From assembly GCF_000146505.1 (NCBI RefSeq), contig NC_017448.1, positions 1,170,001 through 1,202,000 on the forward strand: a stretch of DNA of 32,000 bases, in the 5' to 3' direction. The first letter of the stretch is position 1. The number at the start of each line of letters is the position of its first letter. The position numbers were made by a program, and so were the translations under genes. Below, piece by piece: positions 1 to 32,000 of this stretch. The notes beneath the pieces were generated by a model. That model was given only the letters and a program-made list of their open reading frames with translations, had not been told where the DNA came from and did no database searches. This stretch comes from Fibrobacter succinogenes subsp. succinogenes S85 (GTDB lineage: Bacteria > Fibrobacterota > Fibrobacteria > Fibrobacterales > Fibrobacteraceae).

Positions 1-72
1 GAAGTAATATGCTAGCTATGGGGTATGAGCACGGCACTTCGTGCCTTTGGGCTATGGGGTATTAGGGAAGAC

Positions 73-104
73 AAAAAACGCGCTCCGGATATCCAGAGTG
101 CGTT
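73..104 (-). terminator. Intrinsic terminator candidate downstream of the DUF3332-like gene
   Basis: The minus strand reads AACGCACTC-(10 nt loop)-GAGCGCGTT followed by TTTTTT. Eight of nine stem positions pair; the ninth is A.C on this strand and G.U on the plus strand. Confidence 0.5.
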
Positions 105-128
105 CTAATGACGAAATTTATTTGTCGA

Positions 129-560
129 TTACTTTTCGATTTCGTACTGGGCAACGAGGTCGCCATTGGAATCGAGAGCACGGACGACGTTTTCATCGCG
201 CTGGAGAGTGAGGTTAGAGACTTCGCCCTTAGCAGAGGTGAACTGCACAGAGAGAGAGCCGTCTTCGTTCTTCACAGCAGCAACGGAGTTGCCCTGGGCA
301 TCCTTTTCATAGTAGGAATCGCCAGCTGCAAACGGATTGGAACCCGTCCAGAATTCGATGGTGTTCACGAAGAGGAAGTCTACAAAGAAGAAGCAAAGGC
401 CATAAGCCGGAGTTGCAAGGAAGTGAACCAAGGACTTAGCCCACTTGTTGCTGATTTTGCCAATGGCGTTGTGGAGCCACTTGGTGGAACCGTAACTACC
501 ATAGCAGCCGGAGAGGACGATCATGCCTGCGCAAAGAGCAGCGAGGATACCTTTTTTCAT
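129..560 (-). CDS. DUF3332-family lipoprotein
   Basis: 143-aa ORF with AAGGAG 9 nt upstream of the ATG and a signal peptide with lipobox (VLSGC). It carries the family-typical stretch ending in NTIEFWTGSNPF. The overlapping + strand ORF 108..632 has none of these features. Confidence 0.7.
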   Translation of the reverse strand: MKKGILAALCAGMIVLSGCYGSYGSTKWLHNAIGKISNKWAKSLVHFLATPAYGLCFFFVDFLFVNTIEFWTGSNPFAAGDSYYEKDAQGNSVAAVKNEDGSLSVQFTSAKGEVSNLTLQRDENVVRALDSNGDLVAQYEIEK

Positions 561-659
561 GTTTACAAACTCCTTATAATTTGGTGTTTTAGTTTTGTCA
601 AAAATATAAGAAAGAACACCGGTATTTGCTAGAGGAAGAGCGCCGTGTGTATCATAAAT

Positions 660-1037
660 TTACAATCCATGATTCATGGCAGTGAGTAAAGTCACATGCG
701 GTTCAAGGACCCGAAGACGTTTCATGTCTTTCGGTTTTACCCACCGAAAATCGTCATACCCATATATATGGATAAAATTCTTGCAAAGCTCGACATCGTA
801 AGCCAAAAGACGCCCTCCGCCTCCACAGGAAAAATCCACCGCTCCGGCAGGCCGTAAAGACACAGGAATATCCGTCAAACGCTCAAAAAAGCCCCTTTCG
901 AGGGCATCTTCTGCGGTTTCACCCTCTTCCAAGACTTCGGTCGGGAGCTCCCAGAATCCTGGAAAAAGCATCCCAGAGCCCCTTTTGCACATCAAAACAC
1001 GCCCTTTTCTGTGAACAAACCCACAAATAGCCATCAT
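660..1037 (-). CDS. NUDIX-fold protein with a degenerate Nudix box
   Basis: The track ORF runs to 1118, but AGGAGG lies 6 nt upstream of the ATG at 1037 (MMAICGFVHRKGRVLMCKRG...). The sequence PGFWELPTEVLEEGETAEDALERGFFERL aligns to the MutT Nudix box, but REUxEE reads RGFFER. Confidence 0.65.
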   Translation of the reverse strand: MMAICGFVHRKGRVLMCKRGSGMLFPGFWELPTEVLEEGETAEDALERGFFERLTDIPVSLRPAGAVDFSCGGGGRLLAYDVELCKNFIHIYGYDDFRWVKPKDMKRLRVLEPHVTLLTAMNHGL

Positions 1038-1157
1038 TTTGCCCCTCCTGAACGAACCTTCGCAACTTTTTGCTTGCATTTCTTTTATTTTTTTAATAAA
1101 TCTACAAATATCATACATACTTGATACATTTGAAGTTTTGGAATCAGGAGGTGAATC

Positions 1158-2711
1158 ATGAATGCGATAACTAAAGTGACTAGTATTATTACAGCTATTG
1201 CAGTTTCATCCATTTTTGCAGCCAAGGCACCCGTAGCTAAACCCGCCGCCAAAAAGCAGGAAGCTCTGACCGTCTGGATTATGCCAAACGGCGCATCGCC
1301 ACAAGAAAAACTTGAACAGAGATTAAACCTCTTTACCAAGAAAACAGGAATCAAGACAAAAGTCACCGTTCTGGACTGGGGTGTAGCCTGGAACCGCATC
1401 ACGACGGCACTTGCCACCGGCATAGACGCACCAGACGTATTACAGCTCGGCACAACATGGGTCCCGTACTTTGCTTCCCGCGGCGAAATCAAGCCTTTGA
1501 ACGAATGGCTCACACAAATTGATTCCACGAGGTTCGTTCCCGTCAGCTGGAACACGACTCATATCGACTCCGACACGACCATCTATTCCGTTCCGTGGTT
1601 CATCGATATCCGCCCAATTTTGGCCAACAAACGCATTCTCAAGAAGAACGACATCAATCCTGACGATGTCTCTACATTTGATGGATTCGTTAAAGCCATC
1701 CGCAAGGTGAACAACAGCCACGAAATGCTCGACGACGGCACCAAGGTCCGCGCATTTGCATTCCCGGGAAAGAACGACTGGAATATCCCGCACAACTTCG
1801 CCCCGTGGGTCTGGAGCAACGGCGGTAACTTCATCGAAAAAGACAATAGCGGTAAATGGAAGGCCGCCATCCTTACGCCAAAGACCATTTACGGTATCGC
1901 AAAGTACCTGAGCTTTGTGCTCGATACTCTTGTAAGCACCGAAGCCTTGCAGATGAACACGGCTCAGATCGTGCAACACTTTAACGCAGGCGAACTCGCC
2001 TTCATCGTGAACACGTCCGAAGTCATTATGCAGACCCGTTTCGATGGCGCCAAGGGCGGTCTTAACAACACGAAAATCGGTAAAGACAGCGTGATGGCAC
2101 TCCCCATCCCGACAGGCACGGAAGGTTCTGTCAGCTTTATCGGCGGAAGTAACCTCGCCATCCCGACAGGCAACAAAAAGCAAGAATCTTTGGATCTTTT
2201 ACTTTATCTCACCAACGATGAAAACTTGGATGCATATACAAAGCAAATAGGCATGCTCCCCGCATCGAAGAAGGTTCTTGCCAACTGGTCCAAGGACGAC
2301 GACTACAAGACGCTCGTTCCTATGCTCGGCACAGGGCGTGCCTACACAGCCATTCCAGAATGGGGCGATATTGAACAGATCCTCGGATCCATGTTCAGCA
2401 CCATTTGGGACCATCTCGAAATCCCGGCGCTTTACTCCGAAGAAAAGATTTATGAAATCCTCGCGAATTATTCAAACGACATAAACAAGCACCTGAACCA
2501 CCCGATTTCCGGAGACCTCACATTCGCAGAATTCCGCGAAACCTGGCACAAGGCCCTGGGCATCAAGGACGGAAACCAGAACAAGGGTATCGAAGAAAAA
2601 ACAAAGCCGACCGAAGAAAACGATTCCGGTTTCAGCCGTACCCCGTGGATTTTCGCCATCGCCGTGCTCTTCGGGTTCATTTTTGCGTTCACCCGTAGGA
2701 AAAAGCACTAA
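1158..2711 (+). CDS. Extracellular solute-binding protein (ABC family-1 sugar SBP type) with a C-terminal membrane anchor
   Basis: 517-aa ORF with AGGAGG 6 nt upstream of the ATG and an N-terminal signal peptide. The SBP-like core includes VWIMPNG and LDWGVAWNRITTALATGIDAPDVLQLGTTWVPYF. An extra tail ends in the hydrophobic helix WIFAIAVLFGFIFAF followed by RRKKH. Confidence 0.8.
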   Translation: MNAITKVTSIITAIAVSSIFAAKAPVAKPAAKKQEALTVWIMPNGASPQEKLEQRLNLFTKKTGIKTKVTVLDWGVAWNRITTALATGIDAPDVLQLGTTWVPYFASRGEIKPLNEWLTQIDSTRFVPVSWNTTHIDSDTTIYSVPWFIDIRPILANKRILKKNDINPDDVSTFDGFVKAIRKVNNSHEMLDDGTKVRAFAFPGKNDWNIPHNFAPWVWSNGGNFIEKDNSGKWKAAILTPKTIYGIAKYLSFVLDTLVSTEALQMNTAQIVQHFNAGELAFIVNTSEVIMQTRFDGAKGGLNNTKIGKDSVMALPIPTGTEGSVSFIGGSNLAIPTGNKKQESLDLLLYLTNDENLDAYTKQIGMLPASKKVLANWSKDDDYKTLVPMLGTGRAYTAIPEWGDIEQILGSMFSTIWDHLEIPALYSEEKIYEILANYSNDINKHLNHPISGDLTFAEFRETWHKALGIKDGNQNKGIEEKTKPTEENDSGFSRTPWIFAIAVLFGFIFAFTRRKKH

Positions 2712-2759
2712 CCAGTTGCAAATTCGTTAGTTATATTTCAAAAAAAGACGCAAAGAACT

Positions 2760-4460
2760 ATGGGTTTAAAATTTTCCAATCTCACAAACAGCATCATCAT
2801 CAAGAGTTTACTGCTCTTGATTGTCTCAATGCTTGTCATCGTGATGATTGGAACTTACGTTTTCACCCAGAGGCAAATGAAGACCACGCTTAAACTGAGT
2901 TACGATACCAACGAAACCCAGTTACAGCAACTCGCAAACACGGTCAACAACGAAATGGAGCAGTTTGCAAGTCGTCTGACTTTGTTGGCAAAGACTTCCG
3001 AAATTCAAAGCATGGACAAGCTCATAGCGGCCGGTTACCTCAAAAGCTTCAACATATCGTCGCTATTCATTTCGGGCGAATCCATATCGCTCTTTGACCG
3101 TAGCTACAATCTTGTCTGCAACAACTCCATGCTAGGCTCAACCAAGATAACCTACCCTATCGAGTTCAATAGAATTTCTCCTCACAGGCCGACCATTTCT
3201 CCATGGTTCCGCGACACCGACGGCACTCCCAAGCGAGCCTTTGGCGTTGTCGTTTCGGACAGAGCCATGGGTGATGGAAGACTGGTATCAAACTTTTCGA
3301 TTCGCCGACTCTGGAAATACTTTTCGGAATACAAAGTCGGGCAAAACGGCATTCTCATCGCATGCAATGGCCAAGGCGAAATCCTTTACCACCCGGATAT
3401 GAGAACTTGGCTTGACGGAATCCACAAGATTACGGAACTCGGACTTGGCGACATGAACATCAAGCAGGATAGCGATAATTCCATTCGTTTCGTAAAGCTG
3501 GACAATGGAAAATCCTACCTCATCAACAGGACTTTCAACCCGACTTACGACCTTGGTCTTATCGCCTTACAGCCTAAGACAGAAATTGATGCAATGGTTT
3601 CGTCGGTTCACCATGTCAGCCAAATCATTTTGTTCAGTTCGATTATCGCCATCTTGCTCGTGTCTCTTTGGCAGATTCTAATTGTGTGTAAGCCATTGAA
3701 CAACTTGATTGACCACATCTCGCAAATCACCGAAGGCAAGCTGGACATTGAAGAATTCAAGGCCAGGAGCAGCCAGGACGAAATCGGCAGACTTGCCAAG
3801 GTGTTCAACCAGATGCATGCGACCATCAAGCGGCAGATTCAGGAACTGAACGCGCATAGGGACATGCTTGAAAAAGAAGTCAAGGAACGCACATACGAGC
3901 TTGAACAAGCTAATAAAAAACTGGATTTGATTTCTAGAACGGATGAACTGACACAGTTGCCGAACCGCCGCGACATGCACAGGACTATCGAAAAGGAAGT
4001 CGACCGTGCAAACCGATTCAAAAAGGCGTTCAGCATCATCTTTATTGATATTGACCATTTCAAAGACGTGAACGACACGTACGGACATGCCGCAGGCGAT
4101 GCCGTGCTCAAGTCGGTCGCAAGCACCATTCGCAGTCTGTTGCGCAAGTACGATGTGCTCGCCCGCTATGGTGGCGAAGAATTCCTGACGCTCCTCCCCG
4201 AAACGGAACTGAAGGATGCAGCACACGTCGCCGAACGATTCCGCAAGCAGATTGAAAACCAGACCATCTTCTTTGGCGGCCAGGAAATCAAAGTGACGAT
4301 TACGCTTGGCGTAGCTCAGTTTGATAGCGGCCTTGGTGCAGAACGCTGCATCCAGCTTGCAGACAAGGCCCTTTACGAAGGCAAGGAACACGGCAGAAAC
4401 AGGGTCATCCTCTGGACGGACGATCAGGCCGTGGAAAGCACCGACAAGCCACTCGCATAA
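2760..4460 (+). CDS. Membrane sensor diguanylate cyclase (periplasmic Cache-like domain, HAMP, coiled coil, GGDEF)
   Basis: 566-aa ORF with two TM segments flanking a ~250-aa extracytoplasmic domain. A HAMP-like linker (DEIGRLAKVFNQM) follows. The GGDEF domain has GGEEF at nt 4170-4184 and an RxxD I-site (RKYD, nt 4143-4154) five residues upstream. Confidence 0.85.
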   Translation: MGLKFSNLTNSIIIKSLLLLIVSMLVIVMIGTYVFTQRQMKTTLKLSYDTNETQLQQLANTVNNEMEQFASRLTLLAKTSEIQSMDKLIAAGYLKSFNISSLFISGESISLFDRSYNLVCNNSMLGSTKITYPIEFNRISPHRPTISPWFRDTDGTPKRAFGVVVSDRAMGDGRLVSNFSIRRLWKYFSEYKVGQNGILIACNGQGEILYHPDMRTWLDGIHKITELGLGDMNIKQDSDNSIRFVKLDNGKSYLINRTFNPTYDLGLIALQPKTEIDAMVSSVHHVSQIILFSSIIAILLVSLWQILIVCKPLNNLIDHISQITEGKLDIEEFKARSSQDEIGRLAKVFNQMHATIKRQIQELNAHRDMLEKEVKERTYELEQANKKLDLISRTDELTQLPNRRDMHRTIEKEVDRANRFKKAFSIIFIDIDHFKDVNDTYGHAAGDAVLKSVASTIRSLLRKYDVLARYGGEEFLTLLPETELKDAAHVAERFRKQIENQTIFFGGQEIKVTITLGVAQFDSGLGAERCIQLADKALYEGKEHGRNRVILWTDDQAVESTDKPLA

Positions 4461-4468
4461 ATAAGATC

Positions 4469-4489
4469 CGCAAAATTTCTATTTTTGCG
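4469..4489 (+). terminator. Weak hairpin between the diguanylate cyclase gene and dusA
   Basis: CGCAAAA-(7 nt)-TTTTGCG, an AT-rich stem of 7 bp with no separate U-tract. Confidence 0.2.
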
Positions 4490-4492
4490 TTC

Positions 4493-5530
4493 ATGAACAT
4501 TGACTTCAACCGTAGACTATCCATCGCTCCGATGCTTGACTGCACGGACCGCCACGAACGTTATTTCTTGCGTTTGCTTTCCAAGCACATTCTGCTTTAC
4601 AGCGAGATGGTCGTCTCTACGGGGCTTCTGCATTGCGAAAACAAGGACTTGTTCCTCGGACACGAACCGTTTGAACACCCGGCTGTGTTGCAGCTCGGCG
4701 GTAGCAATCCGGCGGATCTTGCCTCGGCCTCAAAGCTCGTGGAAGCGGCTGGCTTTAGCGAAGTCAACTTGAATTGCGGTTGCCCTTCGGACCGTGTGCA
4801 GAACGGGAACTTTGGCGCGTGCCTCATGAAAGAGAAGAACGTTGTCGCCGATTGCTTCAAGGCGATGCAGGACGCCGTTTCAATTCCTGTTTCTATCAAG
4901 TGCCGCATTGGGGTCGATGACCTGGACAGCTGGGAATTTTTCACAGATTTCATCCAGACCGTGCGTGATGCAGGCTGCAAAATTTTCATCGTGCATGCGC
5001 GCAAAGCTTGGCTCAAGGGACTCTCGCCTAAGGAGAACCGCGAAGTGCCGCCGCTCCATTACGAGTTCGTCCACCGCCTCAAGGCGGAGATGCCGGAGCT
5101 GAACTTGAGCATCAACGGAGGCATCAAGACGCTCGACCAAATTGAAGAACAGCTGAAAGATTTGGACGGCGTGATGGTCGGTCGCGAAGCCTACGAGAAT
5201 CCGTGGTTCCTGCACGATGCCGATGCAAGAATCTTCGGGGATGTCCGCCCAGAAAGCAACGACCCGGCTGAGATTATTGCCGGAAACGCTCGCCCCGCCA
5301 CAAGAAAGGCGCTCCTCGAAGCCTACCTCCCCTACGTCGAGAAGCAGACTGCCGAAGGCTGCCCCGCGACGATTCTCGTGAAGCACCTCTACGGGCTTTT
5401 TGCAGGACTCCCGGGCGCCCGCAAATTCCGCGCCACGCTCAGCAACGAGAGCCCCCGCGCCCACCTTTACGGAGGTGCCGCCGCCCTCATCCGAAAAGCG
5501 ATGGAACTCGTTGGTGAGACTAGAGACTAG
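4493..5530 (+). CDS. dusA: tRNA-dihydrouridine synthase A
   Basis: 345-aa ORF. The N-terminus RLSIAPMLDCTDRHERYFLRLLS, the motif NLNCGCPSDRVQNGNFGACLM and the overall length are typical of DusA. Confidence 0.9.
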   Translation: MNIDFNRRLSIAPMLDCTDRHERYFLRLLSKHILLYSEMVVSTGLLHCENKDLFLGHEPFEHPAVLQLGGSNPADLASASKLVEAAGFSEVNLNCGCPSDRVQNGNFGACLMKEKNVVADCFKAMQDAVSIPVSIKCRIGVDDLDSWEFFTDFIQTVRDAGCKIFIVHARKAWLKGLSPKENREVPPLHYEFVHRLKAEMPELNLSINGGIKTLDQIEEQLKDLDGVMVGREAYENPWFLHDADARIFGDVRPESNDPAEIIAGNARPATRKALLEAYLPYVEKQTAEGCPATILVKHLYGLFAGLPGARKFRATLSNESPRAHLYGGAAALIRKAMELVGETRD

Positions 5531-5550
5531 AGACGAGAGAAGAGAGAAAA
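5516..5550. repeat. Five tandem degenerate heptamers spanning the dusA stop codon
   Basis: The sequence reads GAGACTA GAGACTA GAGACGA GAGAAGA GAGAAAA. TAG occurs at two unit junctions (5521 out of frame; 5528 is the dusA stop). Confidence 0.7.
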
Positions 5551-5567
5551 CAAGCAATCTCTCGTCT
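5531..5567 (+). terminator. Perfect 10-bp hairpin immediately after dusA
   Basis: AGACGAGAGA (5531-5540) pairs with TCTCTCGTCT (5558-5567) across a 17-nt loop. TTCGTCT follows, so the U-tract is poor. Confidence 0.4.
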
Positions 5568-5622
5568 TTCGTCTGTAGCCCCCAAAGCGGGCGTTCTTTC
5601 GTCTAAAATTCTTCCCTACCCC

Positions 5623-5651
5623 TTGACAAGCGAATAAAATTTTTCTCTATT
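5623..5651 (+). promoter_or_regulatory. Candidate sigma70-like promoter for the small basic ORF
   Basis: TTGACA at 5623-5628, a 17-nt spacer, then TCTATT at 5646-5651 (4 of 6 matches to TATAAT). Confidence 0.25.
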
Positions 5652-5693
5652 TGGTGGCGTATTTTTAAGTTTAACCTTTAACGGAGATACAAC

Positions 5694-5789
5694 ATGCCTT
5701 GCGGAAAGAAAAGAAAGCGCAGGAAGATTGCGACTCACAAGCGTAAGAAGCGCCGTCGTCGTGACCGTCACAAAAAGAAACTTCGCTAA
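5694..5789 (+). CDS. Small, highly basic protein (31 aa), absent from the ORF track
   Basis: The ORF runs from ATG at 5694 to TAA at 5787-5789 and encodes MPCGKKRKRRKIATHKRKKRRRRDRHKKKLR (20 of 31 residues are K or R). GGAG lies ~9 nt upstream and a hairpin with T-run follows. It resembles the ~30-aa basic proteins annotated in FCB-group genomes as AURKAIP1/COX24-domain proteins (from memory). Confidence 0.6.
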   Translation: MPCGKKRKRRKIATHKRKKRRRRDRHKKKLR

Positions 5790-5825
5790 TATCCGTTAGC
5801 ATTTTCTTGTGATTTCCTGTAAAAG

Positions 5826-5850
5826 ACGGAGTGTAAAAGCTCCGTTTTTT
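5826..5850 (+). terminator. Intrinsic terminator candidate after the small basic ORF
   Basis: ACGGAG-(8 nt loop)-CTCCGT followed by TTTTTT. Confidence 0.4.
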
Positions 5851-5899
5851 CGTTTTTCATTTAGAAAAGTGACCAATTTTAGCGACAAAAAGACATCTG

Positions 5900-5915
5900 T
5901 TGATTCACAAATCAA
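5900..5915. promoter_or_regulatory. Inverted repeat (operator candidate) upstream of argF
   Basis: TTGATT-CACA-AATCAA, a perfect 6+6 palindrome ~35 nt upstream of the argF ATG. It is ARG-box-like in layout only. Confidence 0.3.
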
Positions 5916-5949
5916 ACGATAAATAGGGACAACCCCCAAAGGAAACCAA

Positions 5950-6909
5950 ATGATAGATCGCAACAAACACTTCCTCCGCCTCATGGACTGGAGTGAAGAA
6001 AAAGTTCTCGAAACCATCGAGATTGCCTCGCGTCTCAAGGCTGAAGTTCACGCTGGTAAGGTCTCTGACCGACTCCACGGCCAGAACATCGCCATGTTCT
6101 TCGAAAAACCGTCGCTGCGAACTATTACGACTTTCCAGGTGGGCATGAACCAGCTCGGCGGCCACGCCGTGCTTCTCTCCCCGGATTCTATTGGTCTCGG
6201 CAAGCGCGAAAGCGTCAAGGATGTCGCCCGCTGCCTCAGCCGCTGGGTCAACGCCATTGTGGTCCGTTGCTTCAAGCAGCAGCTCGTCGAAGAACTCGCT
6301 GAATACGGTTCCATTCCGGTTGTGAACGCTTTGACTGATGACTATCATCCGTGCCAGGCAATCGCTTTTGCCCAGATGATCAACGAAAGCCTCGGCGGAT
6401 TCAAGAACGCCGATGGCAAGCCGAAGACAGTCGCCTTCATCGGTGACGGCAACAACGTAGCGAACTCCTTCCTCGCCCTCGCCGCAAAGGTCGGCATGAA
6501 CTTTACGCTAGCCTGCCCGAAGGGCTTTGAACAGCCCGCCAAGGTTGTCGAAGAAGCGGAGGCCGGCTTGAAGAAGCACGGTTGCCAGTACCGCGTTTTC
6601 CACGATCCGAAGGAAGCTGTCAAAGACGCCGACATCCTCTATAGCGACGTTTGGGTTTCTATGGGTCAGGAAGGCGAAAAGGCAACCAAGCAAAGCCACT
6701 TCTTGCCGTTCCAGATTAACGACGAACTCTTGAAGCTCGCTCCTTCTCACTGCAAGGTCAGCCACTGCTTGCCGGCTCACCGCGGCGAAGAAATCACGGA
6801 CTCCGTGATGGACAATCTCGACGTGAACATGAGCTTCGAAGAAGCCGAAAACCGCCTGCACGCTCACAAGGCTGTTCTCTGGCAGGTGATGACGCCGTTC
6901 AACAAGTAA
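5950..6909 (+). CDS. argF: Ornithine carbamoyltransferase
   Basis: 319-aa ORF with the HPCQ, DVWVSMGQE (SMG loop) and HCLPAHRGEE motifs of canonical OTCases. The carbamoyl-phosphate motif reads SLRTI rather than STRTR. Confidence 0.85.
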   Translation: MIDRNKHFLRLMDWSEEKVLETIEIASRLKAEVHAGKVSDRLHGQNIAMFFEKPSLRTITTFQVGMNQLGGHAVLLSPDSIGLGKRESVKDVARCLSRWVNAIVVRCFKQQLVEELAEYGSIPVVNALTDDYHPCQAIAFAQMINESLGGFKNADGKPKTVAFIGDGNNVANSFLALAAKVGMNFTLACPKGFEQPAKVVEEAEAGLKKHGCQYRVFHDPKEAVKDADILYSDVWVSMGQEGEKATKQSHFLPFQINDELLKLAPSHCKVSHCLPAHRGEEITDSVMDNLDVNMSFEEAENRLHAHKAVLWQVMTPFNK

Positions 6910-6931
6910 GCGTCAAGTCTTGATGAAATTC

Positions 6932-6956
6932 GCCCGGCATCACCGCCGGGCTTTTT
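6932..6956 (+). terminator. Rho-independent terminator of argF
   Basis: GCCCGGC-ATCACC-GCCGGGC followed by TTTTT. Confidence 0.85.
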
Positions 6957-7013
6957 CATTGTCAGCCCTCCCCTAAATAGCTATATTTGGACTCGTTTTA
7001 AAAGGAGTTGCGA

Positions 7014-7985
7014 ATGTCCTTCATTCAGGATCTTAAGGAAAAAGTTCTCGGCGGTTATGAAATTTCTCGCGAGGACGCCATCAAGCTTTTAAGCGAAGAC
7101 CTCGACGAACTCACGAAAGCCGCTGACGAAATCCGCGAAAAATTCCACGGCGACGACTTTGATTTTTGTTCCATCGTGAACGCCCGCAGCGGTCGCTGCT
7201 CCGAAAACTGCAAGTACTGCGCCCAGAGCAGTTATTACCACACCGGCGCACCCGAATACAAGTTGCTCAGCGCCGACGAAATTGTCGCTGATGCCAAGAA
7301 GAAAGAAGCGGCTGGCATCCCGCGTTACTCCATCGTGACTTCTGGCCGTACGCTTTCGAACCGCGACGTGGAGCAGATCAGCGAAGCGCTCCGCCGCCTC
7401 AAAAAAGAGACGAAGCTTTCAATTTGCCTCTCGGCAGGTCTCTTGAACAAGGAACAGTTCGACAAGCTCAAGGAAGCAGGCCTCACCCGCTTCCACAACA
7501 ACTTGGAAACGTACCGCCGTCACTTCCCGGACGTTTGCACGACGCACACTTACGACGATAAGATCGGTGCGCTCCAGAACGCTCTTGCCGCAGGCCTTGA
7601 AATTTGCAGCGGCGGCATCATGGGCCTTGGCGAAACGATGGAAGACCGCATCGACATGTGCCTGGATTTGCGCAAGCTCGGCGTCAAGTCGACTCCGGTG
7701 AACGTGCTGAACGCCATTCCCGGAACGCCGTACGAAAACCTGCCGAAGCTCACGAACGACGAATTCTGCCGCATCGTGGCGATTTATCGATTCATCAACC
7801 CGAAGGCATTTATCCGCCTTGCAGGTGGCCGTGGCGTTTTGGGCGACGACGGCAAGCGTGCATTCAAGAGTGGCGCAAATGCGGCCATCACGGACGACAT
7901 GCTCACCACTGCCGGCGTAAACAGCTGCAAGGATTTCGAACTTGTGAAAGGTCTCGGATTCAAACCGCACGGATTTATCGGCTAA
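7014..7985 (+). CDS. bioB: Biotin synthase
   Basis: Radical-SAM CSENCKYCAQS motif and BioB-like sequence throughout. The track start at 7008 is a TTG. The ATG at 7014 lies 6 nt after AAGGAG. Confidence 0.92.
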   Translation: MSFIQDLKEKVLGGYEISREDAIKLLSEDLDELTKAADEIREKFHGDDFDFCSIVNARSGRCSENCKYCAQSSYYHTGAPEYKLLSADEIVADAKKKEAAGIPRYSIVTSGRTLSNRDVEQISEALRRLKKETKLSICLSAGLLNKEQFDKLKEAGLTRFHNNLETYRRHFPDVCTTHTYDDKIGALQNALAAGLEICSGGIMGLGETMEDRIDMCLDLRKLGVKSTPVNVLNAIPGTPYENLPKLTNDEFCRIVAIYRFINPKAFIRLAGGRGVLGDDGKRAFKSGANAAITDDMLTTAGVNSCKDFELVKGLGFKPHGFIG

Positions 7986-7994
7986 AAATAAAAA

Positions 7995-8030
7995 AGCGTT
8001 TTCGCAGATTCCCTTTTCTGCAAAAACGCT
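7995..8030. terminator. Bidirectional terminator between convergent bioB and the LanC-like gene
   Basis: AGCGTTTTCGCAGA-(8 nt)-TCTGCAAAAACGCT, with 13 of 14 positions paired. An A-run on the plus side gives a U-tract for the minus-strand transcript. Confidence 0.7.
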
Positions 8031-8052
8031 TCCGGATTCTATGTTTTAAATT

Positions 8053-9471
8053 CTAAGCAGCTTTTACCGGATTCAAGAAGAGATATTCTACCGTCTCAGT
8101 CTTGATTTTTATGCCTTTTTCGTGAGCGTAGAGATAAAGCAGTGCTGTACCGACACCAGCAGCGCCATCGTAAAGCCCCGTGTAGGTTTCTACGAAACCC
8201 GGCAATTTGCGAGTCCAAGCCGCAAACCAGCGACGTCCCTTGTCATCGTTCCAAGAATCACCTAGAAGCTTGTCTGCAGTGAGCTTCGCCTGTTCGATGT
8301 AGGATTCATCATTCAGTACTTCTGCCGTCTTCACGAAATGAGCGAGAACGCCAGGGGCTCCGCAGCAAAGGCAATAACTATTCCAATAACCCGGAGTATG
8401 CTTGAGTGGAGCGCCGGTCTTGAGGATACCCTTAGTGAGCAAGTCCACCCATTCCAAGTTTTCTTTGTTCTGAGTCACATCGAAAAGTTTGCGGAACAAA
8501 AGTGTTGTACCTACGGGACCATGGCAAGTCGAAAGGTAATAGAAGTCATGGAAACGCCCCTTTTCCGGATTGTAGAGATACGGAATCAAAGCACCATTTT
8601 CATCGCCCTCAACGATTGCCGAAAGGAACTTGACAACTTCATTCGCCTTGTCGAGATAAGCTTTTTCCTTAGTTTCTTCGTACAAGAGAACATTCAAGAA
8701 AGCGGATCCAGCAGCACCATGGCTAAAGTTAGGGAACACAGATTCCTTGGATTTCCAGCCAACAAGCGTCAAGTCCACGTTCTTGTAGTAAATGCCGCCT
8801 TCCTTGGCATGGACAATTCTCGTGTCTGTAAAAGCGACAACTTTTTTGGCCGCTTCTAGATACTTCTTGTCTTTAGTCTTGCGATAGACGTAAAGGAAGA
8901 AAAACGCGTAAGATCCATCGGCCATCAAGTCGGCTTCGGAGCTCCAGTGGAGCGTGTTACCGTCATCAACGCCTGCAGCGATGGAATCGTCAGCCGTGCG
9001 GATCAGGAATTCGCGGTAACGCGGATCGCCCGTATGTTCGTAAAGCTGTTCCACGAAAATTGCCTGCCCCGCCGGTGACGCATAGACACTCGTTCCCCAG
9101 CCCTTGACCGGCCAGACACCGCCGTCGTTTCCGTTCAACACATTATCAAAGAACTGTTTGCCTTCGTACGTGTTGAGGATGTATTCTGCTGCATCCTTTG
9201 CCTCTTGCAAATACGCTTCGTCCTGAGTGACATCGTAAAGTTGCAAGAAGAATTGGCCAATGCCAGCCGAGCCGGCATAAAGGCCCTTAGGCGTAATCAT
9301 CAGGTCGCCCTTGTACTCATTTCCCGGTTCCGGGCTTGCTTTCCAGTACTTGCCATGCGGCGTGACGACCTCATTTGTCTTGAGATACTTGACAATCTGC
9401 AAAACCGCTTCGAGATAATTTCCATTTTTGGAGGCGCTAAAATCTAGATTTTGAACAAAGTTTAATTTCAT
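8053..9471 (-). CDS. LanC-like (lanthionine synthetase C family) alpha/alpha-toroid protein
   Basis: 472-aa ORF with six spaced G-rich helix-start repeats: GLYAGSAGIG, YASPAGQA, SHGAAGSA, TCHGPVGT, LCCGAPGV and LYDGAAGVG. Each is followed ~20 aa later by D/E..YL..A. Cys and His candidates for a Zn site are present (TCHG, CCG, SHG). Its ATG overlaps the stop of the upstream gene (TAATG). Confidence 0.65.
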   Translation of the reverse strand: MKLNFVQNLDFSASKNGNYLEAVLQIVKYLKTNEVVTPHGKYWKASPEPGNEYKGDLMITPKGLYAGSAGIGQFFLQLYDVTQDEAYLQEAKDAAEYILNTYEGKQFFDNVLNGNDGGVWPVKGWGTSVYASPAGQAIFVEQLYEHTGDPRYREFLIRTADDSIAAGVDDGNTLHWSSEADLMADGSYAFFFLYVYRKTKDKKYLEAAKKVVAFTDTRIVHAKEGGIYYKNVDLTLVGWKSKESVFPNFSHGAAGSAFLNVLLYEETKEKAYLDKANEVVKFLSAIVEGDENGALIPYLYNPEKGRFHDFYYLSTCHGPVGTTLLFRKLFDVTQNKENLEWVDLLTKGILKTGAPLKHTPGYWNSYCLCCGAPGVLAHFVKTAEVLNDESYIEQAKLTADKLLGDSWNDDKGRRWFAAWTRKLPGFVETYTGLYDGAAGVGTALLYLYAHEKGIKIKTETVEYLFLNPVKAA

Positions 9472-10484
9472 TACACAGCCTCACTTTTTTTCTTTCTCTT
9501 GTACAAATCCGTGGAGAGATACTTGTAACCGTTATCGGCGTAAATCACCACAATGTTCTTGCCAGCCGCTTCGGGGCGTTTTGCAATCTGGATTGCTGCC
9601 GTAAGAGCTGCAGCCGCCGAAGTTCCAAGGAAGAGACCATCAGTCTTTGCGGTTTCCTGAGCGGTCTCGTAAGCTTCTTCGGCCTTGATGTCAATGATTT
9701 CATCAAATTCAAAACCGTTATTGCGGTTATCCTTGATAATCGTCGGCACCAAAGATTCATCAACACGGCCAAGCGGGAGCGTACCATCGACAATGTGTCC
9801 CGTAAAATCAGGATTGTCCGGTCGAGAAGTCGGAGCGGCCTGCACGCCAATGATTTTCACGTTTGGATTCTTTTCGCGGAGGTAGCGACCCGTACCTACG
9901 ATAGTACCCGCAGTACCGCCCATAGCAACAAAGTAATCCACATGGCCATCCGTATCGTTCCAAATTTCAGGACCTGTTGTCTGGTAATGATATTCCTGGT
10001 TGGCGTTGTTCAGAGTCTGGCCCGTGTAATACTGGCCCTTTTCCTTGGCGAGGCGTTCCATACCCGCAATCAGATCGTCGAGCACAAGGCCCTTCTTTTC
10101 AAAGTCGGCCACTTCCTTAATGTCATAGAAAGATTGCAAATCGAGACCGTAGCCTTCAAAAATCTGGACGCGTTCAATCGTCGTACCGGGTTCAAGATAA
10201 GGGACATATTCGTAACCAAGAGCGTGACCAATACCCGCAAGCGCAATACCTGTATTTCCACTCGTCACGTCAATCAACGTATCACCTTTTTTGATAGCGC
10301 CCTTCTTTTCGCCATCACGGATAAGGGCTAGAGCAAGGCGGTCTTTCACAGAGCCAGTCGGATTCAAGAATTCGAGTTTACCGATAATGTGCGCTTTGAG
10401 GCCGTACTTAGATTCGTAATTAGTCAGTTCAACAAGGGGAGTGTTACCAACGAGTTCAGCAATAGACTTATGAATTTTAGACAT
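9471..10484 (-). CDS. PLP-dependent cysteine synthase-family (fold type II, CysK/CBS-like) enzyme
   Basis: 337-aa ORF with NPTGSVKDR (PLP lysine), TSGNTG and GGTAGT loops. It is longer than typical CysK, carries inserts, and ends in a basic tail KRKKKSEAV. Confidence 0.8.
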   Translation of the reverse strand: MSKIHKSIAELVGNTPLVELTNYESKYGLKAHIIGKLEFLNPTGSVKDRLALALIRDGEKKGAIKKGDTLIDVTSGNTGIALAGIGHALGYEYVPYLEPGTTIERVQIFEGYGLDLQSFYDIKEVADFEKKGLVLDDLIAGMERLAKEKGQYYTGQTLNNANQEYHYQTTGPEIWNDTDGHVDYFVAMGGTAGTIVGTGRYLREKNPNVKIIGVQAAPTSRPDNPDFTGHIVDGTLPLGRVDESLVPTIIKDNRNNGFEFDEIIDIKAEEAYETAQETAKTDGLFLGTSAAAALTAAIQIAKRPEAAGKNIVVIYADNGYKYLSTDLYKRKKKSEAV

Positions 10485-10538
10485 GTTTGAGAATCCTTTT
10501 TTGTTAAAATTTTTAATTTGTTAATAGATTAGATTATT

Positions 10539-11333
10539 TTATTCAGCATCACCGTAAATATTGACCTTGTTGTCTTCCTTGGTGGCGGTATAACCAGCAT
10601 CTACAGGGAGCTTGATGCCTGTAATTGCAGAAGCCTGATCGCTCGTGAGGAAAAATACCGCATTTGCAATTTCTTCAGGTTCAATCCAACGGTTTAAAAT
10701 GCTACGGTCTTCAGCGGCCTTACGGAGTTTCGGATCCGAATAGTCATGTTTGATAGCCATCTCGGTCTTGGTAAAGCCCGGAGCTACAGAGTTCACACGA
10801 ATGCCATAGCGCCCTAGATGGAAAGCCGCTGCACGTGTAAGCCCATCGACCGCGGTCTTCGAAATGCCATAAGCAAACGGAGTCCATTCTGCAAAGGAGG
10901 CGACAAAAGAAGAAACGTTCACAATAGCTCCCTTGATGCCCTTTTCAATAAAGACACGACCTACATGCTGAATCAAATAGAGACTACCCCAAAGGTTCAC
11001 ATTTTCGGCCTGTTTGATTTCTTCCGGGTCAAAGCTAAGCACGTTTTTGCGATGGCCAACAATGCCTGCGTCATTGAACAAGGCATCAATGCGTCCGTAC
11101 TTCTTAACGATTTGAGCAACGACTTCTTGACCTTGTTTGTAATTAGCAACATCCAGCTCGTAAGCGGTCACATCGGCACCTTGAGCGGTGAGCTTCGCCA
11201 CTTCGCCATCGAGCTGTTCTTTTTTGATATCCGTTGCGGCAACAGCCCAACCTTCCTTGACATACTTCTTGACAGCGGCAAGGCCAATTCCCTGTGCGGC
11301 ACCTGTAATAACGATAACTTTCTTTTCACTCAT
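10539..11333 (-). CDS. Short-chain dehydrogenase/reductase (SDR)
   Basis: 264-aa ORF with the TGAAQGIG cofactor motif, NDAG, and a catalytic YGISK (YxxxK). AAGGAA lies upstream of the ATG. Confidence 0.85.
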   Translation of the reverse strand: MSEKKVIVITGAAQGIGLAAVKKYVKEGWAVAATDIKKEQLDGEVAKLTAQGADVTAYELDVANYKQGQEVVAQIVKKYGRIDALFNDAGIVGHRKNVLSFDPEEIKQAENVNLWGSLYLIQHVGRVFIEKGIKGAIVNVSSFVASFAEWTPFAYGISKTAVDGLTRAAAFHLGRYGIRVNSVAPGFTKTEMAIKHDYSDPKLRKAAEDRSILNRWIEPEEIANAVFFLTSDQASAITGIKLPVDAGYTATKEDNKVNIYGDAE

Positions 11334-11371
11334 TCTGAAATTCCTTTTTTGGTTTTTGCGGATACACCGGT

Positions 11372-11393
11372 AAAAGCGGTTTCATTCGAAACC
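11372..11393 (-). terminator. Weak hairpin plus U-tract inside the operon leader (attenuator candidate)
   Basis: The minus strand reads GGTTTC-GAAT-GAAACC followed by GCTTTTA, ~40 nt upstream of the SDR ATG. Confidence 0.2.
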
Positions 11394-11477
11394 TTGACAC
11401 ATGTTATCCTGATTTGTTGTGATTCCTTTGACTTCTTTTCTATAACCGTTGAAGCCCAAAGGATAATTGGCTTCTGG

Positions 11478-11525
11478 TTAGTTTATTTTCAGAATGCCTT
11501 CCGGCATTCGACAGTCGCTACACAT
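11478..11525 (-). CDS. 15-codon Cys-rich mini-ORF in the operon leader (leader peptide or precursor candidate)
   Basis: The minus strand reads AAGGAG-CATAT-ATG TGT AGC GAC TGT CGA ATG CCG GAA GGC ATT CTG AAA ATA AAC TAA, encoding MCSDCRMPEGILKIN. The ORF contains the perfect hairpin GAATGCC-GGAA-GGCATTC (11492-11509). Confidence 0.3.
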   Translation of the reverse strand: MCSDCRMPEGILKIN

Positions 11526-11594
11526 ATATGCTCCTTCGAAAGCCAAGGTGAAGTGAAAGACCTTTTCAATTCCCTATCGTTCTTGTATGTTATA

Positions 11595-11623
11595 AAATTA
11601 GAATATACCTTCTGCAATGTCAA
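11595..11623 (-). promoter_or_regulatory. Candidate promoter of the SDR/CysK-like/LanC-like operon
   Basis: On the minus strand, TTGACA (11623-11618), a 17-nt spacer, then TAATTT (11600-11595). This implies a ~255-nt 5' leader. Confidence 0.4.
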
Positions 11624-11804
11624 GGCATAGAGATATACTATTTTATCATGGGTAGCTATAAGATATAACTATAACAATAAATACCAGATTATTGAAGGGA
11701 ACGCGCGCACAAATGCTATCCTAGACTATGATATTTATTACACATTCCGTCAAAACACCTTTAAAATCTGTTCTTGAAAGGTGTAATTAATTAAATTTCC
11801 ATCG

Positions 11805-12629
11805 ATGGCTTTCAAAAAACGCCTCATTACGAGAATTCTAGTGGTATGCAGTTTGGTGTTACTTGCCAACTGCGCTTTTCCCGTACGCCCAGGATACGAC
11901 AGAAAGAGCGGTACCTACAAGCGATACAGAGTAGCCACTACGGCTCCAGAGCCCATCGATACCACTGCAGTAGACCCACAAGAAGAACTTGTGCAAGAAG
12001 AAAGACTTGCTACTGCGTCAACAACAAGCACAGACTCGCTTACTTCCTCCGCTGAAAAAAGCGCAAACACAAAAGACTCTACGGCGCACTTGTCTAAAAC
12101 ACAAAGCAAGCCTGATTCGACGGTAGTTCGGAAAGACTCAATCGTAAAAATTGATTCCACAAAAAAAGATCCCGTCAAAAAAGAACCTGCTTCCAAGACA
12201 TCAACCGCAGCAAAAACTGAAACCGCCAAAAAAACTACAAAACAGGCGAAACCAGCATCAAAGCCTACAAACCTTGAAAAGTACGCCAAGGAATGGCTTG
12301 GTGCCAAATACGTTTATGGCGCGGCTAGCAAAAAGAAGACAGACTGCTCCGGCTACGTGATGCAAGTTTATAAAGGCTTTTACGGGATATCACTGGACCA
12401 TAACGCACAACATATTTATGACGATGGGCGCGGCTATTCCATCAGGCGTACAAAATTGCAAGAAGGCGATCTCGTGTTTTTCGGGAACTTCTGGAAAATC
12501 AGCCACGTCGGCATTTACTTAAAGGGAAACCGATTTATTCACGCCAGTACGAGTAAGGGCGTAGTGATTACCTCCATGGACGATAACTATTGGTCATCCA
12601 AATACAAGGGCGCAAGACGATTTAAGTAA
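11805..12629 (+). CDS. NlpC/P60 (C40) cell-wall peptidase lipoprotein
   Basis: Lipobox LLANC, a long Thr/Ser/Lys/Pro-rich linker, then a C-terminal NlpC/P60 domain with catalytic DCSGYV and ISHVGIY...FIHAS. Confidence 0.85.
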   Translation: MAFKKRLITRILVVCSLVLLANCAFPVRPGYDRKSGTYKRYRVATTAPEPIDTTAVDPQEELVQEERLATASTTSTDSLTSSAEKSANTKDSTAHLSKTQSKPDSTVVRKDSIVKIDSTKKDPVKKEPASKTSTAAKTETAKKTTKQAKPASKPTNLEKYAKEWLGAKYVYGAASKKKTDCSGYVMQVYKGFYGISLDHNAQHIYDDGRGYSIRRTKLQEGDLVFFGNFWKISHVGIYLKGNRFIHASTSKGVVITSMDDNYWSSKYKGARRFK

Positions 12630-12646
12630 TTACTATCTTTTTCCAC

Positions 12647-13519
12647 ATGAAAAAGATAGCATTCCAGGGCCGTCGCGGGGCCTATAGCGAAAGTGCCGCC
12701 TACCACCTGTTCGGAAACGATATCGAAGTCGTGCCGATGGACACGTTCGAACAAATTTTCCAGGGCATTGAAACAGGTGTCGTTGACGGAGGCGCCATCC
12801 CTATAGAAAACTCGACCGCGGGTTCCATTTACGACAACTACGACTTGCTTTACAAGTGGCGCCATCCGATTGTCGCCGAAGTCAAGTTGCAGATTGAACA
12901 TACGCTCTGCGCATTGCCGGGCACAAAGCTCGAAGACCTTACCGAAGTCCTGAGCCACCCGCAGGGACTCGCCCAGTGCAGCCGCTTTTTCGGACAGCAC
13001 CCGAACATCAAGAGCACCGCATTTTACGATACCGCAGGCAGCGCCGAAGAAATCGCGAAGCGCGGCGACAAGCACATCGGTGCAATCGCAAGCGCATACG
13101 CTGCCAAGTTCTACGGTCTTGACATTTTAAAGCAAGGGCTCGAAAATTTGCCGGGCGTAAACTTCACGCGTTTTTACGCCATCCAGAAGACCGCAATTGA
13201 GCTGCCGGACTTCAAGGCAAACGAAACCGTCAAGCCGCCTATCAAGACGACGCTCCTTTTGATGTTGAGCGATTCCAGCAAGTCTGGCGCTTTGTACGAA
13301 GCGCTCGGTTGCTTTGCCAAGCGTAAGCTGAACCTCACGCGCATTGAGAGCCGCCCGCATCCGGACCGTCCGTGGGAATACATTTTCCACCTTTCGTTCG
13401 AAGGCAATCCGAAGGACCCGAATGTCGTTGAAGCGCTCAAAGAATTGCAGCAGTACACCGACTTCATTTATCGCCTCGGAAGCTTCCGCGAAGGAACAAC
13501 GGAGAAACTTTCTTATTAG
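12647..13519 (+). CDS. pheA: Prephenate dehydratase (PDT plus ACT domains)
   Basis: 290-aa ORF with KIAFQGRRGAYSE at the N-terminus, the IENSTAGSI motif, and TRIESRP in the ACT region. There is no chorismate mutase domain. Confidence 0.9.
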   Translation: MKKIAFQGRRGAYSESAAYHLFGNDIEVVPMDTFEQIFQGIETGVVDGGAIPIENSTAGSIYDNYDLLYKWRHPIVAEVKLQIEHTLCALPGTKLEDLTEVLSHPQGLAQCSRFFGQHPNIKSTAFYDTAGSAEEIAKRGDKHIGAIASAYAAKFYGLDILKQGLENLPGVNFTRFYAIQKTAIELPDFKANETVKPPIKTTLLLMLSDSSKSGALYEALGCFAKRKLNLTRIESRPHPDRPWEYIFHLSFEGNPKDPNVVEALKELQQYTDFIYRLGSFREGTTEKLSY

Positions 13520-13561
13520 ACGAAAGACCAAAGCTAACCACTAACCACTGTTTACTAACCA
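13517..13561. repeat. Heptamer array filling the pheA-rph spacer
   Basis: The sequence reads TAGACGA AAGACCA AAG CTAACCA CTAACCA CTGTTTA CTAACCA, then CC-ATG (rph). The reverse complement reads ...TAGTGGT TAGTGGT... Confidence 0.65.
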
Positions 13562-13563
13562 CC

Positions 13564-14289
13564 ATGTCCTACACACGCACAGACCGCAAACCTGAAGAAT
13601 TTCGCAATCTCAAGATGACCACGGGCTTTATCTCTAGCGCCGATGGTTCCGTACTCATTGAAATGGGACGCACCCGCGTCATCTGCAACGCAACGCTCCT
13701 CCCGAAAGTTCCGGACTGGCTTGCCGGTCGCGGCACGGGCTGGATCACGGCTGAATACAGCCTGCTCCCGCAAAGCACGGGCAAGCGCGTGGAACGCGAG
13801 CGCAAGGGCGCGAGCGGTCGCACTCAGGAAATCCAGCGCTTGGTGGGCCGTTCGCTGCGCGGCGCAGCTGATCTCGCCGCACTCGGCGAGAACGCCATCG
13901 TCGTGGACTGCGATGTGATTGAAGCCGATGGCGGCACGCGAACGGCTAGCATTATCGGTGGCTTTGTCGCACTCGCGATTGCAGTGAAGAAAATCAAGGA
14001 ACGCCTCGGCATCACGCAACAAATTCTTAAACACGGCATTACAGCAATTTCCGTGGGCGTCGTTGACGGCAATCCGCTTTGCGACCTCTGCTATGTCGAA
14101 GACTCTGCCGCCGACGTTGATATGAACGTCGTCATGCAAGATGCCAAGAACTTCATCGAAGTGCAAGGCACGGGCGAACACGCCAGCTTTGACCGCGCCA
14201 TGCTCAACACGCTCCTCGATCTCGGCGAAAACGCCTGCAAGGAAATCTACAAGAAGCAGATGGAATTGATTGGCGGTGAACTGCCGTAA
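13564..14289 (+). CDS. rph: Ribonuclease PH
   Basis: 241-aa ORF with DGSVLIEMGRTRVICNA, GRTQEIQRLVGRSLR and DCDVIEADGGTRTASI, all typical of RNase PH. Confidence 0.92.
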   Translation: MSYTRTDRKPEEFRNLKMTTGFISSADGSVLIEMGRTRVICNATLLPKVPDWLAGRGTGWITAEYSLLPQSTGKRVERERKGASGRTQEIQRLVGRSLRGAADLAALGENAIVVDCDVIEADGGTRTASIIGGFVALAIAVKKIKERLGITQQILKHGITAISVGVVDGNPLCDLCYVEDSAADVDMNVVMQDAKNFIEVQGTGEHASFDRAMLNTLLDLGENACKEIYKKQMELIGGELP

Positions 14290-14301
14290 TTTAGAGAGAA
14301 G

Positions 14302-14322
14302 ATGGCGGATCTAGTCCGCCAT
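14302..14322. terminator. Hairpin 1 in the convergent rph/lipoprotein spacer
   Basis: ATGGCGGA-TCTAG-TCCGCCAT, a perfect 8-bp stem with no clear U-tract. Confidence 0.35.
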
Positions 14323-14340
14323 GGCGTTGCCCAGTTGGCG

Positions 14341-14362
14341 ACCCCGCAACAATGTGCGGGGT
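14341..14362. terminator. Hairpin 2 in the convergent spacer
   Basis: ACCCCGCA-ACAATG-TGCGGGGT, a perfect 8-bp stem with no U-tract. Confidence 0.35.
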
Positions 14363-14391
14363 GACAAAGTAAGACAAATGTCCAGTGAACA

Positions 14392-14411
14392 CCCGCCGCG
14401 ATTGCGACGGG
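14392..14411 (-). terminator. Hairpin 3, directly downstream of lipoprotein paralog 3
   Basis: The minus strand reads CCCGTCGC-AATC-GCGGCGGG, fully paired with one G.U on the minus-strand RNA (C.A on the plus strand). The arms are identical to those of the hairpin at 17740-17759. Confidence 0.4.
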
Positions 14412-14418
14412 CTTCATA

Positions 14419-16095
14419 TTATTTGATAACTAGGCCCTTTTTCCCAGAGACGAACGGGTCTTCGCCCGTCGAACAGAAATTCGTTTTTTCGGAGTACTTG
14501 CCAAGCCCTCTTATATTAATTCGGCTCTTAGCATTCGCTTCACCTTGGACTGCAAAGAGAATCGATGTCATAAATGTCGTACTGACTTCACTAAACACCG
14601 TCATAAAATTATCCCAATCGGCACATACCGTCTTTAGCTTAATGGACTTGGGCAATGTCATCTTAGGCATTCTAGAAAGATTTCCAAATCCACCTTCTTG
14701 AGTATAAGCCAAAACAACTTCCAAGTCAGAGTCCGAAGCATACGTTACGCACAAGCCTCCCCAACTTGAGATATTAGCCTTAGCAGCCGGTAAATCACCA
14801 TCAAGCGGATCAACAACACCAGCGACATGGAAACCTATACCCAAATAACCTTCTTTTGCAAATTGCAATTCACCACAAGCGCCCATACAGTAATCATAAA
14901 TTTCATCGCCCGTCGGATATTCAATCCCAAGCGGTTGCGGTAATTTTACAGAACCAACACCGGACATATCGTCGCCAAAGCTGAACCAATATCCTGAAGT
15001 TTCGGATCCGTTGTCTAGCCCGGTCTCAACATGATAATCATTATTATTGACAGCCTTCGGACCATACCACATTTCGCTAACGGACTCAGGCGAGACACAA
15101 TCGTGAGAAGGAGTAAAAGACGAACTGCTCCCGTTCACGCCAGAGCTGCTTGAGCTACGCAATATAATCGTTCCGACCTCAGCTCCTCCATTGAATTTAG
15201 AAACAACCTCCGCGAAACCGTCTACTTCGCACGCTCCCATCGCATCAAATTTACCGATTGCAGCGATATTGAAATGTCCTTTCGTTTCCTCGGAACTTTT
15301 CATTACGACTCTAATGGAATGGGCATGCTTAGCCGCCTCAGCAGCCGTCGATGTTGCTTTTGCTGTTGCACCGACAAATTCACTCCAAGGAACGCACTTT
15401 TCAACAAATTCAAGAGATTTGTCCAGTTTGACTTCATAGAAAGTAACTGAATCTGCGCCAAGCCACAAGAACATATCCCTGTCGGCAGCATACGTCACAC
15501 AAACACCGCCCCAGTCACTGATATCGCCATACCGCTGGATATGTTTCGTATAATATTCTTCAGGATTTTCAACCCCGGCGACATTAAATCCGACACCCGC
15601 AAAAGCTTCATTTAAGATGCCTTTTTGCAAGACAATCGCTCCACTATATCCCCCATAATATTCAAGCAAGTTTTCCATGCATTCATACTCAGGAGTTTCA
15701 AACGCGCAGACATCGGGAAAAACAACACTTGACGTTCCGCCATCAGGATCATCGCCAAAATTATACCAAAGTCCGGCATAATTATCAAGATCCTCATTAA
15801 CAAAACCCGTATTCACGTATGTCTTTTTATCAAAGCCCCGCCACAAGCAGGCAGCTGTATTCTTCGGTGTTTTGGCACTACTTGAGGAATTTACAATCAC
15901 GCTACTTGATGACTCGCCCCCAACGACGCTCGATGACATTCCAACACCATCACTGCTACCAGGAACGGTTTCAACAGATGAACTGCTATTGCCGTAAGCC
16001 GGGACATCAAAACTACCCGACGGGTTATCGTCAGAGCAAGCAACAAAGCCAAACAGCAAGGCACTCGCCGCAATATCTAAAATTCTCCTAAACAC
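14419..16095 (-). CDS. Two-module Cys-containing lipoprotein, lineage-specific paralog 3 of 3
   Basis: 558-aa ORF with a GTG start 6 nt after AAGGAG. The signal peptide and lipobox read MFRRIL...FVACSDDNPS and are followed by a Ser-rich linker. Two ~190-aa modules carry WGG(V/L)CVTY, AG(V/I)GF, KC/VCxxW and FNI/INIxG.GK motifs. Confidence 0.8.
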   Translation of the reverse strand: MFRRILDIAASALLFGFVACSDDNPSGSFDVPAYGNSSSSVETVPGSSDGVGMSSSVVGGESSSSVIVNSSSSAKTPKNTAACLWRGFDKKTYVNTGFVNEDLDNYAGLWYNFGDDPDGGTSSVVFPDVCAFETPEYECMENLLEYYGGYSGAIVLQKGILNEAFAGVGFNVAGVENPEEYYTKHIQRYGDISDWGGVCVTYAADRDMFLWLGADSVTFYEVKLDKSLEFVEKCVPWSEFVGATAKATSTAAEAAKHAHSIRVVMKSSEETKGHFNIAAIGKFDAMGACEVDGFAEVVSKFNGGAEVGTIILRSSSSSGVNGSSSSFTPSHDCVSPESVSEMWYGPKAVNNNDYHVETGLDNGSETSGYWFSFGDDMSGVGSVKLPQPLGIEYPTGDEIYDYCMGACGELQFAKEGYLGIGFHVAGVVDPLDGDLPAAKANISSWGGLCVTYASDSDLEVVLAYTQEGGFGNLSRMPKMTLPKSIKLKTVCADWDNFMTVFSEVSTTFMTSILFAVQGEANAKSRINIRGLGKYSEKTNFCSTGEDPFVSGKKGLVIK

Positions 16096-16126
16096 AACGC
16101 ACTCCTTTATTACTTAATTATAAATT

Positions 16127-17662
16127 CTATTTTTCAAAAAAGGCTGGTGTTTCAAAAGAGCACGCGCCATTAACGGAATATTTCCCTATACCCGCCAAAT
16201 TAAATCTACATTGTTCATGATCCTCAGTACCCTTTATAGCAAACTGGATAGCACCAACAGCTCGCCCCATATCAGGGTCATTTGGCGCAATTTCATTCCA
16301 AGTAAAGCACTTTTCGACAAGCCCACTGGACTTTGGCAAAGCGACCTTAGGAGAGTTCTCGTAAGGAACATCTTTTACAACAAAGTTCAAGTAAGCATCC
16401 TTTTCGGAATAGTAAGTGACGCAAACACCGCCCCAGTCTTGAATATCTTCGAAAACGTAATCGCCATCATTAAAGCCCGCAATATTAAACGAGACCCCGC
16501 CAACAGCGTATTCAGCCCCTTCCAGAGTAAAATCCATCGTCCCACAAAAACCGAGACAATCCTCAATAAGGCCACCATACACTTCATATCCAAACTCCCC
16601 TGACAGCTCCACCGGGAATTCAATATGAGCATAAGCGTCACCAGGAGACGCCTCAAAATGTTCCAACCAGCCCGCGTACCTGTCACGGTCATTATAGCCT
16701 GTTTTCACATGGGTTCCGTCAACCCCTTTCCACAGACAAGTCAAGGAATCATCATCAGGAAAATTTACATTGACCCCATCATTAGGAAATTCCCAATCAA
16801 ACGAAAATTCGTCCGGTTTATAAGTACTGATTCCCCTAATATTGAAAGTTTTCTTATCGTCATCACCTTGGCTTTTAACCTCAAACATGATAGACAGGAT
16901 TTCCTTTGCGGCCTCTTCTCCCGTATAAACCTGGCGATTGATTGAATATTCGGAATATTTCCATTTAGTTATATCAAAACGGCTCCATTCTGCACATACA
17001 GTTTTAGGCTCGTCAATCCAATACAAATTACGAAGTGTGGGTTCAGAACCACCATGCGTCGTTCTTTCTAGAAAGCCCTCAGGATATGCCATGAACGGCC
17101 ATATTTCACTATTGGAATCAATTCCATCAACATTAACTTTCAAATGGACATACATCCAATAATCAGATTCATACGTGATACAGATACCACCCCAAGACGA
17201 AACATCCGCCGTAGCGCCGTCCCTGGCTAGTTGGATTTCAAAACCAGCCCAAGGTCTATACACTGAAGTATCGGGTTCAAGCGATCCGCATAAGCCATCA
17301 CAATGTTTAAAAACAGAGGCCAAAGGAGTCGATGATTTTTCGAGTTCGACAGGGAAAACAATCTTCGATTTACCCTGTTGACCAAACAAGGTATCGCCAA
17401 AGGTTCGCCAAAAGCCCGTGCTATCGTCACCCGTTTTGACCTTGTAATCTACGGCAGGGTCCCACAAGTTATAGCGGCGAGCCTTTACCGCACCACTCGA
17501 AGAAGACTCGACTACGACACCGTCACTCGAAAGAGCATCTACAGACGAGCTACTCCCTTCTGCGATAGGCTCAGCAATCGGAATCGAAGGATTGTCATCG
17601 GAACAGGCGACAATTCCAAGTAAAAAGGCTGAAATCGCGCCCCCAAGGATTCTCCTAAACAT
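16127..17662 (-). CDS. Two-module Cys-containing lipoprotein, lineage-specific paralog 2 of 3
   Basis: 511-aa ORF with an ATG 6 nt after AAGGAG. The signal peptide and lipobox read MFRRIL...IVACSDDNPS. Its modules contain SSWGGICITY / QDWGGVCVTY, HCDGLCG / DCLGFCG, and FNIRGISTY / FNLAGIGKY. Confidence 0.8.
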   Translation of the reverse strand: MFRRILGGAISAFLLGIVACSDDNPSIPIAEPIAEGSSSSVDALSSDGVVVESSSSGAVKARRYNLWDPAVDYKVKTGDDSTGFWRTFGDTLFGQQGKSKIVFPVELEKSSTPLASVFKHCDGLCGSLEPDTSVYRPWAGFEIQLARDGATADVSSWGGICITYESDYWMYVHLKVNVDGIDSNSEIWPFMAYPEGFLERTTHGGSEPTLRNLYWIDEPKTVCAEWSRFDITKWKYSEYSINRQVYTGEEAAKEILSIMFEVKSQGDDDKKTFNIRGISTYKPDEFSFDWEFPNDGVNVNFPDDDSLTCLWKGVDGTHVKTGYNDRDRYAGWLEHFEASPGDAYAHIEFPVELSGEFGYEVYGGLIEDCLGFCGTMDFTLEGAEYAVGGVSFNIAGFNDGDYVFEDIQDWGGVCVTYYSEKDAYLNFVVKDVPYENSPKVALPKSSGLVEKCFTWNEIAPNDPDMGRAVGAIQFAIKGTEDHEQCRFNLAGIGKYSVNGACSFETPAFFEK

Positions 17663-17737
17663 ACAACACTCCTTTCTTTTATCTATAAATTGTAATATAT
17701 ATTATTTCTTTTACTTAGTTACCAGTTATGAATACAA

Positions 17738-17761
17738 AGCCCGCCGCTAACGCGACGGGTT
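17738..17761 (-). terminator. Hairpin downstream of lipoprotein paralog 1
   Basis: The minus strand reads CCCGTCGC-GTTA-GCGGCGGG followed by CTTTG. The plus-strand version is followed by TTTTCTT. Confidence 0.45.
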
Positions 17762-17808
17762 TTCTTACATCAATTCTTTTTATTTAGAAGCTTCGCTCCC
17801 AATATATT

Positions 17809-19149
17809 TTATTCATTTACAGGGAACAAGGTAACCTTAGACACATCTATTTTGCAAGTTCCTGTGGGTGAATATTTTCCGACAGCGATGACGCTCAACC
17901 CTGCAGTCGTATCCACGAGACTTCTCAATTCAAATTCAATAAGGCTCGCATTTTTTGCCACTTCCTGAGCAGACATTTCTTCCCAAGTCAAGCATTTTTC
18001 AATAGGCGATGTCGACATCGGCAAGGTAGCGCTAGCTTCATGAGCGGAGTCAGCCACAAGCACAAGACGCGCATCCATCTCCGACATGTAAGTTACGCAG
18101 AGACCGCCCCAGGCGCTAACATCTCTAGGCTTGGGGTAGAAATCTTCGCTTTCTTCATCATAGCCAATAATCTGGAGACCGATGCCTGCAAAGGCTTCTT
18201 CATTATTGTTCTTTTGCAGGTTTACAGTCGCAGAAAGGCCTCCCTTCGACTTCACGACATCGGCTACCCAGACGGAAACACTCATGTACTTTGACGGCAA
18301 TACATCCCATTCAAGCGACGATAAGCCACCTTCTTCCTGGTCGTTAAATTCATACCAGGATCCGCCTTCCAGGCCGTCATAGCCCGTAATCAAAGAATCT
18401 CCATCATCCTTCGGTGCTGCATTCCAGAGGCAGGAATCCTGTTCCAAAGAATCAATCTTGACAATACCGTGCTTATAGGAGCTAACGCCTTTAATGTTGA
18501 AGAATCCCGATTCCTTCGACTTGCCCATGAACTTGAATATCAGCGAAGTCACCTTTTTAGCCACTTCAGCACTGGAACCATTCTGGAATTCAGCCCATTT
18601 CGCACAACGTGCTGCGACAGAACCCTTTGTCGTCTTTTCAAAATTGACAGACGGCATGTCTTCCGCTGAAGCTTCTGCATCGCCATCCTTATAGCCAAGC
18701 AGGCCCTTCATCGAGAGTTCCGATTCATAGGAAACGCACAAGCCGTCCCATCCGGAAACATCTATAGCAGTATCCTTTTCGACAAGTGCAATACCCACGC
18801 CTGCGCTAACGTCAGAACCTTCTCCAAGTTCAACAGTTCCGCAAACACCGCCGCAATAGGAGACCACGGATTCCATGGCATCCGGCGAATCGTCTTCTTC
18901 CACGGACACAGGGAACGTAATTGAGGACCGTCCAAGAACAGGAGAGCTTTCAACGTACCAGTAACCGGTAACGCCGTCGCCCATATTGACACGAGCACTA
19001 CCGTTCGCGCCATTCCACAGGTCGTACTTGTACTGTGTGTTGTCGGCAACCGGGTTGCCTTCTTCCGTAATCCCGGCAGTTTCTTTGGAACATGCGACCA
19101 TGCCCAGCAAAAAAGCACAGGCAGAGATGTTAATTAGGTTCCTTAGCAT
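17809..19149 (-). CDS. Two-module Cys-containing lipoprotein, lineage-specific paralog 1 of 3
   Basis: 446-aa ORF with lipobox LGMVACS. Its modules contain SGWDGLCVSY / SAWGGLCVTY, YCGGVCG, RCAKWAEF / KCLTWEEM, and FNIKGVSSY / VIAVGKYS. Confidence 0.8.
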   Translation of the reverse strand: MLRNLINISACAFLLGMVACSKETAGITEEGNPVADNTQYKYDLWNGANGSARVNMGDGVTGYWYVESSPVLGRSSITFPVSVEEDDSPDAMESVVSYCGGVCGTVELGEGSDVSAGVGIALVEKDTAIDVSGWDGLCVSYESELSMKGLLGYKDGDAEASAEDMPSVNFEKTTKGSVAARCAKWAEFQNGSSAEVAKKVTSLIFKFMGKSKESGFFNIKGVSSYKHGIVKIDSLEQDSCLWNAAPKDDGDSLITGYDGLEGGSWYEFNDQEEGGLSSLEWDVLPSKYMSVSVWVADVVKSKGGLSATVNLQKNNNEEAFAGIGLQIIGYDEESEDFYPKPRDVSAWGGLCVTYMSEMDARLVLVADSAHEASATLPMSTSPIEKCLTWEEMSAQEVAKNASLIEFELRSLVDTTAGLSVIAVGKYSPTGTCKIDVSKVTLFPVNE

Positions 19150-19969
19150 CGCACTTGTCCTTTCCCCATGTCAGAGGGAACAGCTGTAAATTCAATCGGT
19201 AAACGCGGTCAGTACCGCGACTATTCAACGCAATCTGGGCAATCCTCTTTCTGCAGGTATCAAGCTCCTGCAAAATTTGTTCATAATCCTCATCGGAAAT
19301 GCCCATCGTAAGACCCGTAAAATTACGTTCCTCCGGATCAAAACGGTCAATCGCTTCCCCAGCGAAAACGGCCATTTTGCGGTGCATATAGCGAAGCGCC
19401 ATGGACACCACAGAAGACGAACCCTTCAAATGCTTGTCCGCCTGCTCGTAGGTATCGCCGTTTTTCTTTAAGAGCCCCACGCGTACCATGAAATCAAGCG
19501 AATCGCGGATTTCACCAGCAGAGACGCATTGACAGCAACGCCTGGCAATATCGCCCGGAGTCGCCTTCGGCATAATCGGCGCAAGCTCTCTCACCACCGG
19601 ATGCACCCAGGATTCAAAATACTTGAACGCATCGCCATCGACAAGTTTTACCTTGTTATTGGCAGCAAGCTCCATCATGGATTCAAAGGCTATTTTGCGT
19701 TCCTGGTCCGTCTTGGCATGGCAATAAGTCACCATGGTCTTGAAATATTCAAGTTCAAAACCAGCAAGGCTCATGGCCATTCCGACCTTTTCTGCCCCTT
19801 GAGGAGAAAGGCGGGTCTTACCCTCACACACCAACTTCAAATAAGTTGGAGACGTAAAGCCCGAGGCTTTCGCATATTCACGCCACGAAAACGACGAAAC
19901 TCGCTTACGTTCGTCGTAATAATCTTGCATATAAACGCGATAGTCCTGATATTCCGTCACCGACTTCAT
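19130..19969 (-). CDS. TIGR02147/DUF4423-family protein (putative HTH regulator)
   Basis: The N-terminus MKSVTEYQDYRVYMQDYYDERKRVSSFSWREYAKASGFTSPTYLKLVCEGKTRLS matches my memory of the family signature. The track ORF extends 13 codons further, to 20008. The 3' end overlaps the next gene's start by 20 nt. Confidence 0.7.
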   Translation of the reverse strand: MKSVTEYQDYRVYMQDYYDERKRVSSFSWREYAKASGFTSPTYLKLVCEGKTRLSPQGAEKVGMAMSLAGFELEYFKTMVTYCHAKTDQERKIAFESMMELAANNKVKLVDGDAFKYFESWVHPVVRELAPIMPKATPGDIARRCCQCVSAGEIRDSLDFMVRVGLLKKNGDTYEQADKHLKGSSSVVSMALRYMHRKMAVFAGEAIDRFDPEERNFTGLTMGISDEDYEQILQELDTCRKRIAQIALNSRGTDRVYRLNLQLFPLTWGKDKCDAKEPN

Positions 19970-20096
19970 CGCAATAAATATATATAATTTTGTATTAAAC
20001 GGCAACATTTCATGATACCGTTTACACGTTTTTAGCTTAAATTTGCAAGAATTGCCGAAATTTAATCAAAATCGGCATTTTCTATGATACAGGAAA

Positions 20097-20711
20097 CTAG
20101 ATTTGCCAATCGCAGAAGTTCTTGAGCATGGCAAGGCCGACTTCGCCACTCTTTTCCTGATGGAACTGGCTTGCAATTAAGTTATCCTTACCCAAGAGTC
20201 CCGTAAAGGTCTGCGTGCCGTAGGTCGTCTCGGCAAAGGAATATTCCGCCGGGACCTGCGGATAGTAGGAGTGTACGTAGTAAAAATCGCAACCGCTGCG
20301 GATACCCTTCATGATCGGGTGTTCACGCGTGAAGTTCACCTGGTTCCAGCCCATGTGCGGGATCTTGAGGCCCGGTTCATCCTTGAAACGCACCGCACGC
20401 CCAGGAATGAGTCCAAGCGTCTTGACGCCACCGTCTTCTTCGCTTTCTTCGAGAATAATCTGGCAGCCAATGCAGATGCCAAGCACCGGGTTCCCCGCCT
20501 TGACCACAGCCTTGATGGCCTCGCCGATTCCGGTTTTAGTCAAGGTTTCCATGGCAGATGCAGCAGCACCCACGCCCGGAAAAATCAAGCGTGTCGCCTT
20601 TGCGATTTCATCGGGATCGCGGCTCACCTTGGCATCAGCGCCAATAAACTTGAGCGCATTCATCACCGATGTCAAGTTGCCTGCATTGTAATCCACAACA
20701 GTAATAGCCAT
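20097..20711 (-). CDS. hisH: Imidazole glycerol phosphate synthase, glutamine amidotransferase subunit
   Basis: 204-aa ORF with VVDYNAGNLTSV, PGVGAAASAM, the nucleophile motif GICIGCQ, and HSYY. Confidence 0.9.
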   Translation of the reverse strand: MAITVVDYNAGNLTSVMNALKFIGADAKVSRDPDEIAKATRLIFPGVGAAASAMETLTKTGIGEAIKAVVKAGNPVLGICIGCQIILEESEEDGGVKTLGLIPGRAVRFKDEPGLKIPHMGWNQVNFTREHPIMKGIRSGCDFYYVHSYYPQVPAEYSFAETTYGTQTFTGLLGKDNLIASQFHQEKSGEVGLAMLKNFCDWQI

Positions 20712-20744
20712 AGAAACCTCTTTAATTTTGCACGTACAAAGATA

Positions 20745-20769
20745 GAAAAAAGAACCGCCGAAGCGGTTC
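20745..20769 (-). terminator. Rho-independent terminator of the outer-membrane protein gene
   Basis: The minus strand reads GAACCGC-TTCG-GCGGTTC (a cUUCGg tetraloop) followed by TTTTTTC. Confidence 0.8.
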
Positions 20770-20797
20770 CCTTAAATAGTTTGGATTTGATTCTAAA

Positions 20798-21670
20798 TTA
20801 GAACCAGCGCCAGGTCACACCGACAAGAATCACGTTCTTGTGCTGAGAATCCTTGTCCAAGTCCTTGTCGTAAGCGATATCGTAGCTGACCTGGAATTCA
20901 AACAGCGGAGAAAGCGAAACAGCGAGGAGGTTTTCCCACTTGCCATCGATTTCGTCAACACCCTTGAAGTTCACGAAAGCCCACAAACGGCTCTTGAAGG
21001 TCACGATTTCGGAGAAGGAATACTTGAATTCGGTAATGCTTTCAAGACCCGGTTCGTCCTTGAACTTTTCGAGTTTCTTGGTATCAGGGTCGTCAGCATA
21101 GGCATAGTCCGAAGAGATGGTCATGCGGTTTGCAAAGGCAAGACGCGTAGAGAAGTTGTCGTTCGGGAAGTAGCCGATACCAGCCATCTGAGTCACGTAG
21201 CCCGGAGCCATGAAGTGGGAGACGGTCGTCTTGATTTCGTTGCCATCTTCATCTTCGCTATAGTCATAACCTCTAGTAAACTGGGATTCGAAGCGAGCAC
21301 CGATATACGGCTTAATCTTTTCAGAAGCATTAAAGTCAGCCATGGTTTCGTAGAAAATCTTATCGGAAGACTTGCGCTTACCGACACCGTCAATCCAGGT
21401 GTAACCAAGAGCAAGGTTCAGCTTGTTGCGCCAATCCACAACGCTCCAGTGATTCTTGAGGTCAGCATCATAGCTGAAGAGCCATGTGTAGGAAGACGTA
21501 CCGTCTTCGAACTTCCAGTTGCTGAACTGCATACGGGTGAACTTAACGGCAGCGACCACATCAGCAGTCATGTTTTCAGGAAGCCAAGCTTCGAACATGC
21601 CCCCATCGGCAAATGCCGTCGATGCAGAAATAAGTGTGGCGCAAGCGATTGCGAATAATGACTTTTTCAT
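20798..21670 (-). CDS. Outer-membrane beta-barrel protein (DUF3078-like)
   Basis: The start was trimmed to MKKSLFAIACATLISASTAFA (AAGGAA upstream); the track ORF runs to 21733. The sequence shows an alternating beta-strand pattern and a C-terminal aromatic signal, VTWRWF. Confidence 0.6.
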   Translation of the reverse strand: MKKSLFAIACATLISASTAFADGGMFEAWLPENMTADVVAAVKFTRMQFSNWKFEDGTSSYTWLFSYDADLKNHWSVVDWRNKLNLALGYTWIDGVGKRKSSDKIFYETMADFNASEKIKPYIGARFESQFTRGYDYSEDEDGNEIKTTVSHFMAPGYVTQMAGIGYFPNDNFSTRLAFANRMTISSDYAYADDPDTKKLEKFKDEPGLESITEFKYSFSEIVTFKSRLWAFVNFKGVDEIDGKWENLLAVSLSPLFEFQVSYDIAYDKDLDKDSQHKNVILVGVTWRWF

Positions 21671-21787
21671 ATTACTTCCTTGTTTATGGTCCTTCTTTCC
21701 CATAGACCTTTTTGTTTGGCTTAAAGATAACATTTTTTTAAGCGAAAAACGGAACAGCCCCGATTTTCGATTACTATTATTACAAAC

Positions 21788-22306
21788 ATGTTACTTAAGC
21801 GCCTCGTCACAATATTTTTCTTGATTTTTTGCACCGGGAACGTACTAGCCAAGGATTCTCCCGAGAAATCGCCATGGACGTTTGAGGCGGGTATTTCGGC
21901 TGGGCGCCCTACCCCGATCATGCTGAATGCGGGGGTCGGCTACAAGAACATCTTTTTCAGAGCGATGGGTGGCGGCATGTACTTTGGCACCGACGATTTC
22001 TGGGTCGGGTTCCGTGGCGGTTTTGCCTGGGAATTTTTCCGCGAACTGCCGTTTACGCTAGACCTTGGAATTGGGAGCGGATACGCGTTTGCCAAGGCGC
22101 CCAACGGATATCTCAAGGCATTGAACAGGGCTAACGGAGAGCGCATGGTGCGCTCGTACAACTATAAGGAAGCGCTTGACATTTCTCCCGAAATACGAGC
22201 AAGCATCTACGGGATATTTACCTACATCGCAATTCCGGTACACTGCTTTATGAAACACGATGAACCGACAGTTCTCTGGCAAGTCGGGTATGCATATAGG
22301 TTCTGA
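21788..22306 (+). CDS. Small secreted/outer-membrane protein, function unknown
   Basis: 172-aa ORF with a signal peptide (...GNVLA/KD), a Gly/aromatic-rich sequence, and a C-terminal YAYRF beta-signal-like end. Confidence 0.5.
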   Translation: MLLKRLVTIFFLIFCTGNVLAKDSPEKSPWTFEAGISAGRPTPIMLNAGVGYKNIFFRAMGGGMYFGTDDFWVGFRGGFAWEFFRELPFTLDLGIGSGYAFAKAPNGYLKALNRANGERMVRSYNYKEALDISPEIRASIYGIFTYIAIPVHCFMKHDEPTVLWQVGYAYRF

Positions 22307-22379
22307 TTAGACGAGAGAATTCTGAGATGTCCGAAATGTCTCTACATTAATTTATCACAAGCAATTATTTATCAATCGT

Positions 22380-23084
22380 TTAGTCTTTGACGCAACGAAC
22401 TGAAAAAGCCATGAACTTGGGACGATAGTCCACATCCGCATTGTCATTCCTATAGATCAAGCGCATGGCATACGCATACTCGTCACTCTTCTCTGTAGAG
22501 ATCCAAAAAGTTGCTTCGTTGCCCACATAGGTATAATCACCCCCACCATCCCTGTAGCCGACAGGCAAAGCCGAGAACGCGTAATCATCCGAGCCGTTGC
22601 CGCTAGCTTTGGCAAAGTTCCAGCCACTTGTTGATTTAAGCATCTTGCCCGCAACAGAGTCGCCGCCAACAGCAGAGAACAATGTTTCAAACTCCGCTTT
22701 TGTCGGCAAGTGCCAGCCATTCGGACAAACACCACGCACCGGGGACATCGCCGAACATTCCGATTTATAGCCGCACCCCTTGCCGTTCGAACTCCACTCG
22801 CCTGCGCTGTCCATCGCCGCAGCCCATGTGTACAGGCGACCGTACTTGGTGCAGTTGGAGGAATCGTCATTGAAACAGAATGATTTTTCCGTTTCAATGT
22901 TCAAGTTCTGAGCCATCCACGTCTGTTTTCCGATAACGACAGTCTTATAGGTTTGACCGTCGCGGGAGTCCGTCAAAGTCGATAAAGACTCCTTCCCCGA
23001 AGGGCTGGTTACAGAACTATCATCGCCGCAGGCGGCAAGGAAAAGTCCAATCCAAAGAGAAGCACAAAGAACAAATTTTTTCAT
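22380..23084 (-). CDS. FISUMP (TIGR02145, Fibrobacter succinogenes major paralogous domain) lipoprotein
   Basis: The start was trimmed to MKKFVLCASLWIGLFLAACGDD (lipobox). The domain signature is DSRDGQTYKTVVIGKQTWMAQNL ... YGRLYTW ... CPNGWHLPTKAEFETL ... FSALPVGYR ... FSVRCVKD. Confidence 0.85.
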   Translation of the reverse strand: MKKFVLCASLWIGLFLAACGDDSSVTSPSGKESLSTLTDSRDGQTYKTVVIGKQTWMAQNLNIETEKSFCFNDDSSNCTKYGRLYTWAAAMDSAGEWSSNGKGCGYKSECSAMSPVRGVCPNGWHLPTKAEFETLFSAVGGDSVAGKMLKSTSGWNFAKASGNGSDDYAFSALPVGYRDGGGDYTYVGNEATFWISTEKSDEYAYAMRLIYRNDNADVDYRPKFMAFSVRCVKD

Positions 23085-23095
23085 ACAACAGAATA

Positions 23096-23125
23096 TATAA
23101 AAAATCCCGGCTCGGATGAGTCGGG
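23096..23125 (-). terminator. Rho-independent terminator of argG
   Basis: The minus strand reads CCCGACTC-ATCC-GAGCCGGG (7 of 8 paired) followed by ATTTTTT. An 8-bp long-range stem (ACCCCGGC...GCCGGGGT, roughly 23136-23173) precedes it. Confidence 0.7.
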
Positions 23126-23191
23126 AAAAAGGCGACCCCGGCGCTTCGGCACGCTCAGCGACCTTAAGCCGGGGTGACATTGTCAAGAAAA

Positions 23192-24460
23192 TTACTTCTT
23201 GAGGCTCGGAACGCCACCGAAGTCGACGTTCGTCTTCTTGCCGAGCAAGAGAGCGCGAGTCTTGAGCGGGAGGCCGTAGCAACGGATGAAGCCCGTAGCG
23301 TCCTTCTGGTCGTACATGTCAACGTCCGTGAATCCACCGAGGCCCATGTCGTACAAGCTGTACGGGCTCTTGATGCCAGCCGGGATGATGTTGCCCTTGT
23401 AAAGCTTGAGGGTAACTTCACCCGTCACAACCTTGTTCACTTCATTGAAGAAGGCGTCCATAGCCTGGCGGAGCGGAGTGAACCACTGGCCATTGTAGAC
23501 AAGGTTTGCGTATGTCATAGACATCTTCTGAGCTTCGAACAAAGTTTCCTTGTCAAGCACGAGCTGCTGCAAGCATTCGTGAGCCTTGTAAAGGAGCGTG
23601 CCACCCGGAGTTTCATAAACACCGCGGCTCTTGAGGCCGACAAGGCGGTTTTCAACGATGTCCAAAAGACCGCAAGCGTTCTTGCCACCGATTTCGTTCA
23701 AGAATTCGAGAAGTTCAACAGCGCCCATCTTCTTGCCGTTGATAGCGACCGGATTGCCCTTTTCAAAGGAGATCGTCACGTGATCGGCCTTGTTCGGAGC
23801 CTTTTCATACGTGTTGGTGTGCTTGAGGAATTCGTACTTGTGTTCCTGTTCCGGGAATTCCAAGACGCCACCTTCGTGAGAAAGGTGCCAGAGGTTGCCG
23901 TCTTCGGAGTAGATCTTCTTCTTGCTGATGCCGTTGAGCGGAATCTTGTGTGCAGCAGCGTAGTCGATAGCGTCTTCGCGGCTGTGGAATGTCCAACGCG
24001 GGTCCTTCCACGGAGCGATGACTTCAAGCTTCGGGTTGAGAGCTGCGTAGGTGAGTTCGAAACGAACCTGGTCGTTACCCTTACCGGTAGCACCGTGAGC
24101 AACAGCGTAAGCGCCTTCCTTTTCGGCGATCTTGACCTGGTACTTAGCGATGAGTGGACGAGCGAAAGACGTACCGAGGAGGTAAGTGCCTTCGTACTTT
24201 GCACCGGCGCGAACGGTCGGCCAAACGTATTCTTCAAGGAATTCCTTCTTGAGGTCGAGAACGTAGCACTTGGAAGCACCGGTCTTGAGAGCCTTTTCTT
24301 CGAGAGCCTTTGCGTTCGGGAAGTCATTCTGGCCGAGGTCGGCTGCGAATGCAATCACTTCGACGTCGTAGGTTTCCTTGAGCCAAGGAATGATGATGGA
24401 GGTGTCAAGTCCACCGCTGTAAGCGAGGACGACTTTCTTCTTGGATTCTGTTTTAGCCAT
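23192..24460 (-). CDS. argG: Argininosuccinate synthase
   Basis: 422-aa ORF with the VVLAYSGGLDTS ATP-binding motif and ArgG-like sequence throughout. Confidence 0.93.
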   Translation of the reverse strand: MAKTESKKKVVLAYSGGLDTSIIIPWLKETYDVEVIAFAADLGQNDFPNAKALEEKALKTGASKCYVLDLKKEFLEEYVWPTVRAGAKYEGTYLLGTSFARPLIAKYQVKIAEKEGAYAVAHGATGKGNDQVRFELTYAALNPKLEVIAPWKDPRWTFHSREDAIDYAAAHKIPLNGISKKKIYSEDGNLWHLSHEGGVLEFPEQEHKYEFLKHTNTYEKAPNKADHVTISFEKGNPVAINGKKMGAVELLEFLNEIGGKNACGLLDIVENRLVGLKSRGVYETPGGTLLYKAHECLQQLVLDKETLFEAQKMSMTYANLVYNGQWFTPLRQAMDAFFNEVNKVVTGEVTLKLYKGNIIPAGIKSPYSLYDMGLGGFTDVDMYDQKDATGFIRCYGLPLKTRALLLGKKTNVDFGGVPSLKK

Positions 24461-24512
24461 TTTGAATGTCCTTATGGAAAATTTTTTAGACGGAATAAAT
24501 GTAGTAAAAAAA

Positions 24513-24612
24513 GTTATTAGTTGTTAGTTACTAGTTAATAGTCATTAGTTACTAGTTATTTGTAGGTAGCTAATAGTCTATATAGTTGGTAGAACTCAGA
24601 ACTTAAAACCTA
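24513..24612. repeat. Array of ~14 degenerate tandem heptamers in the argG / mlaD-like divergent spacer
   Basis: The sequence reads GTTATTA GTTGTTA GTTACTA GTTAATA GTCATTA GTTACTA GTTATTT GTAGGTA GCTAATA GTCTATA (TA) GTTGGTA GAACTCA GAACTTA AAACCTA. The 14-mer TTAGTTACTAGTTA occurs twice, 21 nt apart. Confidence 0.8.
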
Positions 24613-24644
24613 AAGCGCAATACATTTTTTCTATTTTCAAAAAC

Positions 24645-25661
24645 ATGAAACTTTCGGACAGAGCGCTTGGCTACATTTCTCTCATTGTTTTTGCAGGTAT
24701 CTTTGCAGGCATTTCTTTTGGCATGTGGGCGGCCCACCAAAACGTACACCAGACAGCAATCGTCGATTTCAAGGAACTGGGTTCATTGCAGCCCGAAGAT
24801 CCCGTGGTGTTGCATGGCTACCGAGTCGGCACTATTGGAAGCGTCACCTGGCTTAAGGACCGCTCCCGTGTGAAGATTCATTTCACCGAACCGCTCAAGC
24901 TCCGCGAAGGTACGCAATTCAACAATGTAAACTACGCGCTCATGGGGCAACGCCGTCTCGAAATCATCCCGTCAAAGACGGGAACTCTCATGCCAGAAAA
25001 CCACGTGTTCCAAGGGCATTTTGAACCGGGCATTGCAGAAACACTCCGACTCGTTGAAAACGTAAACGAGCAGCTTGAAGCTGTGCGAAAGACAATTCTG
25101 CTGCTTGCGCAGGGAGACTCTTCGCACAAGTCCGCTCCGGAAATCTACGAAGAAGCGATGCATTCCATTGAAGATATTTTCGCGCATACCGAAAAAACAG
25201 TCAGCAAACTCGGCCCCAAGATGAACAAGCTTTTCAAGCAAATGAATTCTTCGACCAAAGCCATTTCCAAGACCGCCCTTCAAGCCGACTCGGCAATCAA
25301 GACTGTCACAGCTTCTGCCAACGAAAAACTTTCTCTTGTGGACTCCGTCGTCATCACGCTTACAGAAAATGCAAAAAAGACAAACGAAGTTCTCACGAGC
25401 ATTGAAAAGGGCATTGATTCCCAAACGCTTTTGCAATCCAAGGAACTTGTCGAAAACATCAACGAAATTATTGCAAGCCTCAACAAGGCCGTGCAAACCA
25501 TCGACACGAAGAATTTTGGATTCAAGGATAAAGACGGCAATCCGATCAAGCTGATTACCTGGAAGAACATGAACATCGTTGGCGACAACGCCCGCGACAA
25601 AGCTCGCAAGCGATTGGAAGAAGCCAAGGCTCAACAAGAACAAAAGAAAGCAGGCAAGTAA
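24645..25661 (+). CDS. MlaD/MCE-domain protein with a long coiled-coil tail
   Basis: 338-aa ORF with an N-terminal TM segment and an MCE domain (VVLHGYRVGTIGSVTWLKDRSRVKIHF). A helical, low-complexity C-terminal half follows. Confidence 0.75.
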   Translation: MKLSDRALGYISLIVFAGIFAGISFGMWAAHQNVHQTAIVDFKELGSLQPEDPVVLHGYRVGTIGSVTWLKDRSRVKIHFTEPLKLREGTQFNNVNYALMGQRRLEIIPSKTGTLMPENHVFQGHFEPGIAETLRLVENVNEQLEAVRKTILLLAQGDSSHKSAPEIYEEAMHSIEDIFAHTEKTVSKLGPKMNKLFKQMNSSTKAISKTALQADSAIKTVTASANEKLSLVDSVVITLTENAKKTNEVLTSIEKGIDSQTLLQSKELVENINEIIASLNKAVQTIDTKNFGFKDKDGNPIKLITWKNMNIVGDNARDKARKRLEEAKAQQEQKKAGK

Positions 25662-27755
25662 ATGGATTTATCAAGCCTGCCCGGACTTGGTCCCAAGAGA
25701 CTTGAAAAGCTGAACAAGTCCGGCTTAAGTACCATAGCCGATCTTTTATACAACATTCCGCGCACTTACCTCGACCAGACCAAGGTTTCAAAGATTGCGG
25801 AACTGCACGATGGCGACCGCGCGGTCGTGATTGGAATTATCACAAGAGCAGGGATTGTCAAAGGGCGCATGTCGCGCTTTATGGCAGTCCTCACGGATGG
25901 CACCGCCGAAATTTCGCTTTTATTTTTCCGCGGCACACGATTCATCGCAAACCGCGTGAAGCCGGGAACACGTTGGCTTGTTTCGGGTACGGTCGGTTCA
26001 TACCGCGGGCTGCAATTGGTGCATCCGGACATGCAGCCGTTCGACGAAGGCGAAGCATTTAACGGACAAATTCTCCCCGTCTACCCGATTAGCGAAGTTT
26101 GCCGTGAAGCCAAAATGGAACAGCGGTTTTTCCGCAATTTGTACAAGACGATTTTCAATTTTCCAGGACTCACGCTCCCGAACGCTTGCCCACGCGAACT
26201 CACGGACTATTTGCACTTTGCACCTGTGATGGACAATCTCCGTACGCTCCACATGCCGAAAGATTTTGATTCCATTTACAAGGCGAAGCGCGAGCTCAAG
26301 ATTTTGGAGCTTTTGCCGTTTTGCCTGCGTATGGTGAAGCGCCGCGAAAATCAAAAGATTCGCGGGCATGAACGCCAGATTGATTTGGGGAACGTGATGG
26401 CAGCGAAAGCGCGCCTCCCGTTCCAACTGACCGCAGGTCAGGACGCGGCGCTGAACACAATCATTGACGGTCTCAATGGCAAAAAGCAGTTCCACGCACT
26501 GTTGCAAGGCGACGTGGGCTGCGGAAAGACCGTAGTCGCCATGCTCGCCATTATGGCCGTCTGCGGAGCAGGCGAACAGTGCGCGTTGATGGTCCCGACA
26601 GACATTCTCGCCCGCCAGCATTTCAAGTCGCTCAAGCCGTTCTTTGATGCGGCAGGCATCCGCGTGCATCTGCTTGTTGGAGCAACTCCCGCCGCCGAAA
26701 AGAAAGTGATTCTCGGGGAACTCCAGATGGGGCTCTGCAACGTTGTCATCGGAACGCATGCACTCTTTAGCAAGGACGTTTTCTTTGCAAAGCTCGGGCT
26801 CGTGATTATCGACGAACAGCACCGTTTCGGCGTGAGCCAGCGCGAAGCGCTGCTCGCCAAAGGCGACTACCCCGACATGCTCGTCATGAGCGCTACGCCG
26901 ATTCCGCGAAGCCTCGCGATGACGCTATATGGCGATTTGAAAGTCATCAGCATCAAGGAAAAGCCGGCAGGACGCAAGCCCATCAAGACGCGCCTCGTGA
27001 ACGCCGCGAAGCGCGAATCGATGAAGCAGTTTATTTGCAAGGAAGCCGCCGGCGGAAATCTCTGCTACTGGATTGCAAGCCGCGTAAACGCCGATGGTTC
27101 AGACAATGCCGACGAGAGTAGCGCCCGCAGTGTCGATGACATCGTGAACGAAATGCGTTCCTTTATCGCCGCCTTCGGCCACACTGATGCAAACATCGCA
27201 AAGCTCAAAGTCGCAGGCGTCCACGGCCAAATGGACGACACGCAAAGAGACGAAATTATCAAGCGCTTTGCCGCCGGCGAAATCCAGATTCTAGTTGCTA
27301 CAACCGTTATCGAAGTCGGCGTGAACGTCCCTGCCGCAAATCTCATGGTCATCGACCAGCCAGACCGATTCGGTCTGGCGCAGCTCCACCAGCTGCGCGG
27401 CCGCGTAGGCCGTGGCAATCAAGAAGCCTGGTGCTTCTTGATGACGCCTGAAGGCGAAGCCGCCGAAACAAGCATGGAACGCCTCTCGCAATTTGCCGCC
27501 ACCGAAGACGGCTTTGAAATTGCAGAACTTGACCTGAAAACACGCGGCGCCGGAAACCTCGAAGGCAACGAGCAAAGCGGAGCCTGGGTATTCCGCTGGT
27601 TTGACTGGATTCACGACCAGGAACTCATTTCACAAACGCTTGAACGCGCAGAGCATATATTAAAAGACGGTTCCGCATTTAACGAAACCGCCAAAGAAAA
27701 AATCCAGACTTGGTATAACGAGAAGCCCTCGGCAAACGAGGACGGCGTCCATTAA
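25662..27755 (+). CDS. recG: ATP-dependent DNA helicase RecG
   Basis: 697-aa ORF with Walker A GDVGCGKT, DEQHRFG, TTVIEVGVNVP and QLRGRVGRG. Its ATG directly follows the upstream TAA. Confidence 0.93.
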   Translation: MDLSSLPGLGPKRLEKLNKSGLSTIADLLYNIPRTYLDQTKVSKIAELHDGDRAVVIGIITRAGIVKGRMSRFMAVLTDGTAEISLLFFRGTRFIANRVKPGTRWLVSGTVGSYRGLQLVHPDMQPFDEGEAFNGQILPVYPISEVCREAKMEQRFFRNLYKTIFNFPGLTLPNACPRELTDYLHFAPVMDNLRTLHMPKDFDSIYKAKRELKILELLPFCLRMVKRRENQKIRGHERQIDLGNVMAAKARLPFQLTAGQDAALNTIIDGLNGKKQFHALLQGDVGCGKTVVAMLAIMAVCGAGEQCALMVPTDILARQHFKSLKPFFDAAGIRVHLLVGATPAAEKKVILGELQMGLCNVVIGTHALFSKDVFFAKLGLVIIDEQHRFGVSQREALLAKGDYPDMLVMSATPIPRSLAMTLYGDLKVISIKEKPAGRKPIKTRLVNAAKRESMKQFICKEAAGGNLCYWIASRVNADGSDNADESSARSVDDIVNEMRSFIAAFGHTDANIAKLKVAGVHGQMDDTQRDEIIKRFAAGEIQILVATTVIEVGVNVPAANLMVIDQPDRFGLAQLHQLRGRVGRGNQEAWCFLMTPEGEAAETSMERLSQFAATEDGFEIAELDLKTRGAGNLEGNEQSGAWVFRWFDWIHDQELISQTLERAEHILKDGSAFNETAKEKIQTWYNEKPSANEDGVH

Positions 27756-27758
27756 AAA

Positions 27759-28115
27759 TTAGAGCAAACGCGTCATTGTCCCGACAACAAGCGCAATCAA
27801 GACGACGTTCAAGAAGAACATGGCGCGGCGCACAATCAAGAAGAAAATCGCCTGCCAATGGAAGATATGGTCCGTCGGATTGACGAGTTCCTTTGCGGCC
27901 AAAAACACATTGATACCGCCCGTCATCACAAGCATAAAGGCACCTACAAAATAGCCTTCGTTCCAAACGAGAATCGTGAGCCACGAGCCCGCAATCATGG
28001 CGATAATGCCGATGATAATTTCGACACGCAAAAAGATGCGTTTAGCCTCGCGAGCCCTTCTCCGGCGATTTTCGCGAGCCGTCACGTCTTGATTTTTTTC
28101 TTCATCCGTCGCCAT
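27759..28115 (-). CDS. Small membrane protein, function unknown
   Basis: An ATG at 28115 (MATDEEKNQ...) lies 3 codons inside the TTG-initiated track ORF. A basic N-terminal region is followed by 3 predicted TM helices. Confidence 0.5.
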   Translation of the reverse strand: MATDEEKNQDVTARENRRRRAREAKRIFLRVEIIIGIIAMIAGSWLTILVWNEGYFVGAFMLVMTGGINVFLAAKELVNPTDHIFHWQAIFFLIVRRAMFFLNVVLIALVVGTMTRLL

Positions 28116-28147
28116 GTTTAACAACCCTTAAAAGTTTGTCTTCTAAT

Positions 28148-29965
28148 TTACAAGGAATACGATGTCGTCACAGAGTAATGGGGTTTGCCTTTAAGTACAC
28201 CGTTCAGCGGGAAACTCACGTCAATCTTGTTGATCAAGCGAGTGATAGACTTTGTCTGAGCCAAACGGATGCCAAAGCCAGCCACATAAATCAAATCCTT
28301 ACGCCTAATATCCTTGATCGTCGGGGCCGTTTCGCCGACACTACCAAAAGCGACTACAACAGGCGCTAATGTCAAAATTTCAAAATCAGGGAACCAGCGC
28401 TGTTCCAAATTGCCATAAATGCGAGCTTGCCCGGCGTAAAAACCGGTCGGGAATCCGAAACCATCAGAATCGCCAAGCGTCAACTGGTAGCCTAGTTTAG
28501 CGTCATCATACAAATCCACAAGTCCCGACAAAGCCGTAGAAAAACGCATACTCGGGTGGAAAATGTACTCGCCATTTAAACGGCCATAAAAATCACGACG
28601 CTTTCCATGGTCCAAATAAAAATACATATACGACTTCAAAGTCAAATGATGATTTAAGTGGCCAAGGTAAAGGTCCGTCCAGAAGTCCAAACGGATGTCG
28701 TTATTGTCGGAGCCAAGTTGTTCGTAATTTTTAGAAAGCTGAGCCTTAACGGAGAATCCCTTATCAATATCTTCAGTCCACCTGACGTTGTGGAAATTCT
28801 TGATTTTTTCGTAACGCAAGTTAGAGTACATGATATAAAAACCAAGGCGGGAATCCTTGCGTTCCTGAGTCCATTCGTTCACAGCGCTTGCAGAATCCAC
28901 CGCATACACGTCGTCACCATACATGAACGCATAAGGCAATACTCGACCTTCATTTGCAGTTTCACGCAAGTAATCATAGGTCGCGCCCAAGTAGATTTTG
29001 CGTTGCGTTCCACCAAACGAGCGGCTGAATCGGAGGCTCAAGGAATCAGTAATATAATCCTCAATGGCCATCACCTTCACAGATTTTTTCCCATTGTAAC
29101 GAGATAAGGAATTGAGGTATTTATCCGTTGCAATCGAATCGATTTGGCGGTCGCTCTTTTTCTTATTGTCCAGATCCTTACGGGCAATTTCTAATTGTTT
29201 GAGGAAAGCCTTATTTTGTGTATAATCATAAATTTTTGCGCCCGACGGGAGCTCGCCGCGACCATAATAAAAGACATTACGCTTGTTCTTCAAACCCTCA
29301 AGTGTGTACGCCCACTGGTTCACGCTACGGCTGAGGAACGGCACGTACATTTTCCAGCTCGCCAAGTAACCATCCGTATTGTAGCTGTACAAAAGGTCTA
29401 AATGGTTGTAGCGGAAAAGGAAATGCGGGTCGCCATATTCCAACTGCCACATATCGCGGAATTGATCATGTCCAAAGTAAAAACCGAGCTTTTGGCCAAG
29501 CCCAAGGAAATTGCTTTCTTGAACACCTATACCCCAAACGAGATTGTCGTAGCTCCACTCACTTCCCGAAAAACCTAAAGCAAAAGGAATCGTAAGAGTC
29601 CAGTTATCGCTCGTCTGGACCGTCACGACTTTTTTGCCTTCTTCGTCGGCAACGGAAATACTGGCGTCAGAAAGGAATTTCTGATCGCGCAAAAAACGTT
29701 CCGATTCCAAAAGCAAGTTCAAGTTGACGAGGTCGCCTTTGTCAAAAAGCAGAAGCTTACTCACCGTCGATTCGCGGGTTTCGATATGCACCCAGTTCAG
29801 AATGTCATACGCCCACCGGTCGTACTTCGTATGCGCCTTGGAATCGTCAAAGGCATCGCCAATATTGTAGCGGATTTCGTCCACACGGAAAACGGCATTA
29901 GAATCAACCACATCGGCAAAGGATGCGGCCGCAAAACTCAACAAACAAAATATTAATTTTTTCAC
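28148..29965 (-). CDS. Omp85/BamA-family outer-membrane protein with a single POTRA-like region
   Basis: The motif ESNFLGLGQKLGFYFG follows a POTRA-like segment (TRESTVSKLLLFDKGDLVNLNLLLESERFLRD...VTVQTSDNW), and a long beta-rich C-terminal part comes after. The track start at 29980 is a TTG. A GTG at 29965 gives a clean signal peptide, (M)KKLIFCLLSFAAASFA. Confidence 0.6.
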   Translation of the reverse strand: MKKLIFCLLSFAAASFADVVDSNAVFRVDEIRYNIGDAFDDSKAHTKYDRWAYDILNWVHIETRESTVSKLLLFDKGDLVNLNLLLESERFLRDQKFLSDASISVADEEGKKVVTVQTSDNWTLTIPFALGFSGSEWSYDNLVWGIGVQESNFLGLGQKLGFYFGHDQFRDMWQLEYGDPHFLFRYNHLDLLYSYNTDGYLASWKMYVPFLSRSVNQWAYTLEGLKNKRNVFYYGRGELPSGAKIYDYTQNKAFLKQLEIARKDLDNKKKSDRQIDSIATDKYLNSLSRYNGKKSVKVMAIEDYITDSLSLRFSRSFGGTQRKIYLGATYDYLRETANEGRVLPYAFMYGDDVYAVDSASAVNEWTQERKDSRLGFYIMYSNLRYEKIKNFHNVRWTEDIDKGFSVKAQLSKNYEQLGSDNNDIRLDFWTDLYLGHLNHHLTLKSYMYFYLDHGKRRDFYGRLNGEYIFHPSMRFSTALSGLVDLYDDAKLGYQLTLGDSDGFGFPTGFYAGQARIYGNLEQRWFPDFEILTLAPVVVAFGSVGETAPTIKDIRRKDLIYVAGFGIRLAQTKSITRLINKIDVSFPLNGVLKGKPHYSVTTSYSL

Positions 29966-30034
29966 GGCAAGAATATACAATTTTAGACGAGAGGAAAAAA
30001 GATGAAAGACGAGAGATATCGTCTATTTCTATAC

Positions 30035-30063
30035 TTGCACATTCACGATGCTTTTTCTACATT
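30035..30063 (+). promoter_or_regulatory. Candidate promoter of rnpB
   Basis: TTGCAC (30035-30040), a 17-nt spacer, then TACATT (30058-30063). This places the predicted start ~7 nt downstream, at the inferred 5' end of P1. Confidence 0.4.
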
Positions 30064-30070
30064 TCGCCAC

Positions 30071-30436
30071 GAGTGGCGGATGGCCGCCGGCAGCGAGCAA
30101 TCAAAGCTGGAGGAAAGTCCGGGCACCGCAGGGCAAGATGCTGGATAACGTCCAGGCGCGGTAACGCGACAGAAAGTGCAGCAGAGAATAGACCGCCCGC
30201 AGCAATGCGGGTAAGGGTGAAACGGCGAGGTAAGAGCTCACCGCGCTCCTGGTGACAGGAGTGGCATGGTAAACCTCATCCGGTGCAAGACCAAGCAGGA
30301 TTCCGTTCGAAAGAACCTGGTGCGGCCCGTGCCAGCTGGATATCCGGGTAGGTCGCTTGAGGCGGTCGGTAACGATTCGTCCAGAGAGATGGTCATCGCT
30401 TCGCAAGAAGTACAGAACCCGGCTTATAACTACTCT
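30071..30436 (+). ncRNA. rnpB: RNase P RNA, bacterial type A
   Basis: The universal blocks are present: GGAGGAAAGTCCGGGC, AGGGTGAAACGGCGAGGTAAGAGCTCACC, GGTAAACCTCATCCGGTGCAAG, GGGTAGGTCGCTTGAGG and ACAGAACCCGGCTTA. P1 pairs GAGTGG (30071) with CTACTC (30430-30435). The ends are approximate, within about 5 nt. Confidence 0.92.
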
Positions 30437-30441
30437 ACTAT

Positions 30442-30479
30442 GAAGGCTTCCGCGACAAACGGAAGCCTTCACCATTTTT
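30442..30479 (+). terminator. Rho-independent terminator of rnpB
   Basis: GAAGGCTTCCG-(7 nt)-CGGAAGCCTTC, a perfect 11-bp stem, then ACCATTTTT. It overlaps the stop codon of the convergent lipoprotein gene. Confidence 0.8.
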
Positions 30480-31077
30480 AATCGTAGAGGTCGTCTTCTT
30501 TTTGACGATTTTGACTATCTTCCCAATTTTTCTCTTCCCACTTGCAATCTTCGGCAAAAGAATTCGTTCTAGAGATAAGCTCATCCAATGGAGCATTCTC
30601 AAAAGCAATTATAAAGTAAGAGACCTGGCCTTCGCAATATGTTTCAATAAAATTTTTCTTGTTTGATTTTTCCTTAACCGCTTCATTGAATTCCATGCAC
30701 ATCGCCACTTTATTGCGATTGTTCAAATTGTAGTAGGAATCCTCGTAATACTGCGTACCGTTACCATCAGCATCAAAAGTCAATCGTTCAACATGACCTT
30801 GGCGGTTCGGAATATTAAACTTCTTTTCGCTCCATATTTTTCCATCTGGTTCTTCACCATGGGTCACAATACAATAAAAATTGGGATCCCCATTCTCAGG
30901 GAAACTACCCTTCTTGGCGTTTGACGTATTCGCGCCAGTTCCATTATTTGAGGAAGCCGCATTATTCTGATTATTTGACGTAGACGAAGCGTCACTATTG
31001 CTAGAAGCCGAGTCATCGCAAGCCGTCAAAGCAAAGGCAAGCGCAATTGAGCCCATAGCAAGCAAAAACTTTTTCAT
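30478..31077 (-). CDS. Lipoprotein, function unknown
   Basis: 199-aa ORF with lipobox ALTAC and an Asn/Ser-rich linker. I recognise no motifs in the globular C-terminal domain. Confidence 0.65.
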   Translation of the reverse strand: MKKFLLAMGSIALAFALTACDDSASSNSDASSTSNNQNNAASSNNGTGANTSNAKKGSFPENGDPNFYCIVTHGEEPDGKIWSEKKFNIPNRQGHVERLTFDADGNGTQYYEDSYYNLNNRNKVAMCMEFNEAVKEKSNKKNFIETYCEGQVSYFIIAFENAPLDELISRTNSFAEDCKWEEKNWEDSQNRQKEDDLYD

Positions 31078-31105
31078 TCCATTTCTCCTTTCTTAAAAAT
31101 TTCTC

Positions 31106-31750
31106 TTACAAACTTACAAATTTTTTCATACCCGCAAAAGTGACTGCTATGCTCACGAGTACAGATAAAGCCAAAATTACAAGCGGAATAAACAAGCCAC
31201 TCAAAAAAACTTCATGGCCAAGTTGCACAAGCAAAAGAAGAGGAATGATAAAGAACAATGTAATGTGCGTCGCTGCACGGACAGTCTTAACGCGAAGCGA
31301 TACCATCAGCGAAAACGCGGTCGTCAAAAGCACCGCCGAAAGTGCTCCAAGCATTGAAGCGATCGCCGCCATCGCCGTAATTTCAGAATGAGAAAACCAG
31401 TAGCCGAGCTGAGCCAAAAGAGCAAACACAACCGGAAACGGGAGAATCGCAAATAGCTTGCCCCAAAAGAGCTTCGCAGGCGCAATCGGAGAAAGCTGCA
31501 AAAGTTCCAGCGAATTGCGTTCACGCTCGCCCGCAAAAGAATCACCCGCCAAGGGAGCGCCCATCGGGGCCATCAAGCAACCGAGCAACAGCATCATGTA
31601 GCTTTCCATGCCCTGCATAATCTCTCCACCGTAACGCGACACAGCAATCGCCTGGCTCGCCGCAAGAATCACCGGCGGGATGATAAACGGAATCCAAAAA
31701 CGCGGATCCCTAAAGATCAAACGAAGTTCGTGTTTAAAAACATGGAGCAT
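31106..31750 (-). CDS. ABC-2-type transporter permease-like membrane protein
   Basis: 214-aa ORF with ~6 TM helices and the motif GDSFAGERERNSLELLQLSP, typical of ABC-2 exporter permeases. Confidence 0.65.
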   Translation of the reverse strand: MLHVFKHELRLIFRDPRFWIPFIIPPVILAASQAIAVSRYGGEIMQGMESYMMLLLGCLMAPMGAPLAGDSFAGERERNSLELLQLSPIAPAKLFWGKLFAILPFPVVFALLAQLGYWFSHSEITAMAAIASMLGALSAVLLTTAFSLMVSLRVKTVRAATHITLFFIIPLLLLVQLGHEVFLSGLFIPLVILALSVLVSIAVTFAGMKKFVSL

Positions 31751-31870
31751 ATATCTAACCTAGAACTTAGCAAAAAAAGAACTCTCACAGCAGCAATTTC
31801 AGTCATTTCGTGCTACCAAATTGAAAATTTCGTATTTTTTGTAGCATACTTTTATATTTTCAGGTTTGTC

Positions 31871-32000
31871 ATGAGCGATAATTTGAAAAATAAACTCTAC
31901 GTGTGGGCGGTATTCACTGTCGGAGGGCTTATATTTGGAGCTTTTCTGGTTCCTATTTTCGGCTTTGAAAAAGTGTTTTACGTATTCCTTACATATTCTC
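31871..32000 (+). CDS. Partial membrane protein (5' end only; runs off the window)
   Basis: An ATG at 31871 opens MSDNLKNKLYVWAVFTVGGLIFGAFLVPIFGFEKVFYVFLTYS..., which stays open to the window end and includes one clear TM segment. Confidence 0.4.
   Translation, partial: MSDNLKNKLYVWAVFTVGGLIFGAFLVPIFGFEKVFYVFLTYS

What the first reader, a model, noticed from the sequence alone, without database searches (positions are those of the whole stretch)
1158..4460. Orphan solute-binding protein paired with a Cache-like/HAMP/GGDEF cyclase: candidate ligand-to-c-di-GMP sensing pair
Seen in sequence: a 517-aa family-1 sugar-type SBP gene lies 48 nt upstream of a membrane diguanylate cyclase gene on the same strand. 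The cyclase has an intact GGEEF active site and an RxxD I-site. No ABC permease or ATPase gene is adjacent; the flanks are a divergent Nudix gene and dusA. Established knowledge: SBPs can act as co-receptors for membrane sensors, as in chemoreceptors and some histidine-kinase three-component sugar-sensing systems. Inference: the SBP may deliver an extracellular oligosaccharide signal to the periplasmic domain of the cyclase, coupling substrate availability to c-di-GMP and hence to adhesion or biofilm in a polysaccharide degrader.
Basis: partly seen in the sequence, partly recalled or inferred. Interest (0 to 1): 0.65.

Follow-up and report, generated by a model that had tools for sequence, protein, structure and literature searches.

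The report
Tethered sugar-binding protein plus c-di-GMP cyclase sensor
In the cellulose-degrading rumen bacterium Fibrobacter succinogenes, a membrane-tethered relative of cellodextrin-binding proteins is always encoded next to (and in some bacteria fused with) a membrane diguanylate cyclase, so the two most likely form a two-piece receptor that turns a periplasmic beta-glucan sugar signal into the second messenger c-di-GMP.

Summary
The window is F. succinogenes S85, and the genes are FSU_1047 (SBP) and FSU_1048 (HAMP/GGDEF).

New findings:
- The SBP has a signal peptide plus a conserved C-terminal transmembrane helix and basic tail. It is therefore tethered, not diffusible.
- Its closest solved relatives are the Thermus beta-glucoside-binding protein and C. 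thermocellum CbpB, which binds cellodextrins.
- The cyclase's periplasmic domain models confidently as a dCache fold.
- In 90 of 90 genome or assembly loci, and in 71 of 73 metagenome loci with room downstream, the SBP gene is followed within a few bases by a gene with the same sensor domain. The other neighbours change, and no CUT1 permease is seen.
- The same SBP and sensor module carries other outputs: an Hpt-HATPase kinase, HisKA kinases and SpoIIE phosphatases.
- In at least three lineages the SBP and sensor are one polypeptide, including a 1081-1088 aa SBP-TM-TM-dCache-HAMP-GGDEF protein.

Published proteomics detected both proteins in the envelope. FSU_1047 was higher on cellulose, and c-di-GMP was 2.5-fold higher on cellulose.

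The ligand, the sign of the response and the physical contact remain inferred. I rate it a new variant of a known kind (NspS-MbaA, CuaD-CuaS).

The parts
1146..1151 (+). Shine-Dalgarno sequence AGGAGG, 6 nt upstream of the SBP start codon
   Evidence: Read directly from the sequence
1158..2711 (+). SBP gene, FSU_1047 of F. succinogenes S85 (517 aa, family-1 sugar-type solute-binding protein)
   Evidence: ORF. Pfam SBP_bac_8 and SBP_bac_1. MW 57.575 kDa, pI 7.77 and GRAVY -0.218 are identical to the FSU_1047 values in PMC4619616. The neighbours argF and bioB match FSU_1051 and FSU_1052.
1158..1223 (+). Signal peptide (residues 1-22, ...SSIFAA|K). It has no lipobox cysteine.
   Evidence: Hydrophobic segment at residues 3-27. 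The A-x-A-type end is conserved in the homolog alignment A2. The cleavage site is inferred.
1263..2567 (+). Two-lobed SBP core (about residues 36-470), related to beta-glucoside and cellodextrin binding proteins
   Evidence: PDB sequence search: 7c63 series E 1e-71, 7x0i CbpB E 7.5e-56. Identity to 7c63 is 33.7% over 410 aligned residues, with 12 conserved Trp. Mean identity to the window among 43 representative orthologs is 62%.
2568..2630 (+). Low-complexity, poorly conserved tether (about residues 471-491)
   Evidence: Mean identity to the window is 11% across 43 representatives. Length and sequence vary in A2. pLDDT is below 50 for residues 472-496 in the AF2 model.
2631..2708 (+). C-terminal transmembrane helix (about residues 492-512) and basic cytoplasmic tail RRKKH
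   Evidence: Hydropathy scan. A hydrophobic 17-mer and at least 3 K/R in the last 7 residues are present in 43 of 43 representative orthologs.
2712..2759 (+). 48-nt intergenic spacer. Both ORFs are in the same reading frame, separated by one stop codon and 15 sense codons. No terminator-like site was found on the + strand.
   Evidence: The median spacer in 43 representative loci is 15 nt, and 42 of 43 are at most 50 nt.
2760..4460 (+). [quoted passage not shown]
   Evidence: ORF. Pfam. NCBIfam GGDEF domain model TIGR00254, 173.7 bits. The name and locus tag come from the supplement of PMC6851124.
2793..2864 (+). Transmembrane helix 1 (about residues 12-35)
   Evidence: Hydropathy segment at residues 7-38
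2865..3614 (+). Periplasmic dCache-fold sensor domain (residues 36-285)
   Evidence: AF2 model m798c77ee4aab has pLDDT 87.1 and pTM 0.84. Foldseek top hits are all dCache ligand-binding domains: Mlp24 6ior E 1e-9 with TM 0.67-0.69, PscC 6mni, Mlp37, CtaA, DctB. The homolog P0147 passes the Pfam dCache_1 cut-off (49.3 bits).
3615..3689 (+). Transmembrane helix 2 (about residues 286-310)
   Evidence: Hydropathy segment at residues 282-314
3690..3827 (+). HAMP domain (residues 311-356)
   Evidence: Pfam HAMP 9.1e-9
3939..4403 (+). GGDEF catalytic domain (residues 394-548)
   Evidence: Pfam GGDEF 1.8e-48. The motifs DELTQLPNRR, DIDHFKDVND and KALYEGKEHGRNR can be read in the translation.
4143..4154 (+). 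I-site RKYD (RxxD, residues 462-465)
   Evidence: RxxD at -5 is present in 39 of 39 complete representative orthologs.
4170..4184 (+). Active-site motif GGEEF (residues 471-475)
   Evidence: GGEEF is present in 39 of 39 complete representative orthologs.

Best explanation
FSU_1047 and FSU_1048 form a two-piece extracytoplasmic receptor.

Shown or directly read from sequence:
- FSU_1047 has a signal peptide, so it is exported to the periplasm.
- It has a C-terminal transmembrane helix preceded by a flexible tether of about 20-30 residues, so it stays attached to the inner membrane.
- Its gene is co-transcribed with, and lies right next to, the gene for the dimeric membrane cyclase FSU_1048.
- FSU_1048 has the architecture TM1-dCache-TM2-HAMP-coiled coil-GGDEF.

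Inferred from homology:
- The SBP binds a beta-linked gluco-oligosaccharide. Cellobiose or cellodextrins are the most likely ligands; laminaribiose or mixed-linkage oligosaccharides are possible.

Inferred from gene order, fusions and output swapping:
- The liganded (or unliganded) SBP docks on the periplasmic dCache domain of the cyclase.

Inferred from established knowledge of HAMP and GGDEF proteins:
- The resulting change is passed through TM2 and HAMP to the GGDEF dimer.
- This sets the rate of c-di-GMP synthesis.
- The RxxD I-site provides product feedback.

The sign of the response is unknown. Activation by cellulose breakdown products would fit the published 2.5-fold higher c-di-GMP in cellulose-grown S85.
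For: Gene models, motifs and topology:
-.

Ligand class:
- The best solved relatives are the 7c63 series, which I take to be the T. thermophilus beta-glucoside-binding protein (E 1e-71), and CbpB 7x0i (E 7.5e-56).
- CbpB binds cellodextrins G2-G5 and laminaribiose, and shares subsites +1 to +3 with the Thermus protein (PMC9601137).
- Identity to 7c63 is 33.7%, with 12 conserved Trp.

Sensor fold:
- The AF2 model has pLDDT 87.1, and the Foldseek hits are all dCache ligand-binding domains.

Coupling of SBP and sensor:
- The SBP gene is followed by a gene with the homologous sensor domain in 90 of 90 loci. These include 80 loci drawn from the collection of one genome per species, all labelled Fibrobacter, Fibrobacteraceae or Fibrobacteria.
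- The same holds in 71 of 73 metagenome loci with room downstream.
- The median spacer is 15 nt.
- The downstream neighbours differ: dusA, PBP1A, a HAD hydrolase and others.
- No permease family appears among 150 neighbours.
- The sensor-domain family is tiny: 54 clusters at 50% identity among 1.84 billion representatives.
- The family includes single-chain fusions SBP-TM-TM-sensor-output with GGDEF (P0185, P0188, P0145), HisKA-HATPase (P0157, P0159) and SpoIIE (P0172 = L091) outputs.
- In L088 and L089 the same SBP and sensor module is wired to an Hpt-HATPase kinase.

Conserved features:
- The C-terminal TM helix and basic tail are present in 43 of 43 representatives. GGEEF and RxxD are present in 39 of 39.

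Expression:
- Both proteins were detected in the S85 envelope proteome: FSU_1047 with 11 peptides and FSU_1048 with 5.
- FSU_1047 was found only in cellulose-grown cells in one study and was 1.25-fold up on cellulose in another. That second study also measured c-di-GMP 2.5-fold higher on cellulose.
Against: - No binding, interaction or activity measurement exists for these proteins.
- The AF2 run on the concatenated chain returned no inter-domain error or coordinates, so no interface could be read. Its overall pTM was only 0.50.
- dCache domains usually bind small ligands themselves, so the cyclase could also, or instead, sense something directly.
- At 34% identity to the solved beta-glucoside binders, ligand specificity is only a class-level guess.
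- FSU_1048 abundance barely changed between glucose and cellulose in the proteome (log ratios about 0.14-0.15).
- S85 has several other GGDEF proteins that could explain the c-di-GMP rise.
- Whether S85 encodes an orphan CUT1 permease pair elsewhere was not tested.
- Two metagenome loci (L093, L094) carry a related SBP without a sensor.
Confidence: 0.75

Rival explanations
1. FSU_1047 is an ordinary ABC-importer SBP for cellobiose or cellodextrin that works with a permease and ATPase encoded elsewhere. This is how Raut et al. 2019 interpreted it. On this view its position next to the cyclase reflects only shared regulation or ancestral gene order, and the cyclase senses its own ligand through its dCache pocket.
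For: - The nearest solved relatives are transporter SBPs.
- Raut et al. listed the protein under 'cellobiose/cellodextrin import'.
- dCache domains typically bind ligands directly (one search hit list; PMC8846402).
Against: - No permease or ATPase sits next to the SBP in any of 42 diverse loci or in the 32-kb window.
- Adjacency to the sensor holds down to 46-50% SBP identity while other neighbours turn over.
- Covalent fusions of this SBP to this sensor exist in three lineages.
- Output domains are swapped behind the same SBP and sensor module.
Confidence: 0.08
2. The SBP has two roles. It feeds a distant ABC transporter and also signals to the cyclase, as maltose-binding protein does with Tar, or the chitin-oligosaccharide binding protein does with ChiS.
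For: Dual-use SBPs are documented (Table 1 of PMC8050422). The SBP core is well conserved, at 62% mean identity, as expected for a protein that keeps a sugar pocket.
Against: SBPs that stimulate kinases and GGDEF/EAL proteins are usually encoded with signalling genes, whereas transporter-linked ones sit with transporter genes (PMC8050422). Here the linkage is only to the sensor. A chain fused to the sensor (P0185, P0157, P0172) could hardly shuttle to a transporter.
Confidence: 0.12
3. The pair is a co-receptor system as proposed, but the ligand is not a cellulose product. It could be laminari- or mixed-linkage beta-glucan oligosaccharides, sophoro-oligosaccharides or another glycan. Alternatively, the ligand switches the cyclase off rather than on.
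For: The Thermus homolog binds several beta-linkages, and CbpB also binds laminaribiose. Lin1841, a beta-1,2-gluco-oligosaccharide binder (5ysb), is also among the hits. NspS-MbaA and CBP-ChiS show that either sign and apo-state binding occur.
Against: F. succinogenes uses only cellulose products as carbon sources (PMC3079729). FSU_1047 and c-di-GMP both rise on cellulose.
Confidence: 0.3

Closest known systems
NspS-MbaA of Vibrio cholerae (and ScrB-ScrC of V. parahaemolyticus)
   Same: An SBP homolog (NspS is also SBP_bac_8) is encoded next to a membrane c-di-GMP enzyme whose periplasmic domain is dCache-like. The SBP signals independently of transport. These are the only two SBP-GGDEF/EAL systems listed in the 2021 review (PMC8050422).
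   Different: - NspS is a PotD-like polyamine binder and is soluble in the periplasm.
- MbaA and ScrC are GGDEF-EAL proteins.
- Here the SBP is a sugar type (CUT1, beta-glucoside clade) and is tethered by a C-terminal TM helix.
- Here the enzyme is a GGDEF-only cyclase with an intact I-site.
- No sequence relationship to NspS or MbaA was tested here.
CuaD-CuaS-CuaR three-component cellobiose sensor of Ruminiclostridium cellulolyticum
   Same: A second cellobiose-binding SBP, dedicated to signalling, binds the extracellular domain of a membrane sensor in a cellulolytic bacterium and reports cellulose breakdown products (PMC10384115).
   Different: The output there is a histidine kinase and response regulator that control transporter genes, in a Gram-positive host. 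Here the output is c-di-GMP in a diderm. Kinase-output versions of the present module do exist elsewhere (L088, L089, P0157).
T. thermophilus beta-glucoside-binding protein (7c63 series) and C. thermocellum CbpB (7x0i series)
   Same: These are the closest solved sequence relatives (E 1e-71 and 7.5e-56). They have the same two-lobed family-1 SBP fold, and the Trp residues are conserved.
   Different: Both are components of ABC importers. The Fibrobacter protein has no adjacent permease genes, carries a C-terminal TM anchor, and is genetically locked to a sensor.
CBP-ChiS (Vibrio) and ChvE-VirA, GltB-GtrS sugar SBP-kinase pairs
   Same: A sugar or oligosaccharide SBP regulates a membrane sensor through its periplasmic domain, which is dCache-like in ChiS.
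   Different: These SBPs also serve transporters and are encoded with transporter genes. Their outputs are kinases. The CBP is an SBP_bac_5 protein.

Membership tests
Active diguanylate cyclase (GGDEF domain) | GGDEF-domain profile match above the curated cut-off | tested here: met
   Pfam PF00990 164.8 bits (cut-off 23.8). TIGR00254 173.7 bits (cut-off 37.4).
Active diguanylate cyclase (GGDEF domain) | Intact GG(D/E)EF active-site motif, and an RxxD I-site five residues upstream | tested here: met
   GGEEF at 471-475 and RKYD at 462-465. Both are conserved in 39 of 39 orthologs.
Active diguanylate cyclase (GGDEF domain) | Measured c-di-GMP synthesis | not testable with these tools
   This needs an enzyme assay.
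dCache_1 extracytoplasmic sensor domain | Pfam PF02743 match above the gathering score | tested here: not met
   The window protein scores 21 bits against a cut-off of 45. The related family member P0147 scores 49.3 bits. Others score 27-40 bits.
dCache_1 extracytoplasmic sensor domain | Double PAS-like fold on a long N-terminal helix, between two TM helices | tested here: met
   The AF2 model has pLDDT 87.1 and pTM 0.84. The top 50 Foldseek hits are essentially all dCache ligand-binding domains, with TM 0.55-0.72. TM helices flank the domain.
dCache_1 extracytoplasmic sensor domain | Small-ligand pocket in the membrane-distal module | not tested
   Only family-wide conserved residues were listed: F103, E107, N122, P157, G173, S180, R183. 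The pocket was not analysed.
CUT1-type ABC-transporter sugar SBP (beta-glucoside/cellodextrin clade) | SBP_bac_1 / SBP_bac_8 fold and sequence similarity to characterised members | tested here: met
   Pfam. PDB hits 7c63 at 1e-71 and 7x0i at 7.5e-56.
CUT1-type ABC-transporter sugar SBP (beta-glucoside/cellodextrin clade) | Encoded in an operon with two BPD_transp_1 permease genes | tested here: not met
   None is in the window. BPD_transp_1 does not appear among the families found in 150 neighbours of 42 diverse loci, though that list shows only families with at least two members. A distant permease elsewhere in the S85 genome was not searched for.
CUT1-type ABC-transporter sugar SBP (beta-glucoside/cellodextrin clade) | Diffusible periplasmic protein in a Gram-negative bacterium | tested here: not met
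   A conserved C-terminal TM helix and basic tail are present in 43 of 43 representatives. The review states that Gram-negative SBPs are diffusible.
SBP-dependent c-di-GMP signalling pair (NspS-MbaA type) | SBP gene adjacent to, and conserved with, a membrane GGDEF and/or EAL protein that has a periplasmic domain | tested here: met
   90 of 90 and 71 of 73 loci.
SBP-dependent c-di-GMP signalling pair (NspS-MbaA type) | Physical SBP-sensor interaction | not testable with these tools
   There is indirect support only: single-chain fusions. The AF2 output gave no interface information.
SBP-dependent c-di-GMP signalling pair (NspS-MbaA type) | Ligand-dependent change of c-di-GMP that requires the SBP | not testable with these tools
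   There is only a correlation in the literature: c-di-GMP is 2.5-fold higher on cellulose.

The most novel reading that the evidence does not exclude
FSU_1047 and FSU_1048 are the long-sought periplasmic cellodextrin sensor of Fibrobacter, and the direct cause of the cellulose-dependent rise in c-di-GMP. This would link substrate hydrolysis to adhesion and envelope remodelling. More generally, 'C-terminally tethered SBP plus dCache' is an undescribed, portable two-piece receptor cassette. It occurs either split or fused through a TM hairpin. Evolution has plugged it onto cyclase, HisKA-kinase, Hpt-kinase and PP2C-phosphatase outputs in Fibrobacterota, Spirochaetota and other uncultured lineages.
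Probability: 0.3. Interest if true: 0.8.

Novelty: new variant of a known kind. Interest (0 to 1): 0.62.

Why it matters
F. succinogenes is one of the most effective cellulose degraders known. How it senses cellulose is unknown. Few regulators lie near its cellulase genes (PMC3079729). The authors who measured the c-di-GMP rise on cellulose stated that the signals sensed by its GGDEF proteins are not known (PMC6851124).

This pair gives a concrete, testable route from a periplasmic beta-glucan oligosaccharide to c-di-GMP.

It would also be the first sugar-type (SBP_bac_1/8) SBP linked to c-di-GMP enzymes. A 2022 census noted that only SBP_bac_3, of the whole PBP clan, has been studied in c-di-GMP networks, and that sugar input was known only through the PTS (PMC8846402).

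The split and fused versions, with interchangeable outputs, make the family a natural system for studying how SBP docking is transmitted through dCache and HAMP. They could also serve as a parts source for oligosaccharide biosensors.

Finally, the result corrects a published functional assignment of FSU_1047 as an import SBP.

Tried and rejected

2. The version that ran used the window concatenation, the natural fusions and unpaired rows (A6). It gave pLDDT 73.4 and pTM 0.50. The output has no PAE or coordinates, so no interface could be read.

3. The word-indexed homology search with the sensor domain found only 13 proteins. The exhaustive representative search was needed to reach distant relatives.

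4. The look-up of the fused protein P0188 returned no DNA and an uninformative 5.8-kb contig.

5. I could not obtain a residue-level alignment to CbpB, because it ranks sixth and only five alignments can be printed. CbpB's stacking residues W90 and W296 were therefore not mapped. Only conservation against 7c63 was counted.

6. Inter-protein covariation (DCA) was considered and dropped. About 44 effective sequences is far too few.

7. The correlation of SBP and dCache identities (r = 0.94, against 0.83 for SBP and GGDEF) mostly reflects shared phylogeny. I do not count it as evidence.

8. FSU_2110, another 'extracellular solute-binding protein' in the S85 proteome, was checked as a possible second pair. 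Its listed neighbour is dacB.

9. An Rfam scan found no c-di-GMP riboswitch in the window.

10. The promoter and terminator pattern scans gave no more hits than shuffled sequence.

Full report
**Observation**

The SBP gene is at 1158..2711 (+, 517 aa). The cyclase gene is at 2760..4460 (+, 566 aa). They are separated by 48 nt.

Pfam gives SBP_bac_8 and SBP_bac_1 for the first protein. For the second it gives HAMP, GGDEF and a sub-threshold dCache_1 hit. GGEEF is at residues 471-475, and an RKYD I-site lies five residues upstream of it.

The flanks are a divergent NUDIX gene, a DUF3332 lipoprotein gene and dusA. Nothing in the 32-kb window resembles a sugar ABC permease or ATPase.

A strong AGGAGG Shine-Dalgarno sequence precedes the SBP start. 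No terminator-like site lies between the genes on the + strand.

**Identity of the locus**

The SBP has a computed mass of 57.575 kDa, pI 7.77 and GRAVY -0.218. These are the exact values printed for FSU_1047 of F. succinogenes S85 in PMC4619616.

The supplement of PMC6851124 lists FSU_1048 as 'HAMP/GGDEF domain protein', FSU_1051 as argF and FSU_1052 as bioB. This matches the window's gene order: OTCase at 5950..6909 and biotin synthase at 7008..7985. A Fib_succ_major domain protein is also in the window.

The SBP has an N-terminal signal peptide. It also has a C-terminal hydrophobic helix followed by RRKKH.

In an alignment of 26 homologs, the SBP core is strongly conserved and the 20-30 residues before the helix vary in sequence and length. 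The helix plus K/R tail is always present. Across 43 representatives clustered below 82% identity, 43 of 43 have it.

The protein is therefore predicted to be tethered to the outer face of the inner membrane. This is unusual for a diderm, whose SBPs are normally diffusible (PMC8050422).

The cyclase has two TM helices flanking a 250-residue periplasmic domain. With a 10-sequence alignment, that domain folds in AlphaFold2 with pLDDT 87.1 and pTM 0.84. Its Foldseek hits in the PDB are dCache ligand-binding domains throughout: Mlp24, PscC, Mlp37, CtaA, DctB and Tlp3, with TM-scores up to about 0.7. 'Cache-like' is therefore confirmed as a dCache fold, although the window protein itself is below Pfam's cut-off.

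**Likely ligand class**

A sequence search of the PDB puts the 7c63-7c71 series ('sugar ABC transporter periplasmic sugar-binding protein') first, at E 1e-71. CbpB (7x0i series) follows at E 7.5e-56.

PMC9601137 describes CbpB as the cellodextrin (G2-G5) and laminaribiose binding protein of C. thermocellum. It notes 39% identity, and conserved +1 to +3 subsites, with the T. thermophilus HB8 beta-glucoside-binding protein. I take the 7c63 series to be that Thermus protein from memory; the paper does not cite the PDB code.

The window SBP is 33.7% identical to 7c63 over 410 aligned residues, and twelve tryptophans are conserved. This supports a beta-gluco-oligosaccharide ligand at the level of class only.

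**Is the pairing conserved?**

Three SBP homologs at 60-81% identity all have a HAMP-GGDEF gene immediately downstream. Beyond that gene the neighbours differ: dusA, a PBP1A gene, or hypothetical and HAD genes.

A scan of one genome per species returned 155 relatives. The best 80 are all labelled Fibrobacter, Fibrobacteraceae or Fibrobacteria.

In all 90 loci then in hand, the ORF after the SBP carries the homologous sensor domain. The median spacer is 15 nt, and 42 of 43 representatives are at most 50 nt.

A metagenome scan was seeded with the most divergent SBPs. Of the 73 loci with room downstream, 71 showed the same arrangement. The exceptions are L093 and L094, a high-GC organism in which the SBP sits next to dnaA with neither a sensor nor a permease.

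A Pfam census covered 150 genes flanking 42 diverse loci. It found DUF3332 (20), NUDIX (10), HAD hydrolases (8) and assorted housekeeping genes. BPD_transp_1 did not appear in the list, which shows only families with at least two members. The only ABC_tran hits (3) co-occur with HlyD-type efflux components.

**Output swapping and Rosetta-stone fusions**

In two deep-branching Fibrobacteria MAGs (L088, L089), the SBP at 46-49% identity is followed by an 875-aa protein. It has the same dCache-like sensor and HAMP, but an Hpt plus HATPase_c kinase output in place of GGDEF.

An exhaustive profile search with the sensor domain covered 1.84 billion representative proteins. It found only 54 clusters at E <= 1e-3, so this is a small and specific sensor family.

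Its members carry GGDEF, Hpt-HATPase, HisKA-HATPase (with or without receiver and Hpt domains) or SpoIIE (with or without GAF) outputs.

Several members are single polypeptides. In these, an SBP of this same clade (WIMPN..., LDWG.A., NFAPWIWS.GGD motifs) is followed in order by:
- a linker,
- a TM helix,
- a loop of 10-20 residues,
- a second TM helix,
- the sensor domain,
- a third TM helix,
- the output domain.

The fused proteins are:
- P0185 (1081 aa) and P0188 (1088 aa), with GGDEF;
- P0157 and P0159 (labelled Spirochaetota), with HisKA-HATPase;
- P0172 (equal to L091), with SpoIIE.

The topology of these fusions is exactly what is obtained by joining FSU_1047 and FSU_1048 head to tail. 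In S85 the two ORFs happen to be in the same frame, separated by one stop codon and 15 sense codons.

Gene fusion, invariant adjacency and output swapping together are the standard genomic signature of two proteins that act as one sensory unit.

**Catalytic competence**

The GGDEF domain scores far above threshold. GGEEF and RxxD are present in 39 of 39 complete orthologs. The DxLTxLxNRR, DIDHFKxxND and KxxGRN motifs are readable in the translation. A functional, product-inhibited cyclase is expected from established knowledge of PleD-type GGDEF domains.

**Expression and physiology from the literature**

FSU_1047 was detected only in envelope preparations from cells grown on microcrystalline cellulose (PMC4619616). 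It was 1.25-fold more abundant on cellulose in an iTRAQ study. That study interpreted it as a cellodextrin import SBP because of 31.3% identity to CbpB.

FSU_1048 was detected with 5 peptides and changed little between conditions.

The same study measured about 2.5-fold more c-di-GMP in cellulose-grown cells. It stated that the signals sensed by the GGDEF proteins are unknown.

**Mechanism proposed**

Shown:
- the two genes, their domain architectures and motifs;
- the predicted topology;
- the dCache fold (as a model);
- conserved operon-like linkage;
- fusions and alternative outputs;
- expression of both proteins in the envelope.

Inferred:
- The tethered SBP captures a beta-gluco-oligosaccharide, most plausibly cellodextrins released by the cell-surface cellulases and admitted to the periplasm.
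- The SBP docks on, or is released from, the dCache domain of the cyclase dimer.
- TM2 and HAMP transmit the change to the GGDEF dimer.
- c-di-GMP output changes, bounded by I-site feedback.
- The sign is unknown. Activation would fit the published c-di-GMP rise.

**Rivals**

A pure transporter role is hard to reconcile with the fusions, the tether and the absence of permease linkage. A dual role cannot be excluded without a genome-wide permease search. A different glycan ligand, or an inhibitory sign, remains quite possible.

**Comparison with known systems**

SBP-controlled c-di-GMP enzymes are known. NspS-MbaA and ScrB-ScrC are the only two in the 2021 review, and both have dCache-like receptors.

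A cellobiose-binding SBP dedicated to signalling through a kinase is known in R. cellulolyticum (CuaD-CuaS-CuaR).

The 2022 census of c-di-GMP sensory inputs states that only SBP_bac_3, of the PBP clan, has been studied in such networks. It lists sugar input only through PTS EIIA-Glc.

The present system therefore works like NspS-MbaA and CuaDSR. It differs in combining four things:
- a sugar-type SBP;
- a C-terminal TM tether in a diderm;
- a GGDEF-only cyclase;
- membership in a small modular family that exists both split and fused.

I rate it a new variant of a known kind.

**Limits**

All functional statements rest on comparative genomics, structure prediction and published proteomics. The fused-chain AlphaFold run (pLDDT 73.4, pTM 0.50) could not be interrogated for an interface. 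Ligand identity, contact surface, sign of regulation and downstream targets all need experiments.

Noticed in passing
window 129..560 (-); loci L001-L090: A small DUF3332 lipoprotein gene (lipobox ...LSGC) lies upstream of the SBP on the opposite strand. It recurs there in 20 of about 42 diverse loci, and a NUDIX gene recurs in 10. It could be ancestral gene order or a third partner of the system.
   Followed up: partly
L088 7511-10138 and L089 7484-10111: These are 875-aa membrane proteins with a dCache-like sensor, HAMP, an Hpt domain and HATPase_c, but no HisKA hit. That makes them CheA-like kinase cores attached directly to a transmembrane sensor and paired with the SBP. One cluster member is annotated 'Hpt domain-containing protein [Fibrobacterota bacterium]'.
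   Followed up: partly
window 2709-2762: The SBP and cyclase ORFs are in the same reading frame, separated by a single TAA stop and 15 sense codons. Loss of that one stop would reproduce the architecture of the natural fusion proteins P0185 and P0188.
   Followed up: yes
L011 and L037 (both from MAG RUG13674); L016 and L044 (both from bin SRR12081299_bin.60): Some Fibrobacter assemblies carry two SBP-cyclase pairs, one about 80-95% and one about 60% identical to the window SBP. This suggests paralogous sensors with possibly different ligands, unless the bins are mixtures. Whether S85 has a second pair was not established.
   Followed up: no
L093 2448-4061 and L094 106-1719: A related SBP from a high-GC organism sits beside dnaA with neither a sensor nor a permease gene nearby. 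These two loci are the only exceptions to the pairing rule.
   Followed up: partly
window 14419..19146 (-) and 19130..20008 (-): Three consecutive large ORFs (558, 511 and 446 aa) have no Pfam match. A DUF4423 protein follows on the same strand. GC skew is strongly negative here.
   Followed up: no
window 30070..30440 (+): A bacterial RNase P class A RNA gene scores 271 bits. No tRNA genes are in the window.
   Followed up: yes
window 8053..9471 (-): A 472-aa protein has a LanC-like domain (5.4e-28) and weak hits to glycoside-hydrolase (alpha/alpha)6-barrel families. A PALP enzyme gene is adjacent.
   Followed up: no
window 22380..23282 (-): [quoted passage not shown]
   Followed up: yes
window DGC residues 94-107, 122, 173-183: Within the dCache domain a few polar and aromatic positions (K95, F103, E107, N122, G173, S180, R183) are at least 85% conserved across the family. 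F103, E107, N122, S180 and R183 are also conserved in about 92% of the 12 distant or fused rows, and G173 in all of them, whereas K95 falls to 67%. They are candidate SBP-docking or pocket residues. Part of the region (the ...LKSFNISSLFISGE... loop) has low pLDDT in the model.
   Followed up: partly

Follow-up and report, generated by a model that had tools for sequence, protein, structure and literature searches.

The locus downstream of dusA

The window analysed here is a 32,000-nt stretch of the genome of Fibrobacter succinogenes S85 and lies in a single 3,843,004-bp contig. A Dus-family gene (dusA) in this window is followed by a composite element of inverted heptamer arms and by a candidate promoter. 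The features of the locus are as follows.

4493-5530: Dus-family ORF (dusA), Pfam Dus, E 1.5e-73; its TAG stop at 5528-5530 lies inside the array
5516-5550, + strand: purine arm of five heptamers found by array detection, GAGACTA (5516-5522), GAGACTA (5523-5529), GAGACGA (5530-5536), GAGAAGA (5537-5543) and GAGAAAA (5544-5550)
5551-5557, + strand: short loop in the fold, at the place where the full cassette described below has a four-helix-bundle gene
5558-5574, + strand: inner part of the pyrimidine arm, TCTCTCGTCTTTCGTCT, pairing with 5530-5548 and aligned to the left arm of the cassette
5575-5592, + strand: GTA, then GCCCCC-AAA-GCGGGC, a GC mini-hairpin that is the variable part of the "B module"
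5593-5607, + strand: terminal unit GTTCTTTCGTCTAAA, a conserved element end that reads TTTAGACGAAAGAAC on the other strand
5623-5653, + strand: promoter-like TTGACA-N19-TATTTG, a candidate that would serve a 31-codon basic ORF at 5695-5790

The purine arm supplies the last four codons and the TAG stop of the Dus-family gene. Within it, AGACGAGAGA at 5531-5540 is the exact complement of TCTCTCGTCT at 5558-5567, and minus-strand copies of the word AGACGARAG occupy 5566-5574 and 5596-5604. When the sequence was re-read, the five heptamers, this 10-nt complement and all eight AGACGARAG sites of the window fell exactly where a preliminary description had placed them, and the gene names given there (dusA, pheA and rph) proved valid at family level.

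In the predicted fold, the purine arm 5516-5550 pairs with 5558-5574 and 5600-5604, and the terminal unit 5593-5607 pairs with an outer heptamer of the purine arm to form a three-way junction. The folding energy of the whole element (5516-5607) is -38.8 kcal/mol, with a z score of -3.4. An intrinsic terminator would have 5 or more pairs in its GC stem and then a T-run; a simple scan for terminators did not call the segment 5578-5604. The local stem of the dusA mini-hairpin has 4 clean pairs and its tail GTTCTTTC has 5 T in 8 positions, and many sister copies have perfect 5-bp stems. The promoter-like sequence begins 16 nt past the element. In orthologous spacers it is kept across Fibrobacter species, while the element upstream of it is present, absent or replaced.

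AGACGARAG is a piece of dispersed heptamer arrays

AGACGARAG occurs 8 times in the window, as counted previously, against a mean of 0.57 and a maximum of 3 in 100 dinucleotide shuffles. Genome-wide there are 529 copies, where roughly 60-100 are expected under Markov models of order 1-5, and this spread supports the earlier view of a dispersed short element. That view had also placed the word outside genes, which holds for the 309 copies in non-coding DNA but not for the 220 copies within our rough gene calls (a home-made caller, 2,906 genes). Some of these 220 are in-frame insertions or over-extended ORF calls. By the same rough calls, non-coding DNA makes up 12% of the genome and carries the word at 67 per 100 kb, ten-fold above the 6.5 per 100 kb of coding DNA. 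AGACGARAG is thus enriched in, and not limited to, intergenic DNA.

When the flanks of all 529 copies were aligned, a period of 7 stood out, which shows that the 9-mer is a fragment of (AGACGAR)n. The preliminary description had overlooked that the word is a mere piece of tandem heptamer arrays, and that it belongs to two distinct modules. The first module is a discrete array, about 4.4 units long. For period 7, S85 has 48 perfect tandem repeats with three or more units, compared with 0-2 for periods 5, 6 and 8-12. The heptamer families of the genome include AGACGAR, AACTTAG, CTAACCA and AAGTAGG. Among the AGACGAR arrays, 59 have 4 units, 23 have 3 and 5 have 5, and they have common ends, TT-AGACGA...AGACGA-RAGA. 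They do not look like open-ended microsatellites.

The second module, which we call the hairpin module, reads TTAGACGARAGAAC-(variable GC mini-hairpin)-CTAC-(AGACGAR)2-3, or, in the pyrimidine orientation, (CTYTCGTCT)1-3-GTAG-(GC hairpin, 5-6 bp, loop of 3-4 nt)-GTTCTYTCGTCTAA. At least 52 strict copies exist genome-wide, one of which is the segment 5558-5607 of the window. The tag next to the GC palindrome is GTAG (or ATAG). The stems of the 52 modules are of at least 12 different sequences, all self-complementary, and the mini-hairpins have a mean MFE of -6.7 kcal/mol compared with -2.8 for shuffles.

One alternative is that the arrays are plain slipped-strand microsatellites, that is, neutral heptanucleotide SSRs (STRR/LSSR) that gain and lose units by polymerase slippage in free intergenic space. 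The units are indeed tandem and near-identical, and the dusA element is shifted by one unit of register in the relative G002. Long pure (AGACGAG)n microsatellites also exist in Sorangium, Gemmatimonadota and Nitrospirota, and an excess of heptamer SSRs in bacteria is known from work cited in PMC4692102. However, the length distribution peaks sharply at 4 units with no decay, and the array ends are fixed (TTAGACGA...). Together with three further observations given below, this makes slippage a very unlikely origin.

Modules are oriented toward stop codons and promoter boxes

AGACGARAG as a whole shows no strand bias with respect to transcription (98 sense, 111 antisense). Once the array and the hairpin module were separated, polarity became visible. 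The hairpin module abuts a stop codon (-3 to +6 nt) in 32/48 intergenic cases, with the purine strand as sense; random placement puts 3.0 modules at stops, with a maximum of 10 in 2,000 trials. The tie to stop codons that had been noted in the window therefore holds across the genome and is oriented.

The arrays favour a second site, upstream of promoter boxes, which had escaped notice. A TAnnTT box lies 3-9 nt past the pyrimidine 3' end of 23/87 arrays (4.6% expected, p 6e-12), compared with 3/87 at the opposite end, and in 12 of the 23 the ATG of a long ORF starts 4-7 nt after the box. The pattern TAnnTTT[GA]-N3-8-ATG is found at 227 genes genome-wide, with a peak at 4-5 nt, which suggests that these genes are leaderless and have a Bacteroidetes-like -7 box. 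We also considered an ECF-type promoter (GAAC...CGTC) or a -35 role for the array. These were rejected: the 227 leaderless-type promoters show no -35-like consensus, and the array words do not fit.

Neighbouring AGACGAR arrays of opposite orientation are always arranged purine first and pyrimidine second (18 convergent, 0 divergent). The other heptamer families behave alike, with 6 convergent and 0 divergent pairs and the TAG arm first. Such strict polarity, both in the pairs and toward stops and promoters, also argues against slippage.

The modules are the arms of a PF05635 cassette

S85 has one PF05635 gene (E 2.9e-36), with TIGR02436 "four helix bundle protein" as a second match (E 5e-37). 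The gene sits tightly between the stop codon of lysS and the ATG of lolE.

3717607-3718061 (genome coordinates): full cassette, with the PF05635 gene at 3717676-3718029

After the upstream stop, the cassette consists of TTAGACGAGAGAAC, a GC mini-hairpin, CTAC(AGACGAR)2.5, the PF05635/TIGR02436 gene and (TCTCGTC)4.4, and then the downstream ATG follows. The sequence is ...GTTTAG-ACGAGAGAAC-GTCGCTTCGCGGC-TAC-AGACGAGAGACGAAAGAAC...ATG[117 codons]TAA-TCTC(TCGTCTC)3TCGTCT-ATG. Its left arm is the hairpin module and its right arm is the 4.4-unit array; that the two modules are the two arms of a PF05635 cassette had been missed in the preliminary description. In the cassette the left arm follows a stop codon and the right arm precedes a gene start, and the modules obey this same polarity genome-wide.

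Reverse-complemented, the dusA element aligns to the left arm of the cassette except for the hairpin, and the purine array stands in for the right arm. This purine arm is built like the AGACGAG x4.4 arm adjoining the S85 PF05635 gene and corresponds to the reverse complement of the cassette's 3' arm. Both the dusA copy and the cassette have the order unit - AGAAC - hairpin - CTAC - units, with 4-5 units in the opposite arm. The match to the cassette arms identifies the dusA element as a cassette without its gene. It has pairing heptamer arms that are homologous to those of the cassette, but only a loop of 7-10 nt and no PF05635 gene lies between them, and it is thus a gene-less derivative and not a full member of the cassette family.

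Other sites in the window and turnover between relatives

The remaining AGACGARAG sites of the window, at 13518, 22309, 29985 and 30007, belong to the following features.

12647-13519: prephenate dehydratase gene (family level)
13516-13528, + strand: solo stub TTAGACGAAAGAC; its TAG serves as the stop codon of the prephenate dehydratase gene
13534-13562: CTAACCA array, a different heptamer family, after the stub 13516-13528
13564-14289: RNase PH gene (family level)
22307-22319, + strand: solo stub TTAGACGAGAGAA, immediately past the stop of the ORF 21788-22306
29983-30016, + strand: decayed 4-unit array (TT AGACGAG AGGAAAA AAGATGA AAGACGAG AGA)
30018-30036, + strand: single inverted unit TCGTCT, then ATTTC and the box TATACTTG, upstream of rnpB
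30070-30440: RNase P RNA (rnpB), downstream of the array 29983-30016; the Rfam search of the window gave nothing besides this RNA

The array at 29983-30016 sits between two divergent promoter boxes, and the junction at 30018-30036 has the form "unit - AWTTC - TAnnTTTG" found at 23 arrays. These sites are probably solo or decayed arms of the same cassette.

Orthologous spacers were located with BLAST anchors. Compared between close relatives, the flanks of orthologous sites keep 90-100% identity, and the elements themselves are present, absent, truncated or swapped for other heptamer families. The dusA site in G002 has the same composite, with the register shift mentioned above; in G007 it has a hairpin module at equal distance to the conserved TTGACA promoter; and in G018 and G006 the element is missing. 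The stub 22307-22319 is identical in G002 and G018, while the stub 13516-13528 and its adjoining CTAACCA array are both missing in the close relative G018. In G006 the ortholog of the array 29983-30016 is intact, with 4 units. Between the two, the number of units has been kept and divergence has come about by substitutions, which is a second of the further points against slippage. The cassette and its empty copies turn over quickly between close relatives.

Exact 7-mer repeats flank 2/52 hairpin modules, compared with 2.5 in shuffled pairings, so there is no general target-site duplication. One insertion, at genome position 3571576, has a 7-bp duplication (ATGACTA/ATGACTG), which is anecdotal given these counts. 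A mobilising enzyme was not found: a PF01797 search for RAYT gave 0 matches in the 99.99%-complete S85 genome and matches in 6/14 control genomes.

These data bear on two other explanations. The repeats could be REP/BIME- or MITE-like selfish elements that depend for their movement on RAYT or another transposase with no relation to the four-helix-bundle gene. The GTAG tag beside a GC palindrome, the position just past stop codons as for many REPs, the inverted dimers, the presence/absence polymorphism between close relatives and the single 7-bp duplication are all in keeping with this. We nevertheless regard it as unlikely: the PF01797 search, whose controls were positive, found no Y1/RAYT transposase in S85, the palindrome is not conserved in sequence, no overall target-duplication signal is seen, and the repeats match the PF05635 cassette arms exactly.

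Alternatively, the host may have selected a cis-regulatory element without any cassette, such as a bidirectional terminator/insulator, a promoter-upstream element, or a dock for a TRAP/HutP-like protein that reads NAG every 7 nt. Tight placement at gene boundaries and the hairpin followed by GUUCUUUCGUCU in one orientation would suit such a role, as would the variable first base of the unit, which yields NAG triplets where N is usually G, A or T and seldom C. However, sites with nearly unchanged flanks are gained, lost or replaced between genomes, the 9-mer overall lacks strand bias, and no candidate NAG-binding protein of this kind was found. This explanation is as improbable, in our view, as a REP-like origin.

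The gene and its heptamer arms travel together

PF05635 genes, 1-4 per genome, are present in 27/40 further Fibrobacter genomes. Inverted heptamer arrays flank the gene on both sides at 29/30 inspected Fibrobacter loci, with a different heptamer for each protein type. Automated detection at lag 7 recovered one or both arms of 46/56 PF05635 genes, and the 3' arm of the AGACGAG type has 4.4 units in 14/16 cases.

We then compared protein identity with heptamer identity, bearing in mind that the pairs are not independent of one another. The heptamer is common to 80/80 pairs at a protein identity of at least 75%, to 43/63 pairs at 55-75% (38 at different loci), to 1/210 pairs at 40-55% (67 pairs at the same locus) and to 0/208 pairs below 40%. 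The lysS/lolE junction itself carries at least three different cassette types across genomes. The heptamer therefore goes with the protein type and not with the locus, and the PF05635 gene and its arms travel together. Such linkage alone yields a correlation between protein and heptamer, so the correlation is no proof of recognition by the protein.

Fibrobacter genomes with an AGACGAG-type gene have a median of 62 AGACGAR array windows, compared with 8 in genomes without it (Mann-Whitney p 4e-5, a test that ignores kinship). G011, whose related protein has a different heptamer, has no AGACGAR arrays. Three genomes without a PF05635 gene have 13 (G018), 0 (G004) and 8 (G005) array windows, and the arrays in G018 and G005 indicate that arrays persist without the gene. 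G035 lacks the gene yet has 107 array windows.

The association extends to other phyla. In the Rikenellaceae MAG GCA_015060075.1, a 69%-identical protein is encoded between (AGACGAG)4AGA and (TCGTCTY)4, at a locus (rseC-like / rnfB-like) that differs from that of S85. A 4-unit AGACGAG element is found at no fewer than 13 loci in gut Alistipes and Rikenellaceae MAGs, and the recurrence of the same 4-unit element in another phylum is the last of our points against slippage. The Alistipes genomes G053-G057 were examined for an AGACGAR-armed gene, and the PF05635 genes there carry other heptamers. In Xanthomonas citri and X. campestris, an XCC0516-type four-helix-bundle gene occupies the interval from the accB stop to the accC ATG, flanked by GGGAATC GGGAGTG GAGAATG GGGAATC and an inverse array; these arms are the repeat described by Rehm et al. 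(PMC4692102). Armed PF05635 genes also occur in Microcoleus, Leeuwenhoekiella, a Nitrospirota MAG and Sorangium.

A model for the dusA element and its relatives

Together, the anatomy of the element, its homology to the cassette arms, the polarity of the modules and the linkage of gene and arms lead us to conclude that 5516-5607 is probably a gene-less, hairpin-forming copy of an IVS-type cassette, with the other AGACGARAG sites of the window as its solo or decayed arms.

We propose that, in the dusA transcript, the two arms would join in an imperfect stem of about 22 bp, from which the mini-hairpin branches off and which is followed by a U-rich tail. By analogy with 23S rRNA intervening sequences (IVS), the stem may be cut by RNase III, may halt transcription, or both. 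It would thereby set the dusA 3' end and shield the next promoter, and the mini-hairpin would stay at the 3' end of the upstream RNA and protect that end. The stem of about 22 bp, the precedent of the Coxiella IVS and the presence of an RNase III gene in the S85 genome make a role of the empty hairpin in 3'-end processing, termination or insulation the favoured one. The suggestion in the preliminary description of a function in 3'-end processing, termination or protein binding seems plausible.

It is also conceivable, though we would bet against it at present, that the pentameric S23p/PF05635 proteins each recognise the cognate heptamer arrays, in RNA or in single-stranded DNA. Roughly one subunit would contact each 7-nt unit, an arm having roughly 5 of these, and the proteins would in this way maintain or spread the arms. 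The closest solved relatives of the S85 protein, PDB 2gsc and 2rld, are pentamers with 5 chains in each entry. Speculatively, such relatives together with arms of about 4.4-5 units would suggest one subunit per heptamer. If this is true, protein and heptamer would form a pair comparable to RAYT-REP or Ssn-NTS, and such recognition would explain the heptanucleotide excess in bacteria, including STRR, GGGAATC, TAACTGA and the Fibrobacter families.

Reports of heptanucleotide tandem repeats go back to 1990 and the cyanobacterial STRR, and such repeats are over-represented in many bacteria; we know of no cause or function for them. Polarity and cross-phylum evidence here trace one heptamer family to the arms of a small cassette with a protein family of unknown function, the Avd-like and pentameric S23p or 23S rRNA IVS protein family. 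Two orphan observations thus become one testable hypothesis: do the proteins bind their own heptamers, and are the stems RNase III sites? For annotation, the cassette accounts for the odd repeats, hundreds of them, that lie between and within Fibrobacter genes, and it provides a rule for gene boundaries, in which hairpin modules hug stop codons and arrays end 6 nt before the TAnnTTTG boxes of putatively leaderless genes.

Our literature search found no paper linking Fibrobacter with heptanucleotide repeats, and none tying PF05635/TIGR02436 to dispersed heptamer repeats. What the present analysis adds is that a whole dispersed repeat family, both modules included, can be assigned to the arms of the resident cassette. 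It also adds the statistics on polarity, the match of protein type and heptamer between Fibrobacter and Rikenellaceae, and the link to the Xanthomonas GGGAATC repeats.

Comparison with known systems

The accessory protein Avd of diversity-generating retroelements (DGRs) is a distant homologue of the S85 PF05635 protein, and CDD groups Avd with the PF05635 family. However, the S85 protein scores 29.6 bits against the NCBIfam Avd model, below the cut-off of 80, and its gene has no adjacent reverse transcriptase, template repeat or variable repeat; the only RT-domain ORF in S85 is 1.67 Mb away.

Several features are common to the Fibrobacter repeats, REP/BIME elements and their RAYT (Di Nocera et al. 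2013, PMC3733652) and the NTS/SRM hairpins of Ssn nucleases (PMC11893778). These include a "repeat - gene - repeat" master with many gene-less copies, location downstream of coding regions, GTAG beside a palindrome and, for Ssn, co-variation of repeat and protein type. In contrast, the S85 protein is a small helical bundle without known catalytic activity, and the Fibrobacter repeats are tandem heptamers. S85 has neither the cognate RAYT nor the one conserved palindrome that define REP/BIME.

Intergenic tandem heptamers are likewise common to the Fibrobacter families, the Xanthomonas and Nostoc repeats and the cyanobacterial STRR. The Xanthomonas GGGAATC and Nostoc GGGGAYT repeats were read as G-quadruplex formers, and no associated gene was named (Rehm et al. 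2015, PMC4692102). Xanthomonas has 70-75 convergent inverted GGGAATC pairs per genome, whose length and sequence differ between close species (PMC4692102). The Fibrobacter AGACGAR unit cannot form a G4.

The ORF-bearing IVS of 23S rRNA in Coxiella burnetii and Leptospira likewise have a PF05635/S23p gene between pairing inverted repeats with heptamers. In C. burnetii, terminal inverted repeats form a stem of about 28 bp, and RNase III cuts this stem (Warrier et al. 2016, PMC4990558). The arm before the S23p ORF contains tandem heptamers (GACAGAT) whose unit number varies between strains, and the X. campestris homologue of the protein is a homopentameric toroid (PMC4990558). The Fibrobacter elements differ from these IVS in lying between protein-coding genes and not in rRNA, and the window copy has no gene. 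The Fibrobacter arm has an extra, variable mini-hairpin, and the arms have multiplied, reaching about 180 arrays per genome along with no fewer than 52 hairpin modules.

Sites of cassettes and hairpin modules

Two operon junctions are hot spots at which four-helix-bundle cassettes (a PF05635/TIGR02436 gene between inverted heptamer arms) differ from genome to genome, as do their heptamers (loci L180-L209, the two junctions together).

Junction 1: Fibrobacter lysS/lolE
Junction 2: ...KNIEADTQMRKEIG/MEGLLILIG...

In most of them, the 5' arm is separated from the upstream stop codon by a GC mini-hairpin whose loop is GAA or GNA. S85 has a hairpin module at position 3571576 of its contig (C1) that its close relative G018 lacks (G018:C8). 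This module is inserted directly 3' of a TAA stop codon, with ATGACTA and ATGACTG on its two sides, which is possibly a 7-bp target duplication. Across 52 modules of the family, no target-duplication signal was found.

Two further sites lie near the RNase PH gene in the window.

13534-13562, plus strand: CTAACCA heptamer array in the prephenate dehydratase/RNase PH interval
14290-14330, plus strand: TTTAGAGAGAAGA, then hairpin TGGCGGA-TCTAG-TCCGCCA, 3' of the RNase PH stop codon

The CTAACCA array is missing from G018, and its cognate cassette, of the KDLVVWQKAMDLSIA type, is found in another Fibrobacter genome (L184) and not in S85. The sequence at 14290-14330 is possibly a decayed hairpin module; in G018 the sequence at this site is unrelated, and 9.5 kb is inserted there.

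AGACGAR arrays within ORFs

Thirty-three AGACGAR arrays fall within long ORF calls in the S85 genome, 18 in sense and 15 in antisense orientation (for example, at C1 218782, 343538, 1366078 and 3191218). The AGACGAR unit is free of stop codons in all frames on both strands. Some of these arrays may be in-frame insertions, while others may reflect over-extended ORF calls.

Promoter-like boxes and a small basic ORF

Genome-wide, a TAnnTTT[GA] box is located 3-8 nt (peak 4-5) upstream of the ATG in about 227 genes; the box itself follows an AT-rich stretch and a C. The window contains examples on both strands, and also a small basic ORF.

29963-29978, minus strand: TAnnTTT[GA] box
30029-30036, plus strand: TAnnTTT[GA] box before rnpB, the RNase P RNA gene
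5695-5790, plus strand: 31-codon Lys/Arg-rich ORF, MPCGKKRKRRKIATHKRKKRRRRDRHKKKLR

No -35 consensus was found at the approximately 227 genes. This pattern suggests that many Fibrobacter mRNAs are leaderless and use a Bacteroidetes-like -7 promoter. The ORF at 5695-5790 has a predicted TTGACA-N19-TATTTG promoter and a leader, both of which are conserved. Its DNA still shows 74-85% conservation when genomes from other families of the class are compared, and the 31-codon product has no Pfam match.

A separate repeat family

Repeats of the form (C)GTCATTCCCGC...GCGGGAATGAC / GTCATCCTGAG...GGATC were observed in flanking sequences and constitute a separate family.

C1, for example around 46880, 844880 and 2374640: repeats of this family
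L003 and L005, from relatives: further examples

NTS/SRM hairpins, with the consensus CGTCATTCCCGCG..GCGGGAAT, are cut by Ssn GIY-YIG nucleases (PMC11893778), and this repeat family is similar to these hairpins.

Follow-up and report, generated by a model that had tools for sequence, protein, structure and literature searches.

What does a LanC-like protein do in an operon that appears to lack the partners of a lanthipeptide cyclase? The question is raised by FSU_1055-1053 of Fibrobacter succinogenes S85, at positions 8053-11333 (minus strand) of the window, by which we mean the whole 32,000-nucleotide stretch of DNA that was analysed. The operon encodes a LanC-like protein of 472 aa together with a classical SDR and a divergent PLP enzyme of the CysK fold. 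Our preferred reading, which we hold as the leading one but tentatively, is that it is a module for small-molecule sulfur salvage or transfer, in which (retro-)thia-Michael chemistry would be combined with beta-replacement, and that it is not a lanthipeptide cluster.

The three same-strand reading frames lie where the original prediction placed them (Table 1), and its domain calls are all correct, with Pfam scores of 212 bits for adh_short_C2 in the 264-aa protein, 200 bits for PALP in the 337-aa protein, and 98 bits for LANC_like (PF05147, cutoff 23.2) in the 472-aa protein. The sequence also shows the proposed overlap, in which the PLP gene ends within the start of the LanC-like gene. The terminator had been described as bidirectional; the hairpin and its T-run are there, but the scan calls the minus strand only. 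The proposed promoter elements can likewise be read in the sequence, within a block partly conserved among other Fibrobacter-type leaders, but the consensus scan does not call them, and the promoter stays a candidate.

Table 1. Features of the FSU_1055-1053 operon and its flanks (window coordinates)
Feature	Position	Strand	Details
SDR oxidoreductase, first operon gene	10539..11333	-	264 aa; ACX74236.1/ADL26389.1
CysK-fold PLP enzyme, predicted beta-replacement	9471..10484	-	337 aa; ACX74235.1, annotated 'cysteine synthase family protein'
LanC-like predicted zinc thiol-ene enzyme, stand-alone, cytoplasmic	8053..9471	-	472 aa; FSU_1053, WP_014545401.1
TAATG overlap, PLP-gene stop / LanC-like start	9468..9472	-	read directly: GTG-TAATG-AAA
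Intrinsic terminator-like hairpin at operon end, facing convergent bioB	7992..8033	-	17-bp stem, 6 GC pairs, then TTATTTTT
Candidate promoter TTGACA-N17-TAATTT	11595..11623	-	sequence read
Upstream ORF, 15 codons, MCSDCRMPEGILKIN, AAGGAG ribosome-binding site	11478..11525	-	possible cysteine-sensing leader, tentative
Hairpin GAAUGCC-GGAA-GGCAUUC inside upstream ORF	11492..11509	-	tentative regulatory element

The assignment of the 472-aa protein to the LanC/LanCL superfamily is solid, because the Pfam score is joined by a confident AlphaFold (AF2) model (pLDDT 90.7) whose best fold matches include LanCL1/2, MadC, and NisC. In Foldseek, LanCL2 and LanCL1 rank first (E about 1e-10, TM 0.6), the top 15 comprise LanCL2, LanCL1, MadC, CuvL, GCR2, ThurKC, and LicM2, and NisC follows at position 32; the alpha/alpha-toroid fold is thus closest to solved LanC/LanCL structures. 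The order of the motifs SHG (residue 250), TCHG (315), and CCG (369), which had been considered unusual, is in fact canonical and maps one-to-one onto His219, Cys276-His277, and Cys322-His323 of LanCL1. In that enzyme His219 is the acid (His212 in NisC), His277 occupies the enolate position, and Cys276, Cys322, and His323 bind zinc. The three ligands expected in repeats 5 and 6 all have counterparts here, the third being Cys370. The suspected metal ligands are indeed conserved: across 32 aligned homologs C316, C369, and C370 never vary, and H317 hardly does. H251, in the motif PNFSHGAAG, is kept by all aligned homologs at least 35% identical to the window protein, a few distant ones having Y, M, or F instead. 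We assign H251 as the predicted acid, C316/C369/C370 as a predicted zinc site of the ProcM three-Cys type, and H317 as a LanCL-type enolate stabiliser, so that no member of the predicted catalytic set is missing and their order is the canonical one.

Among known systems, LanCL1 and LanCL2, the eukaryotic glutathione S-transferases for dehydroamino acids, resemble FSU_1053 most: they are the best structural match, are likewise stand-alone LanC-fold proteins, and have in common with it the zinc-thiolate site, the acid His, and a second His that immediately follows the first zinc Cys. A His of this 277 type characterises LanCLs, in which a small thiol is added intermolecularly; by analogy, the use of a small-molecule thiol instead of the cyclisation of a peptide may be counted as a further likeness. 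A link to a CysK/CBS-fold enzyme has also been reported for them (PMC5247676). The identity, however, is only 13-17%, FSU_1053 is about 70 aa longer, has Cys instead of His as third zinc ligand, and shares its operon with a PLP enzyme. The organisms that carry it probably lack glutathione. The C-terminal cyclase domain of LanM is the best NCBIfam match (105 bits, collinear over residues 12-448), and ProcM-type LanM enzymes share the CCG three-cysteine zinc motif; this score is nevertheless far under the LanM cutoff of 304, and FSU_1053 has no dehydratase domain, precursors, or transporter. NisC-type class I cyclases are likewise stand-alone proteins with the same fold and, by analogy, similar chemistry, but in NisC-type enzymes a Tyr stabilises the enolate and zinc is held by Cys2His, and they always work with LanB, LanA, LanT, and LanP, none of which was found in the scanned part of the window.

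The PLP enzyme appears to represent a divergent CysK-fold subfamily and not a housekeeping CysK, in line with the original prediction. It falls below every NCBIfam equivalog cutoff (cysK, TIGR01139, 237 against 351; TIGR01138, 236 against 394; the CBS model cysta_beta, 200 against 510) and below that of the subfamily model cysKM (264 against 344), and canonical CysK paralogs are present besides it in two related loci (L038, L040). Alignment to E. coli CysK shows that the PLP Lys (SVKDR), the TSGNTG loop, Gln142, the phosphate loop, and the Ser272 equivalent are retained. The loops are subfamily-specific: some 11 aa are inserted after the GMKG region, and the active-site-entrance loop KIQGIGAGFIP is replaced by IVDGTLPLGRVDESLVP, with the pattern IDG(T/V)L..VP. 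The enzyme therefore has the fold and catalytic residues of CysK/CysM and MccA/CBS but differs from them in its scores, entrance loops, and insertion. There is also a likeness to mccA-mccB, in that many homologous loci pair the PLP gene with Cys_Met_Meta_PP and with CymR-like or LysR control. We know of no CysK, MccA, or CBS operon that contains a LanC-like gene, and literature searches found none. A synthesis of 2,3-diaminopropionate of the SbnA/SbnB type was considered and rejected, as PLP_SbnA_fam scores 172 against a cutoff of 350 and the dehydrogenase is a classical SDR and not ornithine-cyclodeaminase-like.

The 264-aa protein carries TGAAQGIG (residue 10), NDAG (residue 87), and YGISK (residue 155), and so has the full classical SDR signature (TGxxxGxG, NxAG, Ser...YxxxK). 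It reaches no NCBIfam equivalog cutoff and its nearest solved structures are generic SDRs; the sequence does not reveal what class of substrate it uses.

Besides the operon the window has 22 large ORFs, and a Pfam scan that covered 20 of them (all except two at 30478-31750; ArgF at 5950-6909 was identified by name) detects no LanB, LanM, LanKC, LanL, protease, or exporter, which agrees with the absence of lanthipeptide machinery noted earlier. Among these scanned ORFs there are no dedicated protease, exporter, or immunity genes, and the gene families that recur beside the pair in 80 related loci include no lanthipeptide dehydratase; at those loci the transporters are binding-protein-dependent importers or SSF symporters. 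The gaps between the genes hold no conserved small ORFs, and the search for a precursor peptide yields no convincing one, the sole candidate being the 15-codon upstream ORF, too short for leader plus core and missing from most loci. A class I-IV lanthipeptide cluster is rejected on these grounds, there being no dehydratase, protease, exporter, or immunity gene among the scanned ORFs and no precursor with leader and core. The literature searched contains no mention of these genes and no description of a LanC-like/CysK-like system, in line with the original prediction, which knew of no characterised system with this gene triad.

The neighbourhood analysis shows that the conserved unit is the LanC-like/PALP pair and not the triad; the constancy expected of the SDR does not hold. 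The two genes are adjacent in 74 of the 80 related loci, and since four of the six others end at contig boundaries, in 74 of 76 informative loci, with two real exceptions. Because adjacency recurs so widely, the pairing exceeds chance. It is found in Fibrobacter, Treponema, Lachnospiraceae, Coriobacteriia, and some Actinomycetota, and it is maintained through a swap of gene order, across phyla, and despite unrelated flanks. The gap between the genes is mostly -4 to 45 nt, with frequent start/stop overlaps. The SDR is restricted to a clade at least 58% identical, plus some variant loci, and is missing from most loci (clade B); in clade A it has been co-transferred with PALP and LanC (67-78% identity). 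The two enzymes are not obligate partners, because PALP homologs 74-75% identical stand alone in Corynebacterium and Brachybacterium, and one variant locus (L091) has LanC-like genes without PALP. The operon itself was probably acquired horizontally, because its GC3 (0.46-0.54) is lower than that of argF, bioB, and pheA (0.67-0.71) and because the Granulicoccus genes, 68-76% identical, adjoin an IS481 transposase.

Elsewhere the pair is surrounded by sulfur metabolism. Its neighbours include the C-S lyase PatB (453 bits, cutoff 340), a cystathionine gamma-synthase/lyase (Cys_Met_Meta_PP, 478 bits), an Ssu-type ABC importer consisting of an NMT1/SsuA-like binding protein, permease, and ATPase, an SSF symporter with DUF997, and regulators of the LysR and CymR-like Rrf2 types. 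In loci of at least 12 kb, PatB and/or the gamma-enzyme is found in 23 of 37 and at least one sulfur-related neighbour in 29 of 37. Of the homologous loci, 31 (22 of clade B, 9 of clade A) have a Cys_Met_Meta_PP gene next to the pair or close by; such a gene is absent beside the pair in the window, where no transporter, PatB, or gamma-enzyme adjoins the operon. The sulfur context of FSU_1055-1053 is thus borrowed, by analogy, from homologous loci and not taken from its own neighbourhood. Variant loci (L089-L091) with several LanC-like paralogs, SDRs, and an importer look like a substrate-diversified salvage toolkit. Because the pair sits in Cys/Met operons elsewhere, sulfur salvage or assimilation is favoured over secondary-metabolite synthesis; in its general form, the proposal of a pathway for small-molecule thioethers or thiol adducts agrees with the evidence.

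On the preferred reading, the LanC-like protein would use a Zn(Cys)3-bound thiolate, His251 as acid, and His317 as enolate stabiliser to make or, more likely here, break a thioether, through a (retro-)thia-Michael step whose substrate would be a cysteine S-conjugate in free form or an organosulfur compound of a related kind. The reverse (retro-Michael) reaction has been documented. In the SDR-containing clade, the SDR would interconvert hydroxyl and carbonyl beside the thioether, so that the Michael system is created or removed. The CysK-fold enzyme would form the PLP-aminoacrylate and carry out beta-replacement, the sulfur ending as cysteine, formed either from released sulfide or thiol or via thiol exchange on an S-substituted cysteine. 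In many genomes PatB and the cystathionine gamma-enzyme would then hand the sulfur on to homocysteine and methionine. The direction of salvage and the substrates are those that we infer from this context, and the two proteins may act as a complex or in sequence. A comparable logic may be seen in gliotoxin formation (GliG/GliI) and in bacterial coenzyme M synthesis, where a thiol-ene or thiol transferase step first adds the thiol and a PLP enzyme such as a C-S lyase then cleaves or exchanges the C-S bond of cysteine; PatB is a frequent neighbour of the pair. Those systems differ in relying on GST-fold or other catalysts, not LanC-fold ones, and in forming dedicated biosynthetic clusters. Against salvage, a free amino-acid thioether undergoes the retro-Michael reaction poorly if it has no correctly placed carbonyl, the need for salvage is weakened because gut and rumen habitats are sulfide-rich, and no S-box or T-box was found in the 16 loci searched.

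The strongest of the alternatives, although we judge it unlikely, runs in the forward direction and had been among the options of the original prediction. In glutathione-less anaerobes the LanC-like protein would detoxify electrophiles, namely alpha,beta-unsaturated aldehydes, ketones, or acids that arise from plant material or in fermentation, by adding cysteine to them, the SDR would reduce the adduct carbonyl, and the CysK-like enzyme would supply cysteine. The precedence of LanCL1/2 in Foldseek and the LanCL-type His at the 277 position are consistent with this, eukaryotic LanCLs being glutathione S-transferases for Michael acceptors, and the carriers are fibre-degrading gut and rumen organisms. 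An SDR with a thiol transferase is a common detoxification pairing. However, the SDR is missing from most loci, and the recurrent partners are ABC importers, C-S lyases, and Cys/Met regulators instead of exporters or stress regulators.

These same partners make it improbable that the operon builds a thioether or a beta-substituted amino acid as a free compound, which was the main reading of the original prediction. Here the PLP enzyme would make a beta-substituted alanine, the LanC-like protein would close or set a second C-S bond, and the SDR would tailor the product, which could be lanthionine- or cystathionine-like, a cyclic thioether, or a cofactor. CysK/CBS-family enzymes do produce lanthionine and other beta-substituted alanines (PMC5247676), LanC chemistry forms thioethers, and the genes are tightly coupled. 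The context is nonetheless catabolic or assimilatory (importers, C-S lyases, CymR/LysR), further biosynthetic, export, or self-resistance genes do not recur at the loci, and the paralog expansion with importers in L091 looks like substrate breadth and not a single product.

Also improbable is a partner-protein role, in which the LanC-like protein would bind the CysK-like enzyme, either for thiol-responsive regulation or to protect enzyme and cell from aminoacrylate/dehydroalanine damage. For mammalian LanCL1, binding and inhibition of CBS, which belongs to the CysK fold family, have been reported (Zhong et al. 2012, cited in PMC5247676), LanCLs remove dehydroamino acids from proteins, and the strict adjacency with frequent start/stop overlaps would suit such a role. 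On the other side, 1153 representative clusters contain no fusion protein, each gene can occur without the other, and both the multiple LanC paralogs per locus and the full catalytic set speak for an enzyme with a variety of substrates.

A cryptic minimal lanthipeptide system, in which the LanC substrate would be the 15-residue MCSDCRM... product or a distant precursor, dehydrated in trans, is highly improbable. The short Cys/Ser ORF has a good ribosome-binding site, and MCSDCRM is conserved in three related loci (L010, L013, L015), but half of the Fibrobacter-type leaders and every clade-B locus lack the ORF, and neither the scanned part of the window nor, recurrently, the 80 loci show a dehydratase, leader-like region, protease, or exporter. 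Where the ORF lies and the Cys codons it contains suit a leader peptide better, possibly a cysteine-sensing one, for which a precedent exists (bioRxiv 10.1101/834739). An Actinomycetaceae locus (L020) has MCMCCQ at the matching position; Cys-codon upstream ORFs in two lineages, each with a chance expectation of 3-7% per leader, hint at regulation and are counted in favour of the preferred reading. In the same three related loci the stem of the hairpin inside the ORF is retained with a different loop. Finally, the identification of the 472-aa protein as a six-hairpin glycoside hydrolase or epimerase, suggested by weak Pfam matches (GH88, GH76, GH47, C5-epimerase; 27-39 bits) and by such structures lower in the Foldseek list (TM 0.41-0.48), is scarcely credible and was rejected, being outscored by LANC_like and by the higher-TM LanCL/LanC matches that rank first, and opposed by the invariant Cys3 site, the conserved catalytic His, and the collinear LanM cyclase-domain alignment.

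Judged by its neighbourhoods, the core LanC-like/CysK-like pair is part of the genes with which gut and rumen anaerobes acquire sulfur for cysteine and methionine, and it suggests a small-molecule sulfur pathway not described in the literature searched, and not a cluster for an antibiotic peptide.

The reading frames and their Pfam domains agree with the original prediction of three minus-strand genes at 8053-11333 (FSU_1055-1053), the LANC_like, PALP and SDR families that it named for checking all being among the matches, and the TAATG overlap between the stop of the PLP-enzyme gene and the start of the LanC-like gene is read directly in the sequence. The database name of FSU_1053 is 'lanthionine synthetase LanC family protein'. 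The terminator, which had been described as bidirectional, is present as a hairpin with a T-run, but the scan made a minus-strand call only, and the word is therefore unsupported. The proposed promoter can likewise be read in the sequence, but the consensus scan makes no call. The antisense ORFs over the three genes (10818-11630, 9795-10331, and 8338-8859, plus strand; 270, 178, and 173 aa) look like shadow ORFs and were not taken as genes.

Features of the operon and its leader, and the structured RNA of the window
Feature	Position	Strand	Evidence or remark
SDR, 264 aa	10539-11333	minus	adh_short_C2, 212 bits (Pfam); exact match ACX74236.1
CysK-fold PLP enzyme, 337 aa	9471-10484	minus	PALP, 200 bits (Pfam); exact match ACX74235.1, 'cysteine synthase family protein'
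LanC-like protein, 472 aa	8053-9471	minus	LANC_like, 98 bits against a cutoff of 23.2; exact match FSU_1053, ACX74234.1
Terminator hairpin, 17-bp stem and T-run	8033-7992	minus	terminator scan; end of operon
Candidate promoter TTGACA-N17-TAATTT	11623-11595	minus	sequence read; not called by consensus scan
15-codon upstream ORF MCSDCRMPEGILKIN	11478-11525	minus	AAGGAG ribosome-binding site; 192 nt upstream of SDR start
Hairpin GAAUGCC-GGAA-GGCAUUC	11492-11509	minus	inside upstream ORF
Conserved leader blocks	~11625-11680	minus	shared with L007, L010, L014-L016, L018
Bacterial RNase P class A RNA	30070-30440	plus	271 bits, full length

The remaining window is mostly housekeeping (solute-binding protein, GGDEF, Dus, ArgF, BioB, NlpC/P60, PheA, RNase PH, ArgG, RecG, and the RNase P RNA), and several window ORFs have no Pfam match. 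Four large Pfam-negative ORFs (558, 511, 446, and 610 aa) lie within 14419-19149 (minus) and 28148-29980 (minus); the first three adjoin a DUF4423 gene (19130-20008), and a Fib_succ_major-domain gene is located further along (22380-23282).

Among curated families, the LanC-like protein matches the C-terminal cyclase domain of LanM best, with collinearity over residues 12-448. The AlphaFold model, built on an alignment of 32 homologs, has a pLDDT of 90.7 and a pTM of 0.91 and displays seven helix-pair repeats. In the Foldseek comparison with the PDB, the first ranks are LanCL2, LanCL1, MadC, CuvL, GCR2, ThurKC, and LicM2 (E 1e-10 to 1e-7, TM ~0.55-0.61), NisC is at rank 32 (E 2e-6, TM 0.58), and GH88, GH76, GH105, and sugar epimerases are found at lower ranks (TM 0.41-0.48). 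Since LanCL and LanC structures outrank these folds, the possibility of a closer match to a non-LanC six-hairpin family is removed, the LanC-like assignment holds, and the probability that the 472-aa protein is a glycosidase or an epimerase is negligible.

The order of the SHG, TCHG, and CCG motifs, regarded as unusual in the original prediction, is canonical, because the residues map one-to-one on the catalytic roles defined for LanCL1 in PMC9934072. H251 corresponds to His219, the acid that protonates the enolate, C316 to the zinc ligand Cys276, H317 to the enolate-stabilizing His277, and C369 and C370 to the zinc ligands Cys322 and His323. C316, C369, and C370 do not vary across the 32-sequence alignment and H317 hardly varies, and H251 is present in all aligned homologs of at least 35% identity. 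Eukaryotic LanCLs use His as the enolate stabilizer, most bacterial stand-alone LanCs use Tyr, and LanMs have Lys, Asn, or His at this position; the retro-Michael reaction also occurs, depending on the acid His (PMC9934072). FSU_1053 resembles the LanCLs in having this His directly after the first zinc Cys, and ProcM in the three-cysteine zinc site given by CCG (PMC13509491). As judged from the alignment and the model, FSU_1053 belongs to the LanC/LanCL superfamily, all testable defining features of which it shows, and it is predicted to be a zinc-thiolate thia-Michael catalyst with every known catalytic position present. In the representative protein P0371 (1317 aa), a C-terminal LanC-like domain is fused to a protein whose middle domain is of the hydrazine-synthase alpha type. 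The distant homologs P0071, P0081, and P0099 start with signal sequences of a twin-arginine-like type, and exported LanC-like proteins therefore exist.

The LanC-like homologs were sorted by identity into three groups. Clade A (at least 58%) comprises Fibrobacter, Hallerella, and rumen Clostridiales MAGs, together with a Lachnospiraceae MAG (78%), an Actinomycetaceae MAG (67-68%), and the isolate Granulicoccus phenolivorans DSM 17626 (68%); its gene order is SDR-PALP-LanC with unrelated flanks. Clade B (37-44%) numbers some 60 loci, in Treponema, Lachnospiraceae, and Coriobacteriia, has no SDR, and is ordered LanC-PALP, at times PALP-LanC-LanC or LanC-PALP-LanC. PALP is no longer linked at 29% identity. 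Among the 80 loci found from the LanC side, PALP is adjacent in 74, four are cut by a contig end, and two (L017 and L050) are truly without it; the genes of the pair mostly overlap or are 5-45 nt apart. In L017, a Hallerella MAG locus (7458-9279), the SDR and PALP are missing and the LanC-like gene is without its first ~19 codons, with the cystathionine gamma-synthase/lyase-family gene (gamma-enzyme) and the C-S lyase gene PatB still downstream, which looks like a recent deletion or rearrangement. Searching from the PALP side gave solitary genes of 74-75% identity in Corynebacterium and Brachybacterium. From the SDR side, an intermediate group was found in which L090 is ordered PALP-LanC-SDR-binding protein-permease, while L091 (ENA ERZ1767555 NODE_70, 2044-13663) is an operon-like run of a Cys/Met-PLP gene, a PatB-like aminotransferase, LanC, two SDRs, two further LanC genes, and an NMT1-type ABC importer, with no CysK-like PALP gene; the LanC paralogs of this group keep the CHG and CCG motifs. 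The triad therefore stands only in part as a unit: the pair is conserved, but the SDR belongs to the version of clade A, and the solitary PALPs and the PALP-less L091 show that neither enzyme of the pair is strictly dependent on the other. No LanC-PALP fusion (Rosetta-stone evidence) was found in the best 150 of 1153 representative clusters, where long matches carry other domains; the candidate P0167 proved to be a truncated SDR-PALP read-through.

The third-position GC content (GC3) of the three operon genes is 0.46-0.54 and that of the divergent NlpC/P60 gene 0.47, versus 0.71 for argF, 0.69 for bioB, and 0.67 for pheA, which suggests that 8053-12629 is an acquired island of ~4.6 kb. Together with an IS481 transposase directly downstream of the operon in Granulicoccus, this is consistent with horizontal spread. 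The search for plasmid carriage gave no close copy, the best plasmid match being an uninformative, monocistronic Mesobacillus gene (30%). Many of the loci are MAG contigs. L007, L010, L013, L014, and L018, whose operons are 81-82% identical, are labelled Methanomethylophilaceae archaeon, Alistipes onderdonkii, Oscillospiraceae, Senegalimassilia, and Sodaliphilus, respectively. Fibrobacter-type flanks, e.g., a GH10 xylanase with a Por secretion tail, are present in L007, L010, L014, and L018, L013 being too short for flanks. It is likely from these sequences that the contigs labelled archaeon, Alistipes, Senegalimassilia, and Sodaliphilus were mis-binned, and the cross-phylum claim thus leans mainly on the Granulicoccus isolate and on the independent flanks in Actinomycetaceae, Lachnospiraceae, and Treponema, the latter including the complete T. 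ruminis genome (L056).

The neighboring ORFs of all loci were clustered and the recurrent families annotated. These are the PatB-family C-S lyase (34 loci; 453 bits vs a cutoff of 340), the Cys_Met_Meta_PP gamma-enzyme (31 loci), an ABC importer with an NMT1/SsuA-like binding protein (18 loci), an SSF symporter with DUF997, LysR regulators, and CymR-like Rrf2 regulators (6 loci each), and a NifS-like aminotransferase; L089 has a MetE-like gene. In the 37 loci of at least 12 kb, PatB and/or the gamma-enzyme occur in 23 and at least one sulfur-related neighbor in 29. In several Fibrobacter genomes the operon runs on as SDR-PALP-LanC-gamma-enzyme-PatB, and that of S85 stops at the terminator. The pair belongs to sulfur amino-acid gene neighborhoods with importers and C-S lyases. 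Solved structures gave generic NMT1/THI5 and SDR matches, with no substrate hint for the binding protein or the SDR; 'SaoX', which is part of an unrelated selenoprotein system, was discarded as the transporter identity (84 bits, far under the cutoff of 300).

The PLP enzyme scores below the NCBIfam cutoffs of cysKM (264/344), cysK (237/351), cysM (236/394), CBS (200/510), SbnA (172/350), and CapA cysteate synthase (185/600), and cysteine synthases of plants and bacteria are the nearest proteins of solved structure (~200 bits). Aligned with a manually entered E. coli CysK sequence as the ruler, it retains the TSGNTG and phosphate loops together with the Gln, the lysine of the Schiff base, and a counterpart of Ser272. 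An insertion of ~11 residues is common to the whole subfamily, in which the active-site-entrance loop KIQGIGAGFIP is changed to IDG(T/V)L...VP and GISSGAA to G(T/Q)SA(A/G)AA. CysK paralogs with canonical motifs occur within the same loci in some genomes (L038, L040). By these sequence features, the enzyme is assigned to a distinct CysK-fold subfamily rather than to housekeeping CysK, with no equivalog status for CysK, CysM, CBS, SbnA, or CapA, and it looks competent for beta-replacement. A weak tRNA-like Rfam match (36 bits) lies in the Lachnospiraceae locus L040 (7787-7856, plus) between the canonical-type CysK paralog and the LanC-like gene.

No S-box, T-box, or other relevant riboswitch was found at Rfam gathering thresholds in the window and 16 homologous loci, or in a permissive scan of the leader, and control of the operon thus seems to be by proteins. 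The upstream ORF resembles the mycobacterial polycysteine leader-ORF attenuators (bioRxiv 10.1101/834739). Its first seven codons are nucleotide-identical in three other Fibrobacter-type loci, L010, L013, and L015 (MCSDCRMQASIQN), and the Actinomycetaceae locus L020 has MCMCCQ... at the equivalent place; such an ORF is missing from about half of the clade-A leaders and is expected by chance in 3-7% per leader. The 3′ arm of the hairpin and the next bases (CAUUCUGAAA) are perfectly complementary to the SDR start region (UUUCAGAAUG, 11331-11340), a pairing that could act as a switch between alternative structures. Matches of 10 nt or more arose in 10 of 2000 shuffles; uncommon by chance yet unconserved in related loci, the pairing was dropped as evidence. 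Among the conserved leader blocks are a palindrome that is close to perfect (TATAGTTTAAAACTATA in relatives, TTATAGTTATATCTTATAGCTA in the window), AATAGTATA, and a TA..TT element; the blocks could be an operator and an FCB-type promoter.

Everything said here on function is inferred from sequence, predicted fold, and gene context. The reading we prefer, at a little below even confidence, is that the module transfers sulfur between cysteine and an organosulfur compound that the cell imports. The LanC-like enzyme would make or, more likely, break a thioether through (retro-)Michael chemistry, the SDR, where present, would install or remove the activating carbonyl, and the PLP enzyme, via its aminoacrylate, would fix the released sulfide or thiol or swap the thiol on an S-substituted cysteine; PatB and the gamma-enzyme would connect to homocysteine and methionine. 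Electrophile detoxification in the forward direction, with cysteine as the thiol, would fit the analogy with the LanCLs but would leave the importers and C-S lyases out of place, and we consider it unlikely. A pathway that makes a free thioether amino acid or a cofactor is less probable again, and only slightly lower we place a regulatory or protective partnership like that of LanCL1 and CBS, for which PMC5247676 cites a precedent.

A cryptic lanthipeptide system is very improbable. The original prediction of missing machinery is borne out by Pfam on 20 of the 22 other large ORFs of the window (all except the two at 30478-31750), with no LanB, LanM, LanKC, LanL, protease, or exporter. No hidden precursor peptide between or beside the genes is conserved, and the longer inter-gene gaps of the related loci contain no conserved small ORF. 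With dehydratase, precursor, and export features all absent where looked for, the locus is outside every lanthipeptide class.

The statement that no such characterized system is known also stands: no bacterial LanC-like/CysK-like module was found in curated families, solved structures, or the searchable literature, which likewise gave no paper on FSU_1053-1055 or any LanC and cysteine-synthase system. What is new is the conserved partnership and its metabolic setting, the catalytic families themselves being already known. To our knowledge, bacterial LanC-type enzymes are known solely as lanthipeptide peptide cyclases. The function of animal LanCL1/2 was long obscure, and their reported tie to cystathionine beta-synthase lacks an explanation. 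It is possible, if doubtful, that the substrates of a widespread bacterial stand-alone LanC-fold family are free small-molecule thioethers or cysteine S-conjugates instead of peptides, that a dedicated CysK-fold enzyme is its partner in acquiring sulfur, and that this pairing is the prokaryotic counterpart, possibly the evolutionary root, of the animal LanCL-CBS link.

The genes bear database labels such as 'lantibiotic modifying enzyme' and 'cysteine synthase A', and the genome-mining labels 'lanthionine synthetase' and 'lantibiotic modifying enzyme' are probably wrong for hundreds of loci. The carriers are major fiber-degrading gut and rumen bacteria (Fibrobacter, Treponema, Lachnospiraceae, Coriobacteriia), which appear to share the pair horizontally and carry it within Cys/Met operons. 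If the proposal is true, LanC chemistry would gain a role in primary sulfur metabolism, the pair would point to an unrecognized organosulfur nutrient or detoxification route in the guts of herbivores and humans, and the LanCL-CBS relationship could be studied in a tractable bacterial model.

Follow-up and report, generated by a model that had tools for sequence, protein, structure and literature searches.

What does a 15-codon open reading frame do in the leader of an operon that encodes a CysK-like enzyme and a LanC-like protein? The question arises from three genes on the minus strand of the 32,000-nucleotide stretch of Fibrobacter succinogenes subsp. succinogenes S85 DNA analyzed here (the window). 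The peptide of this mini-ORF begins Met-Cys-Ser-Asp-Cys. The initial annotation had read it either as a cysteine-sensing leader peptide that controls the operon by attenuation or as a minimal Cys/Ser substrate of the LanC-like enzyme. On balance, our analysis leans toward the former: the mini-ORF appears to be a translated leader peptide gene, and operon expression would depend on the decoding speed of its Cys codons. Its Met codons are probably sensed as well.

The operon and the short ORF in its leader

The features of the locus are collected in Table 1. The CysK-like enzyme scores 264 bits against NCBIfam cysKM, under the 344-bit cutoff, and is below all NCBIfam cutoffs; cysteine synthases are its closest solved structures. 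The LanC-like protein scores 98 bits against Pfam LANC_like (cutoff 23.2 bits). Among homologues with 25-86% identity, C316, C369, and C370 are invariant and H317 is nearly so. C316-H317 is conserved, and the second motif is C369-C370, where LANCL2 has Cys-His. The protein is thus a candidate for having retained the putative zinc-ligand Cys residues. A tblastn search of plasmids for further cassette contexts returned only homologues with 28-30% identity that were without a PLP partner. An NMT1-type ABC transporter is among the neighbors of the cassette in loci L021 and L036.

Table 1. Features of the operon and its leader. Coordinates are window positions.
Feature	Position	Strand	Evidence or remark
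Operator-like inverted repeat TTATAG-N8-CTATAGC, upstream of the promoter	11655..11674	-	Register gap-free in 9 Fibrobacter-type promoter regions
AAATAGTATA box, ~10 nt upstream of -35	11634..11643	-	Unique in the window; 0.02 chance matches expected
Promoter candidate TTGACA (11623-11618), 17-nt spacer, TAATTT (11600-11595)	11595..11623	-	Conserved register
5' leader hairpin UAGGGAAUUGAAAAGGUCUUUCACUUCACCUUG	11544..11576	-	MFE fold; also predicted in L003, L005, L034
Element A GGCUUUCGAAGG	11533..11544	-	Overlaps the SD; predicted pairing with complementary element B
Shine-Dalgarno (SD) AAGGAG of the mini-ORF, 5 nt ahead of ATG	11531..11536	-	Invariant in 8/8 aligned leaders
Mini-ORF MCSDCRMPEGILKIN, 15 codons + stop, Cys codons 2 and 5	11478..11525	-	ATG at 11525
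ORF-internal hairpin, B (GAAUGCC) + C (GGCAUUC), GGAA loop	11492..11509	-	7 bp; -11.3 kcal/mol, z = -4.2 vs shuffles
CAUUCUGAAA, perfect complement of the SDR start region	11487..11496	-	MFE fold pairs with 11340-11331
Hairpin GAAGCC (11474-11469)/GGCUUC (11456-11451)	11451..11474	-	Loop with pyrimidine-rich anti-SD-like UUAUCCUUUG (11466-11457)
Weak hairpin GGUUUC-GAAU-GAAACC, then GCUUUUAC	11370..11393	-	6 pairs, only 4 U
SDR translation initiation region AAAGGAAUUUCAGAAUG	11331..11347	-	Pairing partner of 11496-11487
SDR-family oxidoreductase, 264 aa, operon gene 1	10539..11333	-	Pfam adh_short_C2, E = 1.2e-62
CysK/CysM-like PLP enzyme, 337 aa	9471..10484	-	Pfam PALP, E = 4.9e-59
LanC-like protein, stand-alone, 472 aa	8053..9471	-	Pfam LANC_like, E = 5.4e-28

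The initial annotation proposed a promoter followed by a leader of ~255 nt. The minus strand has a matching promoter-like site; the putative leader extends from this site to the SDR start, and the mini-ORF lies within it. The same promoter register (TTGnnn-N16/17-TAnnTT) is found in all Fibrobacter-type loci, including those lacking the mini-ORF. TAATTT agrees with TATAAT at only 3 of 6 positions, and for this reason the candidate is missing from the output of a generic sigma-70 scan. The 15-codon ORF itself, with Ser at codon 3 between its two Cys codons, is also as originally described. The strength and spacing of its SD are on par with those of the AAAGGA(G) sites at genuine genes of the window, which bears out the claim of gene-quality spacing.

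Dinucleotide shuffling of the intergenic region was used to estimate how often such an ORF appears. Of 2000 shuffles, 5 produced a short SD-led ORF in which 6 consecutive codons include 3 or more for Cys or Met, and 19 produced one with at least 2 Cys codons. Both strands of 344 kb of fetched DNA contain ~7 other ORFs of this kind, scattered as chance matches that fall within genes wherever gene calls exist. The mini-ORF is more than a chance occurrence. Its codon enrichment is modest, with 2 Cys in 15 codons and 3 Cys/Met in codons 2-7, and its two nonadjacent Cys codons make a weaker signal than classical runs of regulatory codons.

Conservation of the mini-ORF and its distant counterparts

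Leaders from related loci were aligned to determine which parts of the mini-ORF are maintained. The 22-nt start ATGTGTAGYGACTGTCGAATGC (MCSDCRM) and the SD are invariant in 8 leaders from four diverged Fibrobacter clades, and the only change within codons 1-7 is synonymous (AGC/AGT). Conservation sets in sharply at the ATG, and the spacers and flanks have otherwise diverged. The orthologous peptides, MCSDCRMPLWQNRCILKTK (L034), MCSDCRMPKGMQKNR (L003/5/6), and MCSDCRMQASIQN (L004/7/8), are 13-19 aa long; their conserved part is the extreme N terminus and the C-terminal half varies among clades, although position 8 is Pro in 3 of the 4. L034 carries a 12-nt (4-codon) insertion that keeps the frame. 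The same leader stands immediately upstream of the CysK-like gene in L003/5/6 and L034, which have no SDR gene. The conservation check set out in the initial annotation thus came out in favor of the mini-ORF, its Cys codons, and its SD, in a comparison that comprises only four distinct haplotype groups. We found no such ORF at the cassettes of L009, L021/22, and L036 (Fibrobacter-type) or of L023 and L035. L009, L021/22, and L036 have their promoter and a portion of the 3' leader in common with the loci that contain the mini-ORF. Metagenomes searched with a degenerate SD plus MC[ST]DCRM pattern yielded 5 near-identical copies of the window leader and 4 chance matches, and therefore no new diversity.

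The SDR/CysK-like/LanC-like cassette also occurs in two distant lineages, and in both its leader contains an unrelated SD-led ORF with a run of Cys/Met codons (AMCMCC, MMMCRM). In L026/27 (Actinomycetaceae, LanC 68% identical), an SD and MTNRIPTNGEAMCMCCQAGGLYPLMSSCRRSL precede the SDR gene, and an intrinsic terminator of 10 pairs, 7 of them G-C, lies between the ORF and the gene. In L024/25 (LanC 60% identical), an SD and the ORF beginning MTVCIERTDSMMMCRM are followed by a terminator with one bulge. Codon enrichment is strong in both; the L024 and L026 ORFs were each matched by 0 of 2000 shuffles. Folding of L024 predicts an ORF-internal antiterminator that survives only with a ribosome stopped at the MMMC run; no antiterminator was predicted for L026. 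These ORFs have nothing in common with the mini-ORF except Cys/Met, and no RNA sequence is common to the leaders.

A sensor of Cys, and perhaps Met, is favored because these distant lineages place unrelated Cys/Met ORFs and terminators ahead of the same cassette. The sulfur context also speaks for it: the PLP enzyme is CysK-like, the promoter architecture with the AAATAGTATA box recurs at a Cys_Met_Meta_PP operon, and the NMT1-type transporter lies near the cassette in L021 and L036. Three unrelated leader ORFs of this type converge on one three-gene cassette in three distant lineages, and this convergence is a functional clue that points toward a role in the supply of sulfur amino acids and away from one in making lantibiotics.

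Leader RNA structures and a possible ribosome-based sensor

The perfect 7-bp GNRA hairpin described inside the ORF is present, and its B arm has two potential partners. The alternatives for B (codons 5-8) are C (codons 10-12) and A, which lies at the SD or immediately 5' of it. Folding predicts A:B in the window and in L003, L005, L034, and L004, with 85% of cells paired compared to 13-35% in slid controls. For B:C the values are 88% and 15-40%. The B and C arms are retained in all clades and the loop is variable, including the in-frame insertion of L034. The 5' leader hairpin is absent from the L004 clade. A covariation analysis of the aligned clade leaders, also suggested at the outset, gave a negative answer: there are zero compensatory changes in the A:B and B:C helices. 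Rfam returned no relevant match to the window leader at the gathering threshold or at E up to 10, and none in 11 related loci at gathering and permissive thresholds.

Downstream of the ORF, two pairings had been proposed as a switch, GAAGCC/GGCTTC and TTATCC/GGATAA. Both can be found, the second between 11466-11461 and 11409-11404 of the minus strand, but no helix covaries. Every clade has a UCCUU or CCUCC element located 10-60 nt past the stop codon of the ORF, and an internal AAGGA-like sequence can serve as its partner; in the window this sequence is CAAAGGAAU at 11430-11422. When this anti-SD/decoy-SD arrangement is ranked by energies that carry no shuffle control, only the duplex of the L004 clade stands out. 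The weak hairpin with a U-tract noted initially exists at 11393-11370, but it fails standard terminator criteria and the terminator scan did not list it. Constraint folding predicts that it forms at every ribosome position. A trp-style antiterminator in which CAUUC-U-GAAA would compete for the 5' arm of this hairpin was rejected, as the hairpin is kept in all ribosome states.

The model that we prefer connects translation of the mini-ORF to these structures. The speed of Cys-codon decoding would reflect the supply of charged tRNA-Cys. A ribosome paused at Cys2 or Cys5, compared to one that runs on to the stop codon, would set which leader segments stay free, and the freed segments could refold the ~145 nt between the ORF stop and the first enzyme gene. 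For the two distant analogues, the intrinsic terminator would serve as the readout. In the window, the best candidate for a readout is the predicted pairing of CAUUCUGAAA with the SDR start UUUCAGAAUG (11340-11331). The duplex spans 10 nt, a length matched or exceeded in 30 of 5000 shuffles, and 0 of 1000 reached its energy of -12.4 kcal/mol. It is marginal in L003, and in L034 and L004 it does not exceed chance and hence is not conserved. When ribosome position is varied in the models, access to the downstream start changes only modestly in the window, and the changes are inconsistent from clade to clade. Occlusion of the SDR start was therefore rejected as a conserved mechanism, and the pairing is a candidate specific to the window. 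We guess that the operon would be switched on under Cys/Met limitation, because the modeled L024 antiterminator needs a ribosome stopped at the MMMC run.

The attenuation reading in the initial annotation thus gains comparative support from four clades and two distant lineages; the predicted helices lend it none by covariation, and the terminator-like hairpin is weak. The literature searched contains no report of Cys-keyed leader-peptide control in Fibrobacterota, and to our knowledge such control has been documented so far only in Actinobacteria. Leader ORFs with Cys runs were predicted ahead of actinobacterial cys operons (Seliverstov et al. 2005, PMC1262725), and ribosome stalling on the polycysteine ORFs of the M. 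smegmatis 'Cys ribulon' alters a duplex that sequesters a ribosome-binding site (Canestrari et al., bioRxiv 10.1101/834739). The Fibrobacter leaders resemble these mycobacterial attenuators in opening an operon of cysteine-related enzyme genes with a short ORF that contains Cys codons, in lacking a strong terminator, and in the proposed readout, a ribosome-position-dependent RNA duplex with the downstream ribosome-binding region. They differ in that the ORFs are SD-led whereas the mycobacterial ones are leaderless, and in having two Cys codons in a CxxC arrangement, no run, and a wholly invariant heptapeptide. The phylum, Fibrobacterota, is also different, the SDR/CysK-like/LanC-like cassette is uncharacterized, and the L024/L026 analogues combine Cys with Met codons and rely on intrinsic terminators.

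The classical trpL, hisL, pheL, thrL, and ilvL attenuators likewise combine a leader ORF containing codons for the sensed amino acid with overlapping alternative helices that start in the ORF, and the L024/L026 terminators lie immediately ahead of the first structural gene as in these systems. The window departs from this pattern in the length of the segment between ORF and gene and in having no convincing terminator/antiterminator pair, and the Rfam leader models do not recognize it.

Competing readings and a probable second control layer

The alternative that survives best, although we consider it unlikely, is a switch made of RNA only, in which the conserved 22 nt and the A, B, and C helices bind a ligand, a protein, or an sRNA and the ORF is incidental or a helper. 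The codons TGT, GAC, TGT, and CGA show no change at their synonymous sites, a sign of constraint on the nucleotides themselves; in every clade, B can engage either A or C; and the hairpin arms are kept even though the encoded residues differ (GIL, GMQ, SIQ, CIL). These observations have to be set against the lack of covariation and of any Rfam family match even at permissive thresholds. An RNA-only switch also leaves the invariant, strong, well-spaced SD, the abrupt start of conservation with the ATG, and the frame-keeping insertion unexplained, and what the distant analogues have in common is Cys/Met runs rather than RNA sequence. The mini-gene lets one ask how coding and RNA-structure constraints coexist. 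With ~290 nt and 15 codons it is also a compact test system for how few regulatory codons suffice for a ribosome-based sensor.

The invariant Ser3, Asp4, Arg6, and Met7 would exceed the needs of a pure codon sensor and raise the idea that the peptide itself is functional. Short leader peptides such as TnaC and the Erm leader peptides can arrest ribosomes by sensing a metabolite in the tunnel. The TnaC, ErmCL/ErmDL, and Cat/Cml leaders are, like the mini-ORF, very short ORFs with conserved amino acids and an overlapping hairpin. MCSDCRM could accordingly act as a nascent-chain arrest peptide or as a free CxxC micropeptide with metal-binding or trans activity, a proposal we regard as a shade less probable than the RNA-only switch. 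It draws on the invariance of all seven N-terminal residues beyond the Cys, on the Pro at position 8 in most clades, and on the CxxC motif formed by CSDC. The mini-ORF has no known arrest motif, unlike those leaders. The peptide is missing in sister lineages that have the same operon, the L024/L026 analogues have no common motif except Cys/Met, and the A:B and B:C pairings can account for invariance at the nucleotide level. An extended version is equally doubtful: an active MCSDCRM would be a sulfur-metabolite arrest sensor, or a CxxC micropeptide used or modified by the CysK-like/LanC-like pair, and the heptapeptide, taken with the Cys/Met leader ORFs of two other phyla, would identify the cassette as an undescribed, horizontally mobile sulfur amino-acid pathway with its own peptide-based control.

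The second reading of the initial annotation, in which the Cys/Ser peptide becomes a thioether product through the LanC-like enzyme, aided perhaps by the PLP enzyme and the SDR, is very unlikely. The layout does recall lanA genes followed by a leaky terminator before lanB/lanC or lanM, since a small Cys/Ser ORF lies immediately upstream of an operon with a LanC-family gene and the hairpin and U-tract would resemble that terminator. The L024/L026 ORFs also have Cys plus Ser/Thr with terminators next, and the LanC-like protein keeps its candidate zinc-ligand Cys. The reading is disfavored because there is no dehydratase, because cassettes exist without the ORF, because the peptides are unrelated, and because the C-terminal half is free to vary. 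Neither Pfam analysis of the window nor gene tables for all related loci revealed a LanB, LanM, LanKC, or LanL dehydratase, a LanT, a protease, or an exporter. At 13-19 aa the peptides have no leader region or leader/core layout and are unlike known precursors. A variable C terminus and motif-less peptides across phyla fit poorly with enzymes that are 60-68% identical, and at least 5 lineages have the complete cassette and no such ORF; among homologous cassettes, the peptide lacks conservation. No small ORF was found at more distant LanC-PALP pairs either. In a further difference from lanA systems, every LanC-like protein in the related loci examined has a CysK-like PLP enzyme as its partner. 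That the mini-ORF is a functionless chance ORF in a conserved promoter-proximal leader is extremely improbable: it is very short and known from few haplotype groups, but the shuffle test (5/2000), the upkeep of SD, ATG, and frame while the flanks diverge, and the independent Cys/Met ORFs ahead of the same cassette in two other lineages all argue against this.

Translation of the preferred leader peptide may not be the only input to the operon. A transcription-factor site composed of the upstream palindrome and the AAATAGTATA box is likely a second control layer. The box is found once per cassette promoter and also at the promoter of the Cys_Met_Meta_PP operon in L021, and the site would be common to this Cys/Met PLP-enzyme operon.

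Conservation of the leader ORF

The leader and its 15-codon ORF lie on the minus strand within a 471-nt gap separating two divergent genes, upstream of a cassette of SDR, CysK-like, and LanC-like genes. Every leader element in the initial annotation (promoter candidate, Shine-Dalgarno sequence [SD], ORF, hairpins, pairings, and U-tract) was found on reading the minus strand, and the SD equals in quality those of real window genes, typically AAAGGA(G) 5–9 nt before the start. Both the promoter candidate and the weak hairpin were absent from the output of a generic promoter/terminator scan of the window, and an Rfam search of the leader returned no family match at any threshold.

Features of the window and of related loci (window coordinates unless a locus is named)
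Feature	Position	Strand	Remark
NlpC/P60 gene	11805-12629	+	divergent neighbour of operon
SDR oxidoreductase	11333-10539	minus	operon gene 1
CysK/CysM-like PLP enzyme	10484-9471	minus	operon gene 2
Stand-alone LanC-like protein	9471-8053	minus	operon gene 3
Inverted repeat + AAATAGTATA box	11634-11674	minus	fixed distance upstream of promoter
Promoter candidate TTGACA / 17-nt spacer / TAATTT	11623-11618 / 11600-11595	minus	sequence reading
AAGGAG (SD), 5 nt, ATG	11536-11531; ATG at 11525	minus	sequence reading
Mini-ORF, peptide MCSDCRMPEGILKIN	ATG 11525 to TAA 11480-11478	minus	sequence reading
Hairpin GAATGCC-GGAA-GGCATTC	11509-11492	minus	sequence reading
GAAGCC/GGCTTC pairing	11474-11451	minus	sequence reading
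TTATCC + GGATAA	11466-11461 + 11409-11404	minus	sequence reading
Weak hairpin with GCTTTTAC	11393-11370	minus	sequence reading
UCGAA(U/G)G-type sites	11383-11391, 11503-11511, 11531-11540, 11331-11340	minus	weak-hairpin loop, ORF codons 5-8, SD, SDR start (as CAGAAUG)
Three consecutive large ORFs	14419-19149	minus	558, 511, 446 aa; no Pfam match
DUF4423 protein	19130-20008		next after the three large ORFs
Bacterial RNase P RNA class A	30070-30440	+	full length, 271 bits
AAATAGTATA box	L021 260-269 and 2881-2890
Locus of a LanC-like gene without PLP partner	L030 297-5407		68% identical
Second SDR + second LanC-like paralogue	L021 6435-8629; L022 4218-6412		directly after first triad
Small ORF MKPNMKPNNRRRLSNEQ	L035 1625-1680		overlaps SDR start

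Used as query in a genome scan, the LanC-like protein gave 11 Fibrobacter-type loci (77–86% protein identity), and exact-protein look-ups gave more. Alignment of these leaders shows that the mini-ORF, its SD, and its Cys codons, first noticed in the window, are conserved in orthologous leaders of four diverged clades: the window with five near-identical metagenome copies, L034 (peptide MCSDCRMPLWQNRCILKTK), L003/5/6 (MCSDCRMPKGMQKNR), and L004/7/8 (MCSDCRMQASIQN). AAGGAG is invariant, the 5–6 nt spacer to the ATG varies freely, and a conserved block of 22 nt (ATGTGTAGYGACTGTCGAATGC) starts exactly at the ATG, its sole difference being a synonymous AGC/AGT. In its 3′ half the ORF differs among clades in both sequence and length with the frame kept, even across a 12-nt insertion in the L034 hairpin loop. 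The SDR gene is missing from L003/5/6 and L034, where the same leader directly precedes the CysK-like gene, indicating that the leader travels with the CysK-like/LanC-like pair. An SD-preceded short ORF equally rich in Cys/Met arose in 5 of 2000 shuffles of this intergenic region. Some contigs with the Fibrobacter-type locus and promoter (L004, L007, L009, and L010) are binned as Alistipes onderdonkii, Oscillospiraceae, Sodaliphilus, and Eubacteriales, labels that are likely binning contamination.

Promoter architecture and leader RNA structures

Nine promoter regions of Fibrobacter-type loci align gap-free and have in common an inverted repeat (TATAG-N8-CTATA), the box AAATAGTATA, and then TTGnnn-N16/17-TAnnTT. 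The box occurs once at each cassette promoter and once in the window, where 0.02 chance matches are expected, and repeat and box keep the fixed promoter distance in every Fibrobacter-type cassette locus (the window, L003, L004, L008, L009, L021, L034, and L036). This conserved architecture favours transcription starting upstream of the mini-ORF. It is also present in loci without the mini-ORF (L009, L021/22, and L036), whose leaders have only a 3′ module in common with the window, e.g. GTTTTACCGGTG. In L021 the repeat and box also lie before an operon with Cys_Met_Meta_PP and an aminotransferase. They resemble an operator for a common transcription factor, and these sequence comparisons suggest a predicted transcription-factor layer common to the cassette and Cys/Met enzymes. 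In L034, the cassette has a LysR-type gene nearby.

Leader element B (UCGAAUGCC, mini-ORF codons 5–8) is predicted to pair with element C in a hairpin inside the mini-ORF (−11.3 kcal/mol, z = −4.2) or, alternatively, with element A (GGCUUUCGAAGG), which overlaps the SD. In the covariation alignment proposed in the initial annotation, both pairings are possible in all clades (85–88% of cells paired versus 13–40% in slid controls). Neither helix has a compensatory change across the four clades, so their support comes from conservation and not covariation. The segment CAUUCUGAAA (11496-11487) spans the 3′ arm of C together with the bases after it and is the perfect complement of UUUCAGAAUG in the SDR start region (11340-11331), a pairing used by the MFE fold. 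Complements of at least 10 nt between the window ORF and the SDR start arose in 30 of 5000 shuffles. In L003 this pairing is marginal, and in L034 and L004 it is no better than chance. We rejected it as a general feature because it is not kept across clades and because the modelled accessibility of the start site shows no consistent response to ribosome position from clade to clade. The weak hairpin is predicted to form at every ribosome position. In every clade, a pyrimidine-rich anti-SD-like element lies 10–60 nt beyond the ORF stop and has an internal AAGGA-like partner; judged by raw energies, the L004-clade duplex is the only one to stand out. With four copies of the UCGAA(U/G)G-type motif in the leader, several sites could compete for the single CAUUC segment.

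Leader ORFs in other lineages and readings of the mini-ORF

The triad is found in three other lineages, Granulicoccus (L023, G. phenolivorans), an Actinomycetaceae MAG (L026/27), and L024/25, with LanC-like proteins 60–68% identical. Such identity between Fibrobacter and Actinobacteria points to putative interphylum horizontal transfer of the complete cassette. Two of the three (L026 and L024) have their own leader ORFs, non-homologous to the Fibrobacter mini-ORF. The L026 leader has GGAAAGGAG, 7 nt, and an ATG opening an ORF for MTNRIPTNGEAMCMCCQAGGLYPLMSSCRRSL; after it, 38 nt short of the SDR start, comes a 10-pair terminator with TTTTGTATTT. The L024 leader has an SD and MTVCIERTDSMMMCRMTGNPRTCSMARFFGMRYRPE followed by the terminator CCGGGUGCUU-AUCAG-AAGCCCCGG-UUUUUU. 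Each ORF has five Cys/Met codons in a six-codon window (0 of 2000 shuffles each). Other ORFs of the kind counted in the shuffle tests amount to about seven scattered chance matches in 344 kb of fetched DNA, both strands, and fall inside genes where gene calls exist. Constraint folding of L024 pairs an ORF-internal CCCCGGA with the terminator 5′ arm, an antiterminator predicted to persist with the ribosome stopped at codons 11–14 and to be lost past about codon 16. This predicted switching follows the classical scheme of an operon switched on by starvation. The L026 terminator forms in all modelled ribosome states. In L035, the small ORF at the SDR start is different, a tandem ATGAAACCAAAT repeat with no Cys codons, and the locus promoter is TTGACA-17-TATAAT.

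The evidence best supports a translated leader ORF in which ribosome speed at the Cys codons reports sulfur amino-acid supply to the operon; Met codons are probably also part of the sensing. The presence of the ORF, its gene-quality SD, its conservation across clades, the convergent analogues in other phyla, and the sulfur context argue for it. A ribosome would translate the mini-ORF and stall at the Cys codons, and the stall position would set an output structure governing the operon; the identity of that structure and the direction of control we infer. The attenuation first proposed is supported by conservation, analogues, and sulfur context, though its mechanism is incomplete. The same codon-speed principle is predicted for actinobacterial cys operons (PMC1262725), and stalled ribosomes on polycysteine short ORFs of M. 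smegmatis were demonstrated to alter an RBS-sequestering duplex (10.1101/834739). Unlike these, the proposed sensor in the window is SD-led, has two split Cys codons, lies in Fibrobacterota, and is tied to an uncharacterised cross-phylum cassette.

A pure codon sensor does not explain the invariance of the whole N-terminal heptapeptide or the lack of change at several synonymous sites. Both observations may be an effect of the overlapping A:B and B:C pairing; a peptide that is itself functional, such as an arrest peptide or CxxC micropeptide, is a doubtful explanation. The other initial proposal, a minimal Cys/Ser substrate of the LanC-like enzyme, is unlikely: no dehydratase, exporter, or protease appears in the window Pfam annotation or related-locus gene tables, at least five lineages have the full cassette and no mini-ORF, leader peptides of different phyla have only Cys/Met in common, and more distant LanC–PALP pairs (38–44% identity) have no small ORF.

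Downstream enzymes and genomic context

The PLP enzyme is nearest to cysteine synthases and scores under every NCBIfam cutoff; the LanC-like protein scores above the Pfam threshold. Residues C316, C369, and C370 of the latter are invariant, and H317 nearly so, in homologues down to 25% identity. Positions 369-370 are Cys-Cys where LANCL2 has Cys-His, which suggests a predicted all-Cys metal site. A CysK-like partner gene still accompanies the LanC-like gene at 38–44% identity, in reverse order in L029 and L032. Neighbours at related loci include Cys_Met_Meta_PP, an aminotransferase, and an NMT1-type ABC transporter. The unpartnered LanC-like gene of L030 adjoins a PFL-like glycyl-radical enzyme, its radical-SAM activase, and an unannotated 372-aa protein. 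The second SDR/LanC-like pair of L021 and L022 adjoins an ABC transporter with an NMT1-type binding protein.

Follow-up and report, generated by a model that had tools for sequence, protein, structure and literature searches.

A TIGR02147 gene and three tandem lipoprotein genes of Fibrobacter succinogenes S85 belong to a widespread cassette with paired GTATCAT boxes

The 32,000-nucleotide stretch of DNA analysed here, from the cellulose-degrading rumen bacterium F. succinogenes S85 (the window, numbered from its first letter) carries four genes on the minus strand, FSU_1062 to FSU_1059, which encode one TIGR02147 protein and three lipoproteins, LpA, LpB and LpC. The locus is flanked by hisH, RNase PH and prephenate dehydratase, and its features, in the direction of transcription, are as follows.

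20084..20090, minus strand: distal GTATCAT box, directly 3' of the hisH stop codon
20012..20018, minus strand: proximal GTATCAT box, adjoining the -35 element
19977..20005, minus strand: promoter-like element from a consensus scan, TTGCCG (20005-20000), 17 nt, TATATT (19982-19977), 7 nt, ATG
19130..19969, minus strand: TIGR02147/DUF4423 protein, FSU_1062 / Fisuc_0631, 279 aa, assigned by HMM and identity
17809..19149, minus strand: LpA, FSU_1061 / Fisuc_0630, C9RM80, 446 aa; signal peptide, lipobox LLGMVAC, then CSKETAGITEEGN, modules A1 (18442-19041) and A2 (17812-18441)
17740..17759, minus strand: terminator-like hairpin between LpA and LpB, CCCGTCGC-GTTA-GCGGCGGG, then CTTTGTATTC
17669-17674, minus strand: Shine-Dalgarno AAGGAG of LpB
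16127..17662, minus strand: LpB, FSU_1060 / Fisuc_0629, C9RM79, 511 aa; lipobox LLGIVAC, CSDDNPS, Ser-rich linker, modules B1 (16763-17497) and B2 (16130-16762)
16102-16107, minus strand: Shine-Dalgarno AAGGAG of LpC
14419..16095, minus strand: LpC, FSU_1059 / Fisuc_0628, C9RM78, 558 aa, GTG start; lipobox LFGFVAC, CSDDNPS, Ser-rich linkers, modules C1 (15208-15867) and C2 (14422-15120)
14392..14411, minus strand: hairpin 3' of LpC, CCCGTCGC-AATC-GCGGCGGG, twin of the post-LpA hairpin

An earlier sequence-only reading of this DNA had described four co-oriented genes, a 20-nt overlap between the stop of the first gene and the start of the next, and a 31-nt spacing between LpB and LpC with AAGGAG and 6 nt ahead of both starts, and all of these, coordinates and lengths included, were reproduced. 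Of the two starts it had offered for the first gene, 19969 (M14) is almost certainly the correct one, because the TIGR02147 model begins there and the ATG at 20008 sits within the conserved -35 region. It had also placed the putative regulator upstream of all three lipoprotein genes. By overlap, physical coupling to the regulator gene is limited to LpA; LpB and LpC lie beyond a hairpin, each with a Shine-Dalgarno site of its own. Since the LpA-LpB gap spans 146 nt and contains this G+C-rich hairpin, a single four-gene operon is not established, and it is likely that the hairpin, whose pattern has exactly two copies in the window against 0.01 expected, divides the locus into two transcription units.

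Each lipoprotein consists of two modules of ~200 aa. The six modules align at 22-33% identity over about 200 aa and share an invariant series of residues (W, G, W, G, G, G, W-G-C-Y, C, W), while the 43-nt DNA segment coding for WGGxCVTY is present in six copies at 60-72% identity. In pairwise BLASTP the three proteins match one another at E=1e-24 to 2e-47, a paralogy far beyond chance, which agrees with the initial description of three tandem two-module paralogues and supports their diversification by tandem duplication. Two details of that description had to be amended: the CxGxCG motif is found in four of the six modules (A1, B1, B2, C2) and not in five, and the Ser-rich linker ascribed to all three proteins is present in LpB and LpC but not in LpA. 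The conserved Cys pairs are evident from a larger sample of 386 modules, in which both cysteines of CxGxC occur in 288, a single one in 3 and neither in 95, and the N-terminal and C-terminal cysteines are both found in 78, singly in 11 and not at all in 297 (phi = 0.98 and 0.92, respectively). The residues kept family-wide (W, G, C, Y) seem to serve the structure and not the recognition of a particular ligand.

The window lipoproteins have no match in Pfam, NCBIfam or PDB sequences, CBM_11 and CIA30 included, and to this extent the module remains, as first stated, unassignable to a named domain; its relatives, on the other hand, do provide a name. With a cut-off of E<=1e-3, a profile of the six modules retrieves 697 protein clusters, and with E<=1e-10 it retrieves 542; each protein has one to five modules, and 7 of 83 module-family members match CIA30 / NDUFAF1 (PF08547), the sole sequence-level relative. 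Two family members pass the Pfam gathering score of 24 bits over the whole module: P0131 (29.3 bits, residues 384-541, within the module match 364-544) and P0126 (24.4 bits, residues 312-465, within the module match 287-487). It has been established that CIA30/NDUFAF1 closely resembles CBM11, cleft included, and that it binds peptide and not sugar (PMC9668296). In addition, the AF2 model of LpA is beta-rich and of moderate confidence (pLDDT 75; about 70-85 in module 1, about 90 in module 2), and its top Foldseek match is the Bacteroides surface glycan-binding protein SGBP-B (7kwb, E=5.6e-7), with CBM11 (1v0a, 6r31) matched at probability 1.0, TM 0.5-0.6 on the target and 11-12% identity, as expected of the beta-sandwich, CBM-like module proposed earlier. 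Because P0131 and P0126 pass the CIA30 threshold and CIA30 resembles CBM11, the module belongs, on profile and predicted-fold evidence, to the CIA30/CBM11 superfamily, as a highly divergent branch that has expanded in Fibrobacter.

Its members are predicted to have the same architecture as CIA30, about 150-200 aa folded into a beta-sandwich that binds its partner in a concave cleft. However, CIA30 is a mitochondrial assembly factor binding a peptide loop, whereas the Fibrobacter modules, of which those in the window score nothing against PF08547, are tandemly repeated, extracytoplasmic and lipid-anchored and would be stapled by cysteines. CBM11 (CAZy family 11), which binds its ligand through four tyrosines, represents the best single-domain fold match and, like the module, comes from fibrolytic bacteria; yet PF03425 is not matched by the Fibrobacter modules, and in none of the large relatives scanned was a glycoside hydrolase joined to the module. 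What those relatives do carry is a T9SS sorting domain, Fib_succ_major, OprF or collagen repeats. Fib_succ_major (TIGR02145 / PF09603) is likewise a large Fibrobacter-specific paralogous family, has 54 copies in S85, comprises putative surface lipoproteins and is fused with the module in large proteins, but it is an unrelated domain that matches Lcl_C and is absent from the three window lipoproteins.

FSU_1062 is a full-length member of TIGR02147 (E=6.5e-88, 294.7 bits; cut-off 50 bits) and also matches DUF4423 (E=1.8e-30). Both families named in the sequence-only reading are thus recovered, although the DUF4423 match lies in the C-terminal residues 121-279 and not at the N-terminus. The protein lacks a signal peptide. 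Its AF2 model (pLDDT 75 overall, about 90 at residues 1-100) suggests an HTH of the Xre/HigA type at the N-terminus and, in the centre, a winged helix like that of MarR: Foldseek aligns it with HigA 9chn_C at probability 0.99, TM 0.58 and rmsd 2.3 A over 66 columns, and with MarR family proteins weakly, at E 0.035-0.5 (best E=0.035), while a PDB sequence-profile search returned no match. The HTH-like segment noted at the outset is thereby upheld, though by weak matches, and in 115 TIGR02147 paralogues the N-terminal 55 residues are the best-conserved part (0.83 vs 0.64-0.74 elsewhere). A literature search on TIGR02147 / DUF4423 yielded no described function and no mention of lipoprotein linkage, GTATCAT boxes or a leaderless layout; the one paper that it retrieved lists a Bdellovibrio member as up-regulated.

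The linkage between TIGR02147 genes and lipoproteins proved to be strong and recurrent. A TIGR02147 gene stands directly 5' of a lipoprotein gene at about 30 genome loci, and in rumen metagenomes 67-68 of about 88 TIGR02147 genes have a module lipoprotein gene as their immediate 3' neighbour, in most cases overlapping it, nearly all the rest having a different lipoprotein next; the junctions typically measure -35 to +1 nt. The locus is one copy of a cassette widespread in Fibrobacter, with dozens of occurrences and one conserved promoter signature. This signature, paired GTATCAT boxes and a leaderless-type promoter conserved 5' of TIGR02147 genes, is new. Among 113 unique upstream regions, 89-90 contain the proximal box, which spans -50 to -44 relative to the ATG, and a second GTATCAT is found 70-73 nt further upstream in 62 of the 63 that have two boxes (72 nt in S85), the distal site at some loci being a full palindrome, ATGATAC-N4-GTATCAT. 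The background frequency of the motif is 0.13 per kb per strand, and elsewhere in the window it occurs only once (649-655). The layout (T)ATTG(A/C), about 17-19 nt, TATATT, 6-8 nt, ATG recurs in 62 paralogous and orthologous upstream regions, and the mRNA of the TIGR02147 gene is predicted to be leaderless or near-leaderless because TATATT stands 7 nt before the ATG.

Since the same box precedes all paralogues, its reader could equally be one shared factor, or the box could be part of a special promoter class, with the TIGR02147 protein acting, for example, as a cofactor or antitoxin-like partner. The weak structural evidence for DNA binding by TIGR02147 proteins and the position of the proximal box, a possible site for an UP-type or extended -35 element, are consistent with this unlikely alternative. 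Against it, the protein has two DNA-binding-type folds with the HTH as its most conserved segment, the palindromic distal sites suit a dimeric HTH protein, and the boxes are essentially restricted to TIGR02147 upstream regions.

In published data, transcript levels of the four genes stay flat whether the chemostat cells are cellulose-adherent, planktonic or grown on cellobiose or glucose (SD 0.16-0.24 rlog units), and the LpA and LpB proteins, both identified in the envelope proteome of S85, show a small decrease on cellulose (-1.66 fold and -1.33 fold); the cellulose link implied at first is thus not borne out. The envelope proteome tables list neither LpC nor the TIGR02147 protein. A decrease on cellulose affected 40 of 49 lipoproteins in the study of Raut et al. 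Other S85 cassettes vary widely in expression (4.4-7.2 for Fisuc_0366/0367, 7.8-13.3 for Fisuc_0495/0496), and in RNA-seq the expression of TIGR02147 genes elsewhere in S85 tracks that of the adjacent gene.

These differences among cassettes, together with the flat profile and lack of substrate response at FSU_1062-1059, would fit a variable surface coat, a repertoire of interchangeable proteins that evade phage, protozoan grazers or host antibody and do not bind substrate. As part of the same reading, TIGR02147 paralogues would cross-regulate and choose the active cassettes, because all of them would recognise the same box. The extreme divergence of the modules around retained scaffold residues, the tandem duplication of cassettes, and the identical box and highly conserved HTH common to the paralogues point the same way. 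On the other hand, no phase-variation hardware was found (neither an invertible-repeat pair around the promoter nor simple-sequence tracts), PADLOC gave no match and expression in bulk culture is steady. We regard the coat as improbable. Less probable still is that the lipoproteins face the periplasm and bind protein or peptide partners in outer-membrane structure or assembly under a housekeeping TIGR02147 regulator: the peptide-binding cleft of CIA30 as the only sequence-level bridge, the constitutive expression, the general lipoprotein down-shift that LpA and LpB follow and the lack of CAZyme-domain fusions speak for it, but the top solved-structure matches are glycan binders, relatives carry T9SS sorting and Fib_succ_major surface domains, the acidic residues immediately after the lipidated Cys (CSDDNPS) resemble what is reportedly the lipoprotein export signal of the related Bacteroidota, and a housekeeping role sits poorly with dozens of fast-diverging paralogues.

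The best reading, held tentatively and at somewhat less than even confidence, is that of an autoregulated cassette for ligand-binding surface lipoproteins. In a first unit, the two-box promoter would produce a leaderless mRNA for the cytoplasmic TIGR02147 protein, which would bind the GTATCAT boxes and autoregulate the unit, and the 20-nt overlap would couple LpA translation to it; LpB and LpC would form a second unit, expressed by read-through or from its own transcription. All three lipoproteins would be exported, receive a lipid on the lipobox Cys and be tethered by it to the outer membrane, probably exposed at the surface, because acidic residues stand right after that Cys, and each would display two disulfide-stapled beta-sandwich modules. 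In this they would resemble the Bacteroides SGBPs (SusE/F-type, SGBP-B), also lipoproteins of tandem CBM-like beta-sandwich domains with highly divergent paralogues, although the Fibrobacter locus has no SusC/SusD neighbour or polysaccharide utilisation locus, uses another type of regulator and shows no substrate induction. Because an extended chain lies in the concave cleft of this superfamily (for CBM11 a glycan, for NDUFAF1 a peptide loop), the modules would most likely serve to bind extended ligands on the cell surface. Plant-wall glycans would be the most plausible of these, and the paralogues may have diversified in specificity.

A TIGR02147 gene, encoding a putative HTH-type regulator, heads a cassette of four co-oriented minus-strand genes, an arrangement claimed by the sequence-only reading and in agreement with the ORF listing. 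An exact-sequence look-up returned only 'TIGR02147 family protein' and 'putative lipoprotein / hypothetical protein' as the public annotation of these genes.

Genes of the cassette (ORF listing)
19130-20008 or 19130-19969, minus strand: TIGR02147 gene, FSU_1062 / Fisuc_0631
17809-19149, minus strand: lipoprotein LpA, FSU_1061 / Fisuc_0630, 446 aa
16127-17662, minus strand: lipoprotein LpB, FSU_1060 / Fisuc_0629, 511 aa
14419-16095, minus strand: lipoprotein LpC, FSU_1059 / Fisuc_0628, 558 aa, GTG start

The junctions described from the sequence were borne out as well, namely the 20-nt overlap between the TIGR02147 stop and the LpA start, the 31-nt gap between LpB and LpC, and the AAGGAG followed by 6 nt before the starts of both LpB and LpC. 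These two genes have canonical Shine-Dalgarno sites, and the TIGR02147 gene is devoid of any. The cassette is surrounded by hisH, RNase PH, prephenate dehydratase and an outer-membrane-like ORF, and neither a SusC/SusD pair nor a polysaccharide utilisation locus (PUL) was found among the neighbouring genes.

The association between regulator and lipoprotein extends well beyond this locus. Of 57 loci taken from species-representative genomes, about 30 have a TIGR02147 gene directly before their multi-module lipoprotein genes. Tandem regulator-lipoprotein cassettes are frequent, and single-module lipoprotein loci mostly lack a TIGR02147 gene. Because this set had been picked via the lipoprotein, a search from the regulator side was added, in which 80 metagenome loci were collected with a TIGR02147 alignment. 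A module lipoprotein directly follows the TIGR02147 gene in 67-68 of about 88 evaluable genes at these loci, nearly all of the remaining TIGR02147 genes precede a different lipoprotein, and the distance from TIGR02147 stop to lipoprotein start is usually -35 to +1 nt. The linkage suspected from the window is therefore recurrent, and the contrary outcome of no recurrent linkage clearly fails. The loci selected through the lipoprotein all belong to Fibrobacter, except for one Fibrobacterales MAG and one short Bacteroidales-binned contig. The latter (L048, JAEEQV010000395.1) is a 2.4-kb low-coverage contig from a MAG labelled Bacteroidales and carries the sole non-Fibrobacterota module match; its label probably reflects a binning error rather than horizontal transfer.

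The regions upstream of TIGR02147 genes share a promoter architecture that the sequence-only reading had not described, seen at 19977-20090 (minus strand) of the window and in the upstream regions of these genes in the retrieved loci (L001-L137). The 7-nt element GTATCAT occurs in 89-90 of 113 unique upstream regions, on a background of 0.13 per kb per strand. Its proximal copy is located at -50 to -44 from the ATG and abuts a TTGAC-like -35 element, and the layout continues as (T)ATTG(A/C), about 17-19 nt, TATATT, 6-8 nt and ATG. Where a region has two boxes, the second is placed 70-73 nt upstream of the proximal one in 62 of 63 cases, and phased A/T tracts occupy the interval; the distal site sometimes forms the palindrome ATGATAC-N4-GTATCAT.

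Promoter elements of the TIGR02147 gene in the window
20084-20090, minus strand: distal GTATCAT box (scan of window)
20012-20018, minus strand: proximal GTATCAT box (scan of window)
20005-20000, minus strand: -35 element (window sequence)
19982-19977, minus strand: -10 element (window sequence)
19969, minus strand: ATG of the TIGR02147 gene (conserved promoter layout)

This conserved layout fixes the TIGR02147 start at M14, the ATG at 19969, predicts a leaderless mRNA, and points to the GTATCAT boxes as the evident candidate for an operator of the TIGR02147 protein. It is also possible that the boxes are read by a shared factor, or that they are part of a special promoter class. Public gene models of the TIGR02147 protein differ, with 292 aa (ACX74243, ADL24809) or 279 aa (WP_041260021), and so do those of LpA, with 446 aa or 430 aa (RefSeq WP_248656807.1); judging from the difference in length, the 430-aa model would begin at a Met within the lipobox and lose the signal peptide. 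Since promoter and signal peptide are conserved, the models of 279 aa and 446 aa are favoured. A third GTATCAT at 649-655 of the window, which has no promoter-like continuation, was taken as a chance occurrence. Phase variation at the locus was discarded, as the surroundings of the promoter offered no convincing pair of inverted repeats and no convincing simple repeat. An inverted repeat, TGCCGA-N13-TCGGCA, is present at 20053-20077 (minus strand), between the GTATCAT boxes and just past hisH; it is not conserved in paralogous upstream regions and may be the hisH terminator or a piece of the regulatory region.

The assignment of the first protein to TIGR02147/DUF4423 has been confirmed by both curated cut-offs, with 294.7 bits against 50 for the TIGR02147 model (positions 1-270 of 272) and 106.4 bits against 30 for DUF4423 (PF14394). 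DUF4423 had been described as the N-terminus of the protein; it actually spans the C-terminal 160 residues of FSU_1062. The structure model (pLDDT 75, about 90 for residues 1-100) consists of helices apart from a single beta-hairpin wing. Its Foldseek matches are weak but consistent (best E=0.035): the N-terminus may resemble the HigA/Xre HTH of 9chn_C (probability 0.99, rmsd 2.3 A over 66 columns), and the central part MarR-family winged-helix repressors (E 0.035-0.5, probability 0.9-0.97, large rmsd). A TIGR02147 profile run against PDB sequences gave nothing below E=0.8. Among 115 paralogues, the N-terminal 55 residues are the most conserved stretch. A defence-system reading of the cassette is unsupported, as none of its four proteins matches a PADLOC defence model.

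Published chemostat RNA-seq includes the comparison of cellulose, cellobiose and glucose advocated by the sequence-only reading, and the four genes are flat in it (PMC6204037). Their mean rlog values are 8.13 (TIGR02147), 8.76 (LpA), 7.24 (LpB) and 8.00 (LpC), with SD of only 0.16-0.24 between cultures run at several growth rates on glucose, on cellobiose and on cellulose, the last with adherent and with planktonic cells (PMC6204037 Table S2). This low variation indicates a locus that is constitutive at a moderate level, with a step down after LpA. The 146-nt gap between LpA and LpB contains a hairpin, CCCGTCGC-N4-GCGGCGGG, at 17740-17759 (minus strand), with 8 bp of which 7 are G-C pairs, and a near-identical hairpin follows LpC at 14392-14411 (minus strand). 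The pattern has exactly two sites in 32 kb against 0.01 expected, and the twin hairpins represent either a small repeated element or a terminator that was copied together with the genes. Given the overlap and the 31-nt spacing at the other junctions on one side, and this gap, its hairpin and the mRNA drop from LpA to LpB on the other, the four genes may be a single operon or two transcription units. The best sigma-70-type match of the region (TTGATA, 17 nt, TG-TATAAT, 11/12) is found at 15760-15788 (minus strand), about 300 nt within the LpC coding sequence, and may act as a promoter inside the gene or fit the consensus by chance; LpC mRNA exceeds LpB mRNA (8.0 vs 7.24).

In the same data set, at least 28 rows among the first 1985 genes are annotated as TIGR02147 (PMC6204037 Table S2). 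Other S85 TIGR02147 genes vary strongly and co-vary with the adjacent hypothetical gene, as in Fisuc_0366/0367 (rlog about 4.4-7.2) and Fisuc_0495/0496 (7.8-13.3), whereas the focal cassette is flat (PMC6204037 Table S2). At the protein level, LpA and LpB have each been quantified with three peptides in the envelope proteome and are slightly lower on cellulose than on glucose (-1.66 fold and -1.33 fold, respectively), and neither LpC nor the TIGR02147 protein was found in its tables (PMC6851124). Cellulose induction of the locus is rejected on the published mRNA and envelope protein, which speaks against the locus encoding an adhesin dedicated to cellulose.

LpA, LpB and LpC are predicted lipoproteins, each with a signal peptide closed by a lipobox (LLGMVAC, LLGIVAC and LFGFVAC, respectively) in which A19-C20 is invariant across 40 homologues. 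The Ser-rich linker attributed to all three is missing from LpA. Residues 20-40 of LpA (window 19030-19090) harbour the motif G-[ITVS]-[TS]-[ED]-[ED]-x-N, at most about 15 residues past the lipidated Cys and exemplified by AGITEEGN and GTTEEKN. It occurs in 59 of 69 unique N-termini of the first lipoprotein after TIGR02147 (L001-L137), also where the cargo of that lipoprotein lacks the module, and in only 6 of 59 lipoproteins further downstream, which instead start with CSDDNPS and a Ser-rich linker. The motif may serve as a signal for sorting or mark where the protein is processed.

The organisation as three tandem paralogs of two modules each is confirmed by the mutual matches of the lipoproteins (E=1e-24 to 2e-47), whose off-diagonal matches expose the internal duplication, and by the alignment of the six ~200-aa modules, which share 22-33% identity and 13 invariant positions. 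The DNA segment for WGGxCVTY is likewise present six times in the window. CxGxCG had been counted in five of the six modules; it is present in four (A1, B1, B2 and C2). Across 386 module instances, both Cys of CxGxC are found in 288, a single one in 3 and none in 95 (phi 0.98), the N-terminal Cys (CLW) and the C-terminal Cys (GxC) occur together in 78, singly in 11 and not at all in 297 (phi 0.92), and all 284 KCxxW Cys are accompanied by the WGGxC Cys. Such pairing matches what is expected for disulfides in an exported protein, and we infer that the three Cys pairs form disulfides, although CxGxC may possibly be a metal site rather than a disulfide.

The module had been considered unnamed, and this holds for the window proteins, which match no named family. 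LpA, LpB and LpC gave no meaningful match against Pfam, NCBIfam or PDB sequences, and marginal matches to CBM77, DUF2130 and BNLF2a (E 0.05-0.13) were dismissed as noise. The module profile retrieved from PDB sequences only spurious designed TIM-barrel repeats and a marginal beta-galactosidase-like domain. With LpA as the query, a word-indexed search yielded 59 relatives, the named ones all from Fibrobacter and none with a Pfam domain. An exhaustive search with a profile of the six window modules reached 697 representative clusters with E<=1e-3, of which 542 have E<=1e-10. From 1 to 4 full modules per protein are present in 209 family sequences.

It is at the level of the family that the module ceases to be nameless. 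While LpA, LpB and LpC do not match CIA30 (PF08547) even at E<=1, 7 of 83 module-family members do match this family. The relative P0131 matches the module profile with E=1.4e-50 (residues 364-544) and CIA30 with 29.3 bits (residues 384-541), and P0126 does so with 1e-53 (287-487) and 24.4 bits (312-465), both above the CIA30 gathering score of 24. By transitivity through these two proteins, the window module is homologous to CIA30. CBM_11 (PF03425) has no match at E<=1 in the window proteins or the 83 family members.

Structure prediction leads in the same direction. An AlphaFold2 model of LpA built with 40 homologues (pLDDT 75 overall, about 90 in module 2) is made up of beta-strands plus a single helix in each module, and its best counterparts in the PDB by Foldseek include CBM11 (1v0a, TM 0.60, and 6r31, TM 0.50, target-normalised; probability 1.0), the Bacteroides surface glycan-binding protein SGBP-B (7kwb, E=5.6e-7) and CBM-like domains of Vip3 and Cry toxins. 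The CBM11 superpositions cover about 200 columns at an rmsd of 7.3-7.4 A, for a model of moderate confidence. The predicted fold is thus a beta-jelly-roll superposable on CBM11, and the earlier suggestion of a CBM-like beta-sandwich is supported. It has been described that NDUFAF1/CIA30 'closely resemble CBM11', concave cleft included (PMC9668296), and CBM_11 and CIA30 constitute one superfamily in CDD (PMC4093234). Since the CIA30 sequence bridge and the CBM11 fold match converge, the module is not an orphan fold but a branch of the CIA30/CBM11 beta-sandwich superfamily that is very divergent and has expanded in Fibrobacter, and it lies outside both families by their own criteria.

CAZy defines CBMs as part of a carbohydrate-active enzyme, which is not the case of the module in the relatives scanned: no glycoside hydrolase domain is fused to it among 14 large and 83+10 smaller relatives. 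Its partners in larger relatives (P0134, P0169, P0090, P0118, P0152 and P0144) are surface-type domains, namely Fib_succ_major, PKD, collagen repeats, an OprF domain and a T9SS C-terminal sorting domain; as many as five Fib_succ_major domains accompany it in proteins about 2000 aa long. The module is in general use as a component of Fibrobacter surface proteins.

The components of the cassette are of known kinds, an HTH regulator beside its likely target and lipoproteins made of tandem beta-sandwich binding domains. In the mechanism proposed here, a cytoplasmic HTH protein would be co-translated with an outer-membrane lipoprotein in a self-contained cassette and would probably control it, tandem duplication would have added further paralogous lipoproteins downstream, and the lipoproteins would display tandem CIA30/CBM11-like modules. 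In both characterised relatives, CIA30 and CBM11, the cleft of the fold holds an extended polymer. By analogy, the most likely activity of the module would be glycan binding, favoured because the host is a plant-fibre specialist and SGBP-B and CBM11 are the nearest structures; less probably, it may bind peptide, as CIA30 does, or the lipoproteins may be purely a 'variable coat'. We regard as improbable a broader scheme in which all S85 TIGR02147 paralogues (at least 28) would read the same GTATCAT pair via a near-identical N-terminal HTH, forming one cross-regulating network that chooses which of dozens of divergent CIA30/CBM11-like surface lipoproteins are displayed. If true, it would represent transcription-factor-based surface variation, or substrate-specific surface remodelling, unlike both Bacteroidota PUL regulators and DNA-inversion phase variation.

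F. succinogenes is one of the best cellulose degraders known, and its surface organisation is a long-standing question. To our knowledge, it has neither cellulosomes nor PULs. In open-access papers and preprints, we found no discussion of TIGR02147, no report of the TIGR02147-lipoprotein linkage, of the GTATCAT box pair or of a CIA30/CBM11 assignment for these lipoproteins, and no mention of FSU_1059 to FSU_1062 in the main text. A lipoprotein family that is large (about 700 clusters, counted at 50% identity) and had lacked a name is now placed in the CIA30/CBM11 superfamily and shown to be hard-wired to uncharacterised TIGR02147 regulators. For these regulators, a DNA site (GTATCAT x2) and a leaderless promoter are put forward as candidates, and published omics indicate that the focal cassette is constitutive, not cellulose-induced. 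Two 'hypothetical' paralogous families thereby become a testable regulator-operator-cargo system.

Follow-up and report, generated by a model that had tools for sequence, protein, structure and literature searches.

The 100 nucleotides that separate argG from an MlaD-domain gene in Fibrobacter succinogenes S85 are a real, degenerate tandem repeat with a 7-nt unit, one of many such repeats in Fibrobacter intergenic DNA. We consider it likely, if by no means certain, that the tract arose by slippage as a heptamer satellite that renews itself, and that DNA upstream of promoters tolerates it, its role being at most that of an architectural spacer. Coordinates refer to the window, the whole stretch of 32,000 nucleotides that was analysed (record CP001792.1); the features under discussion are collected in Table 1.

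The tract and the promoters on either side

A preliminary description, made from the letters alone, divided positions 24513-24612 into 14 heptamers with a single 2-nt slip, and the tract reads exactly so: GTTATTA GTTGTTA GTTACTA GTTAATA GTCATTA GTTACTA GTTATTT GTAGGTA GCTAATA GTCTATA / TA / GTTGGTA GAACTCA GAACTTA AAACCTA. The lag-7 autocorrelation is 0.62 compared to 0.30 ± 0.05 in 5000 dinucleotide-preserving shuffles (z = 6.5). The tract exceeds all 5000 at lag 7, and over lags 2-30 no shuffle attains its lag-7 value. Autocorrelation is also elevated at lags 14 and 21. Tandem Repeats Finder reports 24512-24560 as 7.0 copies of period 7 with 78% matches and 24512-24592 as 3.8 copies of period 21, a superstructure. 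The periodicity is weaker distally, with lag-7 values of 0.76 over 24513-24561 and 0.52 over 24562-24612 (0.52-0.62 in the distal segment 24583-24612), and the final three units belong to a second type, GAACTnA.

The finer features of that description are likewise borne out. From 24518 to 24553 a TAG stands at each 7-nt step, six in succession, and the pattern TAG-N4-TAG-N4-TAG has four matches, all in the tract and none elsewhere in the window, against an expectation of 0.04. The 14-mer TTAGTTACTAGTTA, the longest exact repeat in the tract, starts at 24524 and at 24545, 21 nt apart, and the copy with one mismatch is present at 17715-17728. Both strands are rich in stop codons, with three to six in each of the six frames of about 33 codons. 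The tract was also rightly distinguished from a CRISPR array, a coding repeat and a terminator. Its units are 7 nt long and contiguous, whereas a CRISPR has repeats of about 23-47 nt with unique spacers of similar length, and it sits between argG and the mlaD-like gene. A scan of 24300-24800 gave neither terminator-like nor sigma-70 promoter sites, neither array strand folds more stably than its shuffles (z +1.46 as DNA, +0.57 as RNA), and a scan of Rfam at gathering thresholds gave no match at the tract, only RNase P RNA.

Table 1. Repeats, genes and predicted promoter elements of the S85 window
Feature	Position	Strand	Basis or remark
Heptamer array, GAGACTA/GAGACGA/GAGAAGA	5512-5553	+	3′ end of gene 4493-5530
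Short array, CTAACCA CTAACCA CTGTTTA CTAACCA	13534-13563	+	Abuts RNase PH gene ATG (13564)
Two-unit remnant TTAGTTACCAGTTA	17715-17728	+	Unit type as in the argG array; one mismatch to the 14-mer
argG (argininosuccinate synthase)	23192-24460	-	PF00764, PF20979
Predicted argG -7 box CTACATTT, TAnnTTTG-like (Bacteroidetes-type)	24497-24504	-	Motif; kept upstream of argG across Fibrobacter
A7/T7 run linking argG box to first unit	24506-24512		Within 24-nt anchor kept in all alleles
Array core, seven (T)AGTTAnT units	24513-24561	+	Lag-7 0.76; only TAG-N4 x3 site in the window
Three degenerate units, GTAGGTA GCTAATA GTCTATA	24562-24582	+	Resemble AGTAGGn/AGTGGTT units of the array in other Fibrobacter species
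TA slip, then GTTGGTA GAACTCA GAACTTA AAACCTA	24583-24612	+	Weakly periodic end; mostly missing in L011 and L012 (32-nt indel)
Predicted -7 box CTATTTTC of mlaD-like/recG operon	24631-24638	+	TTTTCTATTTTC genus-wide directly before ATG
MlaD-domain gene (24645-25661) and abutting recG (25662-27755)	24645-27755	+	Domain matches
Degenerate GAGACGA-type array	29983-30017	+	Between divergent 605-610-aa gene and RNase P RNA promoter

Promoter studies in Bacteroides and Flavobacterium have established TAnnTTTG as the -7 box of Bacteroidetes. The motif CTAnnTT(T/C) resembles this box and is strongly positioned, 94 of its 123 occurrences falling in four of sixteen 10-nt bins, on the sense strand and 10-50 nt before start codons. 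Fibrobacter appears to use a Bacteroidetes-type box of this kind instead of a sigma-70-type promoter. Such boxes lie on both sides of the array and, with their immediate flanks, are conserved across Fibrobacter. The distance from box to transcription start was calibrated on RNase P RNA (Rfam RF00010, 271 bits; 30070-30440, forward strand), where a CTACATTT box at 30057-30064 lies 6 nt upstream of the RNA 5′ end. With this spacing the argG start is predicted near 24491, which would put the array at approximately -22 to -121, and the mlaD-like start near 24644, which would put it at approximately -32 to -131. Relative to the conserved boxes, the array takes up all of the spacer that separates the divergent core promoters. 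As it lies upstream of both starts predicted from box spacing, it is probably not transcribed.

The argG ATG is 52 nt from the end of the array. The gene carries its own AAGGA ribosome-binding motif, and inspection of the array by eye found no TTG-type -33 element for the argG promoter. On the opposite side the box in TTTTCTATTTTC ends 6 nt before the mlaD-like ATG and is conserved genus-wide (24626-24647; L011-L052). With the predicted start only one base before the ATG, this conserved box suggests that the mlaD-like/recG operon is probably transcribed as a leaderless mRNA.

Two open reading frames overlap the genes considered here. A stop-free antisense shadow of argG, 448 codons on the forward strand (23174-24520), spans the entire gene and is closed by the array's first TAG (24518-24520); a longest-ORF gene caller prefers this 448-aa reading to the true argG. 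The 124-aa reading frame at 30101-30475 on the reverse strand overlaps RNase P RNA and is almost certainly spurious.

Period-7 arrays in Fibrobacter spacers

Are such tracts a property of this locus or of the genus? The preliminary description had proposed comparing the frequency of period-7 tracts with that in shuffled sequence, and the enrichment is large. In 325 intergenic spacers (81.7 kb), taken from the orthologous neighbourhood in about 45 Fibrobacter genomes and metagenome contigs, there are 34 lag-7 arrays compared to 0.11 ± 0.31 in shuffles of the same spacers. Lags 4-6 and 8-13 yield none or one, and lag 14 is a harmonic. The census covers orthologous neighbourhoods rather than the whole S85 genome and, the loci being orthologous, arrays and alleles are not independent samples.

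With genes called by a codon-usage-scored caller, none of the 36 arrays in a non-redundant set falls inside a called gene. Counted by spacer type, six arrays are divergent, 21 co-directional and two convergent, with approximately 8, 16 and 5 expected from spacer length, and there is no strong preference for a spacer type. Distances from array to start codon are unreliable because stop-rich arrays determine where reading frames begin. The same property matters for annotation, as heptamer arrays cut off open reading frames or seed spurious ones.

The units themselves are varied and include TAGTTAC, GAGACGA/TAGAGAC, TAGTGGT, CAGTAGG, TAGAACT, TAGGTAT, ATGGTCA and ATGTGAA/CACATTC among others. With so many sequences sharing one period, period 7 is a trait of the genus and not of one motif. 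The arrays are asymmetric, strongly richer in G than in C on one strand (|skew| > 0.5 in 22 of 36), and TAG, where present, is on the G-rich strand. In 29 of 36 arrays (the window and L003-L052) that strand runs counter to the local GC skew, but all these loci are orthologous and oriented alike, so the figure by itself does not indicate a replication-strand effect. TAG occurs in the consensus unit of 19 of the 36 arrays, compared to 10.0 ± 2.7 when the letters of the units are shuffled.

This approximately two-fold enrichment bears on the earlier proposal of a frame-independent translation barrier, in which TAG in three frames would halt stray ribosomes on antisense or read-through transcripts. 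The density of stops in every frame of both strands is what such a barrier would need, and the first TAG of the array does terminate the argG shadow frame. The proposal does not survive the wider comparison, however, and we find it scarcely credible. The consensus unit is free of stops on both strands in 10 of the 36 arrays, and these units show the same preference for period 7. The argG array, moreover, is placed upstream of both predicted starts. A single stop per frame would suffice in any case, which leaves 14 units unaccounted for.

Some arrays occur as inverted pairs. That at 5512-5553 has an inverted copy at 5558-5578, and the two form a hairpin with 21-nt arms, 86% complementary, just after the stop codon; a similar pair, again a long hairpin after a stop codon, is found in L037 (10611-10688). 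It is possible that inverted heptamer pairs are terminators made of repeats, a role that has been reported in Xanthomonas. The array at 29983-30017 is degenerate in S85, but its counterparts in L011 and L012 lie in orthologous spacers with clean periodicity. In viral contigs, four consecutive TAGTTNN units gave at least 120 matches and the period-6 and period-8 controls also gave at least 120, so these counts have no bearing on a preference for period 7.

One contig in the collection is anomalous. L051, 7.2 kb in length and labelled Paludibacteraceae, has five different heptamer arrays in 7 kb (1126-6540), long non-coding stretches and an MlaD-like fragment 52% identical to the Fibrobacter protein. 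It is either a mis-binned Fibrobacter contig or a case of heptamer arrays in a Bacteroidetes genome.

Three further elements of the window were recorded. At 5694-5789 on the forward strand, downstream of TTGACA-N19-TATTTG, is a 31-aa, extremely basic reading frame, MPCGKKRKRRKIATHKRKKRRRRDRHKKKLR, which looks like a small basic ribosomal-type protein and has no Pfam or NCBIfam match. At 15-65 two direct copies of a G-rich 15-mer (GCTATGGGGTATGAG / GCTATGGGGTATTAG) flank a GGCACTTCGTGCC hairpin. The argG upstream region of L013 is organized similarly, and the unit may represent a small dispersed repeat. The third is a 471-nt spacer between divergent genes (11334-11804) that is unusually long for the window and contains neither a called gene nor an Rfam match.

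Turnover of the argG array

In the close relatives L011 and L012 the promoters that flank the array are almost the same as in S85, with a few substitutions in L012. Between the promoters, the arrays of the three differ by indels of +21 nt and +7 nt, and of -32 nt at the mlaD-proximal end. Comparison of unit number between strains had been suggested from the S85 letters, and length polymorphism in steps of 7 and 21 nt between close relatives is what it reveals. A wider collection, obtained with the conserved 24-nt argG promoter anchor as probe, comprises at least 10 distinct alleles. In every one a heptamer array directly follows the anchor in the same phase, and the phase with the argG promoter is kept though the gene upstream differs. 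Unit number ranges from 4 to at least 14. Units of the form AGTTAnT occur in S85, L011, L012 and L053, and AGTGGTT, AGTGATT, AGTAGGA or AGTAGAC in L004, L019-L022 and L054-L059. In the more distant species L035, L037 and L042-L046 the argG promoter lacks an array. Most species also lack one upstream of the mlaD-like gene, where another gene adjoins. Since several species lack it at these promoters, the array is dispensable for both genes.

Positions within the unit have not changed alike. Over 72 units from 10 alleles the A-G-T positions carry 1.0-1.6 bits each, the preceding T 0.75 and positions 4-6 only 0.1-0.5, a contrast that may point to constraint on the (T)AGT core in these sequences. 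Four-fold degenerate sites of argG differ from S85 by 9% (L011) to 17% (L022). With units replaced over so modest a divergence, the variable positions of the array must change more quickly than silent sites do, as expected from expansion and contraction of variant units.

These observations form the basis of the explanation that we favour. Arrays gain and lose DNA in 7-nt steps and variant units spread along them, as the alleles display, with replication slippage as the presumed driver of turnover. The array would be tolerated because, judged by the predicted starts, it lies outside both core promoters. No sequence-specific function would be needed; at most the array may serve as a G/T-skewed, unstructured and flexible spacer that sets the distance between promoters. 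Several observations sit less easily with a satellite: the constraint on the (T)AGT core, the enrichment of TAG, the attachment to the argG promoter and the strand asymmetry. Nor does slippage alone account for units of exclusively 7 nt.

Slippage had also been invoked in the preliminary description, as the basis of a contingency tract. Half of that idea stands. The tract is slippage-prone on an evolutionary timescale, with its 21-, 7- and 32-nt indels, but we judge it very unlikely to be a classical contingency or phase-variable locus, in which gain or loss of units would alter promoter geometry and switch expression of argG or mlaD/recG. The 7- and 21-nt differences between relatives, and a position between two promoters, would suit such a switch. 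However, units that match at only 78% would suppress slippage, the array is outside the box-to-start segment of both promoters and the flanking genes are housekeeping genes. The array is also identical in six independent S85-type assemblies, although these probably represent one strain. Contingency repeats are near-perfect and lie within a coding frame or separate the core elements of a promoter; the argG tract is neither near-perfect nor so located.

The conserved core directs attention to a different possibility, a selected cis-element in which (T)AGT or XAG sites every 7 nt are read by an oligomeric or cooperatively binding protein that tunes one or both promoters. Candidate readers are a HutP- or TRAP-like protein that recognizes repeated AG triplets, or a cold-shock-domain protein, each monomer of which engages about 7 nt of single strand. 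The target would be the melted T-rich, C-poor strand between the divergent promoters, or read-through RNA. The AGT core is conserved while positions 4-6 are free to vary, TAG is enriched in consensus units, and the array remains with the argG promoter through rearrangements. The TAG strand, being C-poor and folding worse than its shuffles, would be accessible in single-stranded form, and CspB of Bacillus subtilis binds as one protein per heptamer repeat (PMC4679880). The sites of HutP, the Bacillus antiterminator, consist of XAG and four spacer nucleotides, in two sets of three motifs that flank a leader terminator (PMC2425495). The tract, with three or more XAG at 7-nt spacing, resembles such sites solely in its pattern, and the HutP model RNA (UUUAGUU)3 is almost the unit, agreeing with nTTAGTT at six of seven positions (PMC2425495). 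The CspB and HutP parallels serve as leads towards a protein that would account for the 7-nt period. Unlike HutP sites, however, the approximately 10 motifs of the tract are in DNA predicted to be untranscribed, and not in a transcribed leader with a terminator, so RNA-level binding is unlikely here. On duplex DNA a 7-bp spacing would set successive sites 240° apart. Many Fibrobacter arrays, such as ATGTGAA/CACATTC, have no AG or TAG core, arrays occur in both orientations and all spacer types, and the same promoters lack the array in other species. On balance we regard a protein-binding array as unlikely, while according it some weight.

Relationship to other heptamer repeats

The preliminary description stated that heptamer arrays of this type had not been described. 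That is incorrect, as several families are on record, among them the repeats surveyed by Mrázek in 2007, those of Calothrix and Nostoc, and the TAACTGA and GGGAATC repeats. A search of the literature on Fibrobacter in combination with heptamer, heptanucleotide or tandem repeats did find no relevant report. Heptamer arrays are a known, functionally unexplained class, to which Fibrobacter adds a member. The Fibrobacter arrays are tandem, dispersed and non-coding and change length by whole units, as do heptanucleotide long simple sequence repeats and STRR-like satellites.

Heptanucleotides are the most abundant class of long simple sequence repeats in most prokaryotic genomes, and the proposed rationale for a 7-nt unit is that DNA polymerase holds about 7 nt, which would favour slippage (Mrázek, Guo & Shah 2007, as cited in PMC4679880 and PMC4692102). 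As the survey is represented in those two papers, its repeats and the Fibrobacter arrays share intergenic head-to-tail 7-nt units, an excess at period 7, many loci and length change by unit steps. The argG tract differs in being degenerate rather than perfect, and Fibrobacter is not among the taxa that the two papers name in this connection.

The STRR repeats of Calothrix PCC 7601 are three heptamers, and similar repeats occur in Nostoc/Anabaena (cited in PMC4692102, from which we take this summary). In common with Fibrobacter there are several heptamer families per genome, intergenic and of unknown function. The STRR units are reportedly CCCCAGT, TTGGTCA and CAACAGT, as Mazel and co-workers are said to have described in 1990. 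An AGT or GGTCA core is common to some of these and to units of Fibrobacter, as in TTGGTCA compared to ATGGTCA (L011 5225-5323). In contrast to Fibrobacter, STRR arrays are often long and near-perfect and belong to a different phylum with different units. STRR in the strict cyanobacterial sense are therefore not present here, as the host is Fibrobacter and the units differ from STRR1-3.

TAACTGA direct repeats are found in Beggiatoaceae, Cyanobacteria and five Bacteroidetes including Paludibacter; they show indels in 7-nt steps between strains and are intermixed with other heptamers (MacGregor 2015, PMC4679880). The Fibrobacter arrays are likewise heptamer direct repeats of spacers with 7-nt-step indels, and Bacteroidetes is a phylum related to that of Fibrobacter. 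In a Beggiatoa-type genome most TAACTGA sets lie a few nucleotides before a start codon, and in Beggiatoaceae the repeats have been proposed as binding sites for a translational regulator (PMC4679880). Could the argG array be a leader element of this sort, with TAACTAG and TAACTAA on the argG strand as a 5′ UTR site? AGTTATT is one base from AGTTATC, which corresponds to the reverse strand of TAACTGA (PMC4679880), and the array at 13534-13563 abuts a start codon. The exact TAACTGA unit is nevertheless absent from the argG array, whose argG strand reads TAACTAG, TAACTAA or CAACTAA. The array is in forward orientation for argG but, unlike the Beggiatoa-type sets, is well separated from the ATG, with the conserved -7 box in between, and argG has a ribosome-binding motif of its own. 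We consider a leader element highly improbable.

The GGGAATC heptamers of Xanthomonas and GGGGA(C/T)T of Nostoc form about 180 intergenic arrays per genome, with "extensive length and sequence variation" in orthologous Xanthomonas spacers, whose flanking genes are shared between related species (Rehm et al. 2015, PMC4692102). Inverted pairs form hairpins, and no regulatory role was found (PMC4692102). These units have G-runs and can form G-quadruplexes, whereas the argG array has no G-runs; GGGAATC-type repeats are under-represented between divergent genes, which is where the argG array sits (PMC4692102).

A more general idea is that the Fibrobacter arrays, and by extension the AGT-core STRR and the TAACTGA repeats, are platforms for a single-strand-binding protein, with cold-shock-domain, HutP-like and TRAP-like proteins as candidates, that reads one AG(T) every 7 nt. 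We put this forward as a speculation that is quite improbable as matters stand. If true, binding to the melted C-poor strand at divergent promoters of the argG/mlaD type would couple or insulate the two, and reading of the platform would account at once for the 7-nt period, for the conservation of the core and for the asymmetry between strands.

To our knowledge bacterial heptamer repeats, recognized since 1990 and widespread, have no established function and no established reason for a 7-nt unit. Fibrobacter extends them to another phylum and to a rumen bacterium that can be cultured, in whose spacers period 7 is almost the sole tandem period. At argG a core of 3-4 nt keeps its phase in at least 10 alleles, the remaining positions of the unit changing faster than synonymous sites, and this allele series is a usable natural experiment in which the mechanics of slippage can be set against selection.
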